A DNA stretch of 59,342 bases, filler included, from Bradymonadales bacterium (lineage in GTDB: Bacteria > Bdellovibrionota > UBA2394), in the NCBI GenBank assembly GCA_007693605.1. It is 6 parts of 6 records of this genome, joined end to end, with 100 filler letters (N's around TTAATTAATTAA, not from the genome) between each part and the next. Parts side by side here need not be neighbours in the genome. Positions count along the whole stretch, not along the records: positions 34,369 to 37,941 come from REDG01000071.1; 5 more parts are not named here. One strand, written 5' to 3'. Every line of letters begins with the position of its first letter. The first letter of the stretch is position 1. Both the position numbers and the translations under genes were made by a program. The notes beneath the pieces were generated by a model, which searched no databases, was not told the origin of the DNA, and saw nothing but the letters and a program-made list of their open reading frames with translations. This document shows positions 1 through 59,342 of this stretch, piece by piece.

Positions 1-50
1 ACGGGAGGCGGTCGAGGCTGTGAGAAAGAAACTCAAGGTCTCAGAGCGAC

Positions 51-82
51 TGGCTCCCAGGGAGGGATTTGAACCCCCGACA
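51..82 (-). repeat. 32-nt copy of the tRNA-Asn 3' end (T-arm, acceptor strand, CCA)
   Basis: Identical to 10933-10964 of the intact tRNA-Asn. Confidence 0.9.
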
Positions 83-198
83 CATCCGAACGGTGAGCGA
101 GTACGCGAGCGAATGAGGACGCGAGCGGATAGCGAGTGTCTGAGAGTGAGGATGCCTATAGGACCGTCTACACCTGGCATGGTGTACGAAGCTTAAAA
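83..198. repeat. Structured tRNA-linked module homologous to the tRNA-Gly repeat units
   Basis: Shares GGTGAGCGAGT..CGAGCGAATGA, a GAGC..GCG loop and CCYATAGGAYCGTYTAC with the units at 16780-17176. Confidence 0.8.
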
Positions 199-240
199 CT
201 CCCAGGGAGGGATTTGAACCCCCGACAGGGTGGTTAACAG
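199..240 (-). repeat. att site: displaced 3' half of tRNA-Asn (42 bp direct repeat)
   Basis: Identical to 10936-10977; identity stops at the anticodon loop; next to the integrase. Confidence 0.95.
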
Positions 241-342
241 TCTCGTTCCTCTAAATGCACAAACTACTGCTAACTACGGTATGTTACGAAATCGACTGAG
301 GTTTTTCAGTTTAGACTTGCACCACCTACTACTTGGATGCTT

Positions 343-396
343 TGACTTTCGACATGTTGCAGTGACTTTACGGTGACTTTGCGACGATGTGATTTT
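343..396 (+). promoter_or_regulatory. Putative integrase arm-type binding sites
   Basis: GTGACTTT at 362 and 373 (11-bp period) with variants at 343 and 389; the same GGTGACT pair with 11-bp period recurs at 10870 and 10881. Confidence 0.55.
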
Positions 397-411
397 CGAG
401 GTGTTTTTGAG

Positions 412-1587
412 ATGGTGAAGAGATTAACGAAGTCGATCATTGATGCAGCTAAGTACACGGGTGATGGAAGGTCGCCATGTTTCATATGGGACACAGAGAT
501 CGAAAGCTTTGGGGTTCGGGTCTATCCCTCTGGCAAAAAGTCCTTCCTTGTTGACTACTATCACCAGGGTCGCAAGAGGCGTTACACGATAGGAAAGTAC
601 GGCCACATCACTTTGCATCAAGCAAGGGAGCTAGCGAGAGAAAAGCTCTTTTCAGTTCAAAAGGGAATTGATCCTCTTTTCGAGCGAGAACGAGATCGTG
701 GCGCCGAGACAGTTTCAGAATTTTGTCAGATCTACATTGAACGCCACGCAAAACAAAAGAAGAAGTCCTGGCGTAAAGACGAAAGCTATATTCGCAGGTT
801 TGTCCTGCCGAAGTGGGGAAGTCGGAAGCTTAACTCTATCACGGGCAGAGATGTCTCAAACCTGCACATTGAGATTGGTGAACGCTCGCCTATTGCGGCG
901 AATCGATTGCTGCAGCAACTCTCGAAAATGTTCAATTTGGCAAAGCGATGGCAGGTCGTAGACCAAGCATGGCCGAATCCTGCTTCGGGTATCGATAAAT
1001 ATCGCGAAGTAAAGCGAGACCGTTGGCTCGATGAGGGGGAGTTGTCTCGCTTGATGGTGTCTATTCAAGAGGAGCAGAGCCCTTATGTCAAAGCCGCCTT
1101 CATCTTGTACTTACTGACAGGTGTGCGAAAGTCCGAACTTTTGAATGCGCGATGGGATGATGTCAGCTTTAGACGGAAAGAGCTTTGTCTGAGAGAAACT
1201 AAGAATGGCAACTCGCACCATGTGCCGCTCTCTGGCCCAGCCATTGAGATTCTTAAGCAATTGCCACGGGACGCGGAAAACGCTTACATCCTTCCTGGAT
1301 TGAGAGCCGGTCGACCTCTCGTAAACCTTGATAAGGCCTGGTTTAGAGTCAGATCAAGAGCGGGATTGACGGACGTGCGGCTCCATGATTTGAGAAGAAC
1401 CATGGCGTCTTGGATGGTGCAGGGTGGTGCAAGCTTGCATTTAGTTGGATCGCTTCTGAACCATCGTAGTTTAAAGACGACAGAGGTGTACGCGAGGCTT
1501 TCTAACAAGTCGCTCCGGGATGTAGTTGATACCCATGCTGAAAGGATGCTGAAGATGACGAGCCTTCGCATCATTAACGGAGGTTGA
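412..1587 (+). CDS. int: Tyrosine integrase with N-terminal arm-binding domain (P4-like)
   Basis: WD..FGVRV.PSGKKSF arm domain; TGVRKSEL, ETKNG, HDLRRT, LLNH..TTEVY catalytic motifs; ATG 412 after GAGGTG. Confidence 0.95.
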   Translation: MVKRLTKSIIDAAKYTGDGRSPCFIWDTEIESFGVRVYPSGKKSFLVDYYHQGRKRRYTIGKYGHITLHQARELAREKLFSVQKGIDPLFERERDRGAETVSEFCQIYIERHAKQKKKSWRKDESYIRRFVLPKWGSRKLNSITGRDVSNLHIEIGERSPIAANRLLQQLSKMFNLAKRWQVVDQAWPNPASGIDKYREVKRDRWLDEGELSRLMVSIQEEQSPYVKAAFILYLLTGVRKSELLNARWDDVSFRRKELCLRETKNGNSHHVPLSGPAIEILKQLPRDAENAYILPGLRAGRPLVNLDKAWFRVRSRAGLTDVRLHDLRRTMASWMVQGGASLHLVGSLLNHRSLKTTEVYARLSNKSLRDVVDTHAERMLKMTSLRIINGG

Positions 1588-1592
1588 GACTT

Positions 1593-2378
1593 ATGGCAGA
1601 GCAAGGTTATTTTGATTTGCCCACTGATCCTGCAGAATGGAAGGCCAGGGATTTCAAACACTTTTCACAAGCAGACTTGGATCACCTCATAAGAATCCAT
1701 CCAAGTTCTAAAATTTTAAGGCAGATACGTAACACCTTTAAATCTGCGGTAGCTTCAATAAGGAAGGCTGAGCCTGAGAAGGTAATTCTTAAGTGGAATA
1801 TAGCACTCTGTGAGCAAAGGCTACAATCTTTGGGTTTGGACCCTAAGCTTTGGAGGCGCGCTATCAAGGGGGATAGGAAAGAGGGACTGACTGTGACGAT
1901 ACCGACGGAGCTAAAAGAGTTGCTCGGCCGACCTAGTGATAAACTTGAGTTCAACTCTTGGGGGGCCGTCAAGATTGCAGCGCTATCCCATTGCGTTCTG
2001 GAGGGGACACAGAGCCCAGCACTGTACCGGGAGTTGTTCCATTTGACCGAAGTTCTGCCAGAATTCGAGGGCTCACTCAGGGACGAGCTTTCGATGTATG
2101 AGCAGGGGCGGAGGGGCAGGGGCAAGAAGGGCAAGCGACATGCCTCTACAAAGTTTATTCAAGCGTTCAAGTCCAGAGGAATTGGTAAATCCTATGCCAG
2201 TTTTATCGCCTTCTGCCGCTGCGACAATAATGTTGCGAAGCTGGCGGAGCTGATCGGACATCGCGTGGTGTTTATGGAAGAGTTAGACGGCGCAGATGGT
2301 CTTGAATTTGAAATCGATGGGTGTCTCAAAAAAATGAAGCGAAAGACCATCGAGAACCTCCTTTCCAAAAAGTTGTAA
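1593..2378 (+). CDS. Hypothetical island protein
   Basis: Long ORF with GGAGG RBS between integrase and AlpA-like gene. Confidence 0.7.
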   Translation: MAEQGYFDLPTDPAEWKARDFKHFSQADLDHLIRIHPSSKILRQIRNTFKSAVASIRKAEPEKVILKWNIALCEQRLQSLGLDPKLWRRAIKGDRKEGLTVTIPTELKELLGRPSDKLEFNSWGAVKIAALSHCVLEGTQSPALYRELFHLTEVLPEFEGSLRDELSMYEQGRRGRGKKGKRHASTKFIQAFKSRGIGKSYASFIAFCRCDNNVAKLAELIGHRVVFMEELDGADGLEFEIDGCLKKMKRKTIENLLSKKL

Positions 2379-2461
2379 AAAGTTTCTCCCGAAATACCGG
2401 CTTTTAGAAAATTCTCGGATTAGAGTCCTGGGTGAACCGTCATATGACAGGAGGAACTCTA

Positions 2462-2680
2462 ATGAACTTACAGAAATGTGTCTTAACGGAGCGAGAAGCA
2501 GCTGAGTATGTAAGAATGTCTCGCTCATCACTAAGGCAATCAAGACGTGGCGGCAGCCAATGTCGAAAAATATCTTCACCCCCATACATCAAGATTGGGC
2601 GGTCAATCAGATACTTCAAGGCTGATTTGGATCAGTGGTTGCGGCGCCAGAGGGTAGCTCCCTTCGGAAGGGAGGAGTAA
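2462..2680 (+). CDS. AlpA/excisionase-like HTH protein
   Basis: LTEREAAEYVRMS...PPYIKIGRSIRY..ADLDQWL; GGAGGA RBS. Confidence 0.9.
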   Translation: MNLQKCVLTEREAAEYVRMSRSSLRQSRRGGSQCRKISSPPYIKIGRSIRYFKADLDQWLRRQRVAPFGREE

Positions 2681-2916
2681 TGACTCAGAACTCGGATTCA
2701 AGTGGAATTAGTCCGTTGCAACTGTGCAAAGAGAAGGAAGCGGCCAGTCTATTGGGCGTATCCGTAAGAACAATGCAGAGCTGGAGATGTAAGGGGAACG
2801 GTCCTAAGTTTATCAAGATTTCCAATCGGGCGGTTCGTTACCGTCAGGTTGACCTCGTTGACTGGGCCAGTTCAAAACTAGCCGCTTCTACCTCGGAAGG
2901 GGGGCGGCATGACTAG
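2680..2916 (+). CDS. Second AlpA/excisionase-like HTH protein
   Basis: EKEAASLLGVSVRTMQSWR..G.GPKFIKI..RAVRY; TAATG coupling to the upstream gene. Confidence 0.9.
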   Translation: MTQNSDSSGISPLQLCKEKEAASLLGVSVRTMQSWRCKGNGPKFIKISNRAVRYRQVDLVDWASSKLAASTSEGGRHD

Positions 2917-3748
2917 AAATTCTAAAGTTTTGTTTGCCACCAACGCTGGGGCTCTTATCAACGAGGGCTGGCCTGTTTTGCCATTGCATTTCCCTATGGA
3001 TGGGGGCTGTTCATGCCGCAGGTCAAGGTGTTCGAGTATCGGAAAACATCCAATTACTTCACAAGGCTTGCGTGATGCCTCATTAGACGAGCGGGTGATA
3101 CAGGTTTGGAGTGCGGCCTGCCCAGCTGCCAACATCGGTATTGCGGCAGGAGGGCAGTCTGGATTTTTCGTTCTCGACATTGATGAAAAGAGCGGGGGCT
3201 TTGATTCACTACGTGACCTTGAAAGGACCTGGGGGGAACTGCCAGACACAGTTCGTGTCCTTACGGGGGGTGGTGGAGTCCACTACTACTTCGCGTATCC
3301 AAAGAGTGGTTTTGTAAAAACCAGGGTCAGCCTGTGTCCTGGTATAGATGTGAGGTCCGACGGGAGTTATGTTGTGGCTCCTCCAAGCGTCCATGCGAGT
3401 GGGCGTACTTACGAGTGGGAGATCGATCATTCTCCAGATGACATTTATCTCCGGCCTGCACCGGACTGGCTTGTAAGCTTGATAAATGATCATCAGCACT
3501 CCACGTCTATGGCGAGGGATCTAGAGCTGATGAATGTTCTCGGCGAAGGTTCCAGAAACATGACTCTTACGAGGTTGGTTGGGCTCCTCCTCGGAAATGG
3601 GATTCCTAAAGGGCTGGTCTTAAGGCTTACAAAAGCTTTCAACGAAAAGTATGCACGCCCACCATTACCCAACTCTGAAATTGAACAAATCGTGATGAGT
3701 ATTGGCAGGCGAGAAGCTTCAAAGAATCAAAGGAGATTCCATGATTAG
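2909..3748 (+). CDS. Bifunctional DNA primase/polymerase with PriCT domain
   Basis: GWPVLPL, CSC..C..GKHP, ANIGIA, VLDID, TGGGGVHYYF, GIDVR..GSYVVAPPS.H, GEGSRN. Confidence 0.92.
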   Translation: MTRNSKVLFATNAGALINEGWPVLPLHFPMDGGCSCRRSRCSSIGKHPITSQGLRDASLDERVIQVWSAACPAANIGIAAGGQSGFFVLDIDEKSGGFDSLRDLERTWGELPDTVRVLTGGGGVHYYFAYPKSGFVKTRVSLCPGIDVRSDGSYVVAPPSVHASGRTYEWEIDHSPDDIYLRPAPDWLVSLINDHQHSTSMARDLELMNVLGEGSRNMTLTRLVGLLLGNGIPKGLVLRLTKAFNEKYARPPLPNSEIEQIVMSIGRREASKNQRRFHD

Positions 3749-5186
3749 CCAATTTATACCAAGTATTGTGGCGCCTGGCGAGGCTCATTGTGAATTTCCA
3801 ATGGAGGCTTTGGGTAGCAACTTAGCAAGTGTAGCAGGGGTTTTGTCAGACGTGATTCAAGCGCCAACTTCCATGTGTTGCCAGAGCGTATTGGCAGCCA
3901 CATCATTGGCTGTTCAAAATCACGGCGATGTTGAGGTTGATGGTAGGCGATGCCCAATATCAAATTTTTTCATTTCTATCGCTGAGAGTGGTGAGCGGAA
4001 GTCTGCAATCGATTCCGTTGTTCTTGCTCCTCATCGATTGTATGAAGTTGAGCTCTCAAAGAAATATGCACTCCAGCAAAGATCCTATCAGGATCGGCTC
4101 GCTTTATATGAGAGGAAGAGGGGCAGGCTTTTAAACAAGGCAGACCAGGAGGAGATTGACGAGCAGCTGGAAACTTTAATCGGGGCCCATCCAGAGGCCC
4201 CTTTGTTGCCCATTTTCTTGGTTCGTGATCTTACGGTCGAGGGGCTTTACAAGACGATGAAAGATGGTCATCCAGGCTTGGGATTCTTTACCGATGAGGG
4301 GGGAGCATTCGTCGGGGGCTATGGTATGGGGAAGGACCACGAATTAAAGACAATGGCATGTCTTAGCGATACCTGGGATGGGAAGCCAATTGCCAGGGTT
4401 CGGGCCGGTGAGGAGAGCTTGGTGCTGAGGGGGCGTCGAGTGTCTCTCCATATCATGCTTCAGCCCATAGCCTTCAAAAAGTTGCTTTCCAGCGGAATTG
4501 CATCCGGGCAAGGGTTTCTCTCTAGGGCGCTGTGTGTCTATCCACATTCTAGGAAAGGGAGGCGCCGATACGTGGAGACGGACATTTCAAAGGTTCCAAG
4601 CATTATTCGTTTCCAAACCAGAATTGGTGAGCTCTTAAGAATGCAGCCCTCATTGGCGCCGGGTTCAAGAAATGAGCTTAACCCACCAGTTCTGACTCTC
4701 ACGCCGAACGCAAAGAAATTATTCATCGAACAGAGTAATTTCATAGAGGAAAAGCTTGGCAAATCGGGGCCCTATGCATCCATCGACTCCTTCGCAAGTA
4801 AGGCCCCGGAACATGCATTGAGACTGGCAGCGACGATTTGTTTGTACGAAGACGCAGAGACATCACAGATCGATGAGGAGTGTATGACTCGCGGATTTGC
4901 TCTAATAGCATTCTATCTCAACCAATCTTTGAAAGTCGTTGGCGACGCTCATGCTGAGAGACTTAGCGATCTAGCTGTACAATTGGAAGAATGGCTTCTC
5001 CTGAAGGGACTAAAAGAAATTGATTCAAGATTTCTTCAACAATACGCTCCGAATGCTCTTAGAAAGGGTCAGGTTTTGAACATGGTGGTGAAATTGTTGG
5101 AAAGCCAGGGGGTCATGATCCCAATCGCAGGAGGCAAGGTAATCGATGGGGTTCATCGGAGGCAAGTTTGGGAAGTCAGATTGTAA
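3741..5186 (+). CDS. DUF3987/YfjI-family replicative helicase-like protein
   Basis: IAESGERKS P-loop, D.T.EGL, TDEGG, MLQP, GQGFLSR. Confidence 0.85.
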   Translation: MISQFIPSIVAPGEAHCEFPMEALGSNLASVAGVLSDVIQAPTSMCCQSVLAATSLAVQNHGDVEVDGRRCPISNFFISIAESGERKSAIDSVVLAPHRLYEVELSKKYALQQRSYQDRLALYERKRGRLLNKADQEEIDEQLETLIGAHPEAPLLPIFLVRDLTVEGLYKTMKDGHPGLGFFTDEGGAFVGGYGMGKDHELKTMACLSDTWDGKPIARVRAGEESLVLRGRRVSLHIMLQPIAFKKLLSSGIASGQGFLSRALCVYPHSRKGRRRYVETDISKVPSIIRFQTRIGELLRMQPSLAPGSRNELNPPVLTLTPNAKKLFIEQSNFIEEKLGKSGPYASIDSFASKAPEHALRLAATICLYEDAETSQIDEECMTRGFALIAFYLNQSLKVVGDAHAERLSDLAVQLEEWLLLKGLKEIDSRFLQQYAPNALRKGQVLNMVVKLLESQGVMIPIAGGKVIDGVHRRQVWEVRL

Positions 5187-5233
5187 TCCCTATGATCGCT
5201 ACACTTGCTAATCTGCTACAGCCTAGATTTGTC

Positions 5234-5300
5234 ACGGGTCCTTCCTGGCAATGACCGGATGCGGGTGGGGGTGAGTGCGAAGGTTCGTGGTGCGCGCTAA
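5234..5300 (+). other. Lambda-type cos-like region (cosQ GGGTCCT)
   Basis: ACGGGTCCTTCC about 100 bp upstream of a Nu1-like gene. Confidence 0.5.
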
Positions 5301-5343
5301 ATAAATTTGCCCCGTCACTTCGCGGATGGTTTAATCAAGTGAC

Positions 5344-5784
5344 ATGAAAAAATATATGGGGCTTAGAGAGTATGCTCGGCATAGAGGCTGTCATTTGAGC
5401 ACTGTCCAAGAGGCTATTCGATCTGGCCGGATAACAACGGCGTTGCACAAAGGTAAATCAATGCTCGACCCAGCGCTAGCAGACCGACAGTGGAGAAACA
5501 ACACAGATCCAATTGCATCCATGGTCGGTCGGGAAAATGCGCGACAAAGCCGAACTTTTGAAACCAGTACGGTAGGTATTGATGACCTCTATGAGAGTGC
5601 GGTCGGTTACATGGAAGAAATTGATTTGAATGTAATCTTGAGCCCAATATTTCGCCCCCAGGAAGGGCAGGAGAGATTCGTAGACGAGTTTATCTTGAAG
5701 GAGTTGGCCCTGAGTGATGAGTATTTGATTACCCACTCGGACCTCAAAAGCTTGATGGTTAAATTGTTGAAGAAGGCCCTATAG
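5344..5784 (+). CDS. Terminase small subunit (Nu1)-like or Rpp-like protein
   Basis: N-terminus MGLREYARHRG....VQEAIRSGRI...DPALADRQW resembles Nu1-type winged HTH. Confidence 0.65.
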   Translation: MKKYMGLREYARHRGCHLSTVQEAIRSGRITTALHKGKSMLDPALADRQWRNNTDPIASMVGRENARQSRTFETSTVGIDDLYESAVGYMEEIDLNVILSPIFRPQEGQERFVDEFILKELALSDEYLITHSDLKSLMVKLLKKAL

Positions 5785-5818
5785 CGGTCGGCAGTTTTGA
5801 TTTATTCGGATTTGATCG

Positions 5819-6475
5819 CTACACCATTCTTTTAAATATGCGCCTTGCTTTCTTCAGGCCTTCTTTTCGCCCGGGTTGCGGCCAATGATAGCTTGGATGG
5901 TATAGGTATGCTAACTGTTCCACACTGTGTTCATCCTTATTTTTGTCGAGGAATTCAAAAGCTTCTTTTCCCAGTGCGATGATGACTTTTGGCTCTATAA
6001 GTTGAATCTCACTCGATAGGAATCTTTCATAACATGTATGTTTGGTAATTGGATGCAGTTGCTTCGTTTTATCTTTCGTCGAGCATTTCACAAGGTTTGT
6101 AAAAGCCACTTTCCGTACGATTTCGGTGTCGGTTAGGTTAAGTATGGACCTCAAGTAGTTCATAAGACGAGTATGAAAGGTTAACCCTCGCGTGTTAGCG
6201 AGAAAATTTTTACGCAGGAGGGCCTCCTCATAAAACCTTGCACTGAGCTTGCTCATTGGCTCGTTTCTCGACGACCGATAAAACTCATGCTCCTCATCTA
6301 TAGGGTGCCCAGGATTTTTTCCGACAACCAGAACCTTGGCTTGTCCGGTTCGCGACCCGTTTAAAAAGCCCCGGGGTCGTTCCAATCTTGATTTGCGGGT
6401 TCCAGGGCATCGGGCGCATGGCAATCGGCAGCCCGAGACCGCACCGTACAACTTATCTAACTTAGCTCGTCGCAT
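5819..6475 (-). CDS. Uracil-DNA glycosylase superfamily protein (family 4/5-like)
   Basis: VLVVGKNPG, FTNLVKC, EIQLIEPKVIIALG, LYHPS; N-terminal Cys cluster; start uncertain (6475 or 6514). Confidence 0.8.
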   Translation of the reverse strand: MRRAKLDKLYGAVSGCRLPCARCPGTRKSRLERPRGFLNGSRTGQAKVLVVGKNPGHPIDEEHEFYRSSRNEPMSKLSARFYEEALLRKNFLANTRGLTFHTRLMNYLRSILNLTDTEIVRKVAFTNLVKCSTKDKTKQLHPITKHTCYERFLSSEIQLIEPKVIIALGKEAFEFLDKNKDEHSVEQLAYLYHPSYHWPQPGRKEGLKKARRIFKRMV

Positions 6476-6530
6476 AATCCAGTTTACGTACGTAAATTCA
6501 TGATTGTAAACCACCAGCTAACATCCTGAT

Positions 6531-6749
6531 ATGACTAGGGGTTCGGACGACCCACTGGCTGAGATGCGTCAGCAAGTGAAGGACTTAATATCGCAGCGCT
6601 ATCGCACAGTTGAGGAATTTTGCTGGGCAAATGATCTTAGTAAAGCGACAGTCTCTAACTTTCTTGCGGGAAGGAAGGACTTTCAGGTGAGTACACTTCA
6701 GAAAGTTGCCAATGGGCTGAAAAAGAAGCTTCACATCTCTCTGAGGTGA
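6531..6749 (+). CDS. XRE-family HTH regulator
   Basis: LSKATVSNFLAGRKDFQVSTLQKVANGL. Confidence 0.85.
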   Translation: MTRGSDDPLAEMRQQVKDLISQRYRTVEEFCWANDLSKATVSNFLAGRKDFQVSTLQKVANGLKKKLHISLR

Positions 6750-6949
6750 GTATTGTGGGTTCTTGCAATACAAGCTTCTGCATCATGGGAGGTTGATAGT
6801 AAGATGAGCTAATGGGGCCGGGACCCATAAACTTTCTTTGCAATTGATGCTCATGGAGCCCCGGCTAGTGTTTCGGGCAACCGTACGCTTGAGGTTGGTG
6901 CTCAGTGATTTGAAATTGAACGAGCAATATTACGAGAGGAGATAATGAG

Positions 6950-7255
6950 ATGTTGCCCATGAGATATGAAAAGATAATTAGACGCGTGTTCAACTGTGAT
7001 CGGCTCGGTGATCCGGCAAGAATTGCAAACACTGATACCTATTCGGACTCCGATTTAGACATGGTAAAGGCTGGTCTGGCCTACGCTAATGCTCATGCAA
7101 TTTGTCGAGCTTACAAGGCGGGCAGAGACAGTCTTGCTGGGAATCTGGAGAAATTATTTGAAACGATTTGGGGGGCTGAGACAACCGCTGATCTAGATTC
7201 AGTTGTTGAGAAAATCTATAGCAGTCAGGCTGAGATGTTGATTTCAGAGGACTGA
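6950..7255 (+). CDS. Hypothetical protein
   Basis: ORF preceded by GAGGAG. Confidence 0.6.
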   Translation: MLPMRYEKIIRRVFNCDRLGDPARIANTDTYSDSDLDMVKAGLAYANAHAICRAYKAGRDSLAGNLEKLFETIWGAETTADLDSVVEKIYSSQAEMLISED

Positions 7256-7299
7256 TCGAGCAGGGTGGCGGACCCGAACAAATGTTGATCTTTCGTGCC

Positions 7300-7569
7300 T
7301 CAACCAAATGGAACAACAGTGTCTATTTGGCCTGTCTTCTGAGCGCTGCGGCGCCGATTTTTGCTGAGAACAGCGAGGCATTCGGCTCTTCGCAAACCGT
7401 TTATCTCATCTTGTGATACTGTAAAGGAAACCGACACGCCAGCATCTAGGCGGGGATAGTCAGCCCTATTCATTACATCTTGCCAGGAAAAAAAGTATGG
7501 CCGACCGCACTGATCGGTTATCTCACCATATCCCTTGTCTCGGTTGTACCATTTCACTATCGCTACCAT
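7300..7569 (-). CDS. Cold-shock domain protein (divergent)
   Basis: VKWYN.DKGYG.I RNP1-like motif, YFFSW, L..G..VSF. Confidence 0.75.
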   Translation of the reverse strand: MVAIVKWYNRDKGYGEITDQCGRPYFFSWQDVMNRADYPRLDAGVSVSFTVSQDEINGLRRAECLAVLSKNRRRSAQKTGQIDTVVPFG

Positions 7570-7683
7570 AGTTTCATGGTAACTCAATGGTTGCAGCGAT
7601 GCTCAGCATCAAGATCATTTAGCATTTGCCTTCGACGCTCCGCTCTCCCTTATCCTGAAGGCAGGCTTTCGCCACGGAGTTTT

Positions 7684-10605
7684 ATGATTATCAGGGATGC
7701 TAATGCTAATTTATTTATTGTCTTTGGTGGACTATTCAGTCGGAAAGTAATCGAAGGGCATCTACGAGAGCATACCTTTAAGGGGACTGCTCGTGCAGAT
7801 ACACGCAGTGCGTTGGGTGCGTTTTACTCCTTCATGTCCAGCGGAACTGGCGTTTCAGAAAGAAGCCGTCTTCAACCAAAAATTTTAGAGTTAGTGTCGA
7901 CTATTTCGGCCTGGAAGGATGTTGAGCGAACGGGTACGACCGGCGACTTGCTTTGTCTGAATAAGGGGAAGCAATTGCTAATTGAAGTGAAGGTTCAAAC
8001 AAGCGATCGTCTCGACGAAGCAAAGGGTTCTGGCGTCCCTTACGCTGAAGATCAGTTGATACGAGACTTGAACAGACGGAAAATACCATGGGGAATACTA
8101 ACAAATGGTTGGAGTTGGCGGTTCTACAATAAGGATATGCCAGAGCAGACCATTGAGTTTTGCCTTGCAGATATTGCTAGAAGTACAATCAGCCAGCCTG
8201 AATTGGATCTGTTTTGTGCAATGTTAGAAGACCCAGAGGTTCTGGCGAGACTACATAAGGAATCGGCCGAGGCAAAAACTAGATCAACAGAACTTCTTAG
8301 TAAGAATCTTAGAAATTGTTACCTGAGTCTATTGGGTGCGTCCTGGGAGAGAGAGGTTGCCGTCCGATTCTTGCTCCGACTATGCGCCCAACGATTTTTA
8401 GAAGACTGCGGAATCTTGAACGTTCTCGATAGAGGGTATCAGGATAGGCGACTAGACGTGCCTGATAATTTTGACCATGAGGCGAATATCGTTTCTTGGT
8501 TGTGTAAAGTTTGGAAAGAGATCGGTCGGGGCCGATGGACAATTCCCACCGAGAAAGCCGGTGACTTGCTTCCGATTTCGGAAGACTTTTTCACGAATGA
8601 AGAACAAAGGTTGTTGAAAAAACAGCCAGAGATAAAAGACCTCTCTTCCTTACTTCGTGAGACATTTGTTGCCGCTGGTGGCCCCATAGATTGTTCCGAT
8701 TTGAATATTGAATTCTTTGGCTCATTTTATCAGTTGGTTGAAGACCCGACTCAAAAGAACGACTCAGGGAGATACTTTACGAATTTGGAGTTGGCCAGAA
8801 GACTGTCTGTATACTTGTCGGAGAGATTTGCAAGGCGAGATACCCTCAGAGAGGGCGAGTACATTCTCGACCCGGCCTGTGGAAGTGGTCAGTTGCTGAG
8901 GTTGTTGATACCCTATGCGATGAACTTTGTTTCGTATGATGACTCAGCGCCAACAAAGTTGGAGCATTGGCGAAGGTTTTCACAACATCTCGCTGGCCTT
9001 GACATTGACGAGAACTGCGTCTGGATCGCAAAGGTTAGTCTTTGGCTTGCTACTGCTGCCAAGGGAAGACCATTTGTTCGTGTTAATGTAAGGAAGAATG
9101 ATGTCATCAGCTCTTGTATTGGGAAGAGTCGAGATGTTTATGGTGAGGCTTTAGGTTTTTCTCATACCGAGGCAGTCGTTGCTATAATTACAAACCCGCC
9201 CTGGGAGGAGCTGAGGATTCAGTTCCCTCAATATTACAAAAAGGCGACCGGGAAGACTACGCCAAAGCAGAGGGATGACAAGGCATGGCAAGAGTACATG
9301 AAATTCAAAGCTCGTCATCAAGGCGCGTTTGACAAGTTAGTGGATCACCAGTCAAAAATGAATCTAAAGATCAGACAGTGCTTTGGGATTAGCGGCATTC
9401 CAAATCTTGCAGAGGTTTTTTTGATAATCTGTCGCGATCTTTTAATCTCAATGGCTGAGACCACCGAACGAAGCCAGCTACCCTACGCCATTATTCTGCC
9501 AGACCAATTTTTTCTTGGTACGAGGATGGCCGAACTAAGAAAAAAGATCCTATGCGAGGTCGATTGCTATATTCCCTTCGCGAGAAACATTGATCCAAAT
9601 ACGGGCAAAAGATATTTTCATGGAGTTGACCCTAATCGGCGGTTCGGAATTATTCTAGGTAAGGTAAACCAGTCGAGATCTATCACCAACATAAGTGCTC
9701 GGCCCCTACACGGGATGGAGATTAAAGTGCCTCTTGATAAGCTCGGTCTCTTGCCCTTGCATAATCATCCAATCGAGCTAACTTGCCTTCAGCAGCTTGT
9801 GTCCCTCAGGAGCGATGAGGTTGAAGCGCTTTGGAATGTTGGAGAATGGGATGCCACAGCATGGAATCGAGGTTCGCGAAAGATAGTATCAGAGAGGTCA
9901 CCTCAGGCGATGGCTTTAATCAAAGCAGAGGGATTGGGGCTTGGCAGCGGGCACGAGTTGTCCTTTAGAAAGAAGGAGAACGTGCTTTGGTGGGTGCATT
10001 CAAAGGAGCCAAAAGATGTCAGTGTTGCAAGGTCGGGGCGGCTTATAATTGGAGACACAAAACGTAACGCTGGAAAAATAGTTCGCGCTGGATATGTGTT
10101 TGGCAGCAATCACAGAATCGCTGGAGTTGCTCGGCCTCTCAATGGAGTTGCACTGCAAAACACGCTGTTGTACGCACAAATTAGCTCAGACTGGTTGCCT
10201 TATTTTCAGTCACTATTTTTTGAGTTTGCAATGAGGAGTATCGCAGGAGCTCAACACTTGAATGCTTGGCGATTAAATTTATTGGGTATTCCAAGAATGC
10301 CAGAGGGGTTCCTTAAAAGATTGCAGAAATCGAGTTTTGCAGAGCAGCAAAGGTTGCTTGCAGAGGAACTTAAATTCACTCCTTCAGAGTTTTTGACTGT
10401 TGTTAAAGCTGCAAAACCACTGCTCCAGAGTGGCAACTGGGTCGAGCTCTTGGTTCAGGCCAAGAAGATGGCCGACAACGACACTCTTAAGCGGGAAATT
10501 TCAGAGCTGCTCGAATTGGAGAAGAAGGTTCAAGAATTGGAAAAAAAGGCAGCGAAGAAAAAGAGTCGTACGAAGGCTACACGTTTACAAGAAGCTTCAG
10601 GTTGA
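7684..10605 (+). CDS. Type IIG-like fused restriction endonuclease / N6-adenine methyltransferase
   Basis: GD..(IEVK) PD-(D/E)xK nuclease, WGILTNG..WRFY, GRYFT, ILDPACGSG, IITNPPW; start uncertain. Confidence 0.85.
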   Translation: MIIRDANANLFIVFGGLFSRKVIEGHLREHTFKGTARADTRSALGAFYSFMSSGTGVSERSRLQPKILELVSTISAWKDVERTGTTGDLLCLNKGKQLLIEVKVQTSDRLDEAKGSGVPYAEDQLIRDLNRRKIPWGILTNGWSWRFYNKDMPEQTIEFCLADIARSTISQPELDLFCAMLEDPEVLARLHKESAEAKTRSTELLSKNLRNCYLSLLGASWEREVAVRFLLRLCAQRFLEDCGILNVLDRGYQDRRLDVPDNFDHEANIVSWLCKVWKEIGRGRWTIPTEKAGDLLPISEDFFTNEEQRLLKKQPEIKDLSSLLRETFVAAGGPIDCSDLNIEFFGSFYQLVEDPTQKNDSGRYFTNLELARRLSVYLSERFARRDTLREGEYILDPACGSGQLLRLLIPYAMNFVSYDDSAPTKLEHWRRFSQHLAGLDIDENCVWIAKVSLWLATAAKGRPFVRVNVRKNDVISSCIGKSRDVYGEALGFSHTEAVVAIITNPPWEELRIQFPQYYKKATGKTTPKQRDDKAWQEYMKFKARHQGAFDKLVDHQSKMNLKIRQCFGISGIPNLAEVFLIICRDLLISMAETTERSQLPYAIILPDQFFLGTRMAELRKKILCEVDCYIPFARNIDPNTGKRYFHGVDPNRRFGIILGKVNQSRSITNISARPLHGMEIKVPLDKLGLLPLHNHPIELTCLQQLVSLRSDEVEALWNVGEWDATAWNRGSRKIVSERSPQAMALIKAEGLGLGSGHELSFRKKENVLWWVHSKEPKDVSVARSGRLIIGDTKRNAGKIVRAGYVFGSNHRIAGVARPLNGVALQNTLLYAQISSDWLPYFQSLFFEFAMRSIAGAQHLNAWRLNLLGIPRMPEGFLKRLQKSSFAEQQRLLAEELKFTPSEFLTVVKAAKPLLQSGNWVELLVQAKKMADNDTLKREISELLELEKKVQELEKKAAKKKSRTKATRLQEASG

Positions 10606-10798
10606 GGAGCTTGGCTTTTCTAAAGGTAATATTTGATTTAATCGCAGACTTTAGTTTAGTGATCCGAGCGATAGCTAGATCAAGTTCGTCGGCACTAAGC
10701 TCCTGGTCCAGAGAATGCTCTATTGCCATGAGCTCCTCACGAATCGTATTTATCACGATTGCACTTCTTTTTTCTTCGTTAGCAGCCAGCATGAGCAC
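10577..10798 (-). CDS. Small helical hypothetical protein
   Basis: 73-aa ORF converging on and overlapping the end of the RM gene. Confidence 0.45.
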   Translation of the reverse strand: MLMLAANEEKRSAIVINTIREELMAIEHSLDQELSADELDLAIARITKLKSAIKSNITFRKAKLLNLKLLVNV

Positions 10799-10932
10799 TC
10801 ATAAGTAGCTAGGACCGGCACTGTCTGACAAGGCGTTAATTTTATCGCAGGGAACGATCAAGGGTTGACGGTGACTTATTGGTGACTCAGGATCTGCTCG
10901 AATTGCCAATTCCGGCTGTAATCGCCTTAAAA

Positions 10933-11007
10933 TGGCTCCCAGGGAGGGATTTGAACCCCCGACAGGGTGGTTAACAGCCACCTGCTCTACCCCTGAGCTA
11001 CCTGGGA
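10933..11007 (-). tRNA. tRNA-Asn (GTT)
   Basis: 75-nt cloverleaf TCCCAGG...CTGTTAA...CCTGGGAGCCA. Confidence 0.97.
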
Positions 11008-11140
11008 ATGATGTTTACCAACTTGCTCCTACACTACTGAAGCTCAGGGGTAGAGCAAACTGGTTTTTTTTCTGCGCCTTTGGGGCGCAAGCCCTGAGCC
11101 GAAGTCTGAATATGCCGAATGCCCCTTAGCCTGCCAAGAA

Positions 11141-11734
11141 CTATGCCCCCTTTTCCTTCTTCAGCTCCAGTAAGACCAGTTTTGCGATGGCTTTTAGGGT
11201 CTCAAAAACCCCCTCGCCAGTGACGGCGGTGGCCTCAAAATCGGGGACCTTGTTCGGATTGAGCAGGTTTCTTAAGTCCTCCACGCTGCTCACATTCGGA
11301 AGATCTCTCTTATTGTACTGAATCACAAAGGGCAGCTTCTCAAGCTCATAACCCTGCTCTTGAAGGTTGACCTTCAAATTCTCTAAGCTCTCTAAATTGG
11401 CGTCGAGTCGATCTTTTTGCGAATCGGCTACAAAAACCACTCCGTCGACTCCCTTCAAAATAAGCTTTCGACTGGCATCATAAAAAACCTGACCTGGCAC
11501 CGTATACAAATGAAATCGGGTTTTGAAGCCTCGAATCTCTCCTAAGGCCAGCGGAAGAAAGTCAAAGAACAAAGTTCTTTCGGTTTCAGTCGCCAAGGAG
11601 ATCATCTTGCCCTTCGCTTTGGGAGCGGTTTTTTTATAAACAAACTGAAGGTTGGTTGTTTTACCGCACAGACCGGGGCCGTAATACACAATCTTGCAGT
11701 TGATCTCCCGATTCGAATAATTGATAAATGCCAT
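11141..11734 (-). CDS. mglA: Small Ras-like GTPase MglA
   Basis: [39 protein letters not shown]. Confidence 0.97.
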
Positions 11735-11764
11735 GAGTTTGCTGCGTTAACCTTTCAGTCTCGT

Positions 11765-12253
11765 TTACTCTTGTCCCTGGCCCACGACCACATCGACGGC
11801 CGCTTCGCTTAAGCCAGACAAGGCCTCAGCCGTACTGACTCCCATCTTTCCAGAGCGCCTATATTTCTTCAGATGCCCGTGAAACTTGCTCCACTGGGCA
11901 GTGTAGGGAATCCTAATACACACAATAATCCAATTCTCAAAATAATCGACCCAAAAGCCTTCGTGATCTTCGCCAAACTGAGCCCAACTTCCTTTCGTCT
12001 TGAGCTGGTGATTGAGCTCATCTTTAATCCCTCTGAGGGCTGCCGAAAGAGCGCCGAGAGAGGTTTTGTCTACTTGCTTCGTCTTTCCCGCTTCAAAGAT
12101 AACATCCCCCGTTTGACTCAATACAAAAATTCCCCCCTGGGGGCTGCGAGACTTCTTAAAGAGATCATTCAACAAATTTTGAGCCTCCTCTTGCCAGCTC
12201 AGCTTGGCCGGGGCTCGTTTTTTGCTCTTCTTTGAGGGGGAAGCTTTTGCCAT
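11765..12253 (-). CDS. mglB: Divergent roadblock protein, MglB-like
   Basis: Between recR and mglA; IFVLSQTG.VI..AG....DKTSLGAL.A matches the MglB core. Confidence 0.65.
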   Translation of the reverse strand: MAKASPSKKSKKRAPAKLSWQEEAQNLLNDLFKKSRSPQGGIFVLSQTGDVIFEAGKTKQVDKTSLGALSAALRGIKDELNHQLKTKGSWAQFGEDHEGFWVDYFENWIIVCIRIPYTAQWSKFHGHLKKYRRSGKMGVSTAEALSGLSEAAVDVVVGQGQE

Positions 12254-12263
12254 AAGCAGAATC

Positions 12264-12857
12264 TTAGCGGAGCTTGGTCCGGCCTTCAAAGGCTTTTCCT
12301 AAAGTGATTTGATCGGCAAATTCCAACTCACTCCCCATCGGCAAGCCAGACGCCAGTCGAGAGAGCTGAACCGGCTCATTGGAGAGTTTTTGGGCCACAT
12401 AGCTCACCGTGGCCTCTCCCTCTACTGTGGGGTTTAGGGCCAGAATCAACTCTTCTGGCCTCTGGCGACTCACCCGATCAAACAACAACTGAAGCCCGAT
12501 CTCATCGGGGCCCACTCCCTCCAAAGGAGAAAGAAGCCCGTGGAGCACAAAATAGGTGCCATTGTACTTTCCGAGCCTTTCGATCGGGTAGATATCACTG
12601 GGTTTCTCGACGACACAAAGCAGTTCAGGCTTTCTGACGGGGCTTGCGCAAATTCGGCAGGGGCTCTCTTCGGTCAGTGTCCGACAATTGGAACAAAAGC
12701 TCACCTGAGACAATGCCTTTAGAGACTCTGCCAGCTTCTCTCGAAACTGTGGTGAAGCCCTTAACAGATAAAACGCCAGCCGCGTCGCCGTGCGCTCCCC
12801 AATGCCTGGCAAGCGAGCCAGATGCAGAATCACTTCATCAATCGCTGCGGATTTCAA
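12264..12857 (-). CDS. recR: Recombination mediator RecR
   Basis: LPGIG..TA.RLA, C4 zinc finger, LSPLEGVGP, NPTVEGEAT. Confidence 0.97.
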   Translation of the reverse strand: MKSAAIDEVILHLARLPGIGERTATRLAFYLLRASPQFREKLAESLKALSQVSFCSNCRTLTEESPCRICASPVRKPELLCVVEKPSDIYPIERLGKYNGTYFVLHGLLSPLEGVGPDEIGLQLLFDRVSRQRPEELILALNPTVEGEATVSYVAQKLSNEPVQLSRLASGLPMGSELEFADQITLGKAFEGRTKLR

Positions 12858-12878
12858 GCTTCTTCCTTTCTGTGCAGT

Positions 12879-14027
12879 TTATGCGGCAAACTTTCGGAGG
12901 GTCTTTTGAATCACCTCAATCACCTTGGGCACCTGACTCATCTCAGAGCTTTCCCCTAAACTGAATCGAATCGCCGATCGAGCTTCATCTTCAGAGTAGC
13001 CCAAACTCAGCAAAGCCGGCGAAGCCATCGACATTCCTGATGAGCAGGCCGAACCGGCACTTGCGCAAATATTGTTCACATCTAAACTCATTAACAAGGC
13101 ATCCGAGGCGACACCAGGAAAGATGCAGGTGCTGGTGTTCGGAAGGCGAGTGAGCTCTTCTCCCACAATCTTGATCTGAGAGCTTAAGGCCTTGAGTTCT
13201 GATTCAAAATGATCTCGCACTTCTCGAATTCGACCTTGATACTCCTGAACGGCTTGGTCGAGAACATCCAAAAGACCATCTACACTGGCAACGCCCAAGA
13301 GATTTTCAGTGCCTGCGCGCCTCTTCTTCTCTTGGCCACCGCCGCAGATGCAAGACTCCCAGTCGCTTCCCGTTTTCAGGTACAGAGCGCCAATGGCCTT
13401 GAGCCCGCCACTCTTGTGAAAGGCAAGGCTGGCGGAATTCAGACCCTCTTGCTTTAAACTCAAAGGCCCTCGCCCAAAAACCTGCACCATATCGGAATGA
13501 AAGGCCGTTTCATAGCGAGCACAAAGAGCTGCCACCGCTTGCCAGTCTTGAACGATGCCCGTCTCGTTGCTTGCCCCTTGCAGGCTGCACAAGAACACAT
13601 CGCCGCCGCTTAGAATTTTTTCAAGCGCCTCAAGGTCAGCCAAGCCAGACGGTAGAAGAGGGAGCTCCACACTTTCTACGCCCTCGTTCTCCGCTAAAAA
13701 CTCTACATTCTTTGTGACCGCCGCGTGCTCTATTGACGAGCTGACGAGTTTTTTTCTTGGCTTTGACTTCTTTTTCTCTGTGAGCCAAAACCCCCAAAGC
13801 CCCAGCATATTGGCCTCTGTAGCGGAGCCGCAAAAAACAACTTCGGTGGGAAGTACGCCTAGTTTTTCTGCCAGTCGACGACGCACCGTCTCGAGATAGG
13901 CTCGAGCTTCTTGTCCGGGTCGATGAATGGAGCTCGGGTTACCATCGTAGCGATGAAGCGCTTCAATCACCTTCTCTTTGATATGGGGGTGAAGAGGGGC
14001 GGTCGCATTGTAGTCCCAGTAGATCAT
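12879..14027 (-). CDS. Cysteine desulfurase (IscS/NifS family)
   Basis: YWDYNATAP, NPSS.H, NETG, HK, RAGTEN, SAGSACSSG. Confidence 0.93.
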   Translation of the reverse strand: MIYWDYNATAPLHPHIKEKVIEALHRYDGNPSSIHRPGQEARAYLETVRRRLAEKLGVLPTEVVFCGSATEANMLGLWGFWLTEKKKSKPRKKLVSSSIEHAAVTKNVEFLAENEGVESVELPLLPSGLADLEALEKILSGGDVFLCSLQGASNETGIVQDWQAVAALCARYETAFHSDMVQVFGRGPLSLKQEGLNSASLAFHKSGGLKAIGALYLKTGSDWESCICGGGQEKKRRAGTENLLGVASVDGLLDVLDQAVQEYQGRIREVRDHFESELKALSSQIKIVGEELTRLPNTSTCIFPGVASDALLMSLDVNNICASAGSACSSGMSMASPALLSLGYSEDEARSAIRFSLGESSEMSQVPKVIEVIQKTLRKFAA

Positions 14028-16111
14028 GGTCTTCGGTCCAAATGAAACTCGACTCGACGGTTCTCGGCGCGGCCGGCATCGGTTTCGTTGGTGGCGACTG
14101 GGCGGTGCGGGCCGTAGCCCTCTGAGATTAAACGATCTGCATCTAAGCCCTGATTGATCAAGTACTGTCGAACGGCCTCAGCCCGTCGAGTACTCAGCCG
14201 AATATTGTAGTCGGTGCTTCCTGTTGAGTCTGTATGACCTTCAATTCGAAGTTTTCCGAAGTCAGAAACTTGCGACAAGACTTCCACTACTTGATCGAGA
14301 ATCTCGAAGGATCTCTCTTCGATTCGGTCGGAGTCGAACGCAAAATAGATGGCATCAGGGAGGACGATCTGGTCTTCAATTAGAGTGGCTCTCTCTGGTC
14401 GGTTTAGAGTGATTTCAATATAAAGATCTTCGCCCGCAAGTACCTCACAAGAAATCTCTGTGGGCAGATAGTTCTCGGCTTGTACTCGAAAGTTGTGAGT
14501 TCCCTGTTTCAGAACTTGTCGAAACTCACCCGTCAGCGGATTGGTGCCAAAGGGAGAGATCTCTCCGCTCAAGTCCGTCAAGACGGCGGTCAGTCCGTTG
14601 CCGTCAGGGTTTTTGACGATGCCGCCGCAGACACCAAACTGTTCCGGCTCCGGTTGAAGATAAAAGGTTTGAGCAATGGCTTCGTCTGCAAAAATCTCAA
14701 CAGAAAAATCAGCGGGCAAAAATCCGGGTGCTTCCACTCGCATAAACTTCGGCCCCTCAGGCACTTGTCGAAGGCGAACGCGACCGGTTTCATCGCTACT
14801 AAAGTTTTGGTCGACATCACTTAAGCTCACGACAGCTCGCGAGATGGGTTCGTCGGTATCGGCCCGCCGAAACTGAGCCGTCAGTTCGCCGGTGCGACTG
14901 CCCAATAGGCGAAGTTCCACATCAGCGACAACCGCCGAGCCCCTGCGGATTTCGACATTACGAGTGACGGTTTCGTAGCCCTCGGCTTCGAATTGCAGTT
15001 GGTAGCTGCCGTCTGGTAGTCGAATCATTTCATAAGAGCCTGAAGACGAGCTGACGGCAGGCAGTCTGGGTGAGCCCGGCACTCGCACGCTGGCACCCGC
15101 AATGCCCAAGCCCGTTTCACGATCTCGAATGTAACCACGAACTCGCCCCTCGGCCTCAAAAAGTGTTCGCCCAATACTGCTAAAGGTGACGCCTGCGTAG
15201 ACTTCCCAAGGGGGATTTTCAGGAATTTGAATTCTCTCACCCGCAGTTTTTCCAAACAGTCCCAGCTGCCCGGCGAGCAGGATGCTAAAACTCTCGTGGG
15301 GTCGAGCGCGCGCTCCCAAAATGGCGGAGTGTCGGTTGCTTTTCCAGGTGGTGGGGTCGTTTCCTGTGCCAAAGGCATACTCCCAGTGGTATTCCAGAAA
15401 GGGAGAGACATAAGGGTAGCGGGCTTCGAGGGCGAGACTTCCCAACATACTATGATAGCCCATGGCATCTAAAGCGAATTGATCGACATGAGTCGCCCGA
15501 GGAAAGCCCGGGGCCTCGGGGATGCTCAAATTACTGTTCGGGCTTCGATAGCCCAAATTGAAATGAAGTTTAGCCGGAAAGCTCGGGCTCATTTTTTCAA
15601 TGTCCCAAGTGCCAAGAGCGTAGAGAAATGCCTGAAGGTGCGGGCCTGAGCGATTTCGAGAGAAGCCTGAAGTGTTTCTTCGAACTTGCGTGCCTGTGAA
15701 AGTTCGACCGTGGCCTAGAATCGCATACTGAAGATGCTCTCCGCTCCAAGGCAAAGTCCACTTTACACCGAGGTCGACATTTTCAAAAAGACTGGTCGAA
15801 GACTGAGAGGCTGCGAGAGTGCTGTGTTCGTTAAAGGTAAATGAAAATCCACTAAAGAGCTCAAGCTGGTAGGGGAGGCTGTAGTTGAGCGCCAATCGAA
15901 CGCCAGCACGGCTGTGTTTTTGGTCGTCGATGAAGGGGGTTTTGTTGAAAAATCGACCTGTCAAGCCGATCCCAAAGCTGGTGGGCTCTTTGCTCTGCGC
16001 AGAATAGGTGTGGAGTGTGCCCGTTGGCCCGGTATAGCTCGGATGGCTTTCAGGGGGATTCTCCATGGCCGACGACAATTGACTTAAAATCAGGAAACTC
16101 AGCTTAATCAC
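14024..16111 (-). CDS. Outer-membrane protein: beta-barrel-like N-terminus, carboxypeptidase-regulatory-like domains, C-terminal OmpA domain
   Basis: IYFAFDSD, IEGHTD, YN..LS..RA, NRRVEF; three beta-sandwich repeats. Confidence 0.85.
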   Translation of the reverse strand: MIKLSFLILSQLSSAMENPPESHPSYTGPTGTLHTYSAQSKEPTSFGIGLTGRFFNKTPFIDDQKHSRAGVRLALNYSLPYQLELFSGFSFTFNEHSTLAASQSSTSLFENVDLGVKWTLPWSGEHLQYAILGHGRTFTGTQVRRNTSGFSRNRSGPHLQAFLYALGTWDIEKMSPSFPAKLHFNLGYRSPNSNLSIPEAPGFPRATHVDQFALDAMGYHSMLGSLALEARYPYVSPFLEYHWEYAFGTGNDPTTWKSNRHSAILGARARPHESFSILLAGQLGLFGKTAGERIQIPENPPWEVYAGVTFSSIGRTLFEAEGRVRGYIRDRETGLGIAGASVRVPGSPRLPAVSSSSGSYEMIRLPDGSYQLQFEAEGYETVTRNVEIRRGSAVVADVELRLLGSRTGELTAQFRRADTDEPISRAVVSLSDVDQNFSSDETGRVRLRQVPEGPKFMRVEAPGFLPADFSVEIFADEAIAQTFYLQPEPEQFGVCGGIVKNPDGNGLTAVLTDLSGEISPFGTNPLTGEFRQVLKQGTHNFRVQAENYLPTEISCEVLAGEDLYIEITLNRPERATLIEDQIVLPDAIYFAFDSDRIEERSFEILDQVVEVLSQVSDFGKLRIEGHTDSTGSTDYNIRLSTRRAEAVRQYLINQGLDADRLISEGYGPHRPVATNETDAGRAENRRVEFHLDRRP

Positions 16112-16201
16112 GGCGCCATTCTAGTCAGGAGGCTTCTGAGAAAGGAAGCTGAAAATTGCCCTGATCCTGGGGGTGCAAACGCCTCTTGGGGCCTTGGGAG
16201 C

Positions 16202-16570
16202 TTGCCGGCTCCGCCTCTTGTTCTACTACGCAGCCAAGTTCATACAGAGGCCCTCGTTGGGCCTATTCGTCGATTTATAGATCCTTGGGCTAAGACTGAG
16301 ATCTCACTGCGAACCGCTCTAAAGTATGCAGAATTGACGGGAGATCAAGAGGTTCTGAGTGCTTATCGACAGGCGATGGTGCACGCGATCACCGATCATG
16401 TTTCGAGGGTTAGGGATCTAGCGATGAAGCCCCTGGCAAAGGAGGATGTCGACTCTGCTCAAAAAGTTGAGACACTAGTTCAAGAGGCGCTTGAGCGCTA
16501 TCTCAGCATCATTAGGCGAACCGATCCGGATTTTCCAGAGATGCGGTTGCCGGACGAGAGTCGGCCGTAA
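16202..16570 (+). CDS. Hypothetical protein
   Basis: 122-aa helical ORF; start uncertain. Confidence 0.45.
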   Translation: MPAPPLVLLRSQVHTEALVGPIRRFIDPWAKTEISLRTALKYAELTGDQEVLSAYRQAMVHAITDHVSRVRDLAMKPLAKEDVDSAQKVETLVQEALERYLSIIRRTDPDFPEMRLPDESRP

Positions 16571-16625
16571 GTCCTATAGGAGTCAGGCACTTCCGTCTCC
16601 CGACCCCTCGTTATTTTCGTATCAG

Positions 16626-16746
16626 TTGCGAGAATTTTTTTGCTCAGCGAGGCACCGACGACTGAGATCGAAGGAGTGTAGTTCGATGCTACTCGACTGA
16701 AGGTCGAAGGAGGAGAAACGAAGCTGAGCAAGAAAAGGCGACGCAA
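16626..16746. repeat. Long imperfect GA-rich hairpin (REP-like)
   Basis: TTGCG..TTTTTTGCTCAGC pairs with GCTGAGCAAGAAAA..CGCAA. Confidence 0.5.
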
Positions 16747-16747
16747 A

Positions 16748-17176
16748 TGGAGCGGGAGAAGGGGATCGAACCCTCGACCCCAATTTATGGTGAGCGAGTC
16801 TTTCGAGCGAATGAAGCTCCGAGCAGAGCGCAGGAGCTGAAAATAAATTGGCCCATAGGATCGTCTACGATTAGCTTTTTGGGTGGAGTGTGGAGCGGGA
16901 GAAGGGGATCGAACCCTCGACCCAGCTTTGCGGTGAGCGAGTCTTTCGAGCGAGCGACAAGGCGAGCAGAGCGCAGCCTTGGAGAGCAAAGATGCCCATA
17001 GGATCGTTTACGATTAGCTTTTTGGGTGGAGTGTGGAGCGGGAGAAGGGGATCGAACCCTCGACCCAGCTTTGCGGTGAGCGAGTCTTTCGAGCGAGCGA
17101 CAAGGCGAGCAGAGCGCAGCCTTGGAGAGCAAAGATGCCCATAGGATCGTTTACGATTAGCTTTTTGGGTGGAGTG
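16748..17176 (-). repeat. Three 143-bp tandem units, each ending in the tRNA-Gly 3' 32 nt
   Basis: TGGAGCGGGAGAAGGGGATCGAACCCTCGACC at 16748, 16891, 17034 and 17177. Confidence 0.95.
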
Positions 17177-17251
17177 TGGAGCGGGAGAAGGGGATCGAAC
17201 CCTCGACCTTCTGCTTGGCAAGCAGACGCTCTACCACTGAGCTACTCCCGC
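17177..17251 (-). tRNA. tRNA-Gly (GCC)
   Basis: 75-nt cloverleaf GCGGGAG...TTGCCAA...CTCCCGCTCCA. Confidence 0.97.
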
Positions 17252-17324
17252 ATTTCACCGGGCGCTTTTTCTTTCTACAAAATCGGCGGTATAGACGGTG
17301 CTATAGCCAGTTTTGTTCTCGGAG

Positions 17325-17424
17325 NNNNNNNNNNNNNNNNNNNNNNNNNNNNNNNNNNNNNNNNNNNNTTAATTAATTAANNNNNNNNNNNNNNNNNNNN
17401 NNNNNNNNNNNNNNNNNNNNNNNN
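17325..17424. other. Artificial contig linker
   Basis: N44-TTAATTAATTAA-N44 (stops in all six frames). Confidence 0.99.
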
Positions 17425-17469
17425 CTCGGCTGAGGGACACTGCTACAGCCCAGTGTCAGGAATGTCTCC

Positions 17470-18102
17470 ATGAACTACACTTTAGGACGAAAGTCCCAGT
17501 CTCTAAAGAAGCGGGCGGCCAGAAACAAAGGCCGAGCCTACTCGCGGCCACTTCATTTGGGCTTAACGGGGGGCTTAGCTTCTGGAAAGTCCTCAGCGCT
17601 TAAAATCTTCAAGGCCTTGGGTTGGAAGACGATTTCGGCCGATGAGATTGTTCATCAAATTTATTCAGAAAAGGGGGAGAGTTTGGAGCGCTTGAGGCAA
17701 GAGGCGACTCAGTCGCCAAGAGCGCTCAAGAAACTAGAAGCCTGGATACACCCCCAGGTACGAAAGAGAGTTCGGAAAGATCTGAAAGAGAATGAAGGGC
17801 GATCGGTGGTGGTGGAAGTTCCCTTGTTGTTTGAGGGAAAGCTCGCCTCTGCTTTTGATGCGGTCTTGTTTGTTTATGCGCCAAAAAGTCTTCGAAAGAA
17901 GAGGGCAGTCAAAAGAGGCATGAGCCCAAAACTCTTTGAAAAACTAGACTCACGACAATACTCTGCCAAAGAAAAGGCCAAGCTCTCGGATCTGGTCCTT
18001 TTAAACTTAGACAAAAAAAAGCTTCGGCAACAAATCCTCGCCTTCCAGAAACTGAGCTGCCCTCTGAAGAGGGCAGCTACAATTTCTAAGTCGATAAAGT
18101 GA
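17470..18102 (+). CDS. coaE: Dephospho-CoA kinase
   Basis: GLTGGLASGKS, ADEIVH, LE..IHP.V, EVPLLFE. Confidence 0.93.
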   Translation: MNYTLGRKSQSLKKRAARNKGRAYSRPLHLGLTGGLASGKSSALKIFKALGWKTISADEIVHQIYSEKGESLERLRQEATQSPRALKKLEAWIHPQVRKRVRKDLKENEGRSVVVEVPLLFEGKLASAFDAVLFVYAPKSLRKKRAVKRGMSPKLFEKLDSRQYSAKEKAKLSDLVLLNLDKKKLRQQILAFQKLSCPLKRAATISKSIK

Positions 18103-18124
18103 GGATACTATCTTGAGTCTATCT

Positions 18125-19498
18125 CTAACGACCTGCTTGTTGCGTTTCGAAGAAGTCTGCACTGACTGGGATTGGAACTGGAACGCCATGGATATCAACC
18201 ATTATGTAGCGTTCTTGAATTCCATCATTCTGTGACCGCTCTGTTGCTGCTTGCATGATATCTGCGACTGTCGGTTGCCGAGACGACTGAAGAAGAGGAT
18301 TCTTTGGTCCCAGACTGAACAAGTTCGTGCTTGGGGCTATAGAAGCTTGCCTCTCAGCCTCTTCATCTGAAGCTTCTTGTTGTTCGACTTGCGCTTCATT
18401 GGCAGCGCCTCCATCGGATGCAAGCAGTGGAGGAAATTGTGAGGTTTCATAGCCCATTCTTCTCAATTGAGTGTTTTGAATGTCTGCAAGCTGACCTTTG
18501 GCCTTTCCAAGATCGATTTTGAGCTTATCGACAGTCTTTTGTAAGCCTTTACGCTTCTCTTTGAGATTTGCGATCGCAGTCTCCCGACTTTGGTCAGAAC
18601 CCTCGAGCTTACCAATCTGAGTATCGATGCCATCAAGCCTCCCCTGAGCGCTGCGAAGTTGTTCTTCAAGAGTATTCGATCGCGTCACCAGACCCTTAAA
18701 CTGCCGATCCATTTCACCTTTGTTTTCATCGATTTGTCCCTGCATGGCCTGTTGAAATTGATCGACTTTTTCGCTGTATTCTTGAACTCTTTCCGCAAGG
18801 CTTGGCAGGTCAGTAGTTTGCATCGCCGCCACTGCGGACTCAATTCCAGCAAGGTCATCTCGTAGGGCTTGAACCTCATCTCTTGTTTGCTGAATTGATT
18901 GTGCATTTACAGCGCCCACGGCAAGACTCGCTCGGTTCCCTCGATCCAGTCTCCCCATTCTTTGAGATACTTCTTCGTGGTTCTTCGCCTGAACCTTCAA
19001 GATTTCATCTCGGCTTTTATTGGATCGTTCCCGATCGATCTGATCCTTAATGACAAAGCCCGCGGGAATTGCTGCGAGAGCGGCTGCACTTAAGATGAAT
19101 CCCCACTTGCTAAGGTTTTTGGCATCGCTAGAATTGCTGCTTGCATTTTGTGCCGCGCGATTGGTTCCCCTTAAAAGATCCTCGATATTGGCCAATCGTT
19201 CTTCGATAGTCTCTTCGCCTTCGCCTTCGGCTTCTGCGCTGTCTTCGCCTTCGTCGAGAGCTTCCTCTTCGGCAGAGCCTTCCGTATCATCAATGGGTTC
19301 GATGTCTTCATCCCCTTGACCACTCGTATCCGGATTGCCTGAGTTAAAAGGAGGGGGGTTGCTATTACTTAGAGGCGGATTGGGCACTTGAAACTGAGGG
19401 CTCTGTTCAGGAATATCAGGCCCTGAACTACAAGCCACAAACACAAAGATCGATGCGAGTGCCGAGATCCATGTTTTTAAAGACATCTGTGATTTCAT
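18125..19498 (-). CDS. Coiled-coil lipoprotein with an internal hydrophobic segment
   Basis: Lipobox FVAC, acidic linker, long heptad region; GAGGAG RBS before ATG 19498. Confidence 0.75.
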   Translation of the reverse strand: MKSQMSLKTWISALASIFVFVACSSGPDIPEQSPQFQVPNPPLSNSNPPPFNSGNPDTSGQGDEDIEPIDDTEGSAEEEALDEGEDSAEAEGEGEETIEERLANIEDLLRGTNRAAQNASSNSSDAKNLSKWGFILSAAALAAIPAGFVIKDQIDRERSNKSRDEILKVQAKNHEEVSQRMGRLDRGNRASLAVGAVNAQSIQQTRDEVQALRDDLAGIESAVAAMQTTDLPSLAERVQEYSEKVDQFQQAMQGQIDENKGEMDRQFKGLVTRSNTLEEQLRSAQGRLDGIDTQIGKLEGSDQSRETAIANLKEKRKGLQKTVDKLKIDLGKAKGQLADIQNTQLRRMGYETSQFPPLLASDGGAANEAQVEQQEASDEEAERQASIAPSTNLFSLGPKNPLLQSSRQPTVADIMQAATERSQNDGIQERYIMVDIHGVPVPIPVSADFFETQQAGR

Positions 19499-19550
19499 TC
19501 TTATTCTCCTCAAGAGATTGTCCTTTGAAAATTTCTTCATCCCTTAAGAT

Positions 19551-19567
19551 CGCAAGTCTTATGCCAA
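19551..19567 (-). promoter_or_regulatory. Sigma54 -24/-12 promoter
   Basis: TTGGCATAAGACTTGCG (GG-N10-GC). Confidence 0.75.
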
Positions 19568-19673
19568 GGCCCTAAAAGCTAAGTATATAGAATCATTTGT
19601 GATTTCTGAGGAATCTCGGCTGAGACTGGGGCGTCCCTGTCCCAAAGACCGAGACAGAGTCGTCCGAATGGGC

Positions 19674-19711
19674 TCTAGCGCAGGGAGACATAACTGACAG
19701 AGGAGGCGTGG
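19674..19711. repeat. 38-bp exact dispersed repeat (copy at 37887-37924)
   Basis: TCTAGCGCAGGGAGACATAACTGACAGAGGAGGCGTGG in both places. Confidence 0.85.
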
Positions 19712-19754
19712 GTTCGAAGCGGCAGCTGTTCGCCAAAGCTCTCTGGCTCAAATG

Positions 19755-19790
19755 AAAAGCGTCTGATGCTTTGAGCATCAGACGCTTTTT
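19755..19790. terminator. Bidirectional intrinsic terminator
   Basis: Perfect 16-bp inverted repeat AAAAGCGTCTGATGCT/AGCATCAGACGCTTTT. Confidence 0.8.
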
Positions 19791-19819
19791 GTGCTGTGAG
19801 TGTGGAGTGTGGAGAAAAT

Positions 19820-21802
19820 TTATCTTGAAGAAGTGCTAGCAAAAAAGTTGTCTAGCTCCCCTTTTCCATCCAAGTAATTGTCAATGATTCGGAGCTGAGC
19901 TTCTGTGATATAGGTTCCCTCTGGAAAACTTCTAGTCACTCTTTCGCCTTCAGGACTCTCGAGTATCAATCCAACAAGTCGCCAAAGCTCACTCGTTGAG
20001 TCTTCGGTGGTGGCGGCATCAGGCTTGCTTGCTGTTGGGCTGGGTGCCGTGGCCTCAGGACCTTGAGCCAGGCTCGACTCATTGGAGGACTCAAATTTGG
20101 CTATATCGAAGCTGTACTTGCCGTTTCTTTCGACAATGAAGCCTCGCTCAGTATCATCTGCTCTTCGCGAGGGCCCATCCCAGTGCCTGACGCCGTTTTC
20201 AATTCGGTAGAATCGAATCAGAAAGTATTCTTCTCCTGTGATTCGGTTCGTCTCCGCCCGAACGGTGGCACCCCTTGTGCTACTCATCCTAGCTGCCGTT
20301 GTATCAAAACCCGAGCCGTTCGCTTGAAGAATGGCCAAGAGTTGGTTGATGTTTTGGTTGTCTCCTGTCCCTCTAGGAGTTCCAGATTGATTTTGAGAAA
20401 TAAGGAATAGAAGCAGAGCCCGTTGTTGTTCGGGGCTTAAGTTGGCCAGAGCGGAGTCGCCTGCGCTCGATGGTCGTTGTCCAAGTGCCAATAGAATTCT
20501 TTGCATTGTTTCTGAGTCTCCAGCACTGGAGGAGCCGTCTCCAAAGAGAGCAAGGATCAGGGCATTCCACTGTTCTTCCGACAGATCAGCATCTGCACCC
20601 TGTTGTGTGAGGATCGCGAGAATGCGTTCAATGTCTTGATCTCCAGCGGGTTTTCTTGGGCTGGGAGTTCCTTGGTTTCCCTGAAGAATAGCTAAGAGTT
20701 GGTTGATATCTTGGTTGTTTCCAGGAGTTCCAGATTGATTTTGAGAAATAAGGAATAGAAGCAGAGCCCGTTGTTGTTCGGGGCTTAAGTTGGCCAGAGC
20801 GGAGTCGCCTGCGCTCGATGGTCGTTGTCCAAGTGCCAATAGAATTCTTTGCATTGTTTCTGAGTCTCCAGCACTGGAGGAGCCGTCTCCAAAGAGAGCA
20901 AGGATCAGGGCATTCCACTGTTCTTCCGACAGATCAGCATCTGCACCCTGTTGTGTGAGGATCGCGAGAATGCGTTCAATGTCTTGATCTCCAGCGGGCT
21001 TTCTTGAAGGTCTGGCCTCTTGTTGAGCTTGATCCTGTAGAAGCCGAGCGATGAAAACATTCCAGTCTTCGTCCGTGCTGCCATATTGATTGTTTTGCGA
21101 TCTCAATCTCAGAATCAAAATTCGGAGCGCTTGCTCTTCCGTCAGCCCAAGTTCCGCTAAAATTTTCTGCAGATCGTCTGGTTCTGTGGGTCTACTATCT
21201 TGAGCTGGCGCCTGGTCGCCCCTTGCTCCTGAAGCTCGCCGAGAAGGGGGTTGATTGATCCTCCTGAAGGTGGAATACCCCTGCTGACTTGGTTGGCTAG
21301 CTTGACTCGGCACTTCGACTCGTCGGTCGTACTCTGAGGGGCTGCGACCATGGATTCTTGCAAACACAGTCATCTCGATGTCAAATCGCTGAACGACGAT
21401 GTCGCCGGTATCATCCCAATTCCTGTTCGCGGTGAGCAGTGCGCCGGTGTTCGGGTTGGTTCTACGCGCTCGAACAACTTGTTTGTCTCGGTCATAATAT
21501 AGGCCTTGTTCGATTAGGAGTGCCGTCGTGATCTCAAGGTAAGAGTCTGTCGGAAAGTTAGCGGGGATCCTGACAGAATGATTTCGGTAAGAATTGCCTA
21601 GAGCATCTTTGACAGAGGCTTGGAACATCTTGGGTCTCTCAAAGAACTTCTTGAGCTCCTCTTGACTAAGGGAGATTCTGGCGGGGTTTGCGGTCGTGGC
21701 CTGACTCAGTGTTAGACTCGAAAGGCTTAACAAACTAAGGCTGATAATCCTTAGCCAATTGCCCAGTCTCCCGGCTCTTACAAAGTTCAACATTTGCCTC
21801 AT
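19820..21802 (-). CDS. Secreted hypothetical protein with a 116-aa tandem helical repeat
   Basis: Signal-like segment; GGAGG RBS before ATG 21802; 20375-20650 duplicated at 20723-20998. Confidence 0.75.
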   Translation of the reverse strand: MRQMLNFVRAGRLGNWLRIISLSLLSLSSLTLSQATTANPARISLSQEELKKFFERPKMFQASVKDALGNSYRNHSVRIPANFPTDSYLEITTALLIEQGLYYDRDKQVVRARRTNPNTGALLTANRNWDDTGDIVVQRFDIEMTVFARIHGRSPSEYDRRVEVPSQASQPSQQGYSTFRRINQPPSRRASGARGDQAPAQDSRPTEPDDLQKILAELGLTEEQALRILILRLRSQNNQYGSTDEDWNVFIARLLQDQAQQEARPSRKPAGDQDIERILAILTQQGADADLSEEQWNALILALFGDGSSSAGDSETMQRILLALGQRPSSAGDSALANLSPEQQRALLLFLISQNQSGTPGNNQDINQLLAILQGNQGTPSPRKPAGDQDIERILAILTQQGADADLSEEQWNALILALFGDGSSSAGDSETMQRILLALGQRPSSAGDSALANLSPEQQRALLLFLISQNQSGTPRGTGDNQNINQLLAILQANGSGFDTTAARMSSTRGATVRAETNRITGEEYFLIRFYRIENGVRHWDGPSRRADDTERGFIVERNGKYSFDIAKFESSNESSLAQGPEATAPSPTASKPDAATTEDSTSELWRLVGLILESPEGERVTRSFPEGTYITEAQLRIIDNYLDGKGELDNFFASTSSR

Positions 21803-21851
21803 CTCTATTTCCTCCCAGAGAGCTCTTATTCTCTCGTCTCTGCCCAAAAGA

Positions 21852-21868
21852 TGCAGAAGTTGTGCCAA
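21852..21868 (-). promoter_or_regulatory. Sigma54 promoter
   Basis: TTGGCACAACTTCTGCA. Confidence 0.65.
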
Positions 21869-22047
21869 AATATTTACTGTGATTTCAGGGGTTTAGCGTC
21901 TTCAACCTGAGACATCTCTGTCCCCTTTGGGAAGTGGCCGCGACACTCAGGCCGCGGGAGCCAAGTCCATTTCAAGGGTTTATCGACTCCGTATCTGAGG
22001 CTTTTCAGTTGTGATTCACCAGAAATTCGGCAATCTTCCAGCCATAG

Positions 22048-23349
22048 ATGAGATCCCGCGCCTTGATCATTGCGCTCCTTATATTGGCTTCACTTGCGAG
22101 TTTTCTCTGGCTTCGTGGATTGCCACTTCCATCCGGCCATGAGTACCCCATGAATCGGGAACCGGTTCGAGTGCTGCTTTGGATGAGTATCGATGGGCTT
22201 CGGCCCGATTATGTTGATACTCAGAAAACCCCAAAGCTGTGGAGGCTAAAGTCTGAGTCCCTATGGACCGGACAGCTCATTCCGGGCTTTCCGACTCTGA
22301 CATTTCCGAGTCATGTAAGCCTGTCTACAGGGACTCAAGTTGAGACGCACGGAATTCCGATGAACTTTTTTTACGATCGCTCTCAACAGGAGTATTACTC
22401 CTATCCTGGAGATCCTGCTCTGCTTCAGGCCGAACCCATCTGGACGACAGCGACCCGTCAAGGCCTTCGCGTTGCGGTGATGGATTGGGTGTTATCTCAT
22501 GATCAGAAGGGAGAGAACCGGGCCGCCTATTTCAATTCTCATTATCGCCGAGGCCTGAGTGACCGAGAGAGGCTCAGCCAAATTCTGAGGGTTTTCGATC
22601 GAGATCGAAGCTCTCAACCCCTTCAGCTTTTGATGGTCTACGCCGTTGGCCCAGACTCTCTTGGGCATCGATATGGACCACACTCGAAAGAGGTCAGAGA
22701 AAAGATGGCTCAGCTCGATTCTGTCCTTCAGGATTTCTGGCTTCGGCTGATTGAGATTTGGGATCGAAAGATGCTGGCTCAAGACGAACTGATCGTCATG
22801 CTGACAACCGATCACGGCATGGCCGAGATTGAATTTACGGTTAACTTTGACGCTCTTTTGGGGCTCGACGAGAACTTTGACATTCCCGCGCCAACCGGCG
22901 GCAACATTGGGCAGGTCTTTTTGGATGGACTTTCAGAGGAAGCGCGCAAGCAGCAGATTGTTGAATTCAAAGAGAGGATGAAGCTCTTTCCCTTCGTTCG
23001 TGTGTATGAGCAAACCGAGCTTCCCAGCCGATGGGGCTATCAACACCCGGAGCGAGTGGGAGATCTCGTTTTTGTTTTAGAGAAGGGCTACGCTTTTGCT
23101 AGAATTTCTCAGGAGGTTCTTAGCCCCGTTCATGAGAACTCGGTTCTCAAGGGAATGCATGGCTATGATCCAGAAGACCCAGATATGTGGGGTTTCGGGC
23201 TCGTTTGGCGCTACCCGAGGCCCTTTCAGGCTGAGAACTTGGGGCCAGTCCAGGGCATTCGCTTGCATGCGACGGTGGCAGAACTGCTGGGTATTGAGGC
23301 TTCCCCACAAGCGGAATCGACTCCGATTCCGCTGCCCCAGTTGAATTAA
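22048..23349 (+). CDS. Nucleotide pyrophosphatase/phosphodiesterase (alkaline phosphatase superfamily)
   Basis: SIDGLR.DY, PTLTFPSH, D..GH.YGP, TDHGM, GMHGYD. Confidence 0.92.
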   Translation: MRSRALIIALLILASLASFLWLRGLPLPSGHEYPMNREPVRVLLWMSIDGLRPDYVDTQKTPKLWRLKSESLWTGQLIPGFPTLTFPSHVSLSTGTQVETHGIPMNFFYDRSQQEYYSYPGDPALLQAEPIWTTATRQGLRVAVMDWVLSHDQKGENRAAYFNSHYRRGLSDRERLSQILRVFDRDRSSQPLQLLMVYAVGPDSLGHRYGPHSKEVREKMAQLDSVLQDFWLRLIEIWDRKMLAQDELIVMLTTDHGMAEIEFTVNFDALLGLDENFDIPAPTGGNIGQVFLDGLSEEARKQQIVEFKERMKLFPFVRVYEQTELPSRWGYQHPERVGDLVFVLEKGYAFARISQEVLSPVHENSVLKGMHGYDPEDPDMWGFGLVWRYPRPFQAENLGPVQGIRLHATVAELLGIEASPQAESTPIPLPQLN

Positions 23350-24671
23350 GCCGTTTTTAATTTTAGCTCTGATCGCATTTTCTTAAAGAATCGCTGCGAC
23401 TTTGCAATCACCTTGTCCAGTGAGGCCACTTTGATTTTTCTGTGCTTCATCAAACACTTTCCACTCACATACACATCTTGTAGGTCGCTCGACTGCAAAC
23501 TGTAAATCAAATGGCTGTAGACATCCGAAAGGGGGGTCAGATGCGGCTTCTGAAAGTCATAGATTAAAAAATCTGCGTATTTGTTTGGTTCTAGGCTTCC
23601 CCGTTCGTCTCCCCATCCAAGCGCCTCAGCAGAAAGCCGAGTGGCCGATTCAAATAGCTCCGGACCGGAAAATGACTCAAGGTCTTTAGTTTGGAGTCGG
23701 TAAAGTTTTGCCAGAAACTGAAGCTCTCCCAGAATATCCAGACGGTTATTGCTGGCGGCTCCATCCGTCCCCAATGCAATTCGTAGACCTGTTTCTCTCA
23801 TCTCCTTCACTGGAGGAAAACCACTCGAAAGTTTTGCGTTGCATTGCGGATTGAGAACGGCTGTGACATTAGGCTTCGCGAGTCTCCGAATATCCGCACT
23901 GCTTAGGTGAATCGAGTGAGCGGTCAAGAGGTAGGGAGCTTGAAGTAAGCCTGCCTTATCAATCATTTCGGTGGGACTCATCTGATACTTCTCTCGAATC
24001 TCTGCCTCTTCGTGCTGCGTCTCTGAGAGGTGGATCATCACGGGGAGTTTCATCTCTTCTGAAAGCTCTTTTGTGGCCTTAAGAGTTTCGGGTCGGCAAG
24101 TGTAGGGAGCATGAGGCGCCAAGGCGACTTGAATTCGAGGATGAGACGGGTAGGTCTTTGCAAGCTGTCTTGCCTTCTCCAAGCTTTCTTGAAGGCTAGA
24201 GCTGTCCATTGAGCCGTGATCAAAATAGCTCGGGCCCAGAACTCCCAAAAGACCCATCTTGTCGACGAGCTTTCCGACTTCTTCTTGATAAAAATACATA
24301 TCCACCGAACAAATGACGCCGTTGAGCAGGCTCTCACACAAAGCTAACTCGGTTCCTGTTCGTACAAAGTCTGCACTCACCCACTTCTTCTCTGCCGGAA
24401 AGATATAGTCGAAGAGCCAGCTCTGAAGGTTGAGATCTTCGGCAATTCCGCGCAACAGGACCATCGCGAGATGGGTGTGCAAGTTATACAATCCGGGCGT
24501 CATCACGCTTCCAACTCTCTCTTCTAGCTGAAAGCTTCGAGACCGAGGCCGTTTACGAAATGCTCCCAGATCAAGAATCCTCTCTCCATCCACAGCCAGA
24601 AAGGCATCTTGAATCACTTCTCTCTGCTGGTTTGCCGTAACTAAAGCATCGACACGAAAAATTTTCTTCAT
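23346..24671 (-). CDS. mtaD: MTA/SAH deaminase-like amidohydrolase
   Basis: PGLYNLHTH, PHAPY, IHLSET, LGTDGAASNN; ATGA overlap with punA. Confidence 0.8.
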   Translation of the reverse strand: MKKIFRVDALVTANQQREVIQDAFLAVDGERILDLGAFRKRPRSRSFQLEERVGSVMTPGLYNLHTHLAMVLLRGIAEDLNLQSWLFDYIFPAEKKWVSADFVRTGTELALCESLLNGVICSVDMYFYQEEVGKLVDKMGLLGVLGPSYFDHGSMDSSSLQESLEKARQLAKTYPSHPRIQVALAPHAPYTCRPETLKATKELSEEMKLPVMIHLSETQHEEAEIREKYQMSPTEMIDKAGLLQAPYLLTAHSIHLSSADIRRLAKPNVTAVLNPQCNAKLSSGFPPVKEMRETGLRIALGTDGAASNNRLDILGELQFLAKLYRLQTKDLESFSGPELFESATRLSAEALGWGDERGSLEPNKYADFLIYDFQKPHLTPLSDVYSHLIYSLQSSDLQDVYVSGKCLMKHRKIKVASLDKVIAKSQRFFKKMRSELKLKTA

Positions 24672-25471
24672 TGGGGCCTCGTTTCTAGAACAGTTTTCAT
24701 CTCTTGAGAAAAGAATCGGTAAGACGAAGCCATACTGTCTAAAACTTCTTGGTGAGAGAGGGGGCTCTCTTTCACTCCGGTTCCGAGGTTCGCAACACAG
24801 CTGATTCCCAGAACCTGCGCCCCCATCTGTTTCAAGGCAATCGCCTCCCACACCGTCGACATGCCCACCAAATCTGCCCCCATTCGATGAAGCATTTGAA
24901 TCTCAGCGGCGGTCTCAAAACTAGGGCCGAGCACTCCGGCATAGACCGCCTCTCTAAATCTCTTCGATCGAGCCAGAATTCGTTTTCGCCAATCCTGAGA
25001 ATAAAGATCGCTCATGTCTGGAAATCGTTCGCCCCCATAGAGTTCTTTTCCGACCAAGGGGTTTTGCCCTGTAAAGTTAATGTGGTCAGAGATCAGAGCC
25101 AAATCTCCCGCATTGAAGCCCAGATGGGTTGAGCCAGAGGCGTTGGTGAGTACAAACTGACGGCAGCCCCATAGGCAAAGAAGTCTGGCGAGATAAACCA
25201 CTCGATCCGGAGAGTGTCCCTCATAACCATGAAGACGGCCCGATAAGATGCAGACTCGAAGGCCGTCAATCTTTCCCGTGATGAGCTCCCCTCGGTGGCC
25301 GATGACGCTCGACGCCTCCATTCCCGGAATCTCCGCATAGGAAATTTTGGATTCAATTTTCAGTTCATCGGCATAAGCGCTCAACCCGCTGCCTAAGACA
25401 ATGGAAAGTTCAGGGGCCTCTTTCAGCTCTCGACTGAGAAATTCTTGGCTCCGTTGAAAGTTTGTGTTCAT
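24668..25471 (-). CDS. punA: Purine nucleoside phosphorylase (trimeric type)
   Basis: IVLGSGL, GH.G.L, GR.H.YEG, TNASG, GPSFET.AE, VGMST. Confidence 0.93.
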   Translation of the reverse strand: MNTNFQRSQEFLSRELKEAPELSIVLGSGLSAYADELKIESKISYAEIPGMEASSVIGHRGELITGKIDGLRVCILSGRLHGYEGHSPDRVVYLARLLCLWGCRQFVLTNASGSTHLGFNAGDLALISDHINFTGQNPLVGKELYGGERFPDMSDLYSQDWRKRILARSKRFREAVYAGVLGPSFETAAEIQMLHRMGADLVGMSTVWEAIALKQMGAQVLGISCVANLGTGVKESPLSHQEVLDSMASSYRFFSQEMKTVLETRPQ

Positions 25472-26786
25472 CGCGCCACACTTTACGAATCAAAGGGGGC
25501 GCTGAAAAGCTTTCTTCTCGAATTTCATATGAAGATCGTGCGTAATCCTCAGCCTCTTCAATAGACTGAGTTGGCAGGTGGTAGATTTCGAGCAGGCTTT
25601 GACCCTTTTCAACAAATTCAGCCTCTTTGAGGGGGTGAAACAGGCCCACCTCTGCTTGAATTCGATCGGTCGCCCTTCGGCGACCCCCTCCAAGAGCCAC
25701 CAGGCTCCAGCCCAAGGCCTTCGATTTCCAGTGCAGGTAGCCAGACTGTGGGGCCAAAATTCGCTTGCGCTTCAGTCGCTGCTTAAGAGACTTGAGCTTC
25801 GCTCTGAGCTTCGACAAATTTCCCCCTTGAGCTTTGATCATTCGTTCCCAGTACCGCAAGGCTTCACCCGACCGAATTTTTTCTTGAATGCGTGACTCCG
25901 CCTCTTGTTCCTCAATACCGGACCTTTGCAGAAATGCCTTTGCGAACTCACGAGAGAGTTGAGTGGAGTCAGAAGGTCCGTCGCCCTGCAAAATGAGCTC
26001 CGTTTCAAGAATTTCTAACAAATTTCCGGAATAGTCTCCTAAGGGGGCTTGCATCGCCGTCTGAAAAAGATCACAAACGACGCCTGCTTCTCGAGCAATC
26101 TCTACCAACCAGCCGCCCAACTCTTCACTGCGCTCGGCTTCCGGAAAGAAAGCTCCATCTCCGTACTTCAGGTCGAGCAAAAGATAGTCCAAAGACTCTG
26201 ACAGCTTTTTCGACAAAATACTGCTGACCACCAAAGGAATGCTGGCGACGGTGCCCGTGATGTCTCGCAAGGCATACAAGACCCGATCGGCAGGGGCCAT
26301 TTTTTCACTTTGGGCTGCAAAGCAGGCCCGTTCTCTTTTCAAGAGAGTCTCAATTTCTCTTGCACTCCAACGGGTTCGACAGCCCGGAATGCTCTCAAGC
26401 TTATCGATGGTGCCGCCAGTATGTCCAAGACCTCGGCCCGCGATCATGGGGATATAGATCTCTTCGCTGCAGGCAGCGACCAGCGGAACCAAGGGAAGAG
26501 AGATTTTGTCTCCCACTCCGCCGGTGCTGTGCTTGTCCATTAAATAGGCATCGGCGGGAAACTTGTCTCGACGAATCTGATCGCCCGACAGTCGCATCTC
26601 GTTCATCAAATGGAAGCACTCCAGCTTGTTCATACCCCTGCAAAAAATAAACGCGAGTAAGGATGCGATTTGCTCGTCGGGCGGGGGCTCCTTGGAATTC
26701 AAAGATTTTACGAACGCATGAATCTCAGGAGGTGTGAATGCCTCCTCATTTTGCTTTTTAAAAATTAAAGGTCTTAAATCGGTCAT
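25410..26786 (-). CDS. pdp: Thymidine/pyrimidine-nucleoside phosphorylase
   Basis: DKHSTGGVGDK, GRGLGHTGGTIDKLESIPG, SILSKK. Confidence 0.92.
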   Translation of the reverse strand: MTDLRPLIFKKQNEEAFTPPEIHAFVKSLNSKEPPPDEQIASLLAFIFCRGMNKLECFHLMNEMRLSGDQIRRDKFPADAYLMDKHSTGGVGDKISLPLVPLVAACSEEIYIPMIAGRGLGHTGGTIDKLESIPGCRTRWSAREIETLLKRERACFAAQSEKMAPADRVLYALRDITGTVASIPLVVSSILSKKLSESLDYLLLDLKYGDGAFFPEAERSEELGGWLVEIAREAGVVCDLFQTAMQAPLGDYSGNLLEILETELILQGDGPSDSTQLSREFAKAFLQRSGIEEQEAESRIQEKIRSGEALRYWERMIKAQGGNLSKLRAKLKSLKQRLKRKRILAPQSGYLHWKSKALGWSLVALGGGRRRATDRIQAEVGLFHPLKEAEFVEKGQSLLEIYHLPTQSIEEAEDYARSSYEIREESFSAPPLIRKVWRDEHKLSTEPRISQSRAERGP

Positions 26787-26793
26787 CTCCGAG

Positions 26794-27477
26794 TCAACTG
26801 GCGGCTGAGTTTTTCTCCTGAGCTGCCTTCCATTCTTGGATGATTTTAACAGATTGAGAGCAGCCAAGCCGATTGGCTCCTGCCGCAACCAGTGCCGCAG
26901 CGGTTTCGTAGTCTTGAACTCCTCCACTGGCCTTGATTTGAATCATCTTTCCAATGCTTTCTCTGATCAATTCAATGGTCGAAACTTCCGCCCCCCGACT
27001 TCCAAAGCCCGTGGAGGTTTTAATAAAAAGCCCGCCCGCTCTCACAATAATCTCTGAGGCGCGTTTGATCTCTCCCGGAGAGAGTAGGCTGGTTTCCAAG
27101 ATCACCTTGACAGGGCAGGGCCTGGCCGCCTGAATCACCGCCTCAATATCTTCCTGCAAACTCAAGTCTCGTCCGTCTTTCAAGAAGCCGATATTCATGA
27201 CCATATCGATTTCGTGAACCCCCATCTCGACCAGCTGTCGAGCTTCGTAGGCTTTGACTTCCGTCAAGCTATTGCCCAGCGGAAAGCCGACCACCGAGCA
27301 AATTCGAACCCGAGAGTTTCCTAAAGCCTCTCTGGCCTCGCGAACGCGGCAAGGTGGAACGCAGACAGAAAAAAAATGATGTTCTTGCGCCTCTTTGAAA
27401 ACTTGTTCGAAGTCTTTCTCCGTGGCGTCTGCTTTTAACAGAGTGTGGTCGATGATTTGATTAAGATTTTCAATCAT
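26794..27477 (-). CDS. deoC: Deoxyribose-phosphate aldolase
   Basis: IDHTLLK, VGFPLG, EIDMV, KVILET, KTSTGF, KASGG. Confidence 0.96.
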   Translation of the reverse strand: MIENLNQIIDHTLLKADATEKDFEQVFKEAQEHHFFSVCVPPCRVREAREALGNSRVRICSVVGFPLGNSLTEVKAYEARQLVEMGVHEIDMVMNIGFLKDGRDLSLQEDIEAVIQAARPCPVKVILETSLLSPGEIKRASEIIVRAGGLFIKTSTGFGSRGAEVSTIELIRESIGKMIQIKASGGVQDYETAAALVAAGANRLGCSQSVKIIQEWKAAQEKNSAAS

Positions 27478-27577
27478 TGGCCGCCTCAGGCTCCTCCAAG
27501 CAGAGCTTTCGATCAAGTCTTTTCATAGGGCTATTCGCGGGCTTATCAGGGGCCTTCAAATTTCTCTTTAGGAAATC

Positions 27578-30500
27578 ATGGCTTTGAGTCAGATTGGTCG
27601 AATGCTGCCCCTCAGATTGCATACGGATTTCTCACTGCTCCGTTCGATGATCCCGGTGGAGAGCTGTGTTCGCGCGTTGAAAGAGGGGGGCTATAGCGCC
27701 GGGGCCATCACTGATTTTGACTGCGGCTTTGGTTGGGCCGACTTTTTCTTTAAAATGAAGTCAGCGGGCCTGAAGCCCATTCTTGGCACTCAACTTCAGA
27801 TTCCCTTGCTTGAAAACTCTAAAACCCGGGGGCCGGTTAGTTTTTTGATCTTGAATCATCAAGGCTATCGCAACCTTTCAAAAATTTTGACCTCTTATTC
27901 GATGGGCAGCCTGAGCTTGCAGAGACTAATCGACTGGCAAGAGGGTTTGGTTTTGATGCTTTCGCCGCAGCACCCTCAACTCCTGGAAGAGAAGTCCTTT
28001 GTGAAGAGTTGGCAGCCCGAGAACGCCTTTCTCGAGATACACAAACTGCCACGATCCCTCAATCCAGACTTGAGTCGAAAGGCTTCTCGTGAGCTTGGCC
28101 TCAGCCTAGTGGCCACTCAAGCTTTTTTCTATTTGAAGCCCGAAGATCATTTTGCGCATGAGGTGCTCATGAGTATCGGTCAGGCGACAAGCATCCACGA
28201 CGACAGTCGTCCGAAGCTCGACTCCCATGAATACTATTTTCGATCGAAAGCAGAGATGGAAGACTTGTTCGCCGACGAGCCCGAAGCAATGGCCGCCACC
28301 CAATGGATTGCAGATCGAGTAGACTTTCAGTTTCAGACGGGCAACTTTTACTTGCCTCAATACGCGAAAGATGAGTCTGTTGATGAGCTCTTTGCTCGCA
28401 ACTGTCAAGAGGGACTGAATGAGAGATTGGAGCTGGTTCGGCTTCAGACCAAGAATCAAAACTGGCAAGAAGTTGAGAGAACTTATCGGGCCAGGCTCGA
28501 TGAAGAAATTCAGATTATCCAGGAGATGAAGTTTCCCGGCTATTTCTTAATTGTTGCGGACTTCATTCAGTGGAGCAAAAACAACGGCATACCGGTAGGC
28601 CCTGGTCGGGGTTCCGGCGCCGGAAGTCTGGCCGCTTACTGTTTAAAGATTACAGATATTGATCCGATTCGTTACAACCTCCTTTTTGAGCGCTTTCTGA
28701 ATCCAGAGCGGGTCAGTATGCCTGACTTTGATGTGGATTTTTGCATTAAAGGTCGAGATCGCGTGATTCAGTATGTTCGCGATAAATACAATTTGAAGTC
28801 AGAGGCCCCACCAGAAGATCGGCTATTGGTTTCTCAAATCATTACCTACGGAAAGATGAAATCAAAAGCCGTGATTCGAGATGTGGGTCGAGCCCTGGGA
28901 ATGCCCTACCAAGATGTCGACGCCATTGCTCGGCTGGTGCCCCCCGTGCTCAACATCAACTTAGAAGAGGCCTATCAGCAAGAGCCAGAGTTTGAAAAAC
29001 TGCGAGAGCGAGACCCTAAAGCCGATCAACTTTTACAGATCGCAGAGAAGCTCGAGGGAATGAATCGTCACACCAGTGTTCATGCGGCCGGAGTGGTCAT
29101 TGCCGACAAAGTTTTAACGAGTTATTTGCCCCTTCTGCGGGTGTCTGAATCAGAGATTGTTTGCCAGTTTGAGATGAAGGCGGTTGAGAAGATCGGGCTC
29201 GTCAAATTCGATTTTTTGGGTTTACGAAACCTGACGGTGATTCAGGAGTGTCTTCGCCTCGTCGACAAAGATATTGATCTGTTGAAAATCGACTACAACG
29301 ATCCCAAAGTGATGGCCGAAATTTCGACAGGCGAGACCACAGGCATTTTTCAGTTAGAGTCTTCGGGCATGAGAGATGTGATTCGAAGACTTCAGCCGAG
29401 CGTTTTTGAAGATCTCATTGCGATCGTCGCTCTCTATCGTCCAGGCCCGCTCGAAGGGGGGATGGTGGATGATTTCATTTTAAGAAAGCGAGGTCAAAAG
29501 CCGGTCACTTATCCCGTTCCTCAGCTCGAGGAGATCTTAAAAGAGACCTACGGTGTTTTCGTTTACCAGGAGCAAGTGATGGGGACGGCCAATCTGATGG
29601 CTGGCTTTAGCTTAGGAGAAGCAGATCTTTTGCGAAGAGCCATGGGCAAGAAGATTGCTGAAGAAATGGCGAAGCAGCGAGAGAAGTTCGTTGAGGGGGC
29701 GGTAAAGAAGTCTTACGATCGGGCGCTCGCCCAAAAGGTTTTTGACTTGATGTCTGAGTTTGCAAAATATGGCTTCAACAAGTCTCATGCGGCGGCCTAT
29801 GCAATGATCACATTCCAAACGGCCTACCTGAAGACCTACTATCCAGAGGCATTTTATGCCGCTCTGCTGTCTTCAGAATCTGATGACATTGAAAAGATTG
29901 GGGCGATCATTCGAGTGGCGCAGCGAAGAGCTTGTGAAGTGAAGCCGCCCCATGTGAATTTTTCTAGAGAGATATTTTCGATTGATCGATCTTCTGAAAG
30001 GCCTTTCGTGCGCTTCGGCTTGGCGGCCATTAAGAATTTGGGCGAGAATGTCGCTAAGGCCATTGTCGAAGAGAGAGACAATAGAGGTCCCTTTAAGGAT
30101 TATTCAGACTTTTTTCACCGAATGCCCAGTCAATTGATCAATCGAAGGCAGGCTGAGTGCTTGATTCGATCGGGCGCACTTGATTCGTTGGGGCTCAATC
30201 GCGCCAGTTTGTTAGCCTCCCTAGAGAGTCTTCATGGCTTCTCTCAGGCGACAGAAAGAGCGCGACAAACCGGGCAGGTGTCTTTGTTTAAGTCAAAGCC
30301 AAGAGTGAAAGAGGTAGAGGAGTGGAACGAGCGCATTCGTTTGAATGACGAAAAACATCTTTTGGGGACCTATACCAGCGGACACCCTCTCAACGCCTAT
30401 GCTACGGTGTTAAGTAGTTATCGGAGCAAGTCCATTCAGCAGATTTTGCAGTCTCCAGCGCCAAAGCGAGAGGTTGAAGTTCTCGTGGTCGGGCTGATCA

Positions 30501-30976
30501 CCAACAAGAAAGAAATCATGACCAAGAAGGGCCATAAAATGGCCTTCATTCGACTTGAGGATATGGACGCCGAAATCGAATGCGTGATTTTTTCCGATCT
30601 TTATCAAAAAAAATCGGACTTGATTGTGAACGATCGGCTGGTCACTTTGAGGGGGCAGGTGGTGAAGGAAGAGGGCGTGACTCGACTTTTGGCGAGAGAA
30701 ATTTCAGACCTGTCTGTTGGGAACTTTTCAGAGCTGCATCTGGAGGCCAGCAAAGATGCGATCAAACAGAATCTCGAGGACTTTCGAGCTTTGGCGCAGA
30801 AGTATCCGGGAGATCTTAGTGTAAAGCTGCGCGTGCCGATGACGAACAATATCGATGGTCTAGATTTGAAGAGTTCGGCAGTGATGATTTCGACGGGCCT
30901 GCAGGTCCAAAGTCATCCGGAGTTGATCAACTGGATTCAGCATAAGTTTGGAAAGGCTTCGGTATCGCTCCACTAA
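27578..30976 (+). CDS. dnaE: DNA polymerase III alpha subunit
   Basis: GPGRGSGAGS, FERFLNPER.SMPDFD.DF, KFDFLGL, FNKSH, C-terminal OB fold. Confidence 0.98.
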   Translation: MALSQIGRMLPLRLHTDFSLLRSMIPVESCVRALKEGGYSAGAITDFDCGFGWADFFFKMKSAGLKPILGTQLQIPLLENSKTRGPVSFLILNHQGYRNLSKILTSYSMGSLSLQRLIDWQEGLVLMLSPQHPQLLEEKSFVKSWQPENAFLEIHKLPRSLNPDLSRKASRELGLSLVATQAFFYLKPEDHFAHEVLMSIGQATSIHDDSRPKLDSHEYYFRSKAEMEDLFADEPEAMAATQWIADRVDFQFQTGNFYLPQYAKDESVDELFARNCQEGLNERLELVRLQTKNQNWQEVERTYRARLDEEIQIIQEMKFPGYFLIVADFIQWSKNNGIPVGPGRGSGAGSLAAYCLKITDIDPIRYNLLFERFLNPERVSMPDFDVDFCIKGRDRVIQYVRDKYNLKSEAPPEDRLLVSQIITYGKMKSKAVIRDVGRALGMPYQDVDAIARLVPPVLNINLEEAYQQEPEFEKLRERDPKADQLLQIAEKLEGMNRHTSVHAAGVVIADKVLTSYLPLLRVSESEIVCQFEMKAVEKIGLVKFDFLGLRNLTVIQECLRLVDKDIDLLKIDYNDPKVMAEISTGETTGIFQLESSGMRDVIRRLQPSVFEDLIAIVALYRPGPLEGGMVDDFILRKRGQKPVTYPVPQLEEILKETYGVFVYQEQVMGTANLMAGFSLGEADLLRRAMGKKIAEEMAKQREKFVEGAVKKSYDRALAQKVFDLMSEFAKYGFNKSHAAAYAMITFQTAYLKTYYPEAFYAALLSSESDDIEKIGAIIRVAQRRACEVKPPHVNFSREIFSIDRSSERPFVRFGLAAIKNLGENVAKAIVEERDNRGPFKDYSDFFHRMPSQLINRRQAECLIRSGALDSLGLNRASLLASLESLHGFSQATERARQTGQVSLFKSKPRVKEVEEWNERIRLNDEKHLLGTYTSGHPLNAYATVLSSYRSKSIQQILQSPAPKREVEVLVVGLITNKKEIMTKKGHKMAFIRLEDMDAEIECVIFSDLYQKKSDLIVNDRLVTLRGQVVKEEGVTRLLAREISDLSVGNFSELHLEASKDAIKQNLEDFRALAQKYPGDLSVKLRVPMTNNIDGLDLKSSAVMISTGLQVQSHPELINWIQHKFGKASVSLH

Positions 30977-32274
30977 TTGAGACATCGCAGTTAGAGGAAA
31001 GAACTCTTCTGGTCGGAAGCTATTTTGCCGGGCGCAAGAGGCCTCTTCGGTCCTTGGAACCCGCAGTGGAAGATACTTTGGCGGAGCTTCAGCAGCTGGC
31101 CTTGAGTGCAGGTGCGAAGGTGATAGGGCAAGTGATCTGTCGGCTCGAACGAATCAATCCGAAGAGTTTTATTAACAAGGGGAAAATGGAAGAGATCGCT
31201 CAGACGATCTCAGTTTCAAACATTAACCTAGTGATTTTTGATGATGAGCTCTCTCCTAGTCAGAACAAGAGTCTGGAACAAGCCTTATGTGTAAGGGTGA
31301 TCGATCGAAGGGCTCTCATTCTTGACATTTTTGCGAAACGGGCTCGTTCCTCTGAGGGAAAGATTCAGGTGGAGCTGGCGCAGCTCATGTATATTTTACC
31401 TCGCCTCACTCGAATGTGGACGCACTTAGAGAGGCAGAAAGGGGGGATCGGGCTTAAGGGGCCCGGAGAAACGCAGTTGGAACTGGATCGAAGAATGATT
31501 CGAGAAAAAATGCGTCGTCTCAAGACTGATCTGAAGCGAATTGAAAACACTCGTCGATTGCAACGAGATCAGAGGCGAAAAAATGCCGTTCCTCAGATCG
31601 TGCTTGTGGGCTACACGAATTCTGGGAAGTCCACCTTATTTAACCGCTTAACTTCTTCAGAGGTCGTGGCAGCCGATCAGCTGTTTGCAACACTCGACCC
31701 AACAACCCGCCGAGTGAAGTTCGAAGATAGGGTAGAGATGGTGTTAACAGACTCGGTGGGTTTCATTCGAAAGCTGCCTCACGAGTTGATTGAGGCTTTT
31801 AAGTCCACCCTAGAAGAAGCCATGACGGCAGACCTTTTGCTTCATGTGATTGATTGTTCCGACCCCCTTTGGGAGAGTCATAAGCGAGCGACAGAAGAGG
31901 TTTTGGCTGAGTTGGGCTGTCTTGAGAAAAACATTCTAGAGGTCTATAACAAGATTGATCGGTTGTCTGAGGGTCAGCTGACTTTGGCCCAGTCCACTCG
32001 TCGAGTTTTCGTGTCTGCTCGTGAGGGGAGAAATTTGAGCGTTCTTGTTCAGAAGATTCTTTCGATCTTGAGTGAGGGGCGAAGAGTGATCCGGTTGATG
32101 CTTCCACAGGGACGAGGAGATCTCTTGGCTTTAGTACATCGAGAAGGTAAGATCTTAGAGCAAGAATTTGAAGCTGACTTCGTGAGTATGACAGCAGAAC
32201 TTCCAATTCAGAGGGTAGAGCAATGGAAAAAACAAGGCTTTGTAGTGGTCGACGATTTTCAGTCTGGCTTTTAG
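30976..32274 (+). CDS. hflX: Ribosome-splitting GTPase HflX (start probably upstream of TTG 31054)
   Basis: GPGETQLE.DRR, GYTNSGKSTL, LFATLDPT, DSVGFI, NKID; in-frame ERTLLVG upstream of 31054. Confidence 0.93.
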   Translation: METSQLEERTLLVGSYFAGRKRPLRSLEPAVEDTLAELQQLALSAGAKVIGQVICRLERINPKSFINKGKMEEIAQTISVSNINLVIFDDELSPSQNKSLEQALCVRVIDRRALILDIFAKRARSSEGKIQVELAQLMYILPRLTRMWTHLERQKGGIGLKGPGETQLELDRRMIREKMRRLKTDLKRIENTRRLQRDQRRKNAVPQIVLVGYTNSGKSTLFNRLTSSEVVAADQLFATLDPTTRRVKFEDRVEMVLTDSVGFIRKLPHELIEAFKSTLEEAMTADLLLHVIDCSDPLWESHKRATEEVLAELGCLEKNILEVYNKIDRLSEGQLTLAQSTRRVFVSAREGRNLSVLVQKILSILSEGRRVIRLMLPQGRGDLLALVHREGKILEQEFEADFVSMTAELPIQRVEQWKKQGFVVVDDFQSGF

Positions 32275-32873
32275 CTTTCGGTTTGAGCATGGGTTTTTCT
32301 GCCGGACTTTTGGCCGAAGAAGACGAAGTGGTGGTGCAGGTTGAGGTTCGGATAGAGCGAGGGGATCGAGCTGGAGCACTCAATCGAGCGAGAGAGAAAG
32401 CTTTTGAAAAAGCTCTCGATCAATCACTTCCCGCGAGTATGAGTGCCGAAGAACGAGCAAGGCGCTTGCGAAGAGCTTCTCGATACATCGAGAGCTTTCG
32501 TTTGGTGTCTCAGTCAGAAGAGGCGGGTGTTCTGAGGGCAGAGTTTGCCTGTCAAGTCATCGTCCAGACAGAAGAATCAGTCGCTCAGTTGGATCGAATT
32601 CAAGATCGTTTGGCAAACTTTGTGATTGAGTTTTCATGGGTAGAGCCTAGTCGAAGCGCTTCGATCGAGGAGGTGCGAGCCGCTCTTGAAGGCTTTCGTT
32701 CGACAAAGGTGGTGATGATTCGTATGCGAGATGGAGCGTGGTGGGCCGAACTGTCGAGCGCACTTGAGCCTTCTCGAGTGTTCCGATCTTTAGCAGCTAA
32801 GTTTAGGGGTCGAGCTCAGCTTCGATTGGTCGAAGATCCTCGCGAGTTGTGGGGAGTTGAAGGCTCGTTTTAG
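32223..32873 (+). CDS. Exported hypothetical protein
   Basis: Signal-like hydrophobic stretch, then A...AREKAFEKAL motif. Confidence 0.6.
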   Translation: MEKTRLCSGRRFSVWLLAFGLSMGFSAGLLAEEDEVVVQVEVRIERGDRAGALNRAREKAFEKALDQSLPASMSAEERARRLRRASRYIESFRLVSQSEEAGVLRAEFACQVIVQTEESVAQLDRIQDRLANFVIEFSWVEPSRSASIEEVRAALEGFRSTKVVMIRMRDGAWWAELSSALEPSRVFRSLAAKFRGRAQLRLVEDPRELWGVEGSF

Positions 32874-32876
32874 GCC

Positions 32877-34001
32877 ATGGTTTCAGACGCCTCAAAGAGC
32901 GAGATGGCTTTATCTTCTAAGAATCTAAAAAAGATAAAGCTGGTTGTATCCGATTTTCATTTAGGAACAGGGCATCGAGCTGAAGACGGCTCAGTGAATA
33001 TCTTGGAAGACTTCTTTTATGATAGGGAGTTCATTGAGTTTCTGCAGTACTATTCATCCGGCGACTTCGAGAACGCCGAGGTTGAGTTGATCATAAACGG
33101 TGATTTTTTTAATCTCTTAATGATCGATTACGACGAGGTCTTTCAAGATGTCATTACAGAGCAAGTGGCCTTAAGAAGAATGAAGCGAATCATGGATGGT
33201 CACCTTGCTGTGATGAACGCTCTCAAATACTTTCACAGCTTGGAGCGAAAGAGAGTGACTTTTGTGATGGGAAATCATGATCCTGGCATTTTGTTTCCGA
33301 GCGTTCAAAATTTGGTTCGTTCTTTTGTTGGAGATTCGGTTTGCTTCTATCTGGACGCCTATGAGTTCGATGGCATCTACATTGAGCATGGTAATCAGTA
33401 CGAGATTGCGAATGCATTTAACCCCAACCAATTCTTTTTAACTAAGTCTTTGCCCGAGCCGGTATTGAATCAACCCTGGGGCAGCCTGTTTTTGGTGGAA
33501 GTGATTAACGAGATTAAGAGAGACCGACCGCATTTTGATAAGATCTTGCCATTTTCGATCTATCTAAGATGGCTGCTCATCTATGATTCGAGATTGTTTG
33601 TTAGAACTTGTTGGGAGATTCTTAAGTTCTTGGCTAAGTCGATGTTTCGGCAGGATCCTCGGCGGAGCACCAGCTTTACTCAGACGCTCCGCATCCTTCT
33701 TGAGGCGCCTGTTTTTCCTGATCTCGATGACGCGGCGGAGCGGATTCTTTCGACCAGGGAAAACATTCACACAGTCATTTTTGGTCACAACCATCGACCC
33801 ACCTACCGACAGTTTGCTTCTGGTAAGGAGTACATCAATACAGGCACCTGGAACGAGATGACCCACCTAGATGTGGACCGCTTTGGCACAAGGCTCGTCT
33901 GTAGCTTCGCCTTGATCGAGTACTTTGACGACCGAGTGCAAAGCTCTCTCAAGGTTTGGAAGGGTTTTCAGCATCTGCATAGGGAGACCGATGTCGCCTG
34001 A
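32877..34001 (+). CDS. Calcineurin-like metallophosphoesterase
   Basis: SDFHLG, NGDFF, GNHD, EHG, FGHNH, NTGTW. Confidence 0.9.
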   Translation: MVSDASKSEMALSSKNLKKIKLVVSDFHLGTGHRAEDGSVNILEDFFYDREFIEFLQYYSSGDFENAEVELIINGDFFNLLMIDYDEVFQDVITEQVALRRMKRIMDGHLAVMNALKYFHSLERKRVTFVMGNHDPGILFPSVQNLVRSFVGDSVCFYLDAYEFDGIYIEHGNQYEIANAFNPNQFFLTKSLPEPVLNQPWGSLFLVEVINEIKRDRPHFDKILPFSIYLRWLLIYDSRLFVRTCWEILKFLAKSMFRQDPRRSTSFTQTLRILLEAPVFPDLDDAAERILSTRENIHTVIFGHNHRPTYRQFASGKEYINTGTWNEMTHLDVDRFGTRLVCSFALIEYFDDRVQSSLKVWKGFQHLHRETDVA

Positions 34002-34005
34002 CGCG

Positions 34006-34268
34006 GGGGAGTGGCGCTAAGGGCCCATCTGCCCCTACACTCTGGTCGACCTTCGGTCGACATGGTTTGAGGATGGCTGCAACCCTCCTTTCCCGCGTTG
34101 CAGTGTCGGCTGCGTCGCTGCGCTGCTCAAGTAGCATCAAAACTACATTCCGCTGCTCGCTCCTTGCCTTCTCGCATCTGGACCCTTATCGCCACTCCCC
34201 ATGAAGCGCTAAAGGCCCATCTGCCCCTACACTCTGGTCGACCTTCGGTCGACATGGTTTGAGGATGG
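34006..34268 (+). repeat. ~195-bp MITE/REP-like element with 26-bp imperfect TIRs, plus a truncated tandem copy
   Basis: GGGGAGTGGCGCTAAGGGCCCATCTG ... CATCTGGACCCTTATCGCCACTCCCC; relatives at 43369, 45375 and 53079. Confidence 0.85.
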
Positions 34269-34368
34269 NNNNNNNNNNNNNNNNNNNNNNNNNNNNNNNN
34301 NNNNNNNNNNNNTTAATTAATTAANNNNNNNNNNNNNNNNNNNNNNNNNNNNNNNNNNNNNNNNNNNN
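34269..34368. other. Artificial contig linker
   Basis: N44-TTAATTAATTAA-N44. Confidence 0.99.
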
Positions 34369-34435
34369 CGATCCGAGCTCAAAAGCTAAGTGACTTCGAC
34401 TCCAGTTTCCCGACCGCACTCCACCAAACTGTTTC

Positions 34436-34654
34436 TCAACCTTGACTCGCAATAAAAAAAAGTTCGTCCCAGTCGTCATTGGAAGTGATTTTGTGAAGGT
34501 TCAAATGATCACATGACTTGGGAAAATCGAGACCTTGCAATGGGAGCCATAAAGCGCTGTAAGATATTGGATCTCTATGTGAATTTGGATTGAGGGCTTG
34601 CTCCGTATCCCAGAAATACTGTTTGAAGGTTTCAGGGCTGCTATTGAGGCTCAT
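34436..34654 (-). pseudogene. Possible DUF6922-like (FWD motif) antitoxin remnant
   Basis: FKQYFWD near the N-terminus; remainder degenerate. Confidence 0.3.
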
Positions 34655-34763
34655 TGCAATACTGATTATGACTTAGGGCGTATTGAGATGCCAAGGGTCA
34701 GCTCAAGCCACACGCTGCTCAAAACACCAGGTTCGATATTCGTCCACTCGGCCCTGCCATTTG

Positions 34764-34955
34764 CTACTTCCGCCGCGGAAGTAAATTGATGGACTCCCAT
34801 TTTTTGCGAGCTGCGGGATCGTTCTTCCAAATTTCAAACATCCATGCTCGATGACCATCAAGCCATTCGATGATCTGTTCGTGATTGAGTTTTGGGGTTG
34901 TTCCCCAGTACTCAGTCTTCGGTTGATTTTTCGAGTTGTCGGATGTCGAACTCAT
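34764..34955 (-). CDS. Small partner protein of the nucleotidyltransferase
   Basis: Overlaps the NTase 3' end; LNHEQIIEWL helix. Confidence 0.55.
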   Translation of the reverse strand: MSSTSDNSKNQPKTEYWGTTPKLNHEQIIEWLDGHRAWMFEIWKNDPAARKKWESINLLPRRK

Positions 34956-35400
34956 CTTTCTCTCTTCCAGTACCTTGTTTCATTGCAATAAGGTCAGATT
35001 TACCTACGACTTTTATCTTAAGCCCAAAAGCCTGAATCTCAAAATGCCTACTCCAAAGTTCATCAAACGGCATGGGCTCCCTAGCGAAAACATCAATAAT
35101 TTCAAAAGGGTTGTCTGGCTTAACGAATGAAAAAACCATCATATGCTTTTGAGTGATCCATTCCTCTCTAATTTTGGAATCAGCAAAATCGATCGCTCTG
35201 ACTGGTAGACGAGGAACAAACCCAAGATCCGTCATCAAGCTTACAAATGAAAGTAGATTCTCTGTTTGCAAATGGACAATTAGATCGAGGTCAACCGTTG
35301 CTCGTTGGACTTGATGGAAGTTTACAGCAAAGCCTCCAGCGACAAGATATCGAATTTGTCTTTTCTCTAGCTCTGCGAAGACTTGCTGATACGGGGTCAT
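34912..35400 (-). CDS. Pol-beta-type nucleotidyltransferase (AbiEii/DUF6036-like)
   Basis: YLVAGGFAV..H...RAT.DLDL, LIAMK...GR.KD..D. Confidence 0.85.
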   Translation of the reverse strand: MTPYQQVFAELEKRQIRYLVAGGFAVNFHQVQRATVDLDLIVHLQTENLLSFVSLMTDLGFVPRLPVRAIDFADSKIREEWITQKHMMVFSFVKPDNPFEIIDVFAREPMPFDELWSRHFEIQAFGLKIKVVGKSDLIAMKQGTGREKDEFDIRQLEKSTED

Positions 35401-35613
35401 TTAGTTAAGCTACCCTTTTTACTAAGGAGGCACCAAGCTCGATATTCGCCCACTTGGCCCGCCACATTTTCATCTTACTTCCTCTGCCGGAAAGAGCGGA
35501 TGGACTGAAGTTGTCGATACAAAGTTTTGCGACCGTTGCCTAAACGACAAAATTTTGACTCCGTAGCCCAGCTATTTTGTCCGTGCTAGCCTTGATGCAA
35601 GGGGATCGATTCT

Positions 35614-36123
35614 ATGAAGGCTATGGGTTTGTCGGCAGTGAGTTTGTTTTTCACCATCTTAACCACATCTGAAGCTCAGGCGTTGGAAGAGCGTAATCTA
35701 GGTTCAGTGAACGGAGGGGCCTATGTCTGCGAGGTCAAGGTTCATAACCAAGAGGGAAAGATACTAGATGCGGATAAGAGTAAGTCGATTCGTGTAGAGG
35801 TCTCAGAAGAAAACATGGGTTTTAAAGCTTCAGTTGAGCGAAAGTTTAGCTCCTACGACTTTGATGAGATTGAGTTTGATGGTGAGCTTTCAGTCCTGAT
35901 TGCTCTCGATTCGATCGCAGGGGTGGAGGGTTCCAAATTTTCTGACGATATCAAATCTTTGATACTGTCCATCCACTATTCAGAGGTCGAGGGGTCGACT
36001 TGGGCAGCCCTATCCAATACTAAACTTGGTGGCCATGCCTGGTTGGCCATTCCGTTTGAGGGTACGCATACATCGCTGTTGATGGCGGGCTTAAGCTGCC
36101 ACTTTCACTCATACAACAAATGA
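35614..36123 (+). CDS. Secreted hypothetical protein
   Basis: Signal peptide ending AQA. Confidence 0.7.
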   Translation: MKAMGLSAVSLFFTILTTSEAQALEERNLGSVNGGAYVCEVKVHNQEGKILDADKSKSIRVEVSEENMGFKASVERKFSSYDFDEIEFDGELSVLIALDSIAGVEGSKFSDDIKSLILSIHYSEVEGSTWAALSNTKLGGHAWLAIPFEGTHTSLLMAGLSCHFHSYNK

Positions 36124-36373
36124 AGAAATCTCCGGTTTTTCGAGTGTGATCACTCTTAGCTTAGTCTAAGCCCAATCCCCAGGATCTCTCGGCCTTTAGC
36201 TCGAGTCTGTGAGGGGTGGTGCTGTTTTGGGGTGGGGTCAACTGGCAGTGATTCCAGCTCAATTCCTTGCACACTTCGGGGCAAAGGCCTCTTAGGCGGA
36301 TTTCAAGGCCAAGGCCTAGCAGGCCGCTGTCTGCTCCCAACACCAGGTTCGAGTCCTTTCGGCCCGGGTGTTG

Positions 36374-36401
36374 TTGACATTAGGCATACATTAGGTATAC
36401 T
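36374..36401 (+). promoter_or_regulatory. Sigma70 promoter with tandem operator repeat
   Basis: TTGACA-16-TATACT; ATTAGGCATAC/ATTAGGTATAC tandem. Confidence 0.75.
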
Positions 36402-36407
36402 TAGAAA

Positions 36408-36674
36408 GTGAAGAAGGTCTTTCGCTGGAATCCGGGAAAGGATGCCTGGCTCATTCGGAACCGAGGCATATCCTTTGAGGAAGTGCTAGGGGCTATATCG
36501 ACGGCTCTGCTCGATGTCAGAGTAAACCCCAGCACCAAGCATCCCCAGCAGAAAACCTTCATAGTTAAGATTCATGATTATCCATGGGTGGTGCCGTTTA
36601 AAGAGAACGAAAGAGAGATTGAACTGATTACCGCTTTTCCTGACCGCCGCTTATTTAAGGAGTTTCCGAGATGA
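36408..36674 (+). CDS. BrnT-family toxin
   Basis: F.W...K...L...RGISFEEV, HPQQ, VVPF, LITAFP.R. Confidence 0.85.
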   Translation: MKKVFRWNPGKDAWLIRNRGISFEEVLGAISTALLDVRVNPSTKHPQQKTFIVKIHDYPWVVPFKENEREIELITAFPDRRLFKEFPR

Positions 36675-36994
36675 AGATAAAGCTTACTAAAGATGAGAAG
36701 AAAGTCGCTGAAGATCTTAAAAGGGGGAAGTACCAGTCGCTTTCAAAATCTGATGTCAAACAATATGCGAAGCTGGCAACGAGTGAGGTCGAGCGTCGTA
36801 AGGAATCTCGAAAGGAAGAACGGATTAACATTCGATTAACACCTGATGACTTGGCGGGTTTACGAGTACGGGCTGAGGAAGAGGGGCTGCCCTATCAAAC
36901 CCTGGTTGCTAGTGTGATTCATAAATATGTCGATGGGCAGTTGGTCGATGTTAACAATCTTTCTGCAATTAAGCGGGCTTTGAAGGTGGATTAA
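36671..36994 (+). CDS. RHH/CopG-type antitoxin
   Basis: RINIRL...DL..LR..A..EGLPYQTL..SV.HKY; ATGA overlap with the toxin. Confidence 0.85.
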   Translation: MKIKLTKDEKKVAEDLKRGKYQSLSKSDVKQYAKLATSEVERRKESRKEERINIRLTPDDLAGLRVRAEEEGLPYQTLVASVIHKYVDGQLVDVNNLSAIKRALKVD

Positions 36995-37174
36995 GCTGCG
37001 ATTTGCCAGAAACACCAGATTCTGAATTCGTCCCTTCGGCCCTGCCACTAAAAAAGATCAGGGGTTTCAGTCCCCGTGCTCTTTTGATTTGTGGGTCGGG
37101 GATTTGAGTTTCTCGATGCATTTGGGTGACAGGCAGGGGGTCCAAGGCCGATGCCATGCCGAGTGAGATTCGCC

Positions 37175-37759
37175 TTATGTCCCCGTGGCTACAATCGTTG
37201 GCAAATGTTGACTCAAAAAGACAAACAGAAATAAAACAAATAGTCCGACTAGAATCAAAATTTGTTTCATTTTGCTTGATGTGGAAACTTGAAAATATTC
37301 CCGAACATTTTTTCGAAAAACATAAACCAAAATGAACATGCCCCAGAGGGAAAGGCTAAAGCCATACAAGATCTGCTTGGTCAATGTTCCGGGATCCAGC
37401 TGATCCGTCAGGGCCATGGCAGCTAATGTTACAATGAGCCCCTTAGAGGTGGAATAAACGGAATAGGTTCCCAAAGCCCACCAGCCATAGCGCGCTCCTC
37501 GCAAACCTCCTATAGCGATACCCACAAATATCGTGAAAAGCGGAAAAGCCATAGAAGCTGCGAGTCCGGAGGCTTCCGCGCCATGGGTGAGGCCGACAGA
37601 CACGACGGAGCCTGTTAAGATGAGGGCTGAAATGCCGGCCAAGGCGATCATCGCTGAAATGAGAAAAGGTCTTTTCTTCTTCTCATTTCCATTGGGAAGT
37701 TGAGTTGTTTTGGGCATGATTGGAGTCCAGGTGATGTTGGTAAAATTATCATTTTTCAT
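37175..37759 (-). CDS. Multi-pass membrane protein
   Basis: About five hydrophobic segments. Confidence 0.7.
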   Translation of the reverse strand: MKNDNFTNITWTPIMPKTTQLPNGNEKKKRPFLISAMIALAGISALILTGSVVSVGLTHGAEASGLAASMAFPLFTIFVGIAIGGLRGARYGWWALGTYSVYSTSKGLIVTLAAMALTDQLDPGTLTKQILYGFSLSLWGMFILVYVFRKNVREYFQVSTSSKMKQILILVGLFVLFLFVFLSQHLPTIVATGT

Positions 37760-37772
37760 CAGAGATTAGGTC

Positions 37773-37789
37773 TGCAAGTTGTGTGCCAA
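37773..37789 (-). promoter_or_regulatory. Sigma54 promoter
   Basis: TTGGCACACAACTTGCA, near-perfect consensus. Confidence 0.8.
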
Positions 37790-37941
37790 TCGGTTCCGGT
37801 GGAACAAAGGGATTTTTGGGGGCGGCTTGTGGGGAAGAACCTACAGTCCTTCAGTTGTTGTCGGTAATTGCCAACTCTTTGCCTATTCTAGCGCAGGGAG
37901 ACATAACTGACAGAGGAGGCGTGGAAGTTTTGATTGTGAGA

Positions 37942-38041
37942 NNNNNNNNNNNNNNNNNNNNNNNNNNNNNNNNNNNNNNNNNNNNTTAATTAATTAANNN
38001 NNNNNNNNNNNNNNNNNNNNNNNNNNNNNNNNNNNNNNNNN
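37942..38041. other. Artificial contig linker
   Basis: N44-TTAATTAATTAA-N44. Confidence 0.99.
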
Positions 38042-38199
38042 TCTTCACTTCGTGTGCCTCTGGCACAACAGCTGAGCTACGGTCGCATCCTTAAAACCTA
38101 CTTCAACACTTCCATCGCTCAGCTGGATAGAGCTTGCGCTCTCCTCTTCACTTCGTGTGCCTCTGGCACAACAGCTGAGCTACGGTCGCATCCTTAAAA
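38042..38199 (-). repeat. 103-bp-period repeat carrying tRNA-Arg-like 5' fragments and an inverted D-arm
   Basis: 55-bp repeat at 38042 and 38145 contains GCGACCGTAGCTCAGCTG (minus); GCTCAGCTGGATAGAGC on plus at 38117-38133. Confidence 0.8.
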
Positions 38200-38272
38200 A
38201 CAAAACTCCCTTCGCTATATTGACCCAAAAGAAATCCGGCAAGAGCTTTTCTTGAATCCTTTGTTAAGGCTT

Positions 38273-39442
38273 CTAAGAATTATCAGGGGCCTGATAGCTG
38301 CTTCCCGCAAGCTCCAAGCCGTGCGCCCGATTCTCCCTTAAACAATTCGGACTGATCTCAACAAAATGTGCCTTCTCATCGAGTTCCTCAATCGTGTGAC
38401 AATTCAGATAACTCATGCCGCTCCGGACTCCTCCGGCCAGCTCATTCACGATCTCTGAAACCGGACCCTTGCAGTTCACCCACTGACTTTCGCCCTCAGG
38501 GGCCATCCCTTCCGGCAAACTTCCTCCTCGCCAAGAGGTCTGAGCCGCCTTGGAGGCCATGCCTCGATAAGCTTTCTTTCCACGAACCAAAGCGCCGGGG
38601 GTTTCAATACATCCCGCCAACAATGAGCCCAACATGATCGAAGAAGCCCCCACGACCAGGGCCTTCATCGCGTCTCCGCTGCTTCGTATCCCACCGTCCG
38701 CAATCACCGGCACAGCTTCTCGCCTCGCAATCTCACAGCAACTCGCAATGGCCGTTAACTGCGGCACACCGACCCCAGTAATCAATCGAGTGGTGCACAT
38801 GCTGCCTGGGCCAATTCCTACCTTGATCGCGTCGGCTCCCGCTCGAATCAGATCTTCAGCAGCCCAGGTGGTGGCCACATTGCCTGCCACGAGATCCACT
38901 TCAGGATATTCTTTCTTTAAGTGCTGAAGCATTCGAATCATGGCTTCGCTATGACCATGAGCAATGTCGATCGTTAGCACCTGCACTCCCGCCTCAACCA
39001 AAAGTCGCGCCGACATCTTAGACTCTTCGGTCACCCCAATCGAAGCGGCAACCATCCCTCGTTTGTTTCGATCAACTTCATCTCGAAACTCTTTCACTTG
39101 CGCCACCTGCTGCTCAAGCGGCATGAAGCGGTGCAAAATGGCCGTGGCCCGCAAACGATTCATGGCTCGCAACATCTCCAGCTCTGAAATGGTGTCCATA
39201 TTGGCCGCAACAAAGGGCAGCTCCAGATCAAACCGGCGGCTAAACTTGGTCTTCAAACTCACATCGAATCGGCTCCCCACCTCAGAGCGAGTGGGCAGCA
39301 ACAAAACATCATCAAAGGTATAGGCTCTACTCCGTAACCCCATCTCGCGAGCTGGAAAGATATAGTCTTGATAAAATTTATCTTTAAACTCTCGGGGGTT
39401 CATCTTCTTCGAATGGGAAGACTCTACTGCCATCTCTAACAC
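38273..39442 (-). CDS. IMP dehydrogenase/GMP reductase family protein without CBS domain
   Basis: TFDDVLLLP, ANMDT, DIAHGHS, KVGIGPGSMCTTR, ADGGI, YRGMAS, PEG. Confidence 0.9.
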   Translation of the reverse strand: MLEMAVESSHSKKMNPREFKDKFYQDYIFPAREMGLRSRAYTFDDVLLLPTRSEVGSRFDVSLKTKFSRRFDLELPFVAANMDTISELEMLRAMNRLRATAILHRFMPLEQQVAQVKEFRDEVDRNKRGMVAASIGVTEESKMSARLLVEAGVQVLTIDIAHGHSEAMIRMLQHLKKEYPEVDLVAGNVATTWAAEDLIRAGADAIKVGIGPGSMCTTRLITGVGVPQLTAIASCCEIARREAVPVIADGGIRSSGDAMKALVVGASSIMLGSLLAGCIETPGALVRGKKAYRGMASKAAQTSWRGGSLPEGMAPEGESQWVNCKGPVSEIVNELAGGVRSGMSYLNCHTIEELDEKAHFVEISPNCLRENRAHGLELAGSSYQAPDNS

Positions 39443-39449
39443 TCCTCTA

Positions 39450-39713
39450 TTACTGAAAGATTCTCTTTAAGCGCTGAAGCCAACCAGAGCGCTCTGGCCG
39501 CTGACGGAGCAAGGCCGAAGACTGCAAAAAGAAACACAAACTTTCGATTCTTCTCTGATCTTGCTCAGACACTTTGTAGTTCTGATAAATCTCAAAGAGC
39601 TGCTTACCCAGAACTTGGTAAACTCCAGGCTCCAGTACTGGCATCTCTGTCGATTTTAACTCGAAATGCCCCTCTTCAAGATGAACTCGTTCCATCAACT
39701 TCTCTACGATCAT
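39450..39713 (-). CDS. Hypothetical protein
   Basis: Coupled ORF within the operon. Confidence 0.6.
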   Translation of the reverse strand: MIVEKLMERVHLEEGHFELKSTEMPVLEPGVYQVLGKQLFEIYQNYKVSEQDQRRIESLCFFLQSSALLRQRPERSGWLQRLKRIFQ

Positions 39714-40120
39714 CAGACTCGCTGCTCCTCTACTTTTGAAGAAAAATCTCTCTTTAAATGCTCCGGCAACTCAAGGGCCTCAAACTCTGAACGAATTCGG
39801 TCGAAAGCAAAGATGCTCCGATGTCGATCTCCCCAAGTCACCGCCATCCCGTAGTTACCAACCGCCTCAATTTTTTGAATTCGCAAACGAACTCCAAGAG
39901 CTTCTGCAGACAGTTGGCTCAAGTTCTGGGCAGGAGACCGCTCTAGACAAAGAGCGCAGGCACAAGCCTCTCGCAACCATCGTAGAGGAAAGGAGTGAGA
40001 GCTTGAGTCTGACCACACTAGATCGAGAAAGCCCTCACGGTAGGAAATTTTTTTTGCTTTTAGACTCTGTGTTAGGCTTTGCATACTTGGCGAACCCCAG
40101 CTTTGCTGAAAACTGCCCAA
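39713..40120 (-). CDS. DUF971 / GBBH-like N-terminal domain protein
   Basis: WSD.....F...WLR..C.CA.C, VGNYG....W.D.H. Confidence 0.85.
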   Translation of the reverse strand: MGSFQQSWGSPSMQSLTQSLKAKKISYREGFLDLVWSDSSSHSFPLRWLREACACALCLERSPAQNLSQLSAEALGVRLRIQKIEAVGNYGMAVTWGDRHRSIFAFDRIRSEFEALELPEHLKRDFSSKVEEQRV

Positions 40121-40141
40121 CAGAACATCAAGACCTAGGAC

Positions 40142-41131
40142 CTAATGCTCGATCAAGCTCATTCGAACCTCGCCACTACTAGCAGAATTGATCGCATCTT
40201 CCAATCGAACCTGATCATCCGGCACACCCTTCCCGATCAGATAGGCTCGCACGGCCTCAAAACGACCCCTGACAATGGAGTCTGCCTCAGAAGGGGCACG
40301 AGTCCCCTCTAAAATGAGAGTGTTGCTAGGGTTGTTTAAGAGAAAAACGCTCATTTGGTCGAGTCGATCCATCACGCGAGGACTGAGCCCCAACTGCCCT
40401 TCGTCAAAGCTCAAACTTCCGTTGGGCACCGGACTGCGGCCTTTCTCTGCTTCAGGCGCAGTGGATGCCGCTCTGGGGGCGGGATCTTCGGCCATTTCGT
40501 CGAGGCTCGGAGGGGATTCTTCGTCTTGAGCGACTTCATCTGCAGGCTCCCTCCTCTGAGACCGAGCTTCAGAGCCAGACTGAAGAACAATCGCTCCCTC
40601 TGGCACCGGGATGTCGGGCTGAGGAGCTCGAGCAGGCACCTCAGGCTCAGGCTCAGGCTCAGGCTCTTCGGCTTCTGAAAACTCTCTCTTACGGGCAAGA
40701 TAGCTGGCCAGCGCCTGGGCGGGCAGCTCCATTTGAGAGGGGTCGGGCCGAGCTTCAATCTCAACGACCGGGCTAGGCTCGACCTTTTTGGTCACTTCGA
40801 CCGCCTTCTCTTCATCGGCCCCCTCCACTTGAACTGGGCTCTCTGGCTCCATTCTCCACTCTCGATCCTCCTCGAGAATGTCTTCGGCCCAGCGCTCCAC
40901 CTGCCTCAATCGCCTATCGGCTTGAGAGTAGCGACCCGCCTGCAGCGCCTCGAAACCCGCCTCTAGAGCGAGCCGAGCGGGTTCAATTCTGGGGTGCACC
41001 GGATCTACCTTTTCAGCGGCCTCCAGAAGCGCCCTCGATCGCTCATACTGCCGAAAGCTGTCTTGGGCCGCACAGGCCGGCAAAAGCAGGAACAAGAGAA
41101 GCCAAAGAAATTTTGAGCTTGAGGACTGCAT
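40142..41131 (-). CDS. Lipoprotein with Pro/Glu-rich linker and degenerate OmpA-like domain
   Basis: LPAC lipobox; F..G...LS....LD, ILEG, R..AVR.YL...GV. Confidence 0.7.
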   Translation of the reverse strand: MQSSSSKFLWLLLFLLLPACAAQDSFRQYERSRALLEAAEKVDPVHPRIEPARLALEAGFEALQAGRYSQADRRLRQVERWAEDILEEDREWRMEPESPVQVEGADEEKAVEVTKKVEPSPVVEIEARPDPSQMELPAQALASYLARKREFSEAEEPEPEPEPEVPARAPQPDIPVPEGAIVLQSGSEARSQRREPADEVAQDEESPPSLDEMAEDPAPRAASTAPEAEKGRSPVPNGSLSFDEGQLGLSPRVMDRLDQMSVFLLNNPSNTLILEGTRAPSEADSIVRGRFEAVRAYLIGKGVPDDQVRLEDAINSASSGEVRMSLIEH

Positions 41132-41178
41132 AGGCATCTGGAAATAGGATATAAGCAAGTGCGAAGAGAGGGCAAGCT

Positions 41179-41919
41179 ATGGTGATCGCTCAAAGCCAAC
41201 AAAGAGAAAAACTGAGCACAATGGGGGAACTTGCCACGGTTCTCGCCCACGAAATTAAAAACCCCATGAACTCCATTATCATTCACTTGGAGGTTTTGAA
41301 ATCCTGTGTTCAAGAACTGAGGGGACACGAACCCACCCGCCAAAAGGCTAAGAGAAAGCTTGAAGTGATTGAGGGCGAAATCCGTCGGCTCGAAAAGGTG
41401 ATCTCGGGCTTTCTCGATTTAGCGACCCCTTGCTCGAGCGAAACCACACCACTTCAAATCAATTCTTTAGTGGAGGAACTGACGGAGCTTTTGGGGCCAG
41501 AGTTTAAAAAGAAAAAAATCCAACTAAGACGAGAGCTTCAAGCTGACCTTCCAGACATTACGGGACGATCGGATCAACTCAAGCAGGCCATCTTGAACCT
41601 GATGATCAATGCTTCTCAGGCCCTGCCAAAGGGCGGCGTGATTGAAGTGTCTACGGGCTCAGACGAAAAACTTCTGTGGGTTCAGGTGAAAGATGATGGC
41701 TCGGGAATTCCCGCAAACATCAAAGATCAGATTTTTAGCCCCTACTTCACGACCAAAGAAAAAGGAAGCGGCCTGGGCTTGGCCATTGTGAGACGAATCA
41801 TTAGAGAGCATGGAGGCTATATCGAGGTCTCGAGCGAAGAAGGCCAAGGGGCGACATTCAGAGTGACTCTACCAAGAACAGAAGTCGTCTTAGCGAGCGG
41901 CCATGGAGAAATTCGATGA
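41179..41919 (+). CDS. Histidine kinase (HisKA + HATPase only)
   Basis: LAHEIKNP, NLMINA, D.G.GI, F.P.FTTK, GSGLGL. Confidence 0.93.
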   Translation: MVIAQSQQREKLSTMGELATVLAHEIKNPMNSIIIHLEVLKSCVQELRGHEPTRQKAKRKLEVIEGEIRRLEKVISGFLDLATPCSSETTPLQINSLVEELTELLGPEFKKKKIQLRRELQADLPDITGRSDQLKQAILNLMINASQALPKGGVIEVSTGSDEKLLWVQVKDDGSGIPANIKDQIFSPYFTTKEKGSGLGLAIVRRIIREHGGYIEVSSEEGQGATFRVTLPRTEVVLASGHGEIR

Positions 41920-43325
41920 GCACATTAGAGTTAGTTAATCCTGATGTTGGGCTCGGAAAAGAAAGCCCCAAGATTAGAGTTTTAGTGGTGGATGACGAGG
42001 CCAATGCTCGCGAAGGCCTACATGATTTGCTCGAGACTTGGGGCTACGAGGTTTTGACGGCTCAAGATGTCAGAACCGGATTTGACGCAGTGAAGAAGTT
42101 CCAGCCCGCCGTCATCATCACAGACCTGAAAATGCCGGAAAATGACGGCATGACTTTAATTCACCTTCTGAGAGACGAGCAACTCATGGAACACACCCAT
42201 GTCATCGTTCTTTCCGCTCACGGCAATATTGAGAAAGCTGTCGAAGCCATCAAGCTTGGGGTGGAAGAGTTTCTGACAAAACCCGTAGATGTCTCTCGAT
42301 TAAAAATCCTTCTAGAGAGAATCGAGAATCGAAATCGCGTTTACGAAGAAATGCTTCTGCTACGAGACAAGGTGAGAAAGCTGGGCACATTCGGCAAGCT
42401 CAACGGCTCCACCCCTAAAATGAAGGCCGTCTTTAAACAGATTCAAGTGGTGGCCCCGGCCTCTTCGCCGGTGTTGATTACGGGCGAAAGCGGAACGGGC
42501 AAAGAATTGGTCGCCAAGGCGATTCATCAGAACTCAAAACGAAAGGACAAAGCCTTCTTGCCGGTGAACTGTGCGGCAATACCCGCCTCTCTTTTAGAGA
42601 GTGAGCTCTTCGGTCACGAGAAGGGGGCTTTTACTGGCGCCGTCGGTCAGAAGCTTGGATGTTTTGAACTCGCGAATCACGGCAGCCTTTTTTTGGATGA
42701 GATTGGAGAGATGAGCCCTGATTTGCAGTCGAAGCTTTTGCGAGTTTTGGAGGATGGCAGTTTTCGTCGTTTGGGAGGCAAAACGGAGATCAAAGTCGAT
42801 GTTCGAGTGATTGCGGCCACCAACCGAAATCTTGAAGAAGCGGTCGAAGAAGACGGATTTCGAGAGGATCTTTTCTATCGACTCAATGTCTTTCAAATTG
42901 AACTGCCCCCCCTGAGGGAGCGCTCCGAAGATATCCCCCTTTTGATTCAAACCTTTATTGAAGAGTTTAATTTGAAAAACGATCGCCAGGTGAAGGGCCT
43001 GTCGCGAGAAGCTCTCAAGACTTTGAAGCGCTATAGCTTTCCGGGCAATGTCAGAGAGCTGAAAAATGTGATTGAGAGGGCGGTGATTGTCAGCCAGAAC
43101 GATGTGATCGAGCCTGAAGATTTACCAGAGAACTTGACTAAGAAGGCTCAAAGAGCTCCGAGCGTCGAGTTCAACCTTGGAATGTCGATGGAAGAGATTG
43201 AAAAGGAGTGGCTGTTTCACACCATCAATTTCGTCAACGGCAACAAGACCAAGGCCGCCAAAATGCTGAATATCAGCCTCAAGACCCTCCACAACCGACT
43301 AAACAAATACAAATCGAGTGTTTAG
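41916..43325 (+). CDS. Sigma54-dependent response regulator (NtrC/AtoC family)
   Basis: REC (VVDDE, DLKMP), GESGTGKE, GAFTGA, FREDLFYRL, Fis-type HTH. Confidence 0.96.
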   Translation: MSTLELVNPDVGLGKESPKIRVLVVDDEANAREGLHDLLETWGYEVLTAQDVRTGFDAVKKFQPAVIITDLKMPENDGMTLIHLLRDEQLMEHTHVIVLSAHGNIEKAVEAIKLGVEEFLTKPVDVSRLKILLERIENRNRVYEEMLLLRDKVRKLGTFGKLNGSTPKMKAVFKQIQVVAPASSPVLITGESGTGKELVAKAIHQNSKRKDKAFLPVNCAAIPASLLESELFGHEKGAFTGAVGQKLGCFELANHGSLFLDEIGEMSPDLQSKLLRVLEDGSFRRLGGKTEIKVDVRVIAATNRNLEEAVEEDGFREDLFYRLNVFQIELPPLRERSEDIPLLIQTFIEEFNLKNDRQVKGLSREALKTLKRYSFPGNVRELKNVIERAVIVSQNDVIEPEDLPENLTKKAQRAPSVEFNLGMSMEEIEKEWLFHTINFVNGNKTKAAKMLNISLKTLHNRLNKYKSSV

Positions 43326-43368
43326 TGCCCGCAAGTGAGCCTCTCGCTCAGTTTGAGCATGAGCGGCG

Positions 43369-43398
43369 CAGATGGGCCGTTAGCGCCAGCGCCCCCCC
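43369..43398 (-). repeat. Partial TIR of the MITE/REP-like family
   Basis: TGGCGCTAACGGCCCATCTG on minus strand. Confidence 0.55.
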
Positions 43399-43478
43399 CT
43401 AAATGCAGGAAAGGCCCCATACAAGGGGCCCTTCTAGTTCGTTCTCTTAAGTCGAGAACTCTTCAATGAAGCATGGGT

Positions 43479-43652
43479 TTAGATGTCTGCAGCTTTTACA
43501 GTCTTACGACCGTTTTGCTTGGTTCTTTCGGCGGCTACTTTGATCAAGCGACCCACTTCTTTGTTCAACTGATCAACGGCATCACTTCCTGTGTTGCAGC
43601 CATGCTGTTTGAACAATTCTCGAACCTTTGATTGAACGACTAAGTTTTCCAT
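43479..43652 (-). CDS. Bacterial histone-fold protein (Bd0055-like), 57 aa, not in the ORF track
   Basis: MENLVVQSKVRELFKQHGCNTGSDAVDQLNKEVGRLIKVAAERTKQNGRKTVKAADI; RKTV...D histone motif; AGGAG RBS. Confidence 0.9.
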   Translation of the reverse strand: MENLVVQSKVRELFKQHGCNTGSDAVDQLNKEVGRLIKVAAERTKQNGRKTVKAADI

Positions 43653-43961
43653 ATTTCCATCTCCTATCTAAAAATCGCGCAGAGCGCTTCTAAGTTGTAA
43701 ATTCGGTAACTCGGAGAGATGATCCTGTCAATGAAAGTGGGTGCTGTCAAACTTCTGGATATCTCATCTGGATCAGAATGTAGGATTTACTCAGAGCATA
43801 TAAGGCATAACTAATTGAAATTATTGTATTTATTTTAATTTCCTGACTTTGTCTTAAAAGCTGAATGTAAAATTTACCCTAATTTCAATCTGAAAGCCTG
43901 ACCCCCTCCAGCCAAAAGGCCCTAAAGCATTGAAATTATTTACTATATTTCAATTTTGAAA

Positions 43962-43979
43962 CTTGGCATGAATTTTGCT
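43962..43979 (+). promoter_or_regulatory. Sigma54 promoter with upstream enhancer-like repeats
   Basis: CTTGGCATGAATTTTGCT; GAATGTARRATTTAC at 43776 and 43863; AT-rich IHF-like tract between. Confidence 0.8.
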
Positions 43980-43989
43980 ATTGTCAGGA

Positions 43990-44100
43990 TATAAGTTCTC
44001 TGGGGCGGCCATTACCCTGAAACCCTTTATCCCCTACCCTAAGCCGCCTCGGGAAGTTTCAAAGTCTCCTCTAGTGAACGCTAGAGGAGGCTTTCTTTTT
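43990..44100 (+). ncRNA. Candidate sigma54-dependent sRNA
   Basis: No ORF; GGGGCGGC/GCCGCCTC stem with CCCT-repeat loop; ends in a terminator. Confidence 0.7.
44064..44100 (+). terminator. Intrinsic terminator
   Basis: GTCTCCTCTAG-TGAACG-CTAGAGGAGGC followed by TTTCTTTTT. Confidence 0.85.
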
Positions 44101-44129
44101 GGGGGCAGCATGGAGTAGCTCTGTTTTTA

Positions 44130-44882
44130 GTGGCTGTTTCTACCCCTCATGCAATCGAAGCAAAGAAAAAGGCTCGAAAGTTTCCGGACACGCTCCCAGA
44201 CGGCTGGCGAGAGGTTCTCAGGGCAGAGGCTGAGAAGAGCTATTTTAAGTCTCTGACAAAGTTTCTAAGAGAGGAGCTGCGTTCGGGCCATGAGATCTAC
44301 CCGACAAGCGCTCAAATCTTGAGGGCCCTTCAAAGCCTAGACCTAAACGAGGTCAAGCTTTGCATTCTCGGCCAAGACCCCTATCACCAGCCCGGCCAAG
44401 CCATGGGCTTGAGCTTTGCCGTTCCAAATCAGCTTCAGCCAAAACCCCCCTCATTGGTAAACATCTTCAAAGAAATTGAAAGCTCCCTCGGCTGGAAGTG
44501 GGACCGAGAGTCTTCAGAACTCCTAGGTTGGGTAGAGCAAGGGGTGCTCCTATTGAACACGGTATTGAGCGTCCGAAGGGGTCAGGCCTTCTCTCACCGA
44601 AACAAGGGTTGGGAGCCCTTCACCGATCAAGTGATTCGAAGTTTAGGCGCCCGAGAGAAGCCTGTGGTCTTCCTTTTGTGGGGGGCGGCCGCTCAATCGA
44701 AGGCGGCTCTGATTCAGAAGCATCACTTTGTTTTGAAGTCGGCGCACCCGTCACCGTTGTCGGCTCATCGCGGATTTTTTGGCTGTGGACATTTTTTAGC
44801 AGCCAACCAACAGCTCAAAGCCTGGAATGAAGAACCCATCGATTGGACAAGAATCAATGCCGGAACAAAAGCCCTACTTTGA
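44130..44882 (+). CDS. ung: Uracil-DNA glycosylase family 1
   Basis: ILGQDPYH, PPSL.NI, GVLLLN, HPSPLS. Confidence 0.96.
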   Translation: MAVSTPHAIEAKKKARKFPDTLPDGWREVLRAEAEKSYFKSLTKFLREELRSGHEIYPTSAQILRALQSLDLNEVKLCILGQDPYHQPGQAMGLSFAVPNQLQPKPPSLVNIFKEIESSLGWKWDRESSELLGWVEQGVLLLNTVLSVRRGQAFSHRNKGWEPFTDQVIRSLGAREKPVVFLLWGAAAQSKAALIQKHHFVLKSAHPSPLSAHRGFFGCGHFLAANQQLKAWNEEPIDWTRINAGTKALL

Positions 44883-45306
44883 TCGATGTTTGGAGCTGGC
44901 AGCTCAGGCATTCTCTCTGGGCGAGGTCCCCATTGGAGCTGTTCTTGTAAAAGATCAGAAGGTAATCGCAGAGGGCTACAATCAGACAGAGACACAAGGC
45001 TGCTTTACTGCCCATGCCGAGATTTTGATCATTCAACAGGCCACTCAAACTCTGAAAACGAAATATCTGAATGGATGTGAGCTTTTTGTCAACCTAGAGC
45101 CCTGCCCGATGTGCCGAGCCGCACTTCAACTCTCTCGCGTGAATCGAGTCCATTTTCTACTTCCTTCAGAGAAGTTCGGAGAAAAGGGAGCCGCCCTTCA
45201 TGCAATCGAAATAGAACCCGCGCACACCGAAGCATTTAGTGAAGAGCGAGAAAAGTCTAAACAACTACTTGCAGATTTTTTCGAGATGAAAAGAAGGCGA
45301 TCCTGA
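44857..45306 (+). CDS. tadA: tRNA adenosine deaminase-like nucleoside deaminase
   Basis: GEVPIGAV, HAE, LEPCPMC, FF..KR C-terminus. Confidence 0.8.
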   Translation: MPEQKPYFDRCLELAAQAFSLGEVPIGAVLVKDQKVIAEGYNQTETQGCFTAHAEILIIQQATQTLKTKYLNGCELFVNLEPCPMCRAALQLSRVNRVHFLLPSEKFGEKGAALHAIEIEPAHTEAFSEEREKSKQLLADFFEMKRRRS

Positions 45307-45374
45307 AAAACTCATTCGAACACTCTGCCAGAGATACTGCACTGAGGAGTCAACACGCTTCTTACGGGAAGGCA

Positions 45375-45507
45375 GCCAAACTCTGGATTCGGGAGTGTCC
45401 CTAAAGGCCCATCTGCCCCCTCATTCAGGTCGACCTCCGGTCGACGCCGTTTGCGGATGGCTGCAACGCTCCTTGCCCGCGTTGCAGTGGCGGCTGCGTC
45501 GCTGCGC
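45375..45507 (+). repeat. Truncated copy of the MITE/REP-like element
   Basis: GGCCCATCTGCCCC..GGTCGACCTCCGGTCGAC..GGATGGCTGCAAC..GCTGCGTCGCTGCGC. Confidence 0.8.
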
Positions 45508-46932
45508 TTACCAACCAAATGCACCGAAAAAAGTCTCAGAAGGATCATCCATGCAGAAGCTTGCAATTGCGCTATGCACCGGTTCCGGATCTTCTTGCCA
45601 AGCCACCAGAACGGGGTCTGCTTCAATCACCCGTAGACCTGAAGAATAGGAGACGGGCGCGAAAGCCCTTAAATGATGTCGATCTTCTGGATGAGAGACG
45701 AACTCCCAAAGAGTCGATTTGACGGGATTTCCAGGAAAATTCATCGCTCTCAACGACTCCACTCCTCCTTGAGAATCTCTAAGAACCTCGAATCGATAAA
45801 TCATGGGAAGATTGAAATCTAGCACAAGAACCCCTGAAACTTGATCGGCCCCTTCCTTTTTCTCTGTCTCATAGCCAATCACAAGAACCATATGACCCAA
45901 TTTACTACCAGATTCTGAGCGACGCCAAAAATTTAGATAGGCCAGAGTTCCAGAATCCACTGATCGTTTCACCGAAGACAAGAAGCGATCGAGTTTCTCT
46001 GAGGAGTCGTTCGGACGAATCGCTGGCGCCTTAGAAAGGAATGATCCCAAAAGACTCTGCCCACGGACTCTTCTTTGCTGCTCATGCTGTTCTCGTTGTC
46101 GCTCATCGATCAATGCCAGTATCGGATTCGACTGCAAGTTGGGCAAGCTCGAAATAGTAACGCCTGCTGAACTTACAAGCTTCGAGCCTTCCGCCGTCGA
46201 CCCAATCTGCTCTGTCACAAAAGATGCTTGAAAGAGTCCGTCTAAAAATTCCAAGAAGTCAGATAGATCATCAAAGCCATGAATCTCAACTCGCTCGTAT
46301 CTCAACGCTCTTCTTAGTTTCTCGGCGATCGCCTGATGGGATTCTCTCTCAAGATCTCCCCTAAAACTCACAGCTGAAACAATCGCCTCCTTTAGACAAA
46401 CGATGCCAACACATATTCCTCTTGGATTCTCAAGGCTTCCAATATTAGTGATGAGGGGCTCACTCAAGGAAAAGGGCAAGCTCAATTGCCTGAACTCCCT
46501 ACCCGGCTCTATTCGAGCCACATCGCCAGTCGATCGAGCTCGGGCATAACGGCTTAAGTTCTCAACTGCATCTCTGACGGAACTCCCTGGCGTCAATCGA
46601 TCGAGCTGAGCTTCAAGCTTCTCAACGGCGGGCATCAGCCAATACGAGAGGTCGTGGCCAAAGACAAGGCCAGAAAGAAAGTTAAAACTGATGGCAAAGG
46701 TTGCTGGGTCTTCGAAGCCAGAAGAAATCAGCTCGAGTTCTTGGAGCAGTCTGGCTTCGAGATCCGTAGGCGATGGTCGTTCTCTCTCAAGCTTCACAAA
46801 GGCTTGATAGGCTTCGCGAGCTTGGGAGTAATAGTCCTGCCCACTAGTTGCGCCTACAATCGAGTTGAAAGCAAAAATTACCAAAGAAGCCGCCAGAAGC
46901 TGGCAGTGAGCTTTTAGGCAAAAACGAAGCAT
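45508..46932 (-). CDS. Secreted protein with papain-like cysteine peptidase motifs
   Basis: Signal peptide; GICVG, GHMVLVIGY, VLDFN; sigma54-like site at 46948-46963. Confidence 0.55.
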   Translation of the reverse strand: MLRFCLKAHCQLLAASLVIFAFNSIVGATSGQDYYSQAREAYQAFVKLERERPSPTDLEARLLQELELISSGFEDPATFAISFNFLSGLVFGHDLSYWLMPAVEKLEAQLDRLTPGSSVRDAVENLSRYARARSTGDVARIEPGREFRQLSLPFSLSEPLITNIGSLENPRGICVGIVCLKEAIVSAVSFRGDLERESHQAIAEKLRRALRYERVEIHGFDDLSDFLEFLDGLFQASFVTEQIGSTAEGSKLVSSAGVTISSLPNLQSNPILALIDERQREQHEQQRRVRGQSLLGSFLSKAPAIRPNDSSEKLDRFLSSVKRSVDSGTLAYLNFWRRSESGSKLGHMVLVIGYETEKKEGADQVSGVLVLDFNLPMIYRFEVLRDSQGGVESLRAMNFPGNPVKSTLWEFVSHPEDRHHLRAFAPVSYSSGLRVIEADPVLVAWQEDPEPVHSAIASFCMDDPSETFFGAFGW

Positions 46933-47167
46933 TCAGCTCTGCTGAGTTGCAAATTTGATGCCGCCCAAAATAGCCGCTGAGGCGCTTACTTGAAGCTCAA
47001 CTGCAAACTTTGCAGGCCCGATGAAGGCCTCCCATTCGGGCATCGTGACTCTAGCTGACGGGCCTCTAGCGATTCGTGAGGAATCTTCCTATAGAAAGTT
47101 AGGTGATAGAAGAGCTTTCTTGTACTTCTGGGTCGACTAGCGAGGGGGATCAAGTTAGCTTCCGCGA

Positions 47168-47611
47168 ATGTTGTTTCTTGGCATCATTGGCTCAGGCCTG
47201 ATCGCAACAACGGCGATGACTCTCTTTCTGGCCCTCGTTCATCGAAATCATTTGGCCAATGGCGATATGGCGAGAGCACTGGGCAGCCTGATCACAAAAA
47301 AAGAAGAGGGCAGTCTGGGCTTGGGCCTAGTGATTCACTATGCGGCCGGTTGCTTCTTCGCCGTTCTGTACCACAGCTTGGTGAAGTTTGCGCCTGTGGA
47401 TGCAGGCCCCTATTCCGTGATCTTTATCTGTTTGGCTGCAGGCTTCTTCCACGGGCTTGTGATGAGCATGTTCTTAAGCATTCTGGTCGCAGAACATCAT
47501 CCCTTAGAAAGATTTCGAAAAGCAGGACCGGATGTCGTGATTGCGCACCTGGCAGCCCACCTTGTCTACGGCTTGACTCTGGGAACGAGCTTTTACTTTC
47601 TTATCGGCTAA
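47168..47611 (+). CDS. Four-TM membrane protein with His-bearing helices
   Basis: AT.AMT, G.VIHY..G, HG, HLVYG. Confidence 0.75.
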   Translation: MLFLGIIGSGLIATTAMTLFLALVHRNHLANGDMARALGSLITKKEEGSLGLGLVIHYAAGCFFAVLYHSLVKFAPVDAGPYSVIFICLAAGFFHGLVMSMFLSILVAEHHPLERFRKAGPDVVIAHLAAHLVYGLTLGTSFYFLIG

Positions 47612-47632
47612 GAGAGCCCTGCCCGATTTCGA

Positions 47633-48379
47633 CTAGAGAAAATATTGGGAGGAATCTAACTCCAGAAGGGACCTCATCAGATATTCAAATTTTGTCTCAT
47701 CGATTCCCAGCTCCGCCGCCATAGCTCGCCTGATATGGTAGTGATAGAATTGCTCTCCAAATTGTCGTGTTAGCGAATTGTAAAAATGAAGTAATTGATC
47801 AACTTCATCCCGTTCTAGTTTTCCAGCAAGTTTTTCACCTACCTTTTGAGGGGCTCTGGCGCGGCCAAGTATGCCGTCGAGATCCACCGAGTCTGCCACC
47901 TCTCGAATTGAGAACTCGAGAACGATGAAAATGTTGTCCCCAAGTTTCCAGTTTTTCGCTTCCACAAATTTTCCAACTGCTTCTCTTGTGGCCTCTTCTA
48001 ACCGCCTCCTACGATTATGCTCCTTTGTCCACAGATGAGACTTGCCGATCGCGGACAAAAAGCCCTCAAATGTCGGCCGGCCCCCACCGAGAATTGCAGC
48101 AACAATGCCCTCTGACCTGAAAAACCTTGGATCTTACGCCAGCGCATGAAGAAAGGCATATATATCCGGTGTGATCGTTTCCCCGTGCAAAAGCTTGCGG
48201 AAAACGGGGGCGGTCTCTTCGCCGTAAGTCCTTTCAAGCTCCTTCGCAAGCCTCAAAACCACCATACGACAATGTGACCTAGCCTCTAAGCTATCTGTTA
48301 AACTTAAACCCAAACCGCCAAGAAGAAGGCCAAGAGTCAGTCTCATCACTTTCTTATGAAATTTATGAAGTCTAATCAT
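47633..48379 (-). pseudogene. Secreted protein gene split by one in-frame TAA (48134-48136)
   Basis: ORFs 48134..48466 and 47633..48058 share a frame, and the interval between them is open. Confidence 0.65.
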
Positions 48380-48645
48380 ACGCAGCACCTGCTTTTGGTG
48401 AAGCAAGACTCGTACCTTCAAAAACCTAAGTAAATTCAACAGATCTGGGGGGCTGGCTTGCCCCATCGCTGCCTCAGTCTGCCCCCTGGAGGCCCCCGTT
48501 TCCGGGTCTCATTTCTTGGGGGGCTTGATTTCTGGGCGAGCTGTGTTAAAGGCAGCGAACTGCTTTCGGTCCAACTTTCCGATGGGATGAGTTAGATCGA
48601 GCGCCTTCATTAAATTTAACGAACAAGAAGTGAGGAATTGAAATC

Positions 48646-49782
48646 ATGACGGGAATTAAAAATATTTTTGCTCTTTCAGCAGCCTTTGTTCTTCTGGGGC
48701 CATCCCCTTCTACCGCCCTTGAAGTAAAGAGGTCCAAACAAGAGTTTGACCACTTTCGAGATATTGAACAGGCACCGAGGGATACTCAAGTTGACCCCTA
48801 TGACGCACGATTGACCCGTGCGATTAATGCCCTACGACAGTTTAGAGACGCCAACAGAGCAAATCATAGAACTCAAGCAACAGCGGGGCCAAACCTACCA
48901 AAAATTGTTCTTGATATTGAAAGAATTCTACTGAATTTCCAGAGCGGCTCCAACATTTACTTCATACAGGAGAATCTCCACCGAATAGAGATCTTGAGCG
49001 GGGCGGTCTTGATTCTAAATGAAACTCTTCACAACTTTGTGAAAGACACCGTCAATCACGGCTTTGAACTCAGTGACAAATTGGTAGAGTATGAAAAGGA
49101 AAACTCTGGCTCTAGAAGAGTCTCAAGAAGTCGTCTTCAAGAGATCAATACCGATCTGAGGGCCTCTGCAAAGCCGCTACTAGAGTCTGCAGATAAAATC
49201 AAAGCGGCGATTCAGGATGATCTTTTCCCCTTTATCACAGACTCAAGGGCCTACTGGGATGCTAAGTATCAGGTCGAAGGGGCCGAAAGCATTCTTGAGT
49301 TCATTGATGCCGTTGATGAGATTCGAACAGATATTTACCTAGCGTTCGAGTTTATCGACCCGGCCGTTGCCTTCAAAGAGCTCGAGCCCACTTCAGAGGA
49401 AAAACAGAACTGGCTTGGTCAAGTGAGAATTGAAGAGACTTATTCAGACATCCAGAGTCAGATCGCCGCCTACAGAAGGGTGGAGCTGGCCTGGCAGTTC
49501 ACCGTTGAAACTTTAGCAGATTCACTAGCGAAGCTTAGAGGCTCTAGTGCGAATCTGGGAAGCGCCTTGCTATATGATAATGATGCCCACCAAGCTCTAG
49601 AATCAATTCGAATGGCCTTTGTTCAGTCAGTAAAGGAGAACCCTCAAGACTCTGTAGTTCAAGTCGATACAATCGTCAGAAGAGTCGAAAATGCTGAAAG
49701 GGCACTTGTCGGAATCAGAAATCGGCATCGAGATCAGCAACAGAGGCTCCAACGGACTGAGACAGAAGTTAGCCAGCGCTAA
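48646..49782 (+). CDS. Secreted helical hypothetical protein
   Basis: Signal peptide; GAGGA RBS. Confidence 0.75.
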   Translation: MTGIKNIFALSAAFVLLGPSPSTALEVKRSKQEFDHFRDIEQAPRDTQVDPYDARLTRAINALRQFRDANRANHRTQATAGPNLPKIVLDIERILLNFQSGSNIYFIQENLHRIEILSGAVLILNETLHNFVKDTVNHGFELSDKLVEYEKENSGSRRVSRSRLQEINTDLRASAKPLLESADKIKAAIQDDLFPFITDSRAYWDAKYQVEGAESILEFIDAVDEIRTDIYLAFEFIDPAVAFKELEPTSEEKQNWLGQVRIEETYSDIQSQIAAYRRVELAWQFTVETLADSLAKLRGSSANLGSALLYDNDAHQALESIRMAFVQSVKENPQDSVVQVDTIVRRVENAERALVGIRNRHRDQQQRLQRTETEVSQR

Positions 49783-49820
49783 GCGGCTAACTTCTAGTCG
49801 CAGCTTTTGGGAGGGCGATC

Positions 49821-50795
49821 GTGACTGACAGGGCTCCATCTTTAGTTGAATTCCCAAAGAAGCGAGAGCTTCTTTGGGTTTTTACTGCCCTCTTTGTTTT
49901 GATTTCCTTTGTGAAAGACCTTGCTGCTGTTGAATACGACGATCTCTGGGTCGTTGAGCTAGAAGCTGAGCTAGGAGACTCCCCCGAAGAAGTCTTATTG
50001 AAAGAACTAGAAGATCTGATTGAAGAAGCGGATATCACCCGTCAGTCAAAGTCTGACTATAAAAACTCGGGGCATTATCAACTGGCATTGATTTCTATTC
50101 GAGACAGAATTCTAAAGAACTTTGTCGACCTTTCTCTCACTCAGGTCATTGAGCCAGAGCTTGATTTTGACGAAGACGATGACATCATTGAAGCAGCGAT
50201 ATTTCTGCGATCACTGTTAGATACATTTGACTGCTTTCTGCCCCTTCCTGACTCTCAAGATTACGCTAAAGCTTATCAACACTCCTTCGAGAGCATTGAA
50301 CTCTGTCTGTCTCAGGCTCTTACCGCGGCTCGTAGCAGATTCCGAAGCTTTCAGATAGCTGCTGAAAGCACCCATCAGCCAGATCGAGACGAAGCTGTAA
50401 GATATACAAGTTTAAGAAACGCCATCGACAGCCAGTTCGATCGACTTACAGCATATGGCATCTTTCTTCCTGCTCTAAATGCTGAGAGTTTCCTACATCA
50501 ATCTCGAACCGACGAACAGATTCGATTCTTTCTGGAGAAACCCATTCTGCAAAGCATTCAAGACATTCTATTAAGACTAGATAGATCCTCTTACTCGCCA
50601 ATAGAGGAAGATTCTCGATTCTGGACTTATCTAAATCCCGTCTTTGAAGAGCTTCGTCAACTGGCCCTCTGGGGAAGCCCTGGTCGGAACACAAAAGAAA
50701 TTGAAAGGCAACTCGATCAACTCCTCTTAAAATCCGATAGATTTGTGCGAGATGCAAAAGAAAGAGCCGCAGCTCGTTCTCGAGACGGCCTTTAG
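49821..50795 (+). CDS. Secreted or membrane-anchored hypothetical protein
   Basis: N-terminal hydrophobic segment; GGAGG RBS. Confidence 0.7.
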   Translation: MTDRAPSLVEFPKKRELLWVFTALFVLISFVKDLAAVEYDDLWVVELEAELGDSPEEVLLKELEDLIEEADITRQSKSDYKNSGHYQLALISIRDRILKNFVDLSLTQVIEPELDFDEDDDIIEAAIFLRSLLDTFDCFLPLPDSQDYAKAYQHSFESIELCLSQALTAARSRFRSFQIAAESTHQPDRDEAVRYTSLRNAIDSQFDRLTAYGIFLPALNAESFLHQSRTDEQIRFFLEKPILQSIQDILLRLDRSSYSPIEEDSRFWTYLNPVFEELRQLALWGSPGRNTKEIERQLDQLLLKSDRFVRDAKERAAARSRDGL

Positions 50796-50805
50796 CAAGA
50801 GTTCC

Positions 50806-52932
50806 CTAGAGATTGCAGTTGGCCACTGGGCTCACGAAAAGCTCTCGAAGACTTCGATCCATATTTTTCCTTGCTCTCTGAGCCTCATGAGGTCTCCACT
50901 TTTGTCCGCTCTGTAGACGAAGACTCTCACGGTATTCTTGCGCTGAACGCCGAAGATGAGACACATCATAAAGCCCTTCCGCTTGAGCAAACTCCCTCAG
51001 CATCCGAATCACACCCTCAGAAGAGACGCCTGAGTTCCTGGGGTTAAATGTAAAGTGAAGCCTCCCATTCTTAGTCTGCACAGAGAAAAAATACCCCTCT
51101 TCTTCAAATTTTCTTGCCCAAAATCGCTGCAGTTCTTCAAGTTTTTGATTTGAGAGCTGCGTCTCTAGTTCTTGTAAGCTCCAGTCCGATCGACTCGCCC
51201 ACCAGCTGGAATCAAGCTCTGACAAGAGTTCGAGATCCAAGACGGGACCTCGAAGCTCTAAGACAAGATCAAAAGATCTTGAAGGAAGCGGACGAATCGG
51301 AGACTGAACCCAATAGTCAAACTCCAATTCTTGGGGGTGAACCAGTCTCAAGGGAAGGGGCAGAATTTCTCGAATCTCTTCCATTTTCAACGGAATCGGT
51401 TGTCCTCCGAGAGTGGACTTTCGTAGTCGATCTCTCGGCTCCATCGTCTTCAATTCTTCAAGAAGTCGTTGCCGATCAACCAGGCCATTTCTTTGCGTGA
51501 AGTCTCGGATATGTGCTCTGATCTGATCTTCGGTCACCCCCCCTGAAAACTCGACAACAAAAGAATACTCATGCCGTTTCGTGAGCCGTTCTAAAAAACT
51601 GCCACGACGACGAGATCGGACTCCATCTGGCCCTAAAGGCTTGAAGAGCTCTTCAAGAGCTTCCTGGTCGGCCTCAAGCCTTCCGGCCTCAGCGATACTA
51701 TTGAGCTCGAACCAAGCCTTAGTGGTCAGGTCCAGCAGCATCGCTTGGGGCATCTCTTGTAGAAGTTCCAGATCGAGAAGAGATGCCGGGCGCTCTATTC
51801 GCAGCTCGATCCTTCCCCCCCGCCCTCGATGAATCTCATAACGCCAATCAAAAACCTGGGGGGAGACGAGCCGAAAGGGAATCGGAAGCTTCTTTAGATT
51901 CGAAAGACTTGGGTCCTCCTGAAAATTTAATTGATTCGCCTGCCGTTCTTGGATTTGCCTTTCTATGTCAGGCGCAGGACTCTCGACTTGAGAGCCCGAA
52001 GAATCCGAGCCGCCTTGAATATATCGATCTCTAGCCAAGCGCTCTCGTCTTTCCCACTCTTTTCTTAGCAGCCTTTCGGACTGAGTTTCCTTTTCTAGAG
52101 TCCAGCTCCTCGCGACTTCTGAACGCTGTTGATCGACAGGGCTCTCGACATTCGGAAGCGCCAAAGCCCCAAAGGCTTTCACAATGTCAGAGATTTCATC
52201 CATTGAAGGAATGGATGCCATGTCTATACTGAAATTCTGTCCTCCGCGGCTTTCTCGATAGAGAGGAGCGCCCCAGCGAAAGCTCTCAAAATCCCGAAGT
52301 CTCTCGCCCCAGTCTTGAGACAACCTCTGATCCACCAATCCTGGACCCGCCTCGGCGCCCACTTGAATCACAAGTGGCCGAGATTTCCCCCTTAGGAAGC
52401 CTCGGCTAAATCCCTGAAACTCAGAACGAGAACTGTCTAGAAAAGTTTCGAAGTTGTCTGGATCTCCGATGAAAACAAAAGAAAAATTTCGATCCCCACC
52501 CAATAGATGCCATGGCCTATCTTCGTCTTTGTTGTCTCGAGTGCGAATAAGGTTTTCTAGGCTCATCTTGAAGCTTCTGTTATTGGGTCGCCGATCGAGA
52601 AATCCCGACCAGAACGAATCAAGATCCGGACGAAGTTCGTCCAAACGGACCGTCCCCCTTGCCACATACCTCGGAGATCTTCCCATTAAGACATAGGACA
52701 CCGCCTGAGTGTGGCGCCCTTCCATCTCGAGCAGAAGCTGTGCGATTAGCTCATTGGCAATAGGCCGATCTGCCGGACTCAAATCTTCGTCCACAAAAAA
52801 CAGCATGGTGCTCGGCCACTGCGGCTGCCAGCTGCTCTGAGCCTCCGCCCCCAAGAGCGATAGCACCCCGCCCCCAAGCAAACTGAATGCTGAAAACCCA
52901 AAAAAGCCAAAAACAAGTCCAAAACCACGCAT
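50806..52932 (-). CDS. Secreted hypothetical protein with duplicated C-terminal domain
   Basis: Signal peptide; LP.P.RLV.PQ...LDLELL.E motif twice; sigma54-like site at 52951-52966. Confidence 0.7.
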   Translation of the reverse strand: MRGFGLVFGFFGFSAFSLLGGGVLSLLGAEAQSSWQPQWPSTMLFFVDEDLSPADRPIANELIAQLLLEMEGRHTQAVSYVLMGRSPRYVARGTVRLDELRPDLDSFWSGFLDRRPNNRSFKMSLENLIRTRDNKDEDRPWHLLGGDRNFSFVFIGDPDNFETFLDSSRSEFQGFSRGFLRGKSRPLVIQVGAEAGPGLVDQRLSQDWGERLRDFESFRWGAPLYRESRGGQNFSIDMASIPSMDEISDIVKAFGALALPNVESPVDQQRSEVARSWTLEKETQSERLLRKEWERRERLARDRYIQGGSDSSGSQVESPAPDIERQIQERQANQLNFQEDPSLSNLKKLPIPFRLVSPQVFDWRYEIHRGRGGRIELRIERPASLLDLELLQEMPQAMLLDLTTKAWFELNSIAEAGRLEADQEALEELFKPLGPDGVRSRRRGSFLERLTKRHEYSFVVEFSGGVTEDQIRAHIRDFTQRNGLVDRQRLLEELKTMEPRDRLRKSTLGGQPIPLKMEEIREILPLPLRLVHPQELEFDYWVQSPIRPLPSRSFDLVLELRGPVLDLELLSELDSSWWASRSDWSLQELETQLSNQKLEELQRFWARKFEEEGYFFSVQTKNGRLHFTFNPRNSGVSSEGVIRMLREFAQAEGLYDVSHLRRSAQEYRESLRLQSGQKWRPHEAQRARKNMDRSLRELFVSPVANCNL

Positions 52933-53078
52933 TGCTATCTGTCATCAAGCTGCAAGCTCTATGCCCTCGGCAGTCTTGGAATTTCAACTACTTATAGTCG
53001 AAGCTCCTGCTCAGATTGCGACATCAAGGCAGCACTCCAATCTGAACAGAAGGTGAATGCCTACTTTAAGGCTCTGTC

Positions 53079-53303
53079 GCCAAACTCTGGCTTCGGGAAT
53101 GTCGACAAGGATCCAGATACGAGAAGGCAAGGAGCGAGCATCGCAGTGTGGTCCAAATGCCACTCGAGAAGCGCAGCGACGCAGCCGCCACTGCAACGCG
53201 GGAAAGGAGCGTTGCAGCCATCCTCAAATCATGTCGACCGAAGGTCGACCAGAGTGTAGGGGCAGATGGGCCTTTAGCGATTCATGGGGAGTGGCGATAA
53301 GGG
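53079..53303 (-). repeat. Full copy of the MITE/REP-like element with tandem junction at the contig end
   Basis: Reverse complement of the 34006 family; same CCCCATGAA junction. Confidence 0.85.
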
Positions 53304-53403
53304 NNNNNNNNNNNNNNNNNNNNNNNNNNNNNNNNNNNNNNNNNNNNTTAATTAATTAANNNNNNNNNNNNNNNNNNNNNNNNNNNNNNNNNNNNNNNNN
53401 NNN
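53304..53403. other. Artificial contig linker
   Basis: N44-TTAATTAATTAA-N44. Confidence 0.99.
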
Positions 53404-54805
53404 TCCCTGAAAAACCCTGGCGGTCTACTTTCCCCCAGCTGGATTGTCCGAAAAAGTATCGCAGAAGTCCTTTCGCTCGAAACAAGCTTGTCATCTGCCG
53501 ATATCCGAGATGTTCAATACAGGCCAAAAGACTTAAGAACAAAAATTGTCCAAAACGGGGATATTTGTGAAAAGCATTCTCTTCAATGAGAACAGCCGCG
53601 AGAGACATAAAGAGCCCAAACACAATGTTGACGATGACAAAAAACAAAAAGATTTCTAACGAGACATATCCCCACCACAAGCCGAAACCAATCATCAGGT
53701 AGGCCAGAACTTCGATGATGGGCCCGAAGAGTTCGACGATATAAAAATAGGGGAAGGCAAAAAGTCCGGCCAGCCGATAGCGCGGGTTTAGAAACATTTT
53801 TTGGTTGCTCAAAAGACTTTCCGCAAGGCCCTGCTGCCAACGGTCTCGCTGTTGAGATAGGCTTCGGATGTTTTCTGGAACCTCTGTCCAGCAAATGGGG
53901 TCGGGAACAAAACAGATGCGAAAGGGAATCTCGTTTTCGGTCGCATAGCGACGCAAGCGCACAACGAGCTCCATGTCTTCGCCGAGGCTTCCCCTCCGAT
54001 AACCTCCCGCCTCTTGAACCACATCCCTTCGAAACAGGCCAAAGGCTCCGGAAATAATCAAAGTAGAGCCAAGAGCGTTCCATCCGAGTCGCCCAAACAA
54101 GAAAGCTCTTAGGTATTCCACGATCTGAATCAGAACAAGAGGGTTTCGGCTGAATCTAACCTCAGACACTCGGCCATATTCAACTCGACATCCGTTGACC
54201 GGTCGCACGGTTCCTCCCGACGCCAAAGTGGTCTCTGGCTCCTCAATAAACGGAATCACCACCTTCAAGAGGCCATCTCGTTCTAAAATGGAATCGGAAT
54301 CGACAGCGCAAAACAGGGGCTTGGAAGCGAAACCAATTCCCACATTGATCGAGTCCGCCTTTCCTCCGTTTTCTTTGTCAATCACGAAGAGATTGGAGTA
54401 GCTGCGACTTTCATAGAATTGCCGAACCTTTGATGATGAGAGGCGGTGATCATAAAATCGTTCGGATGGAACAAGCTGAAAATTCTCAATCAATACCTTC
54501 AGGCTTGAATCCGATGACCCGTCGTTTACAATCAAGATCTCTAGATTAGGGTAGTCGAGCATGAGGAAAGATTTGACTGACTCTGAAAGGGTCTTCTCTT
54601 CGTTGTAGGCAGGAGCGATGAGACTGATCCCGGGAGCAATCACATCAAATCTCTCCTTCATACTCTCAACAAGACCCTGGGTTTTTATATTCTTTCGAAC
54701 TGAAAAAAAAGAGAGGAGGAGCAGAGTAAAGCCCGTCAGGTTAGCGAATAGGAAAAAGAAGATGAGCCCAAAGGCGATGTATTCAAACCAGATAGAGAGC
54801 ATCAT
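53404..54805 (-). CDS. Processive GT2 glycosyltransferase (PgaC/IcaA-like), 3' end at the contig edge
   Basis: PAYNEE, NDGS, NGGKA, DSD, SGAFG, GED, QRDRW. Confidence 0.92.
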
Positions 54806-54863
54806 GATCGAGGCCCTTTTGCTGAAACTTTGAAAGGCAAAGAAGATCCATCTGATCTGGTTT

Positions 54864-55901
54864 TCACGCGTCGACCCCGATTTGAAGCTGAAGCTTGAGA
54901 TTAAAAATCTCTCGTCGAACGCCAAAGTCTTGGTCAGTCTCTAGACCTTTAAGTTGAGTATGGAGGTTTCGCTCTCCGAGACGGTAGAGCGAAACCAGGG
55001 CCTTAGCCTGAATCATGCTGTTTGGGTGGGTCAGTAGCTTTCGCAGGCTAGGTATCGCTGAAGTTTCGCCAATCTCACCCAAAGCCTCTGAGCAAGCCTC
55101 GGCCACCCCCTCGTCCCCACTTTCGGCCAGAGATAGAATGACTGGCAGGGCAGATTGCACTTTCTTCCTTCCCAGCACTTCAATGCACAGGCTTGCCACA
55201 AAGGGATCGAAGCACTCGAAAAGATAGCGAATCACTCGGCTGGGGTCTCGATCAGCCAGATTCATTAGAATTTCTGTAAAAAGATCTCTTCGGGCAGGCG
55301 CCTTTCGGCTCAAGGCGTCTAAAAGGGGCTCTACTTCATTGGTTACCTTGCTGTAAGCGCGAATGGAGACAAGAACAACAAGGTCATTCTTGTCTTTCAG
55401 CATCTTTCTAAAGGCGCCTTCAAGCTCTGGATCTTCTAGCCGCTCTAAACGAAGAACGGCTGCCAGTCTTTTCGACCACCAAAGAGAATTGAGATCTGAG
55501 AGGTCGTCAGAGAAAAAACCGCACTCCTTATAGAGTCGATTCAAAAGCTGATGCTCATGATCCTTAAAGACCTTGAGCTGTTCTTGAAGAATTCGCCTAA
55601 GAAAGCCGTAGCGACCTGGCGATCGGATGGCTTGTCGCAGTTCTGCCAAGGCCAAGGGTCGATCATCAGGTGTCTCTGGGTAAAGATATTGGAGCCAGAG
55701 CTTCTCAAATCTCTTTTGCCAATAGGGGTCTGACCGGCGAGTCCAAAGGCGTCGAAGTCTCTTTGCGGCGGCCAACACGAAGAGTAGGCAGAGAATTACC
55801 ACCTGCACAGCTAGAAAGAACTCAATCACCTCTGTCGTTGTTGGACTCGTTTGATTTGGCCAATTGAAAAGCTTGAAATCAAACAACCATTCGCCCACCA
55901 A
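54864..55901 (-). CDS. Membrane-anchored HEAT-repeat protein
   Basis: N-terminal TM; ALG.IG...AIP.L..LL repeats. Confidence 0.85.
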   Translation of the reverse strand: MVGEWLFDFKLFNWPNQTSPTTTEVIEFFLAVQVVILCLLFVLAAAKRLRRLWTRRSDPYWQKRFEKLWLQYLYPETPDDRPLALAELRQAIRSPGRYGFLRRILQEQLKVFKDHEHQLLNRLYKECGFFSDDLSDLNSLWWSKRLAAVLRLERLEDPELEGAFRKMLKDKNDLVVLVSIRAYSKVTNEVEPLLDALSRKAPARRDLFTEILMNLADRDPSRVIRYLFECFDPFVASLCIEVLGRKKVQSALPVILSLAESGDEGVAEACSEALGEIGETSAIPSLRKLLTHPNSMIQAKALVSLYRLGERNLHTQLKGLETDQDFGVRREIFNLKLQLQIGVDA

Positions 55902-55902
55902 C

Positions 55903-56310
55903 TCAGGCTATCGAGCTGAGCATGGATTGTCGACGAAGAGAAATAATCTTTTCCACTTGTGCGGCCACTTCCTGCGGAGAAACCGGAAGGCTGTAGCTGA
56001 GAATCGGATGAAGTTGAAGTGCCTTGAGGCTCTGAGAGTCAGCCTGTTGTGTCGTCAAGAAGACGAAGTCGACTAGAGCACCTCTTTCTTTGAGGGATGC
56101 TAAGAGCTCTAAGGCACTTAAGCTTGGCAGACTCCGATCGAGCAGCAAAAGATCTAGGTCTTGCTCTCTTTGAATTTGGTCCAGGGCCTTTGCGCCATCC
56201 GATGCATTGAGAACAACAAAGTCTTTCTTCTTTAAGAGATGACAGAGGCTGATTCGAAGGTTTGGCTCAGAGATTGCTAGAAGAAGTTTTCCTTTGGCCT
56301 TCTGTGACAT
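55903..56310 (-). CDS. Single-domain, atypical response regulator receiver
   Basis: ASDG..AL, DLLLLD..LP; acidic pocket and conserved Lys degenerate. Confidence 0.75.
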   Translation of the reverse strand: MSQKAKGKLLLAISEPNLRISLCHLLKKKDFVVLNASDGAKALDQIQREQDLDLLLLDRSLPSLSALELLASLKERGALVDFVFLTTQQADSQSLKALQLHPILSYSLPVSPQEVAAQVEKIISLRRQSMLSSIA

Positions 56311-56334
56311 TCTATATTTAGTGTAGCCCACTTC

Positions 56335-56434
56335 NNNNNNNNNNNNNNNNNNNNNNNNNNNNNNNNNNNNNNNNNNNNTTAATTAATTAANNNNNNNNNN
56401 NNNNNNNNNNNNNNNNNNNNNNNNNNNNNNNNNN
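56335..56434. other. Artificial contig linker
   Basis: N44-TTAATTAATTAA-N44. Confidence 0.99.
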
Positions 56435-56522
56435 TTCTATCCGGGGGAGCCCGCTTTTTTCAAACCCTAACGATTATTGGGACATCACCGTTTCCGACCC
56501 CAGGCAAGATCCAAGAGCTAGT

Positions 56523-57068
56523 TTGTTTGGGCTCTCCACGCCACAGTTAATTGTTCCAACAATGCGACGGCTCTCCTATCGAGAGCAGAATGCTTTTACT
56601 GCTCCGATCGACGTCTTTACTCTCTCGGCTGAGAAGGATCAGGATCTGAATATGGCTAATCAACTATGGGGGCTTTCGAAGCAAAGTCGTCTTCAACAGT
56701 CTTCAGATCGGTCTGTTAATAAAGGGGATTACAATGGATTTCTTAGGCGCTTACAAATGGAAGAAGACCGAAGAACTTATGTAGATGAGCATTCATCCTC
56801 TGACGGAGCTTGGCTCGTAGCTGAAATGATTACCTACTTGGAATGGAGAGAAGATCTAATGGGACCTCCGCCGCAAAGCAGGAACCTAGCTCAAATGAGT
56901 GTGCCTCGCTTTCTTTGGGCTTTTGGATCTCAAAGCAAAACTGTTCCAGGTTATAAAATTCACAATGCCCTGCAAGAGGTTCGTAAAATTGATCCTTCGA
57001 TATCAGAGAGTGATGTCCAAAGTGCTATGAAGGTCCTACAAGACTTTGCTAACCAGTGGGAGGATTAG
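56523..57068 (+). CDS. Hypothetical protein (may be 5' truncated)
   Basis: 181-aa ORF near the contig start. Confidence 0.5.
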   Translation: MFGLSTPQLIVPTMRRLSYREQNAFTAPIDVFTLSAEKDQDLNMANQLWGLSKQSRLQQSSDRSVNKGDYNGFLRRLQMEEDRRTYVDEHSSSDGAWLVAEMITYLEWREDLMGPPPQSRNLAQMSVPRFLWAFGSQSKTVPGYKIHNALQEVRKIDPSISESDVQSAMKVLQDFANQWED

Positions 57069-57371
57069 TACAGGCTCAGTATTCAACAAGCTGAGCTGTT
57101 TGACTTCTCTCGTTTCAGATGCTCATGAATTCGCAGATATCCGTAGCCGAGGCGGGTCACTTAGGGATTTATCTTCCCGAATACGACCTTGTTCCTGAAC
57201 CAACAAAATGTTGGCCCCCCTCTTTTTCTCGAAAATTAAGGGATGCAAAATCCTAGAAATTCGATAGAAATGCCTTTGTTGTGAACGGTTGGAGGCGGCC
57301 TCGCCTTAGTTAAGGTCGCCGATACCAGTAGGCTCGATTACAATGTGCCAGCTCAGATGGCACCAGTATCA

Positions 57372-57412
57372 GGAGGAGTGGCCGAGTGGTTGAAGGCACC
57401 GGTCTTGAAAAC
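57372..57412 (+). pseudogene. 5' half of tRNA-Ser(TGA), likely an att junction
   Basis: GGAGGAGTGGCCGAGTGGTTGAAGGCACCGGTCTTGAAAAC, then non-tRNA sequence. Confidence 0.8.
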
Positions 57413-57625
57413 TCTTTCCAAAAACAGACCAAAATCTACAAAAACCGCTAGAGATGGCTTTAAATGCGATAACTAGCAAAATCACACTCAAAAGAATTCC
57501 ATAGTCGATTTCTCTTTGTTCTTAGTTTTACCCAGGTTTACGCAGGCTTACTTTTTAGTCTCACCCCTCCCGCGCCCCTCGGAATACTCCACAAGCCCCA
57601 TGCTTTGTGATATCGATAGCTTTAG

Positions 57626-57850
57626 ATGAGTGACATTGAGCAGCGATACATTGCAGAGCTTCAATCGTGGAGCGGAACTCGAAAGCTGGAGAGAGTTGCA
57701 TCTCTTTACGAGTCTACAAAGGATATGCTCGCTCTGCAGATTATGAAAGAATGGCCATCGATTTCTGAAAGTGAGCTGAGACTTAAAATCGCTGAAAGGC
57801 TTTACGCTTCAGACAAAGAAATTCACCACCTGCTTAGTCGAGCTCATTGA
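57626..57850 (+). CDS. Small antitoxin-like partner protein
   Basis: Q.WSG..KL...P..SE.EL....AERLY; coupled to the NTase gene. Confidence 0.7.
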   Translation: MSDIEQRYIAELQSWSGTRKLERVASLYESTKDMLALQIMKEWPSISESELRLKIAERLYASDKEIHHLLSRAH

Positions 57851-57852
57851 AA

Positions 57853-58410
57853 ATGCAGACCCAGGACTTAAACTCCGCCCTAAAAAAAATCGTCCAGATG
57901 CTTTCGAAGCATAGTGTGAAGTTCCACCTCACGGGTGGCTTGGCCTCGTCCTTCTATGGCGAACCTCGATTCACGCAAGACATCGATCTTGTTGTGACCT
58001 TTGATTTAGAATTTGACTTAGCCTCTCTACTCTCGGATCTGGATGAACACTACTTCATTGATGACCAGCTTATTCGAGAATCAATTCAAAATAGGAAAAT
58101 GTTTCAAGCGCTCGACAAAGAGACGATGATTAAGATCGATTTTCATGTCGGTGAGCTGATCGATGGTGAGCTATCGAGAAGCCGGTCAGAAGAAATCTTC
58201 AAAGGCATTACCGCACCGATTGTGTCCATCGAGGATGCTATTTTGGCAAAGCTCATATGGATTCAGCAAGGAAGTCATAAAAGCCGGCAAGATGTGGAGT
58301 TGATGCTCAAGCTTGGGAGACAGATTGACTGGCAGTACCTTGAGAGGTCAGCTTTGAAGTTCGGGGTGAACGAGATTCTAACCGGCTTGTCAGGTGGAGA
58401 ACCGAGATAG
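57853..58410 (+). CDS. Pol-beta-type nucleotidyltransferase (AbiEii/DUF6036-like)
   Basis: LTGGLAS..YGEPR.TQDID, ED.IL.KL.W, D..YL. Confidence 0.85.
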   Translation: MQTQDLNSALKKIVQMLSKHSVKFHLTGGLASSFYGEPRFTQDIDLVVTFDLEFDLASLLSDLDEHYFIDDQLIRESIQNRKMFQALDKETMIKIDFHVGELIDGELSRSRSEEIFKGITAPIVSIEDAILAKLIWIQQGSHKSRQDVELMLKLGRQIDWQYLERSALKFGVNEILTGLSGGEPR

Positions 58411-58549
58411 CCCATCAATGGCGTCCTTCTTGACTTTTTTGGCTGCGTTTTGATCGATAAGGCGCGGAAGTTGCTTCAAAAGGCTGTTCTGTAAGCATTT
58501 GAAATTAGAGCTTGTCGCAGTTGGGACTCTCATTCTGCGAAATGATTAA

Positions 58550-59305
58550 GTGTTCTTGTATGATTTCAATGACATAAGCCGGTACAGTTCTTGCTTAATG
58601 ATCTTTAAGATGGAGGAGAAATATTTTTTGAGGTTCAAAAAGAATAAGATTCTCTCGAGCGTGTTATTCGCTTTAGTTTTAGCAATCTGCTCTTACTATC
58701 CGGCGCAAGCTCATGGAAATCTTCGATCCCTCGTTGATAGATGTGTTTGGGCGTTGACAGCGAGTAGAGAACAAAAGCTTGCAAAAGAAATCCAAGAGAG
58801 GCGAGATTTGATGGCTCGCGCACCATTCCCCAAACAGCCAGGAATAATGATATCGACTTACGATGTCGACTCGATCTCCGGTGTGATCTTCAAACCTAAG
58901 GACCATTATTTCCCTGTCCCTGATAATCACTCCGGCTTTGGAACACCTGGTCCAGCTACTGACCAGAAAGGCAAGCTCATTGGTGAGCACATTCGTTTAT
59001 TTTACCACCGCACGGTTGAAGCCTGGACTGCAGAAGACACACGAAATTATTATACCAAAAATCGGCCTTGGGACTTGATTATGCATTTTTCAGGGGAGGT
59101 TGAAAGCCATTATGCGGGTGAGTTAACTCTCCTTATCCTTCACAAGTTTTACAAAGAGATGGATGGCCTATCTCAGATAATGGGCAGGGGCATGGCCTCG
59201 GCAGGAACCTACAGACACGAAAGGTCGCTCCTTGGGGAGAAAATAGGTGAGTTTGTGAAAAGTCTCTCCGGAAAAACTTGGGAAAAGTGGACTGCGGGCG
59301 TTTGA
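58550..59305 (+). CDS. Secreted hypothetical protein
   Basis: Signal-like segment ending AQA; start uncertain. Confidence 0.6.
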   Translation: MFLYDFNDISRYSSCLMIFKMEEKYFLRFKKNKILSSVLFALVLAICSYYPAQAHGNLRSLVDRCVWALTASREQKLAKEIQERRDLMARAPFPKQPGIMISTYDVDSISGVIFKPKDHYFPVPDNHSGFGTPGPATDQKGKLIGEHIRLFYHRTVEAWTAEDTRNYYTKNRPWDLIMHFSGEVESHYAGELTLLILHKFYKEMDGLSQIMGRGMASAGTYRHERSLLGEKIGEFVKSLSGKTWEKWTAGV

Positions 59306-59342
59306 CTGGAGGGGGTAACACTTAGGGATTTGGGGGATCGGC

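Follow-up and report, generated by a model that had tools for sequence, protein, structure and literature searches.

The nearest relatives in print of the sequences described here are the tRNA-linked repeats (TLRs) of E. coli, including rtT of tyrT. According to the available portion of PMC8144298, TLRs are gene-less, occur in one to five copies in tRNA operons and have a function stated there as unknown; each contains 18-19 bp identical to the end of the adjacent tRNA, and they lie downstream and copy its 3' end or that of an upstream rRNA. The module described here also consists of gene-less repeated units carrying a copy of a tRNA end. Unlike a TLR, its D-type form lies upstream, copies the 5' end and adds an antisense arm and a mimic of the tRNA; an antisense arm goes unmentioned in the same portion of PMC8144298. 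The unit at tRNA-Asn and the other D-type units have no 3'-end copy, whereas units of a second type, at T-loops, do copy the 3' end. The Rfam RtT model matches neither the window at its gathering score nor any of 8 unit loci at E<=1.

REP/REPIN sequences with RAYT (TnpA-REP), as outlined in part in the available text of 10.1101/2024.07.17.603846 and PMC11893778, resemble the module in being ~100-bp, non-autonomous, palindromic DNA with single-strand hairpins and an enzyme encoded elsewhere. As generally described, REPs are fixed sequences at many scattered intergenic sites and flank their own transposase, whereas the module occupies tRNA loops only and has arms rewritten to the target. The palindromic hairpin with a single-strand DNA loop signature is common to both; dispersal over extragenic sites was not seen (47 of 66 inspected model matches lie before tRNAs, the model being biased to D-arm sequence), and the RAYT gene of the genome studied here is flanked by an unrelated repeat rather than by units. 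Ssn single-strand nucleases with their NTS/SRM hairpin repeats share hairpin repeats that act as single-stranded DNA, but tRNA is unmentioned in the main text of PMC11893778. SRM repeats flank a small GIY-YIG gene; the units do not, and the 14 family genomes contain no small GIY-YIG (all open frames at least 217 aa). Integron attC would offer a further likeness, since an inverted copy folds back and rebuilds the recombination site in single-stranded DNA (available text of PMC5737381). For the module a fold is predicted, and its core hairpin covaries. Folding is also a property of the attP of CTX phage, a single-strand site at which tandem integration regenerates the target. Both are fixed sites served by known tyrosine recombinases, whereas the module has a different site at each tRNA and no associated recombinase.

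Islands and prophages that integrate in tRNA genes restore the gene through an att direct repeat of the tRNA end. Copies of nt 1-18 restore the gene in the module too, with a junction near G18. Islands bring an integrase and cargo and use the 3' end, whereas the module has neither, uses the 5' end and the D-loop, and adds the antisense arm. T-box leaders (Rfam RF00230) pair with the anticodon and the NCCA end of a tRNA; the module resembles them as a tRNA-pairing leader, but its partner is its own D-arm, and it shows no specifier loop, T-box bulge or terminator/antiterminator. No Rfam family at all matches the window or 8 unit loci. TLRs are the nearest system in print, and REP/REPIN, Ssn repeats and folded attachment sites are functional analogues, each parting from the module in a defining feature. 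The literature searched (mostly abstracts, with few subscription papers) held no description of the module, which is real, widespread and, as far as searched, undescribed.

The window is a stretch of 59,342 nucleotides from the assembly of a Bradymonadales bacterium (genome G000), composed of contigs joined by N runs. It contains an intact tRNA-Asn(GTT) on the minus strand (10933-11007, D-arm 10983-10999), the sole Asn gene called by ARAGORN in the assembly. The original prediction described an antisense copy of the D-arm within the leader of this gene, and all the parts it named are present on the minus strand. The antisense box (11041-11057) is a perfect 17-nt complement of tRNA nt 9-25, matching 10983-10999 at 17 of 17 positions. 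Matches of this length are not expected by chance: when 3000 random 150-nt windows were drawn from the genome, 2999 had no antisense match to tRNA-Asn longer than 13 nt, and the 32-nt match in the remaining one is presumably to tRNA-Asn or a fragment of it. A spacer of 33 nt (11008-11040) separates the box from the tRNA. On the 5' side of the box stand an A-rich linker (11058-11072, with a CCAGTT end common to the Asn unit of G010 and the Val unit of G001), the core hairpin H1 (11073-11089, predicted to form 6 bp) and an upstream decoy (11092-11099), which by sequence comparison is a remnant of a duplicated tRNA 5' end (D-stem start, nt 10-17). H1 has a 5-nt loop here, unlike the GAA/AAA triloop of most family units. 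It was held not to be a terminator, and none is called over it. The anatomy first proposed was right about the upstream decoy and hairpin but overlooked a second, downstream decoy (11017-11028, minus strand) in the spacer, which pairs with 11053-11064, masking the 5' half of the box, in a pairing kept in G010. With its end copy reduced to nt 10-17 and its mimic placed downstream, the Asn unit is an eroded member of its kind.

Upstream, outside the element, is a host gene for a small GTPase (11141-11734, minus strand), which we take to be MglA-like and which follows recR. Between the two, a sigma-70-like promoter matches the consensus at 9 of 12 positions with a 17-nt spacer (11137-11109, minus strand; one found against 0.4 expected in shuffles) and would place the transcription start near 11102, just 5' of the decoy. 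One public contig spans 10980-11899 with no listed difference, and its source run may underlie the assembly.

Folding predictions support two exclusive partners for the box. In the leader alone the decoy pairs with it (-26.6 kcal/mol, z -2.1); when the D-arm is included, the box moves to the real D-arm (z -4.1). For the leader and tRNA together a misfold at -74.8 kcal/mol is favoured by about 13 over the cloverleaf fold at -62.0, a comparison on paper that ignores modification and folding during transcription. Such folds bring in the explanation of a host RNA device in the pre-tRNA leader, in which a box masked by decoys would let the tRNA fold and RNase P cut, and a released box would misfold its own tRNA and so tune output. 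The promoter-like consensus match just 5' of the Asn unit fits this, as do the clear -35/-10 pairs read by eye before the first copy at other loci. Leader-tRNA pairing of at least 10 bp appears in the lowest-energy fold of 37 of 47 units, with a median gain of 7.2 kcal/mol, and masking is preserved by varied means, either an upstream mimic or a downstream decoy. The units also last at orthologous tRNAs across genera, and one lies within an rRNA operon, between 16S rRNA and tRNA-Ile.

The architecture proved to be present at other tRNAs, so the absence elsewhere that the original prediction had named as its own counter-evidence did not materialise. An exact antisense match of 14-20 nt to the own D-arm lies within 60 nt upstream of 7 of the 32 tRNA calls of G000 (Pro, Arg-ACG, Ile, Phe, Asn, Leu-CAG and Arg-TCT). 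Leu(GAG), Ala(TGC) and Arg(TCG) have degenerate or split versions, and about 10 tRNA genes are occupied in this genome. A full unit consists, in order, of a copy of tRNA nt 1 to about 18, the hairpin, the A-rich linker, a D-stem mimic of nt 21-27, a short loop, the antisense box and a spacer, followed by the intact tRNA. Asn retains only a remnant of the end copy, which is complete at other tRNAs of G000. Upstream tandem arrays number five; their 2.0-3.3 copies are 96-99% identical and repeat every 95-139 bp. The second site reported earlier, 38042-38199 on the minus strand, is real and is better described as the severed end of such an array, specific for tRNA-Arg(TCG), with a period of 103 and cut by the contig end; it holds nt 1-18 copies at 38172-38189 and 38069-38086 and an antisense box at 38117-38133 (all minus strand). 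The matching tRNA-Arg(TCG) would be the one at the start of another contig, a join we infer; relatives carry a unit at an Arg(TCG) gene adjoining the same IMPDH-family gene as in G000. The TGYGCC/GGCRCA hairpin singled out at first is present, but is one variant only of a broader core. A further stretch (C24:2406-2700, L053) holds a tRNA-Leu(TAG)-specific unit followed by an apparent decayed tRNA. An integrase fragment adjoins the intact Leu(TAG) gene, which is located on a different contig.

These observations point to the antisense copy being a member of a widespread gene-less module in tRNA gene ends rather than an Asn-only switch. In the module the hairpin and the A-rich linker form a portable core, while the end copy, the mimic of nt 21-27 and the antisense box are matched to the local tRNA.

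Within the family, occupancy is patchy. Twenty tRNA-Asn loci were compared, and only G000 and G010 have a unit; it is missing from 11 other family genomes and from 7 more distant ones. In the G010 orthologue one H1 pair is altered on both sides. This orthologous unit with changed sequence, together with units in many genomes, excludes an assembly artefact. A covariance model built from 15 units and run on family genomes only gave matches in 13 of 14 at E<=7e-6. The 66 matches outside G000 that were inspected, being the top of the list, comprise 47 directly before a tRNA, 6 at contig ends with a partial or unreadable tRNA, 11 weak ones on tRNA reverse strands and 2 weak ones with no tRNA. No solo core away from tRNAs occurs among the strong matches in this inspected set; the pattern scans and the model derive from the D-arm consensus and favour tRNA-linked matches and positions 10-15. 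Each genome has its own set of occupied genes; G011 has 13, whereas none was found in G008, and about 20 tRNA types are represented in all. The same tRNA (Asp, His, Pro-GGG or Arg-TCG) bears a unit in several genera, as would also be expected of ancient units inherited and retained by the host, and for several orthologous tRNAs the number of genera is four or five. CTGAGC, the complement of the D-stem start, lies 10-11 nt before tRNA-Asn at three family loci with no unit (L003, L012, L016) and is either a remnant or a separate leader feature. Upstream of a tRNA-Arg(CCG) (L107), a sequence of ~190 bp is inserted in the core-hairpin loop of a unit.

Beyond the family the module recurs in at least six lineages. 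A pattern scan of genome contigs yielded at least 120 matches, among which 66 were unit-like by a loose rule and 20 unclassified; 34 were divergent tRNA pairs and were discarded as false. A stricter parse, from which one more such pair (L084) was likewise dropped, gave 62 distinct units, including those of G000. By title, unit-bearing records come from Gastranaerophilales, Saccharibacteria, Peribacteria, Clostridia, Flavobacteriales and Bdellovibrionota-type MAGs. Metagenomes gave 57 matches, of which 36, counting duplicates, are complete units that precede a called tRNA; this set and the 62 overlap in a few loci, are rich in Gastranaerophilales and are neither additive nor independent. A strict exact-match pattern found units in 7 of 251 phylum genomes, a bad undercount by comparison with the model search. 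Viral contigs held no unit: 13 matches were chance or tRNA overlaps and 3 further ones had no tRNA, so a phage or satellite attP was rejected as the source.

The end copy defines a precise junction. In all 42 scorable units (5 were skipped) the copy stops within 3 nt of G18, in 15 exactly there: near G18, within the D-loop, the module interrupts a tRNA copy. It is oriented into the gene and closes with a new copy of the tRNA end that it displaced, which leaves the gene intact. The antisense box follows its tRNA, scoring best or joint best against its own among 32 D-arms in 39 of 47 units. An enzyme-free scar could in principle produce such an arrangement. A small palindrome in the D-loop would give rise to a tandem inverted duplication through template switching by the polymerase; of the outcomes, those that fail to restore the tRNA would be lost, and quasi-palindrome correction would keep the arms matched. 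Template-switch correction of quasi-palindromes is an established process. Forward copy, inverted copy and forward gene is the order of an inversion duplication, and the inverted part of the Ala(TGC) unit extends back to nt 1. The failure to find an enzyme, set out below, also speaks for a scar. Against it, the same geometry, with a period of ~90-110 nt and the junction near G18, is found in distant lineages, and a non-tRNA core is common to about 20 tRNA types. The spacer carries TGA[AC]A in 25 of 62 units (shuffles: mean 6.9, maximum 14), and strong matches include no solo core off tRNAs. We regard the scar as improbable.

Core sequences group by genome. Similarity averages 0.519 within a genome across tRNAs (152 pairs), 0.467 for the same tRNA across genera (59 pairs) and 0.459 otherwise (1112 pairs); the within-genome excess was reached in 0 of 500 permutations and the same-tRNA excess in 137 of 500. 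This grouping would fit spread among the tRNA genes of a genome with the tRNA-specific parts rewritten. Base composition or a lineage-specific binding protein could also produce it, and the nearest core neighbour of 39 of 53 units is in neither the same genome nor the same tRNA type. No excised or empty allele was seen in one low-depth DNA run.

The loops of the core hairpin are of a DNA type. Among the 62 units a C[GNA]G triloop occurs on the tRNA-sense strand in 29 and on the opposite strand in 1 (shuffles: mean 0.7, maximum 4), and 12 against 1 remain among 40 non-redundant units. Of 53 family hairpins, 41 have a triloop, which is C[GNA]G in 20 and C[AAA]G in 9; UNCG occurs in none of the 53. 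AAA triloops are stable in DNA. GCGNAGC mini-hairpins are exceptionally stable in DNA and their RNA counterparts considerably weaker, according to the available text of PMC13037366. Because the loops are GNA or AAA triloops with no UNCG, the core hairpin is taken to act as DNA. The hairpin itself is conserved as a structure: across eight Gastranaerophilales Arg orthologues three H1 pairs are altered on both sides and 98% of cells are paired, with a loop of only GAA or GGA. Wobble-pair counts are too low to distinguish the strands.

An inverted version of the module provides a further test of strand. Four family tRNAs (Ser and Cys of G005, Trp of G007, Cys of G010) are followed by a mirror unit, which contains an antisense T-arm and repeats the tRNA 3' end; similar mirror units occur in Gastranaerophilales. 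Of 47 D-type units, 34 show the family core loop on the sense strand and 3 on the template strand, whereas the only 4 T-loop units seen in the family all show it on the template strand (one of them has a sense-strand loop too). Surveys of T-loops found 2 of 253 tRNAs under a strict rule and 8 of 320, one probably by chance, under a looser one; the family T-loop pattern matched controls too, and candidates were vetted individually.

Since T-loop units have the core hairpin on the template strand, an RNA leader switch is an unlikely fit, and this inversion is the strongest sign for DNA over RNA. The prevalence of triloops and the absence of UNCG count against the host RNA device as well, as do the 11 of 13 family tRNA-Asn loci with no unit, the range from 0 to at least 13 units per genome, the variable copy number and a unit (L322) with a decayed decoy yet a perfect antisense box. 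The cis control of pre-tRNA folding that the original prediction put forward keeps some ground: the unit is probably transcribed, its box is usually masked and, on paper, it can invade the tRNA. It is possible and ranks second, after the footprint of an element that targets D-arms, the other reading offered there, which is supported and is the best explanation. A host RNA device as such we judge unlikely, and it may have arisen from the DNA element by domestication.

We propose, as the probable explanation, that the module is a non-autonomous single-stranded-DNA element of ~90-140 bp that inserts in a tRNA loop and rebuilds the gene. When a strand is exposed, at a replication fork or by transcription, the antisense box would fix the site by pairing with the tRNA arm that the same strand carries. 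A putative enzyme encoded elsewhere would recognise the hairpin and cut and join at the loop. The tRNA-specific parts would be re-copied from the target, either by fold-back synthesis at insertion or by later template-switch correction of the inverted repeat, and tandem arrays may arise by re-insertion or by slippage between direct repeats. The switch seen at first would correspond to the masked state of the box, which may also let the pre-tRNA fold; a masked fold would be needed by the host in any case. A bolder version is a target-programmable, DNA-guided insertion system in which a putative single-strand enzyme binds the constant hairpin and the arm is rewritten for each target, so that the 11-20 nt antisense arm in the same DNA would choose any target by base pairing. 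We advance this tentatively and think it doubtful at present. If true, bridge-RNA recombinases would have in it their counterpart at the DNA level, and TLR-like repeats at both ends of tRNA genes in many phyla would be accounted for.

The search for an enzyme gave no candidate, within assemblies that are incomplete and broken at repeats, which limits these negatives. All-versus-all comparison of 524 ORFs around 148 loci returned no family common to more than three tRNA types. A neighbouring enzyme was rejected, the 66 flanking ORFs examined, of 81 listed, being ordinary or unassigned; flanking ORFs include no integrase in or beside unit repeats, and none of the 57 metagenome matches is a gene-bearing copy of the unit. 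Known enzyme classes do not track the unit: a Y1 transposase is found in 2 of 5 other unit-bearing genomes, Xer-like tyrosine recombinases are present in 5 of 5 genomes checked and so uninformative, and GIY-YIG fares no better. Reverse transcriptase, in just 1 of 5 unit-bearing genomes tested and absent from G000, also fails to track it, which weighs against an RNA guide. There, an excised leader RNA would act in trans via the antisense box, either priming reverse transcription and retro-insertion at a tRNA gene or guiding a modifying or protecting protein to G18-G19 of the D-loop. The best-kept stretch of the box, nt 15-25 (35-40 of 47 units), does span G18-G19, and the unit is probably transcribed; but the DNA-type loops do not suit an RNA, and T-loop units would require antisense transcription. 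This explanation we consider very unlikely.

Small GIY-YIG genes do occur in tRNA genes with hairpin inserts in Patescibacteria, at 9 of 44 loci (15 of the 44 were not relocated), and the nine tRNA-adjacent loci have no antisense match longer than 10 nt. At L226, L237, L417, L419 and L420 the hairpin replaces the loop of a duplicated tRNA part, and in L419, where the D-arm is the point of insertion, the 5' end has been rebuilt. This cassette of a related kind in Patescibacteria tRNA genes is real.

Other repeats and cargo also gather at tRNA genes. Behind the tRNA-Asn gene's 3' end lies an integrative island (51-10900) with a tyrosine integrase (373-1587), which belongs to that island, a primase-polymerase, DUF3987, a uracil-DNA-glycosylase-like gene and a 1041-aa methylase-containing gene; a structured element lies between two 3' fragments of tRNA-Asn, at 51-82 and 199-240. 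Behind tRNA-Gly(GCC), 3.2 copies of a 143-bp unit (16748-17208) each contain a whole T-arm and a GCGAG-rich element, and no antisense arm; in G010 a related element follows a copy of nt 1-14 and lies inverted upstream of a tRNA-Gly. Elsewhere in G000 (L051:730-3900, L052:1100-5855, L067:1200-2700), fragments of tRNA arms enclose cargo: HipA and an HTH partner precede Leu(CAG); IS110, DarT and a macro domain lie behind His, between T-loop-type units; and Fic-MerR lies behind Cys. A RAYT-type Y1 transposase (C78:26339-27164, L076) is flanked by inverted copies of the unrelated repeat, which has ~30 copies in the genome, several adjoining tRNA genes; other 150-bp repeat families reach at least 60 copies. 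In G010 the RAYT-flanking repeat of that genome lies directly before three different tRNA-Pro genes (L037, L039, L044).

For practical purposes, arrays of units break assemblies at tRNA genes, as at Arg-TCG in G000, and are easily mistaken for pseudo-tRNAs or att sites. If the RNA reading is true, the module represents a new way of controlling tRNA maturation. If the DNA reading is true, long-unexplained tRNA-linked repeats become testable as products of one process, and the enzyme behind the module would be a candidate programmable single-strand integrase. As far as our searches reach, no described family rewrites its target-recognising part in this manner; on the DNA reading, many bacterial lineages would host a minimal element in which that part is rewritten for each tRNA arm.

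Follow-up and report, generated by a model that had tools for sequence, protein, structure and literature searches.

A structured, gene-less repeat module beside tRNA genes of a Bradymonadales bacterium is best read as a reversed, probably DNA-level variant of the TLR kind

An array of repeats behind tRNA-Gly(GCC) in a Bradymonadales bacterium is best read as a new form of the tRNA-linked repeats (TLRs) of E. coli, with its orientation reversed. Judging from its sequence and that of its relatives, we propose that the repeated module is a gene-less insertion element of this kind that acts as folded single-stranded DNA and duplicates the end of its target, a reading to which we assign a probability of roughly 0.55. 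One conserved fold is found antisense behind tRNAs, sense in front of tRNAs, and sense behind tRNAs, which separates the fold from tRNA transcription. The placement of the fold antisense to the tRNA, together with the presence of copies in front of tRNAs, favors an insertion element that acts at the level of DNA over a small RNA, and the occurrence of the same fold in three placements makes the RNA-versus-DNA question directly testable. TLRs are usually treated as small RNAs; the present case adds a reversed orientation with evidence for the strand that folds. Movement of the element is deduced from the distribution of its copies.

The array lies in contig C46 of the genome under study (G000), which makes up positions 1-17,324 of the window, the whole 59,342-nucleotide stretch that was analyzed. 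The window consists of separate contigs that have been joined (a run of N at 17325-17424 surrounds a fixed 12-nt linker, and equal runs are present at four later sites), so sequence past 17324 is not a true neighbor of the array. An intact tRNA-Gly(GCC) with an encoded CCA is present at 17177-17251 on the minus strand (ARAGORN; Rfam tRNA, 75 bits), and it adjoins three 143-nt units that start at 16748, 16891, and 17034. Each unit is composed of a 111-nt module and an exact 32-nt copy of tRNA-Gly positions 44-75, which run from the variable loop through the CCA. Counting outward from the tRNA, module unit 1 (17066-17176) folds on the plus strand and contains a three-way junction (17066-17137), a terminal hairpin (17140-17155), and a spacer (17156-17176), with the first tRNA copy at 17034-17065 (minus strand) beyond it. 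Module unit 2 (16923-17033, plus strand; junction 16923-16994, hairpin 16997-17012, spacer to 17033) is identical to unit 1 and is followed by the second exact copy (16891-16922, minus strand). The distal module, unit 3 (16780-16890, plus strand; junction 16780-16851, hairpin 16854-16869), has a second stem type, in which the outer stem pairs 16780-16788 with 16843-16851, the G·A zipper spans 16790-16812, and the inner stem pairs 16815-16820 with 16833-16838. The array ends in a distal copy of tRNA-Gly positions 44-75 with CCA (16748-16779, minus strand), which we infer to be the original tRNA-Gly 3' end. The stems and linkers listed for these units in a sequence-only reading of this DNA are all present, with the correction that the outer stem of units 1 and 2 has one G·A mismatch and thus 8 of 9 positions paired. 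The number of units is that of the assembly only, since the array is spanned by no contig or read and ends ∼150 nt from the contig end.

Unit 3 differs from its two identical neighbors at 24 of 111 module positions, and by our own mapping onto the structure 23 of these 24 differences fall in paired positions. The core of this unit is 84-89% identical to the cores found at Ser and Arg loci, compared with 73% identity to its own array neighbors; it differs from the Arg(TCT)-linked copy at 14 of 111 positions, and it also has paired changes of its own. The sequence-only reading had named an assembly chimera as a possible source of this divergent unit. Such an origin appears unlikely, because the Ser and Arg loci have the distal stem type as well and the unit carries paired changes of its own.

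The conserved fold is a three-way junction of ∼72 nt. Its outer stem is 9 bp long and its inner stem 6 bp, and its third helix is a zipper in which the linkers that the sequence-only reading saw as unchanged pair with each other by tandem G·A. When single sequences were folded, neither RNA (z from -1.53 to +0.31, 8 folds) nor DNA (z from -1.61 to -0.23, 4 module folds) was more stable than shuffled sequences, so the case for a structure rests on covariation. Among 11 distinct copies from G000, both sides have changed in 12 of 27 pairs. In an alignment of 18 sequences from 6 genomes, both sides have changed in 14 of 20 pairs, 90% of cells are paired, and the covariation score is 0.65, compared with 0.245 for shuffled and at most 0.10 for slid alignments; the structure was drawn by us on these same alignments, and the sequences are related and the cells not independent, so these figures are not to be read as probabilities. 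This result bears out the earlier claim of selection on structure. The GAGCGA repeats, which had been taken for sequence-specific loops, instead form a tandem G·A helix: its six G·A positions are invariant in all 18 sequences, and the pair between them undergoes compensatory change of its own (C-G in 12, T-A in 5, and T·G in 1). Such tandem pairs are stable in single-stranded DNA and in RNA alike.

The strand that folds can be read from the mismatches. In the plus-strand stems of the 18 sequences there are 20 G·T cells versus 7 A·C cells and 22 G·A cells versus no C·T cells, and the consensus fold scores better on the plus strand for 18 of 18 sequences with DNA parameters and for 17 of 18 with RNA parameters. 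Based on this mismatch bias and these consensus scores, the folding strand is the plus strand, which is antisense to tRNA-Gly. Contrary to the junction, the small terminal hairpin favors the minus strand, with 7 G·U cells at one of its pairs. According to the portion of PMC5737381 consulted here, DNA and RNA folds are not separable from sequence alone.

A family of these modules is present across G000. With an nhmmer profile built from ten copies and matches counted at E values up to 1, we identified 23 full or partial matches, 13 of them full length; where partial matches lie at contig ends, some may be two halves of a single copy. On inspection, about 21 of the 23 lie directly beside a tRNA gene or a copy of a tRNA end, in agreement with the proposal in the sequence-only reading of a tRNA-targeting, gene-less element family. 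The tRNA ends concerned are those of Gly, Ser, Arg, Cys, Trp, Asn, and Pro. ACC directly precedes the module in 14 of the 18 copies with an intact 5' end, and an exact antisense copy of 22-32 nt of the tRNA end precedes it in 11 of the 18. Among the other seven, as judged by eye, two come after Arg and Cys ends that carry one mismatch and two after a short piece of acceptor stem; one follows an apparent tRNA 5' end. At C61 23996-24032 and C18 1696-1736, two module copies adjoin non-tRNA sequence that is unique in the assembly and is possibly captured DNA. The junction is located within the variable loop (Gly and Asn), the T-stem (Ser, Arg-TCT, Pro, and Cys), or the acceptor stem (Arg-ACG), and the junction word on the tRNA strand is GGT or TGT each time. 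Two stem types recur across different tRNA loci while the tRNA end remains local, which indicates that modules move or convert between tRNAs. Elsewhere on C18 (21600-22900), a small ORF lies between short copies of the tRNA-Arg acceptor end, with both module families (the present one and family B, described below), in an arrangement like a cargo cassette.

A BLAST-level search of 30 relatives yielded one marginal match, so a covariance model was required. The model that we built de novo (R2), as the sequence-only reading had suggested, finds the module in 9 of 13 other genomes of the family, with 16 matches. Of these matches, 10 are in the R2 training alignment, whereas the copies in G001, G004, G006, G009, and contig C160 of G013 are outside it. 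Among 137 other genomes of the phylum R2 gave one match (G108), which was dropped as a low-complexity GAGC run, leaving none that is credible. A whole tRNA is present in the locus for 12 of the relatives' 16 copies, and the other four lie beside pieces of tRNA ends (by eye). The 12 copies are placed downstream and antisense in four cases, upstream and sense in two, and downstream and sense in six. Both upstream copies are accompanied by a 14-nt duplicate of the tRNA 5' end, and five of the six downstream sense copies are framed by an inverted and a direct tRNA piece. In relative G010 a full module copy precedes tRNA-Gly(GCC) (L040) and none follows it. At the equivalent place in G000, the 3' end of a further module copy precedes tRNA-Gly in sense orientation and is truncated where the contig stops (17292-17324, minus strand; a weak nhmmer match, E 0.31). 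A third module type alternates with copies of the tRNA-Gly 5' end upstream of the gene in two relatives (L040 and L042; G010 and G011).

These placements bear directly on whether the repeats could instead be a structured noncoding RNA family like RtT or RrA/B/F, with read-through transcription of sense modules and an antisense promoter for reversed ones. In E. coli, certain TLRs give rise to processed transcripts and bind Hfq and CsrA, as described in the part of PMC8144298 used here; the six sense-downstream copies among the relatives' 12 could be RNA, and the consensus fold also scores on the plus strand with RNA parameters. On the other hand, the tRNA transcript of the G000 array carries the strand that does not fold. 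The sequence-only reading had predicted that processing at each CCA would release structured RNAs of ∼143 nt; with the fold on the plus strand and the tRNA transcript on the minus strand, such CCA-ended RNAs would carry the wrong strand. No sigma-70-like promoter was found on either strand of 16000-17324, in a weak test that also missed the promoter of the tRNA itself. Two RNA runs contained 5 and 11 reads, all of tRNA sequence only and none a close match, which are too few to judge expression. In addition, a single RNA function would need to work in three different positions. We therefore regard an RNA family as an unlikely explanation of the module.

A second possibility is that the repeats are attL/attR scars of integrase-driven elements, with the module as a common end that has been amplified in tandem. 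Duplication of a tRNA end is a standard mark of integrated elements (as stated in the section of PMC9897764 consulted), and G000 has integrase islands at tRNA-Asn, in the window, and at tRNA-Met (C67). The tRNA-Asn island (∼230-10930) has an integrase frame of 413 aa close to its distal end and also encodes a protein of 1041 aa that gives weak matches to DNA methylases. A further module copy (83-171, plus strand) lies next to a 32-nt tRNA-Asn end (51-82) and is displaced by this ∼10.7-kb island from tRNA-Asn itself (10933-11007). This module is outside the island boundary, so it probably predates the island, and when the five integrase-family loci of G000 were examined with R2 this known Asn copy was the only module nearby. 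Islands and other repeats also accumulate at module/tRNA sites, which the sequence-only reading had supposed to be att-like decoys. The units of 143 nt have no coding room, and a near-identical module occurs at at least seven tRNA types, at three junction positions, and on both sides of the gene. Given these observations, an origin as integration scars is distinctly improbable.

The sequence-only reading had also advised looking for a co-occurring recombinase, HUH/Y1 transposase, or reverse transcriptase, and the search linked none to the module. The only Y1 (RAYT-like) transposase gene in G000 (218 aa; C78, 26347-27160) is flanked by inverted copies of a 27-nt REP-like repeat. This repeat, which has ∼40 copies in the genome and is a family separate from the module, is also present near the array at 16581-16607 (minus strand). 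With R2, no module was found beside any of 17 Y1 loci or beside the one Y2 locus, where no score exceeded 13.3 bits. Among the family genomes, nine have both Y1 and the module, one has the module only, one has Y1 only, and three have neither (Fisher p 0.04, which overstates the association because related genomes are not independent). The Y2 (IS91-type) transposase frame of G000 is 500 aa long, looks intact, and lies ∼1.5 kb from tRNA-Met (C34, 1687-3186); a stretch of ∼100 nt just past it is repeated at the start of the contig. One GIY-YIG match in G000, in a 616-aa frame, was taken as UvrC and set aside. Sequencing reads included no excised or circular form, at a coverage too thin to show one.

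The same search bears on target-primed retro-insertion, in which a CCA-ended minus-strand RNA would anneal through its T-arm to a nicked tRNA gene and be reverse transcribed, making the folded strand cDNA. Priming at a nick fits the fixed junction, the variable far end, and the spacers that are common to the Ser, Trp, Pro, and Cys loci. No reverse transcriptase was found in G000 (assembly 90% complete), however, and among the family genomes one is present in 4 of the 10 that have the module and in 1 of the 4 that lack it, so that reverse transcriptase and module show no link; moreover, upstream copies with a 5'-end duplicate cannot be primed by T-arm homology. We consider retro-insertion highly doubtful.

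Other repeats are also found at the tRNA genes of G000. Direct copies of tRNA positions 1 to 14-19 lie upstream of 5 of 31 tRNAs, inverted tRNA pieces lie upstream of 8 of 31 (seven of them the D-arm), and direct copies lie downstream of 8 of 31; any such copy is present at 13 of 31 tRNAs versus 32 of 930 random controls. Because tRNA genes show this mirror layout at either side, the process behind it may act on either DNA strand. Upstream units, which are often tandem, combine a direct copy of positions 1 to 14-19 with an inverted copy of the D-arm and a short insert, and are the mirror image of TLRs; they precede tRNA-Arg(TCT) on C75, tRNA-Phe on C42, tRNA-Leu(CAG) on C58, tRNA-Pro on C14, and tRNA-Ile on C28. 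Repeat family B, a long GA-rich hairpin directly behind the CCA, adjoins the array at 16625-16747 (plus strand; copies from nhmmer and BLAST). Its DNA fold has z values of -3.5 on the plus strand and -3.1 on the minus strand, and further copies, on contigs that include C18, C64, C11, C39, and C54, lie behind the tRNA ends of Ser, Arg, His, Leu, and Glu, in no stated order. A hairpin like that of family B follows tRNA-Asp in relatives G003, G004, G009, and G013, and another GA-rich repeat, partly related to family B, is present mostly away from tRNAs on C3, C9, C50, C75, C76, and C77.

Neutral template-switch debris at tRNA genes, with the stems as self-copied and unselected palindromes, is very improbable: fold-back copying yields perfect stems without selection, inverted tRNA pieces are common in G000, and the module shows no folding-energy excess over shuffles, but neutral decay would give A·C about as often as G·T and C·T about as often as G·A, as against the observed ratios of 20:7 for G·T to A·C and 22:0 for G·A to C·T, and the zippers are invariant across genera.

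Searches beyond the family were also made. A match to a described Rfam family was one outcome that the sequence-only reading had said would account for the array; at E values up to 10 at the locus and up to 1 at 18 other loci, Rfam gave only tRNAs and sub-threshold matches. In the literature searched on TLRs and related topics (open-access main texts), no description of the module was found. A scan of a genome collection gave six matches, and two named records from it are labeled Bacteriovoracaceae, a taxonomic hint; L072 and L076 are DNA already counted, and three others look like chance. In L071 (Verrucomicrobiae), two antisense units behind tRNA-Arg(CCT) (∼1757-2100) have the zipper start and the terminal motif in common with the module and score only 12.6 bits with R2; they are a possible distant cousin of it. 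Viral scans gave two matches and one match, with no tRNA nearby, that were judged to be chance. Four matches in a metagenome scan were not counted, as none lies beside a tRNA and their R2 scores are at most 17.6 bits; three of them are GA-rich actinobacterial-like repeats. By blastn against plasmids, among 20 listed of 105 records only short stretches are covered, 19 of them being the tRNA part. ColE1, to whose primosome assembly site we presumed a likeness, has best R2 scores of 11.4 and 8.6 bits, which are not significant.

For the single-stranded DNA element that we favor, the following sequence of events can be envisaged. A DNA strand that enters the tRNA gene from outside would be cut, or would stall, near the first arm it meets, which would be the T-arm on the antisense strand and the D-arm on the sense strand. 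The 3' end of that strand would then be joined to, or extended on, the module, with entry at the ACC/GGT junction. If synthesis restarts before the gene, the tRNA would be left intact and its end duplicated; at the exact-match sites, 22-32 nt of the target end are duplicated from the junction outward. Unequal exchange and conversion between units would then enlarge the arrays and mix them. The enzyme may be, as a guess, an HUH-type single-strand nuclease or a host repair or restart activity supplied in trans; under the model, some nuclease or repair activity should recognize tRNA genes from their shape. In a tentative extension, which we hold with clearly less confidence than the reading of the module itself, TLR-type repeats in general would be widespread, unrecognized, non-autonomous single-stranded DNA elements that are targeted by shape to tRNA genes, enter at either end on the strand that first meets an arm, and duplicate the gene end. 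With equal reserve, the present family and its three orientations might be the clearest case of such elements.

The terminal hairpin of the module may resemble the IS91 origin end. IS91 family elements share with the model here single-stranded DNA intermediates, one precise end, and a short target word (from the text of PMC13181058 drawn on). As given there, IS91 elements make no target duplication and use the tetranucleotide targets CTTG, GTTC, and GTCC, whereas the module has a 22-32-nt duplication and a GGT/ACC junction. The module can also be likened to REP/RAYT repeats, which are gene-less and structured and for which mobilization in trans by a Y1 transposase has been proposed, but REPs are hairpins of 20-40 nt (both points from the consulted part of PMC3733652), whereas the module has a tRNA-bound junction with target duplication; REPs flank their Y1 gene, and the module is present at 0 of 17 Y1 loci. 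Like the module, islands that target tRNAs leave an intact tRNA and a displaced 3' fragment. In contrast to att scars, the units lack integrase and cargo, and one module is found at many tRNA types and at both gene ends. The part of PMC9897764 consulted attributes tRNA fragments to integration and CRISPR only.

The nearest comparison is with the TLRs of E. coli. Earlier studies of TLRs and of the tyrT 178-bp repeat are said to be those of Egan and Landy (1978) and Rudd (1999). In the text of PMC8144298 drawn on here, ten loci carry 22 such repeats in all, and every repeat terminates in 18-19 bp from the 3' end of the upstream gene; they have been known since 1978 and, outside rrA/B/F, where they are transcribed and processed small RNAs, are described as having no known function or origin. 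These counts run against the earlier statement that tyrT repeats are locus-specific, as does the GA-rich core that the tyrT and lysT units of E. coli visibly have in common. We measured direct ends of 19 nt at tyrV and 18 nt at lysT, and the tyrV units also have an inverted tRNA piece. When R2 was run against the E. coli tyrT and lysT regions there was no match (best score, 8.8 bits), nor was there an RtT match in Rfam. The duplicated end is longer for the module (22-32 nt, and 32 nt in the Gly array) than for E. coli TLRs (18-19). The modules of the G000 Gly array fold antisense to the tRNA and, unlike the tyrV units, have no inverted tRNA arm. A further difference from E. coli TLRs is that the module can also precede tRNAs, together with a duplicate of their 5' end. 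The relatives' tRNA-Asp copies have the same inverted-plus-direct framing as the tyrV units. Both E. coli TLRs and the module are gene-less and GA-rich, occur in 1-5 tandem copies beside many tRNA genes, and have units that end in the 3' end of the local gene. As judged from these comparisons, the module works like a TLR but lies outside the sequence family of E. coli.

Follow-up and report, generated by a model that had tools for sequence, protein, structure and literature searches.

What placed a row of one- and two-gene units, each bounded by short related repeats, on a small contig of a Bradymonadales genome of the Bdellovibrionota (assembly GCA_007693605.1)? The window (the whole stretch of DNA that was analysed, 59,342 nucleotides) is made up of separate contigs, one after another; the array has a 3,573-bp contig to itself, C48 (34369-37941). 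Four repeats had been reported in a first-pass annotation and all four were present at the quoted positions: R1 at 34725-34759, R2 at 35431-35464, R3 at 36341-36365 and R4 at 37013-37047, with intervals of 705, 901 and 682 bp. The features of the contig are as follows.

34369..34423, no strand: end of a multicopy element that breaks the assembly upstream of the array; its copy on contig C71 flanks an ORF pair, which we take to be IS3-like.
34424..34759, no strand: unit 0, its left side cut off, holding a 72-aa ORF (34436-34654, minus).
34703..34759, minus: R1 junction, a recombinase C-terminal stub, WQGRVDEYRTWCFEQRVA and stop, overlapping a tRNA-Asp-like core (34742-34759).
34764-34955, minus: unit 1 cargo, a 63-aa partner ORF paired with the nucleotidyltransferase-like gene (whole cargo 34764..35400).
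34912-35400, minus: unit 1 cargo, a 162-aa nucleotidyltransferase-like protein (DUF6036, E 9e-4, below cut-off).
35431..35464, plus: R2 junction, degenerate, the stub frameshifted and the core lacking one base.
35614..36123, plus: unit 2 cargo, a 169-aa orphan protein with a hydrophobic N-terminus.
36225..36293, no strand: short repeat module, also on contigs C20 and C42 and more weakly on C13, C45 and C2.
36341..36365, plus: R3 junction, with tRNA-type spacing (without the 5-nt offset) and a truncated 3' end.
36374..36401, plus: sigma-70-like promoter of the toxin-antitoxin pair, TTGACA-16-TATACT, conserved in array L154.
36408-36674, plus: unit 3 cargo, a BrnT-like toxin (Pfam, below the curated cut-off).
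36671-36994, plus: unit 3 cargo, a CopG/BrnA-like antitoxin (Pfam, below the curated cut-off).
36991..37047, minus: R4 junction, stub WQGRRDEFRIWCFWQIAA and stop, with a core (37030-37047) in which 17 of 18 positions agree with the tRNA-Asp end of the family.

At both ends C48 carries multicopy repeats that recur elsewhere in the assembly, on further contigs, and this ties it to the host genome; a 1,286-bp contig of run X1, at depth 70, overlaps the element end at 34369..34423. When the whole 2.19-Mb assembly, which is 90% complete, was scanned with a site weight matrix trained on 25 sites, all from other genomes, the three highest ranks were R1 (56.9), R4 (32.8) and R2 (20.4), against a maximum of 5.7 in a reversed-genome control. 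R3 is 5 nt shorter and was left out of matrix scoring; it matched tRNA-Asp positions 53-72 at 19 of 20 bases.

The cargo proved partly as first described. The nucleotidyltransferase-like pair and the BrnT toxin with its antitoxin were found again, although the Pfam scores of all C48 units fall under the curated cut-offs. The unit 2 protein is an orphan, predicted to be secreted from its hydrophobic N-terminus, for which a homologue search returned itself alone and Atlas matches were all <0.9. Searching the 72-aa ORF before R1, where a FWD-antitoxin remnant had been suspected, against Pfam and NCBIfam gave no match. Unit 3 recurs in array L154 (73% identity over 671 bp) with att-like sequences at both ends and other neighbours, and 63 of 88 toxin and 90 of 107 antitoxin residues are identical between the two units.

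The first reading of the repeats was that of tRNA-Trp-derived hairpin sites; in one form of it they would act like attC. R1 and R4 do have CGGCCCTGCCA as their ending, and on the minus strand a weak stem can be drawn for R1 (z -1.8). However, the host tRNA-Trp was located and ends CCTCCTGGCCTG, matching R4 at only 12 of 15 bases, and the T at 34755 from which the Trp-like acceptor arises is C in contigs from three of the four runs compared (those of X2-X4 span small parts of C48, absent cover being uninformative) and in 24 of 26 aligned sites. The hairpin fared no better: on the 26 sites 61.5% of cells pair in the proposed stem versus 62.2% after shuffling, with one two-sided change, and covariation was 0.065 versus 0.077 shuffled, so that the stem is neither conserved nor supported by covariation. 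Folded against shuffles, the R3 region alone scored better (z -2.4), and an Rfam search yielded one chance-level match. The modules of pdif type are separated by 28-bp XerC/XerD sites. No RYYYAAC...GTTRRRY box pair within 150 bp and no match to a dif consensus were found on C48, and the best IntI match in the 90%-complete host genome reached 71 bits against a TIGR02249 cut-off of 265. Thus the array is neither of attC nor of pdif type, as had been anticipated, and a tRNA-Trp hairpin acting like attC is scarcely credible.

The repeats fit tRNA-Asp instead. In relatives, copies of the tRNA-Asp end GTCCCTTCGGCCCCGCCA lie downstream of tRNA-Asp on the same strand. The tRNA tail pattern was matched in 13 of 14 same-family genomes, and ARAGORN called tRNA-Asp in eight of the 14 same-family regions and also in genome G003, mostly with the ending GTCCCTTCGGCCCCGCCA. 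As neither a tRNA-Asp nor a contig end linking C48 to one was found in the host assembly, the linkage is taken from the relatives, tRNA-Asp being absent from an assembly that is 90% complete. A second array with the same arm lies behind tRNA-His elsewhere in the host genome; there too the 3'-end repeat of the tRNA is found downstream on the same strand, while the tRNA of C48 is not assembled.

Sites and tRNAs differ in spacing. From the start of the GTTCnA motif to the 3' end the distance is 24 nt in 12 of 12 tRNAs and 29 nt in 12 of 13 sites, the latter position being partly built into the search pattern. For serine integrases, the zinc-domain motif of attB is nearer the crossover than that of attP by 5 bp, according to the accessible part of PMC3783163; the 24 versus 29 nt equals that offset, with the spacing contained in the search pattern and the right-arm mirror motif absent. 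We sought this mirror motif in the right arms of the sites and found only 2–5 conserved T. Where the host tRNA is tRNA-Ser, site and tRNA are identical only over the last 6 bases, and the crossover would therefore lie in these; because the mirror motif was not found, the crossover is narrowed no further than the last ~6 bases.

The 5' half of the repeat had been regarded as an arm that pairs with the tRNA-like half. Read on the minus strand, it is the final coding stretch of a gene for a large serine recombinase (LSR), its last codons specifying W-x-G-R-V-D-E-[YF]-R-T-W-C. With this spacing the motif occurs in 19 of 401 genomes of the phylum, host included, from six families, and in none of the reversed controls. 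Synonymous changes make up 40% of differing codon pairs in the LSR frame, and the five remaining frames give 10-20% (sites with score >=40, 27 of 33; the pairs come from related sites and are not independent). The stub residues E, R and C split near-evenly between their synonymous codons, and the stubs have decayed to the extent of three stops among 162 codons.

Proteins with this ending exist. Genome G335 carries DYKKPFDMFVDIKNIEK just before its site, the same residues as the end of a deleted LSR at the tRNA, and the LSR family found via this type of fragment is present in 77 of the 401 genomes. Twenty-five of 30 LSR loci examined adjoin a tRNA or tmRNA; in seven the gene continues into tRNA-Asp and gives W-R-x-x-RDSN. 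When LSR ends and stubs were combined in a profile, it matched 614 proteins at E 0.001; the best 150 of these comprise 29 with a stub-form end (W....D[EDA][FYL]RT), 36 with the antisense-tRNA form and 85 with neither, although the profile favours stub-form matches because the stub was included in it. That the stub ends full-length LSRs is a fact independent of this bias: five stub-form proteins among the best 150 of the 614 are full-length LSRs of 528-570 aa with PF00239 and PF07508. The top match, the LSR fragment P0042, ends KWRSRWDEYRTWCFEELAA and has the same ending as the R1 stub. The best NCBIfam models for the LSRs of this family are CcrB and XisF (E 1e-14 to 1e-37, 54-130 bits). An LSR beside tRNA-Asp in genome G012 was rejected as a candidate; it ends in another frame (GGAEGTRTL) and has 33 homologues without the stub, and is therefore of a different family.

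In the relatives, intact LSR elements read antisense into a tRNA gene, either tRNA-Asp or tRNA-Ser, and at a distance of 4.7-7 kb their other end carries the same site. In G125 a 496-aa LSR reads into tRNA-Asp; the site (DEFRT) follows at 7,021 bp, and a second, weaker one lies 958 bp farther on; at locus L156 a 499-aa LSR lies at tRNA-Ser, with the site 4,696 bp from the tRNA. None of seven close homologues of the G125 LSR is stub-form; six have antisense tRNA-Asp ends and one stops at the junction. Recombinases of the kind that defines an LSR island were found in G125, G197, G395, G063, G276 and L156 and not in the host genome, where a search of the 90%-complete assembly for a catalytic LSR found none. 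Right of R1 and R2 there was no match to the KPF...W ending of the tRNA-Asp LSRs found here; this, like the missing tRNA-Asp and catalytic LSR, counts against the reading preferred below.

Decay of such an element was observed in G335, whose array contains the L156 element twice, each time with deletions. The first copy retains an internally deleted LSR (91-94% identity to L156); in the second, the LSR is reduced to 66 bp of its end (89%), and a cargo gene (77%) is left together with the stub arm. Descent of small units from larger elements was seen directly in G335 and G122 only. Both the units of the window and the deleted copies of G335 have lost their integration genes and kept their att ends, as in cis-mobilizable elements (CIMEs).

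Since the repeats match the att sites of LSR elements at tRNA-Asp, the units are likely recombinase-less leftovers of these elements rather than an integron. We think it probable that the array is a stack of LSR elements that inserted serially at tRNA-Asp and were shrunk by deletion to one or two cargo genes. The view of the repeats as junctions of recombination, linked with the 3' end of a tRNA and bounding small units without a recombinase, is borne out. Crossover would take place in the last ~6 bases of the tRNA and within the 3' end of the LSR gene, and integration would swap the last ~12-18 residues of the LSR for antisense tRNA codons, leaving the native stub at the distal junction. A newcomer would enter at the tRNA and push older units away. 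Deletion may then strip a unit of its recombinase and further modules; what persists beside the stub would be toxin-antitoxin pairs and small genes that are useful. The units would subsequently be gained or lost as blocks, either through an LSR that visits the locus or through deletion from one repeat to another, and internal junctions would be attP-like on both sides.

Could the repeats have been spread without an LSR, by a REP-like or tRNA-linked module or a tyrosine recombinase, so that their likeness to an LSR end is superficial? Tyrosine recombinases are encoded in the host genome, R3 has tRNA-type spacing and sits after a multicopy module, and in genomes G009 and G013 plain copies of the tRNA-Asp tail follow gene-less modules of 262 and 326 bp. 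Such spread leaves unexplained the synonymous variation in the LSR frame, the LSR proteins that end in the same residues and the fact that intact LSR elements carry the site at their far end. It is largely refuted for R1, R2 and R4, and R3 alone may fit it; as an account of the array we consider it very improbable.

Serial insertion and decay of LSR elements, our preferred reading, makes the array comparable to several known systems. Integrons and pdif modules consist of rows of one or two genes, rich in toxin-antitoxin pairs, with short related sites between them. The array resembles both in row layout, toxin-antitoxin content and short sites, but has no IntI, attC boxes, conserved hairpin or dif-like site, and its genes lie in both orientations, with a promoter of their own in at least one unit. 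The SCC/SCCmec recombinases CcrA/B/C share with the LSR family, for which CcrB and XisF are the best-scoring models, the domains PF00239 and PF07508 (and PF13408); however, 54-130 bits fall far short of the 900-bit CcrB cut-off, a single LSR takes the place of a Ccr pair, and the target is a tRNA.

A close parallel is found in the ssrA islands of Dehalococcoides. There, in the accessible part of PMC3146451, the 3' end of DsiB overlaps with attL, every repeat has a conserved motif before it, and the integration module is missing from 15 islands. There, as here, tandem islands bounded by 3' repeats lie behind one tRNA-like gene, the gene of a ~540-aa serine recombinase on the reverse strand overlaps attL with its own 3' end, a conserved motif outside the target sequence stands just upstream of each repeat and many units have no integration module (PMC3146451, same part). 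In contrast to these islands, the target here is tRNA-Asp (also Ser, Arg and His) and not ssrA, most units measure 0.5-1.6 kb and carry one gene or two, C48 has no six-gene DsiA/DsiB module, and the upstream motif encodes the recombinase's own last codons. On the preferred reading, the array is a cassette-sized variant of the known LSR tandem islands, in Bdellovibrionota.

The same succession of integration, decay to attL/attR and new integration at the same site is described for CIMEs and ICE-IME accretion in the accessible part of PMC5704250, there mostly for conjugation-tied elements of Firmicutes; the units here are far smaller, and no conjugation genes were seen in these loci. Tycheposons and Prochlorococcus islands likewise combine serial integration at tRNA ends, partial tRNA copies and remnants pushed away from the tRNA (bioRxiv 10.1101/2020.12.28.424599, accessible part). 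Unlike the present units, 910 of 937 of them have tyrosine recombinases and many carry replication genes, and cassette-sized LSR stubs are not described in that part of the source (bioRxiv 10.1101/2020.12.28.424599). In 2014 tRNA genes were not a known target of serine integrases, as stated in the accessible part of the Islander paper (PMC4383910), and TIGER/Islander leave out islands of <2 kb or without an integrase (PMC12424338), so that this size class is uncounted. We found no description of cassette-sized LSR arrays at tRNA-Asp in the literature searched, as far as its accessible texts go; subscription papers and supplements may bear on this. The present data name the enzyme family, the target and the junction grammar of a gene-gain hot spot in a bacterial phylum. 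The LSR family targets conserved tRNA ends, and since the att site lies within the gene, integration would exchange the tail of the enzyme, a testable means of controlling directionality.

How, then, do single units come and go? The first-pass annotation took them for ready-made mini-cassettes captured in trans; the direct evidence favours shrinkage of larger autonomous elements. In its live form the idea is that an LSR acting in trans excises, circularises and re-inserts single units of 0.5-1.5 kb, as a serine-recombinase analogue of the integron. We surveyed intervals at 27 loci, picked for carrying the site or tRNA-Asp tail copies, and mapped 42 intervals with a median of 1,058 bp; this count was made automatically, without picking up R3 or the tRNA ends in G335, G122 and L156, and some weak false sites may be among those counted. 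Thirty-three intervals are <=1.6 kb, and none of these contains an LSR match, as compared with three of the larger intervals. This would suit mobile cassettes; right arms are conserved only to 2-5 T, and most small units therefore show no LSR remnant. A separate pattern scan of a genome collection added little: of its six loci L043 and L044 were spurious and two others were the same contig.

Units without a recombinase, 0.5-1.6 kb in size and often bounded by the motif, vary between relatives, as the proposed comparison of cassette content confirmed. In G047, tRNA-Asp is directly followed by a 525-bp unit and a 770-bp HigBA unit, closed by a site. A 608-bp GNAT unit present in G009 is cleanly absent from G013, with flanks identical at 97 of 98 and 79 of 80 positions, and this exact filled/empty difference is as expected of mobile cassettes. 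So is a 1.2-kb HigBA and GNAT unit common to G237 and G318, 93% identical and with sites at both ends beside different neighbours (no tRNA was found in the G237 contig regions examined), and so is a toxin-antitoxin unit that is 93% identical in G237 and G378, genomes of two families. However, the similarity of the latter stops short of the site on the visible side, and the homologues of the unit 1 genes in G001, G008 and G011 (homologous DNA, 66-68%) are without these sites.

Contigs of runs X2 and X4 start or stop matching C48 at 34762-34766, at R1, and have other neighbours, which also suits movement of single units. One X2 contig, at depth 3.2, joins 35419 to 34724, that is, the end of unit 1 to R1-like sequence; this joint does not continue into unit 1 and so reads as an intact closing site, not as a circle. 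Against live cassettes stand also the decay of the sites (R2, R3 and the stops in the stubs), the arrays of G047 and G114, the two of five array-bearing genomes tested in which PF07508 had no match, and the viral contigs, phages and plasmids searched, in which no match to the site was found. Moreover, junctions that are attP-like on both sides would have to recombine with each other; most serine integrases perform this reaction inefficiently, yet it is reported for the A118 integrase and CcrA/B (accessible part of PMC3783163). Weighing this inefficiency against that precedent, we hold mobility of units in trans to be rather unlikely. The same doubt attaches to its wider form, in which the LSR would read the tRNA T-loop as an attB motif, have its own C-terminus switched, and shuffle cassettes in trans at tRNA-Asp throughout the phylum. 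If such shuffling occurred, tRNA-Asp arrays would be cassette libraries missed by island catalogues by design, and an integron-like system on different chemistry; if not, the arrays are a compact case of known accretion and decay.

One point against the preferred reading concerns the make-up of the units: the size of the cargo and the tight fit of its genes against the stub seem more ordered than one would expect of random deletion.

Besides junctions at which the last codons of the large serine recombinase (LSR) remain as a stub, another type was found that involves small proteins with an HTH and a PF07508 (LSR) domain and no catalytic domain, at the following loci:
L022:2406-2915, HTH and PF07508 protein
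L041:2076-2543, same type
L033:5161-5676, same type
L036:399-857, same type
L028:1414-1821, same type

Some of these proteins start at an ATG within the reversed tRNA core (MAEPKGTIP, MAGPMGTKP), and the genome G007 includes about ten short PF07508 frames of this kind. In L136:3144-3893 (-), the C-terminal region of an LSR continues in frame, through the KPF...W ending of tRNA-Asp LSRs, into an HTH and PF07508 domain; this reading frame suggests that integration can split off an entire additional DNA-binding domain from the recombinase. Since a 556-aa LSR of a different family (L038:1210-2880, -) also ends within tRNA-Asp, in another reading frame (GGAEGTRTL), this target is common to at least two LSR families.

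Modules without genes (262 and 326 bp) directly follow tRNA-Asp, each closed by a copy of the tRNA-Asp end from T-loop to CCA:
L031:12749-13337 (-), gene-less module
L037:1002-1345, gene-less module
L021:11617-11880, gene-less module

In L154, an identical stub arm of ~45 bp (8810-8868 and 9660-9700) ends two adjacent units, and in the second the core is broken off after GTCC. The metagenome contigs L149 and L151 bear arrays with the LSR stub/tRNA-Asp-type site, and their flanking genes suggest other hosts.

The source genome (G000) includes a second array, behind tRNA-His (C64:40014-44854 and contig C54, L028), whose cargo includes DarT/DarG and RelE/ParE-like pairs:
C64, 41742, tRNA-His tail copy
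C64, 43691, tRNA-His tail copy
C64, 44789, tRNA-His tail copy
C54, two stub-type sites, WGAWLDDFGTAC

Homologues of the unit 1 nucleotidyltransferase pair in two relatives (L002, L027) begin close beside a degenerate tRNA-Gln-like sequence. In the window, R4 is followed by:
37175-37759 (-), 194-aa membrane protein

It had no family match above the cut-off, and no closing site was seen after it up to the contig end. Tandem repeats that include tRNA 3' copies lie behind tRNA-Gly (16748-17251), and a palindromic multicopy repeat, shared by many contig ends, lies 3' of a metallophosphoesterase gene (34005-34268).

Follow-up and report, generated by a model that had tools for sequence, protein, structure and literature searches.

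A gene-less fold-back module with a tRNA-matched antisense arm beside tRNA genes of a Bradymonadales bacterium and its relatives

The DNA analysed here (the window; 59,342 nt) consists of six contigs with artificial spacers between them, and positions 38042-53303 are contig C49 of the source genome, G000. The 12-base AT palindrome flanked by N's at 37942-38041, like those in the four other runs of N's, is an artificial contig joint and has no biological meaning. The minus strand of C49 carries, downstream of an IMP dehydrogenase/GMP reductase family gene, one whole 103-base unit and the initial part of a second unit, which is cut by the contig end (Table 1). The units contain no genes. Each unit is ordered as tRNA nt 1-18, T, a 6-bp stem with a 3-base loop, C, a purine-rich linker, a copy of the 3' strand of the D-stem, a short loop, the complement of tRNA nt 26 to 10, and a spacer; GT-[6-bp stem]-C is referred to as the core of the module. 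The two units are identical across all 55 comparable bases, including 10 leader nt. An earlier note on this DNA had described tandem 5' tRNA fragments with a hairpin and an antisense D-arm, at a period of 103 and cut by the contig end, and all of these features are present on the minus strand. Exact antisense matches of at least 12 nt to the D region of tRNA-Arg(TCG) occurred in 3 of 3000 random 400-nt windows of the genome. The note had also stated that the fragment lacks bases covered by the antisense segment. It is correct that the intact D-arm is the better partner at equilibrium. Of the eight bases that the note took to be missing, however, five find a partner in cis: a 5-nt copy of tRNA nt 21/22-25 at the end of the linker pairs with the antisense arm within the unit.

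Table 1. Positions of the tRNA-Arg(TCG) array and associated features in the window
Feature	Position	Strand	Basis
IMP dehydrogenase/GMP reductase family gene, upstream; locus anchor in relatives	38273..39442	-	family matches below curated cut-offs
tRNA leader, 10 nt; repeated where the in-unit spacer ends (38087-38096)	38190..38199	-	sequence identity
Unit 1, whole (period 103)	38087..38189	-	
Unit 1 decoy 5' fragment: exact tRNA-Arg(TCG) nt 1-18, stops within the D-loop at G18	38172..38189	-	identical to G000:C15:1-18
Unit 1 core: bulged T, 6-bp stem, 3-nt loop with final A, closing C	38155..38171	-	two-sided changes in alignment
Unit 1 6-bp hairpin within the core	38156..38170	-	
Unit 1 linker, purine-rich	38143..38154	-	sequence; A-rich in family modules
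Unit 1 5-nt D-stem 3'-strand copy and 4-nt loop; base-paired to the beginning of the antisense arm	38134..38142	-	helix 3, 100% of cells paired; folding
D-stem copy (tRNA nt 21/22-25) within the preceding feature	38138..38142	-	
Unit 1 antisense arm: exact 17-nt complement of tRNA nt 10-26, spanning the break point	38117..38133	-	sequence; nt 15-25 best kept in family
Spacer, 30 nt, with leader copy at its end	38087..38116	-	sequence; run X1 piece links this spacer type to the intact tRNA
Unit 2, initial 45 nt (fragment, core, partial linker); contig end cuts the remainder	38042..38086	-	sequence; run X1 pieces
Unit 2 copy of tRNA nt 1-18	38069..38086	-	
Unit 2 6-bp hairpin	38053..38067	-	
Worn single module before tRNA-Asn (10933-11007)	11041..11108	-	model R1 match

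The earlier note had predicted that an intact tRNA with the start of the fragment exists in the genome or near the contig end and is the full partner of the array. Such a gene, tRNA-Arg(TCG), indeed occupies the start of another contig (G000:C15:1-74), following the array, and its start is exactly that of the fragment. The suggested extension past the contig end was made with assembly-graph pieces of run X1, which join the unit spacer to the intact tRNA; one 42-base piece spans the unit spacer, tRNA nt 1-18 and then the intact gene. Run X1 is possibly the source sample and hence not independent of the assembly. By word depth, which is a rough measure, the unit-to-unit link (16.2) and the unit-to-tRNA link (16.3) are equal and the unit body (32.3) is doubled, the flank being at 12.5. 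Thus, the depths fit an array of two units followed by the tRNA-Arg(TCG) gene. The location of the array at a contig break, together with the possible identity of run X1 with the source sample, could point to an assembly artefact at a repeat-bounded contig end. We regard this as exceedingly improbable, since the assembly graph of run X1 has the identical unit and links, and homologous modules are internal to contigs in 12 other genomes. Run X1 also holds a piece from another organism, in which a similar upstream gene is followed by a single tRNA start 227 bases on; this is likely an empty site. In practice, such arrays split assemblies at tRNA genes (here C49/C15), and they may be mistaken for integration scars or pseudo-tRNAs.

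In G000, modules precede the genes of tRNA-Arg (TCG, TCT and ACG), Ile, Phe, Pro, Ala, Asn and two tRNA-Leu, with 1-3 tandem copies each, consistent with the earlier proposal that the unit is amplifiable; the three copies at Arg(TCT) on contig C75 are read from the assembly alone. The tRNA-Asn leader, which had been cited as the mirrored example, is a worn member of the family, as model R1, which was not trained on it, scored it at 27.7 bits (E 3e-5). The scan of other tRNAs that had been suggested revealed at least 81 R1 matches, which involve about 20 tRNA types and 13 of the 14 family genomes; with 150 candidates scored per genome, this number is a lower bound. Sixty of the 67 matches outside G000 were examined, the remaining seven having been met earlier, most of them in the training set. 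Just upstream of a called tRNA gene and on the same strand were 46, and 7 ran into a contig end. The others were located behind an opposite-strand tRNA (3), represented an inverted second arm (1), or were weak and without a tRNA (3). A strict pattern detected 20 loci in GTDB contigs, of which 16 were modules by inspection and 4 were chance matches. Ten of the 16, with looser cores, belong to Saccharibacteria, Peregrinibacteria, Peribacteria and an alphaproteobacterial MAG, and nine of these ten reached E 5e-6 or better with R1. The remaining six carry the labels Bacteriovoracaceae or Deltaproteobacteria, and some of them duplicate loci already counted. A strict pattern gave two matches in metagenome contigs, one of them real, and none in viral contigs. 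A pattern with one base absent from Arg(TCT) gave no matches in 61 genomes, missing its own genome too, and is no valid negative. No module reads were present in about 6% of each run of two metatranscriptomes, which does not constitute a test.

The presence of the module is patchy at one orthologous locus. The tRNA-Arg(TCG) gene is syntenic with the IMP dehydrogenase/GMP reductase family gene in 10 of 13 relatives. Among the 13, a module was found in 4 and a short fold-back in 1, and none was seen in 8, including a relative with a 100% identical tRNA-Arg(TCG). Several variants were observed on the way. A short fragment with an antisense fold-back and no core precedes tRNA-Arg(TCG) in G005 (L010) and is possibly a reduced module. 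The 110-nt module before a tRNA-Ile gene of G003 (L181; G003:C16:51018-51127) has an extra hairpin in the loop that precedes the antisense arm. Before a tRNA-Ile gene of G011 (L176:400-560; G011:C31), both arms carry a core, head to head and with differing stems, and on the other strand the antisense arm is itself interrupted at that same position of the D-loop. Contig C39 of G000 has an exact 13-nt antisense copy of the T-arm, not of the usual D-arm, about 90 nt upstream of tRNA-Glu(TTC). A worn antisense D-arm of tRNA-Thr is located in a tRNA operon, in the interval between tRNA-Tyr and tRNA-Thr (L035:250-270; G000:C53).

The antisense arm was compared with the cognate tRNA in 48 detected 5' modules, covering 20 tRNA types. 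Every position from nt 15 to 25 was complementary to the cognate tRNA in at least 42 modules, a complementarity that is inflated by detection through local match, and a few of the rows may be false. For the two bases that are unpaired in the unit's own fold, complementarity to the cognate tRNA was seen in 46 and 47 of the 48 modules, and the left copy matched the tRNA at these two positions in 4 of 48. The arm is therefore matched to each cognate tRNA across the family, as had been proposed in describing the unit as customised. When a 6-nt seed was fixed (24 modules), the adjoining unseeded positions across the break were complementary in 23-24 of 24, and tRNA nt 1-9 were complementary at chance level (52/216), which indicates that the part of the arm spanning the break is precisely the part that is conserved. 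The chance level at nt 1-9 also ruled out that the arm had formerly covered the acceptor stem. A wobble count for the folding strand gave 9 G-T versus 13 A-C in the arm.

Folded as DNA, the unit had a z of -3.2 against 200 shuffles and is predicted to form, alone, a three-way junction; both strands of the unit fold with equal energy. When the unit and the tRNA were joined in silico, the antisense arm was predicted to pair with the intact D-arm at a probability of 0.99-1.0 with both DNA and RNA parameters. In an alignment of 16 modules, one row of which (Pro) is misaligned, the proportion of paired cells is 93%, and 6-10 of the 16 modules have changes on both sides at the four outer pairs of the small stem. 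Since this covarying stem is not copied from the tRNA, the small stem is under selection on shape. Loop and flank counts in the family modules derive from matches chosen by models that encode those features. A hammerhead-type core was considered and rejected, as no core motifs were recognized by eye and there was no Rfam match; the curated Rfam families gave no matches at E up to 5 in window positions 37000-40000. The core similarity among other tRNAs of the same genome was 0.456 versus 0.393 permuted (p about 0.001), a value that is due to the linker and to G011 and could be an effect of base composition, and that for the same tRNA in other genera was 0.375 (p 0.8). The within-genome likeness fits movement between loci and may partly be compositional. 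Within G000, the cores differ strongly from tRNA to tRNA; thus, such movement would not have been recent in this genome.

The earlier note had regarded the unit as a 5' counterpart of the long 3' arrays of G000 (Gly, Ser-GCT, Cys, Arg-TCT). This was not sustained, as the antisense tRNA matches of these arrays are only 6-9 nt. The true 3' counterpart is a separate mirror module on the opposite strand. Behind tRNA genes, a fragment search with no structure model detected four modules in which the 5' design is reverse-complemented. On the non-transcribed strand, they consist of 18-20 tRNA-end bases with a break about five bases into the T-loop, GT, a stem, a linker, a copy, a loop and an inverted copy. 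At either end of the tRNA gene, the loop that the module opens is the first one encountered from that side. With a training set limited to 5' modules, R1 gave three further 3' opposite-strand matches. Model R2 gave ten new matches, of which seven adjoin a tRNA called on the opposite strand. A tRNA-Pro gene of G011 is flanked by modules on both sides. In five 3' modules from two genomes (Ser in G000; Trp, Pro and two Leu in G011), the core is present on the non-transcribed strand only, and the single-headed 3' modules of G011 share linker sequence with the 5' modules of that genome. Five other 3' modules have the head on both strands, and three more have a second hairpin that looks worn by eye. 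The two-headed core is placed at a palindromic T-loop hexamer, in either orientation to the tRNA (L008:770-839, L196, L203, L032, L200), and 22 nt of it are identical between two genera. When 401 genomes of the phylum were searched with the 3' mirror pattern, 47 matched, and by eye only two modules that were already known looked real; spread outside the family is thus not shown by this pattern. A second, longer 3' family is located at window positions 16748-17176 and, in G000, on C18, C53, C61 and C75 behind Ser, Trp, Cys and Arg. It has near-identical cores at different tRNAs and 23-32 nt of the tRNA end, is without an inverted tRNA copy, and is distinct from the 5' module.

Because the core occurs on the non-transcribed strand behind tRNA genes, the presence of the same core on both strands and at both ends argues for an element acting at the DNA level more than for a part of the pre-tRNA or a purpose-built RNA leader. 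This polarity argument rests on the five single-headed 3' modules of two genomes; the two-headed modules are compatible with an RNA reading too. According to such a reading, the module would be an RNA leader switch maintained by the host, in which the arm pairs either with the decoy, so that the tRNA matures, or with the D-arm of the tRNA, so that maturation is blocked and the tRNA supply is tuned. It would accord with the prediction of two exclusive folds, the self-fold of the unit and the arm on the intact D-arm (probability about 1), with the large excess of transcribed-strand 5' modules over 3' ones, and with the one-sided changes in the 16-module alignment, which are G-U on the transcribed strand. 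We consider this explanation rather unlikely, as it does not account for the same polar core on the non-transcribed strand behind tRNA genes or for the patchy presence at one orthologous locus, and because identical tandem copies and spacers of 18-65 nt would be unexpected for a tuned switch.

The two ends and two strands could also be accounted for without a dedicated enzyme if the module were a by-product of template switching in replication: a nascent strand jumping at a D- or T-arm hairpin would produce the inverted and direct duplication, the core would merely provoke or stabilise the event, and slippage would add copies. Leader bases are duplicated along with the fragment (a mean of 6.1 of 12 matches), as would be expected from this process, and no enzyme was found in the gene searches. 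What it leaves unexplained is the core that does not derive from the tRNA, with its fixed flanks, fixed length, compensatory changes and constant loop position at about 20 tRNA types, as well as the cores common to different tRNAs and to 5' and 3' sites of one genome. It is thus improbable, in our estimation, that template switching produced the module.

We searched for an enzyme that accompanies the module. No gene family follows the modules across 77 loci, and the proteins shared by module loci at different tRNAs were only host two-component genes and frames over tRNAs. Y1 transposases were present in all six genomes tested, including the module-free G008, and the module core was absent beside 12 Y1 loci from six genomes. 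The only Y1 transposase match of G000 (L005:1330-2145; contig C78, behind tRNA-Gln) is located between inverted repeats of about 30 nt, which recur beside several tRNA genes (Gln, Glu, Leu) and are unrelated to the module. Tyrosine recombinases were found in five of five genomes tested; neither these nor the Y1 transposases track the module. Among 22 GIY-YIG matches in 14 family genomes (76-98% complete), the open frames were 217-640 aa, so that no small GIY-YIG gene was detected, and the module core was absent from their flanks. No serine resolvase domain was found in three module-rich genomes (G000, G011, G005), and neither circles nor strain-level pairs of empty and filled sites were seen. 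Our leading guess for the enzyme, though a wavering one, is the HUH/Y1 type; some other kind is conceivable, and a Xer/integron-type tyrosine recombinase is a doubtful candidate.

These searches also bear on the possibility that the modules are scars or non-autonomous derivatives of a tRNA-targeting integrative element, whose attP would carry the tRNA 5' end and an inverted copy of an internal site. A fragment followed by an intact gene, and tandem arrays, are typical of integrative elements, and both are found here. However, no integrase-bearing version adjoins the module in the 77 loci, and the three module-rich genomes have no resolvase domain. The T-loop fragment keeps about five of the seven loop bases, unlike the 7-bp overlap of tyrosine integrases, and a range of 20 tRNA types at both ends is rare for a single integrase. 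An origin of the modules as such scars is therefore hardly likely. The displaced tRNA fragments at attL/attR likewise consist of a tRNA end fragment, intervening DNA and a restored intact gene. The module has the same succession, but only about 85 bases separate fragment and gene, no integrase gene is located within or beside it, and it differs in the inverted target copy, the D-loop break and the about 20 tRNA types.

The closest known class is the tRNA-linked repeats (TLRs) of E. coli, of which the module looks like a minimal, two-ended variant. TLRs comprise 22 units that lack genes and contain 18-19 bases of a tRNA or rRNA 3' end, in one to five units per locus in tRNA/rRNA operons, and their function is without explanation (PMC8144298). 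The main text of that paper describes them only downstream of genes, with 3' ends, and does not contain the word 'inverted' (PMC8144298). We examined the non-transcribed strand of E. coli NC_000913.3 at two of the 10 TLR loci, the tyr and lys clusters (L217, L218). All four tyr units (tyrT/tyrV) have a 22-nt inverted T-arm copy with 3 mismatches, and one of five lysT-lysQ spacers has an exact 13-nt copy, giving 5 of 9 TLR units tested. TLRs and the module thus are alike in being gene-less tandem units beside tRNA genes (1-3 per locus for the module) and in the order of fragment, core, copy and inverted copy. They differ in that the module, upstream of the gene, copies the 5' 18 nt of the downstream tRNA plus the D-arm. 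The 3' mirror relatives do carry 18-20 nt of the tRNA 3' end as TLRs do, so that the module family uses both ends. The TLR core is larger, with several hairpins, and at these two loci it showed no homology to that of the module: R2 scored TLRs weakly, at best at 12.2 bits (E 0.008), and R1 gave scores only on tRNA bodies (about 10 bits).

Other single-stranded hairpin systems were compared with the module. Ssn nucleases and their NTS/SRM hairpins involve a strand-specific ssDNA hairpin, in which the C just after the palindrome and the bases just before it matter; the main text of the source does not mention tRNA (PMC11893778). In the module, the stem of the core is likewise preceded by a conserved GT and followed by a conserved C. 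In contrast, the SRM consensus has 9 matches in G000, none of them within 500 nt of a tRNA, and the small single-domain GIY-YIG gene of the Ssn type, which the motif usually flanks, was absent from the 14 genomes, in which the shortest frame was 217 aa. A further comparison class is REP/REPIN/BIME with RAYT (PMC3733652). These elements and IS200/IS605 resemble the module as non-autonomous ssDNA hairpins and in forming tandem clusters with flanking DNA. In the peel-and-paste transposition of IS200/IS605, the target is chosen by base-pairing to a guide borne by the element. The module differs from REP/REPIN in having no common GTAG or CGTC tag, copies only at tRNA genes, and a guide of 11-20 nt copied from the target. 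The GTAG of the tRNA itself was ruled out as a REP tag, as the Arg-TCT, Ala and Leu fragments have no GTAG. The module does not flank a Y1 gene as RAYT motifs do, the resident Y1 gene having its own unrelated inverted repeats, and it is not dispersed at high copy number: a strict core scan of G000 gave 14 matches, six in tRNA modules and eight at the shuffle level of 4-10. In integron attC and CTX-phage attP sites, a single strand folds into a duplex mimic with bulged bases, and crossover occurs by a G-T step; attC sites have R/L boxes that an IntI-type integrase recognises on one strand. By analogy, the module may resemble these sites in its folded single strand, bulged bases, tandem unit arrays and G-T step, whereas it has neither cargo genes nor a linked integron integrase and its arms are copied from each tRNA. 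The main text of a study of Geobacter multicopy sequences has no such module; a repeat that extends into a tRNA-Asn gene is mentioned in one legend (PMC2700814). No description of the module was found in the literature searched, which extended to neither subscription papers, the 1999 TLR survey, nor the supplements of bioRxiv preprints and of PMC2700814.

Our preferred explanation, to which we assign an even chance of being right, is that the module is a fold-back DNA structure of about 100 bases without genes, which likely spreads as a selfish ssDNA element and whose antisense arm is likely a guide pairing across the break point. It is preferred because of the anatomy, the patchy presence, the tandem copies, the arm matched to the cognate tRNA, the covarying core that is not derived from tRNA, and the core on the non-transcribed strand at 3' ends. 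Such an element might work as follows. The strand exposed in replication would fold as the three-way junction, and a strand-transfer enzyme acting in trans would bind the GT-stem-C core. It would cut the junction of fragment and core as well as the matching position of the intact tRNA to which the antisense arm is paired. The tRNA gene would remain intact after excision, and identical units, each including part of the leader, would be added in register by re-insertion at a paired tRNA. Retargeting would begin when the element inserts at a D- or T-arm that is near-cognate; the antisense arm would then be corrected by template switching on the neighbouring tRNA, a proposal based on quasi-palindrome repair. 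In the pre-tRNA, the decoy fragment and the stem copy may trap the antisense arm early and keep it harmless.

The module is a real, shape-maintained, patchy and two-ended structure. More tentatively, and with less than an even chance, it may represent an undescribed class of minimal, self-guided ssDNA mobile elements, consisting of a protein-binding core of about 30 bases and a reprogrammable antisense guide copied from the target. Elements of this class would enter any tRNA gene at either end and on either strand and amplify in register. They would have a working principle in common with the E. coli TLRs, unexplained since 1978, and strand transfer would be performed by a DNA-guided enzyme whose guide is 11-20 bases long. 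For the TLRs, a testable structural rule follows, namely an inverted T-arm copy on the non-transcribed strand, as found in 5 of the 9 units tested. If the explanation is true, tRNA genes are home to an element without genes that finds new targets by rewriting its base-pairing guide. This would imply a programmable single-strand recombination or cutting activity not previously recognised.
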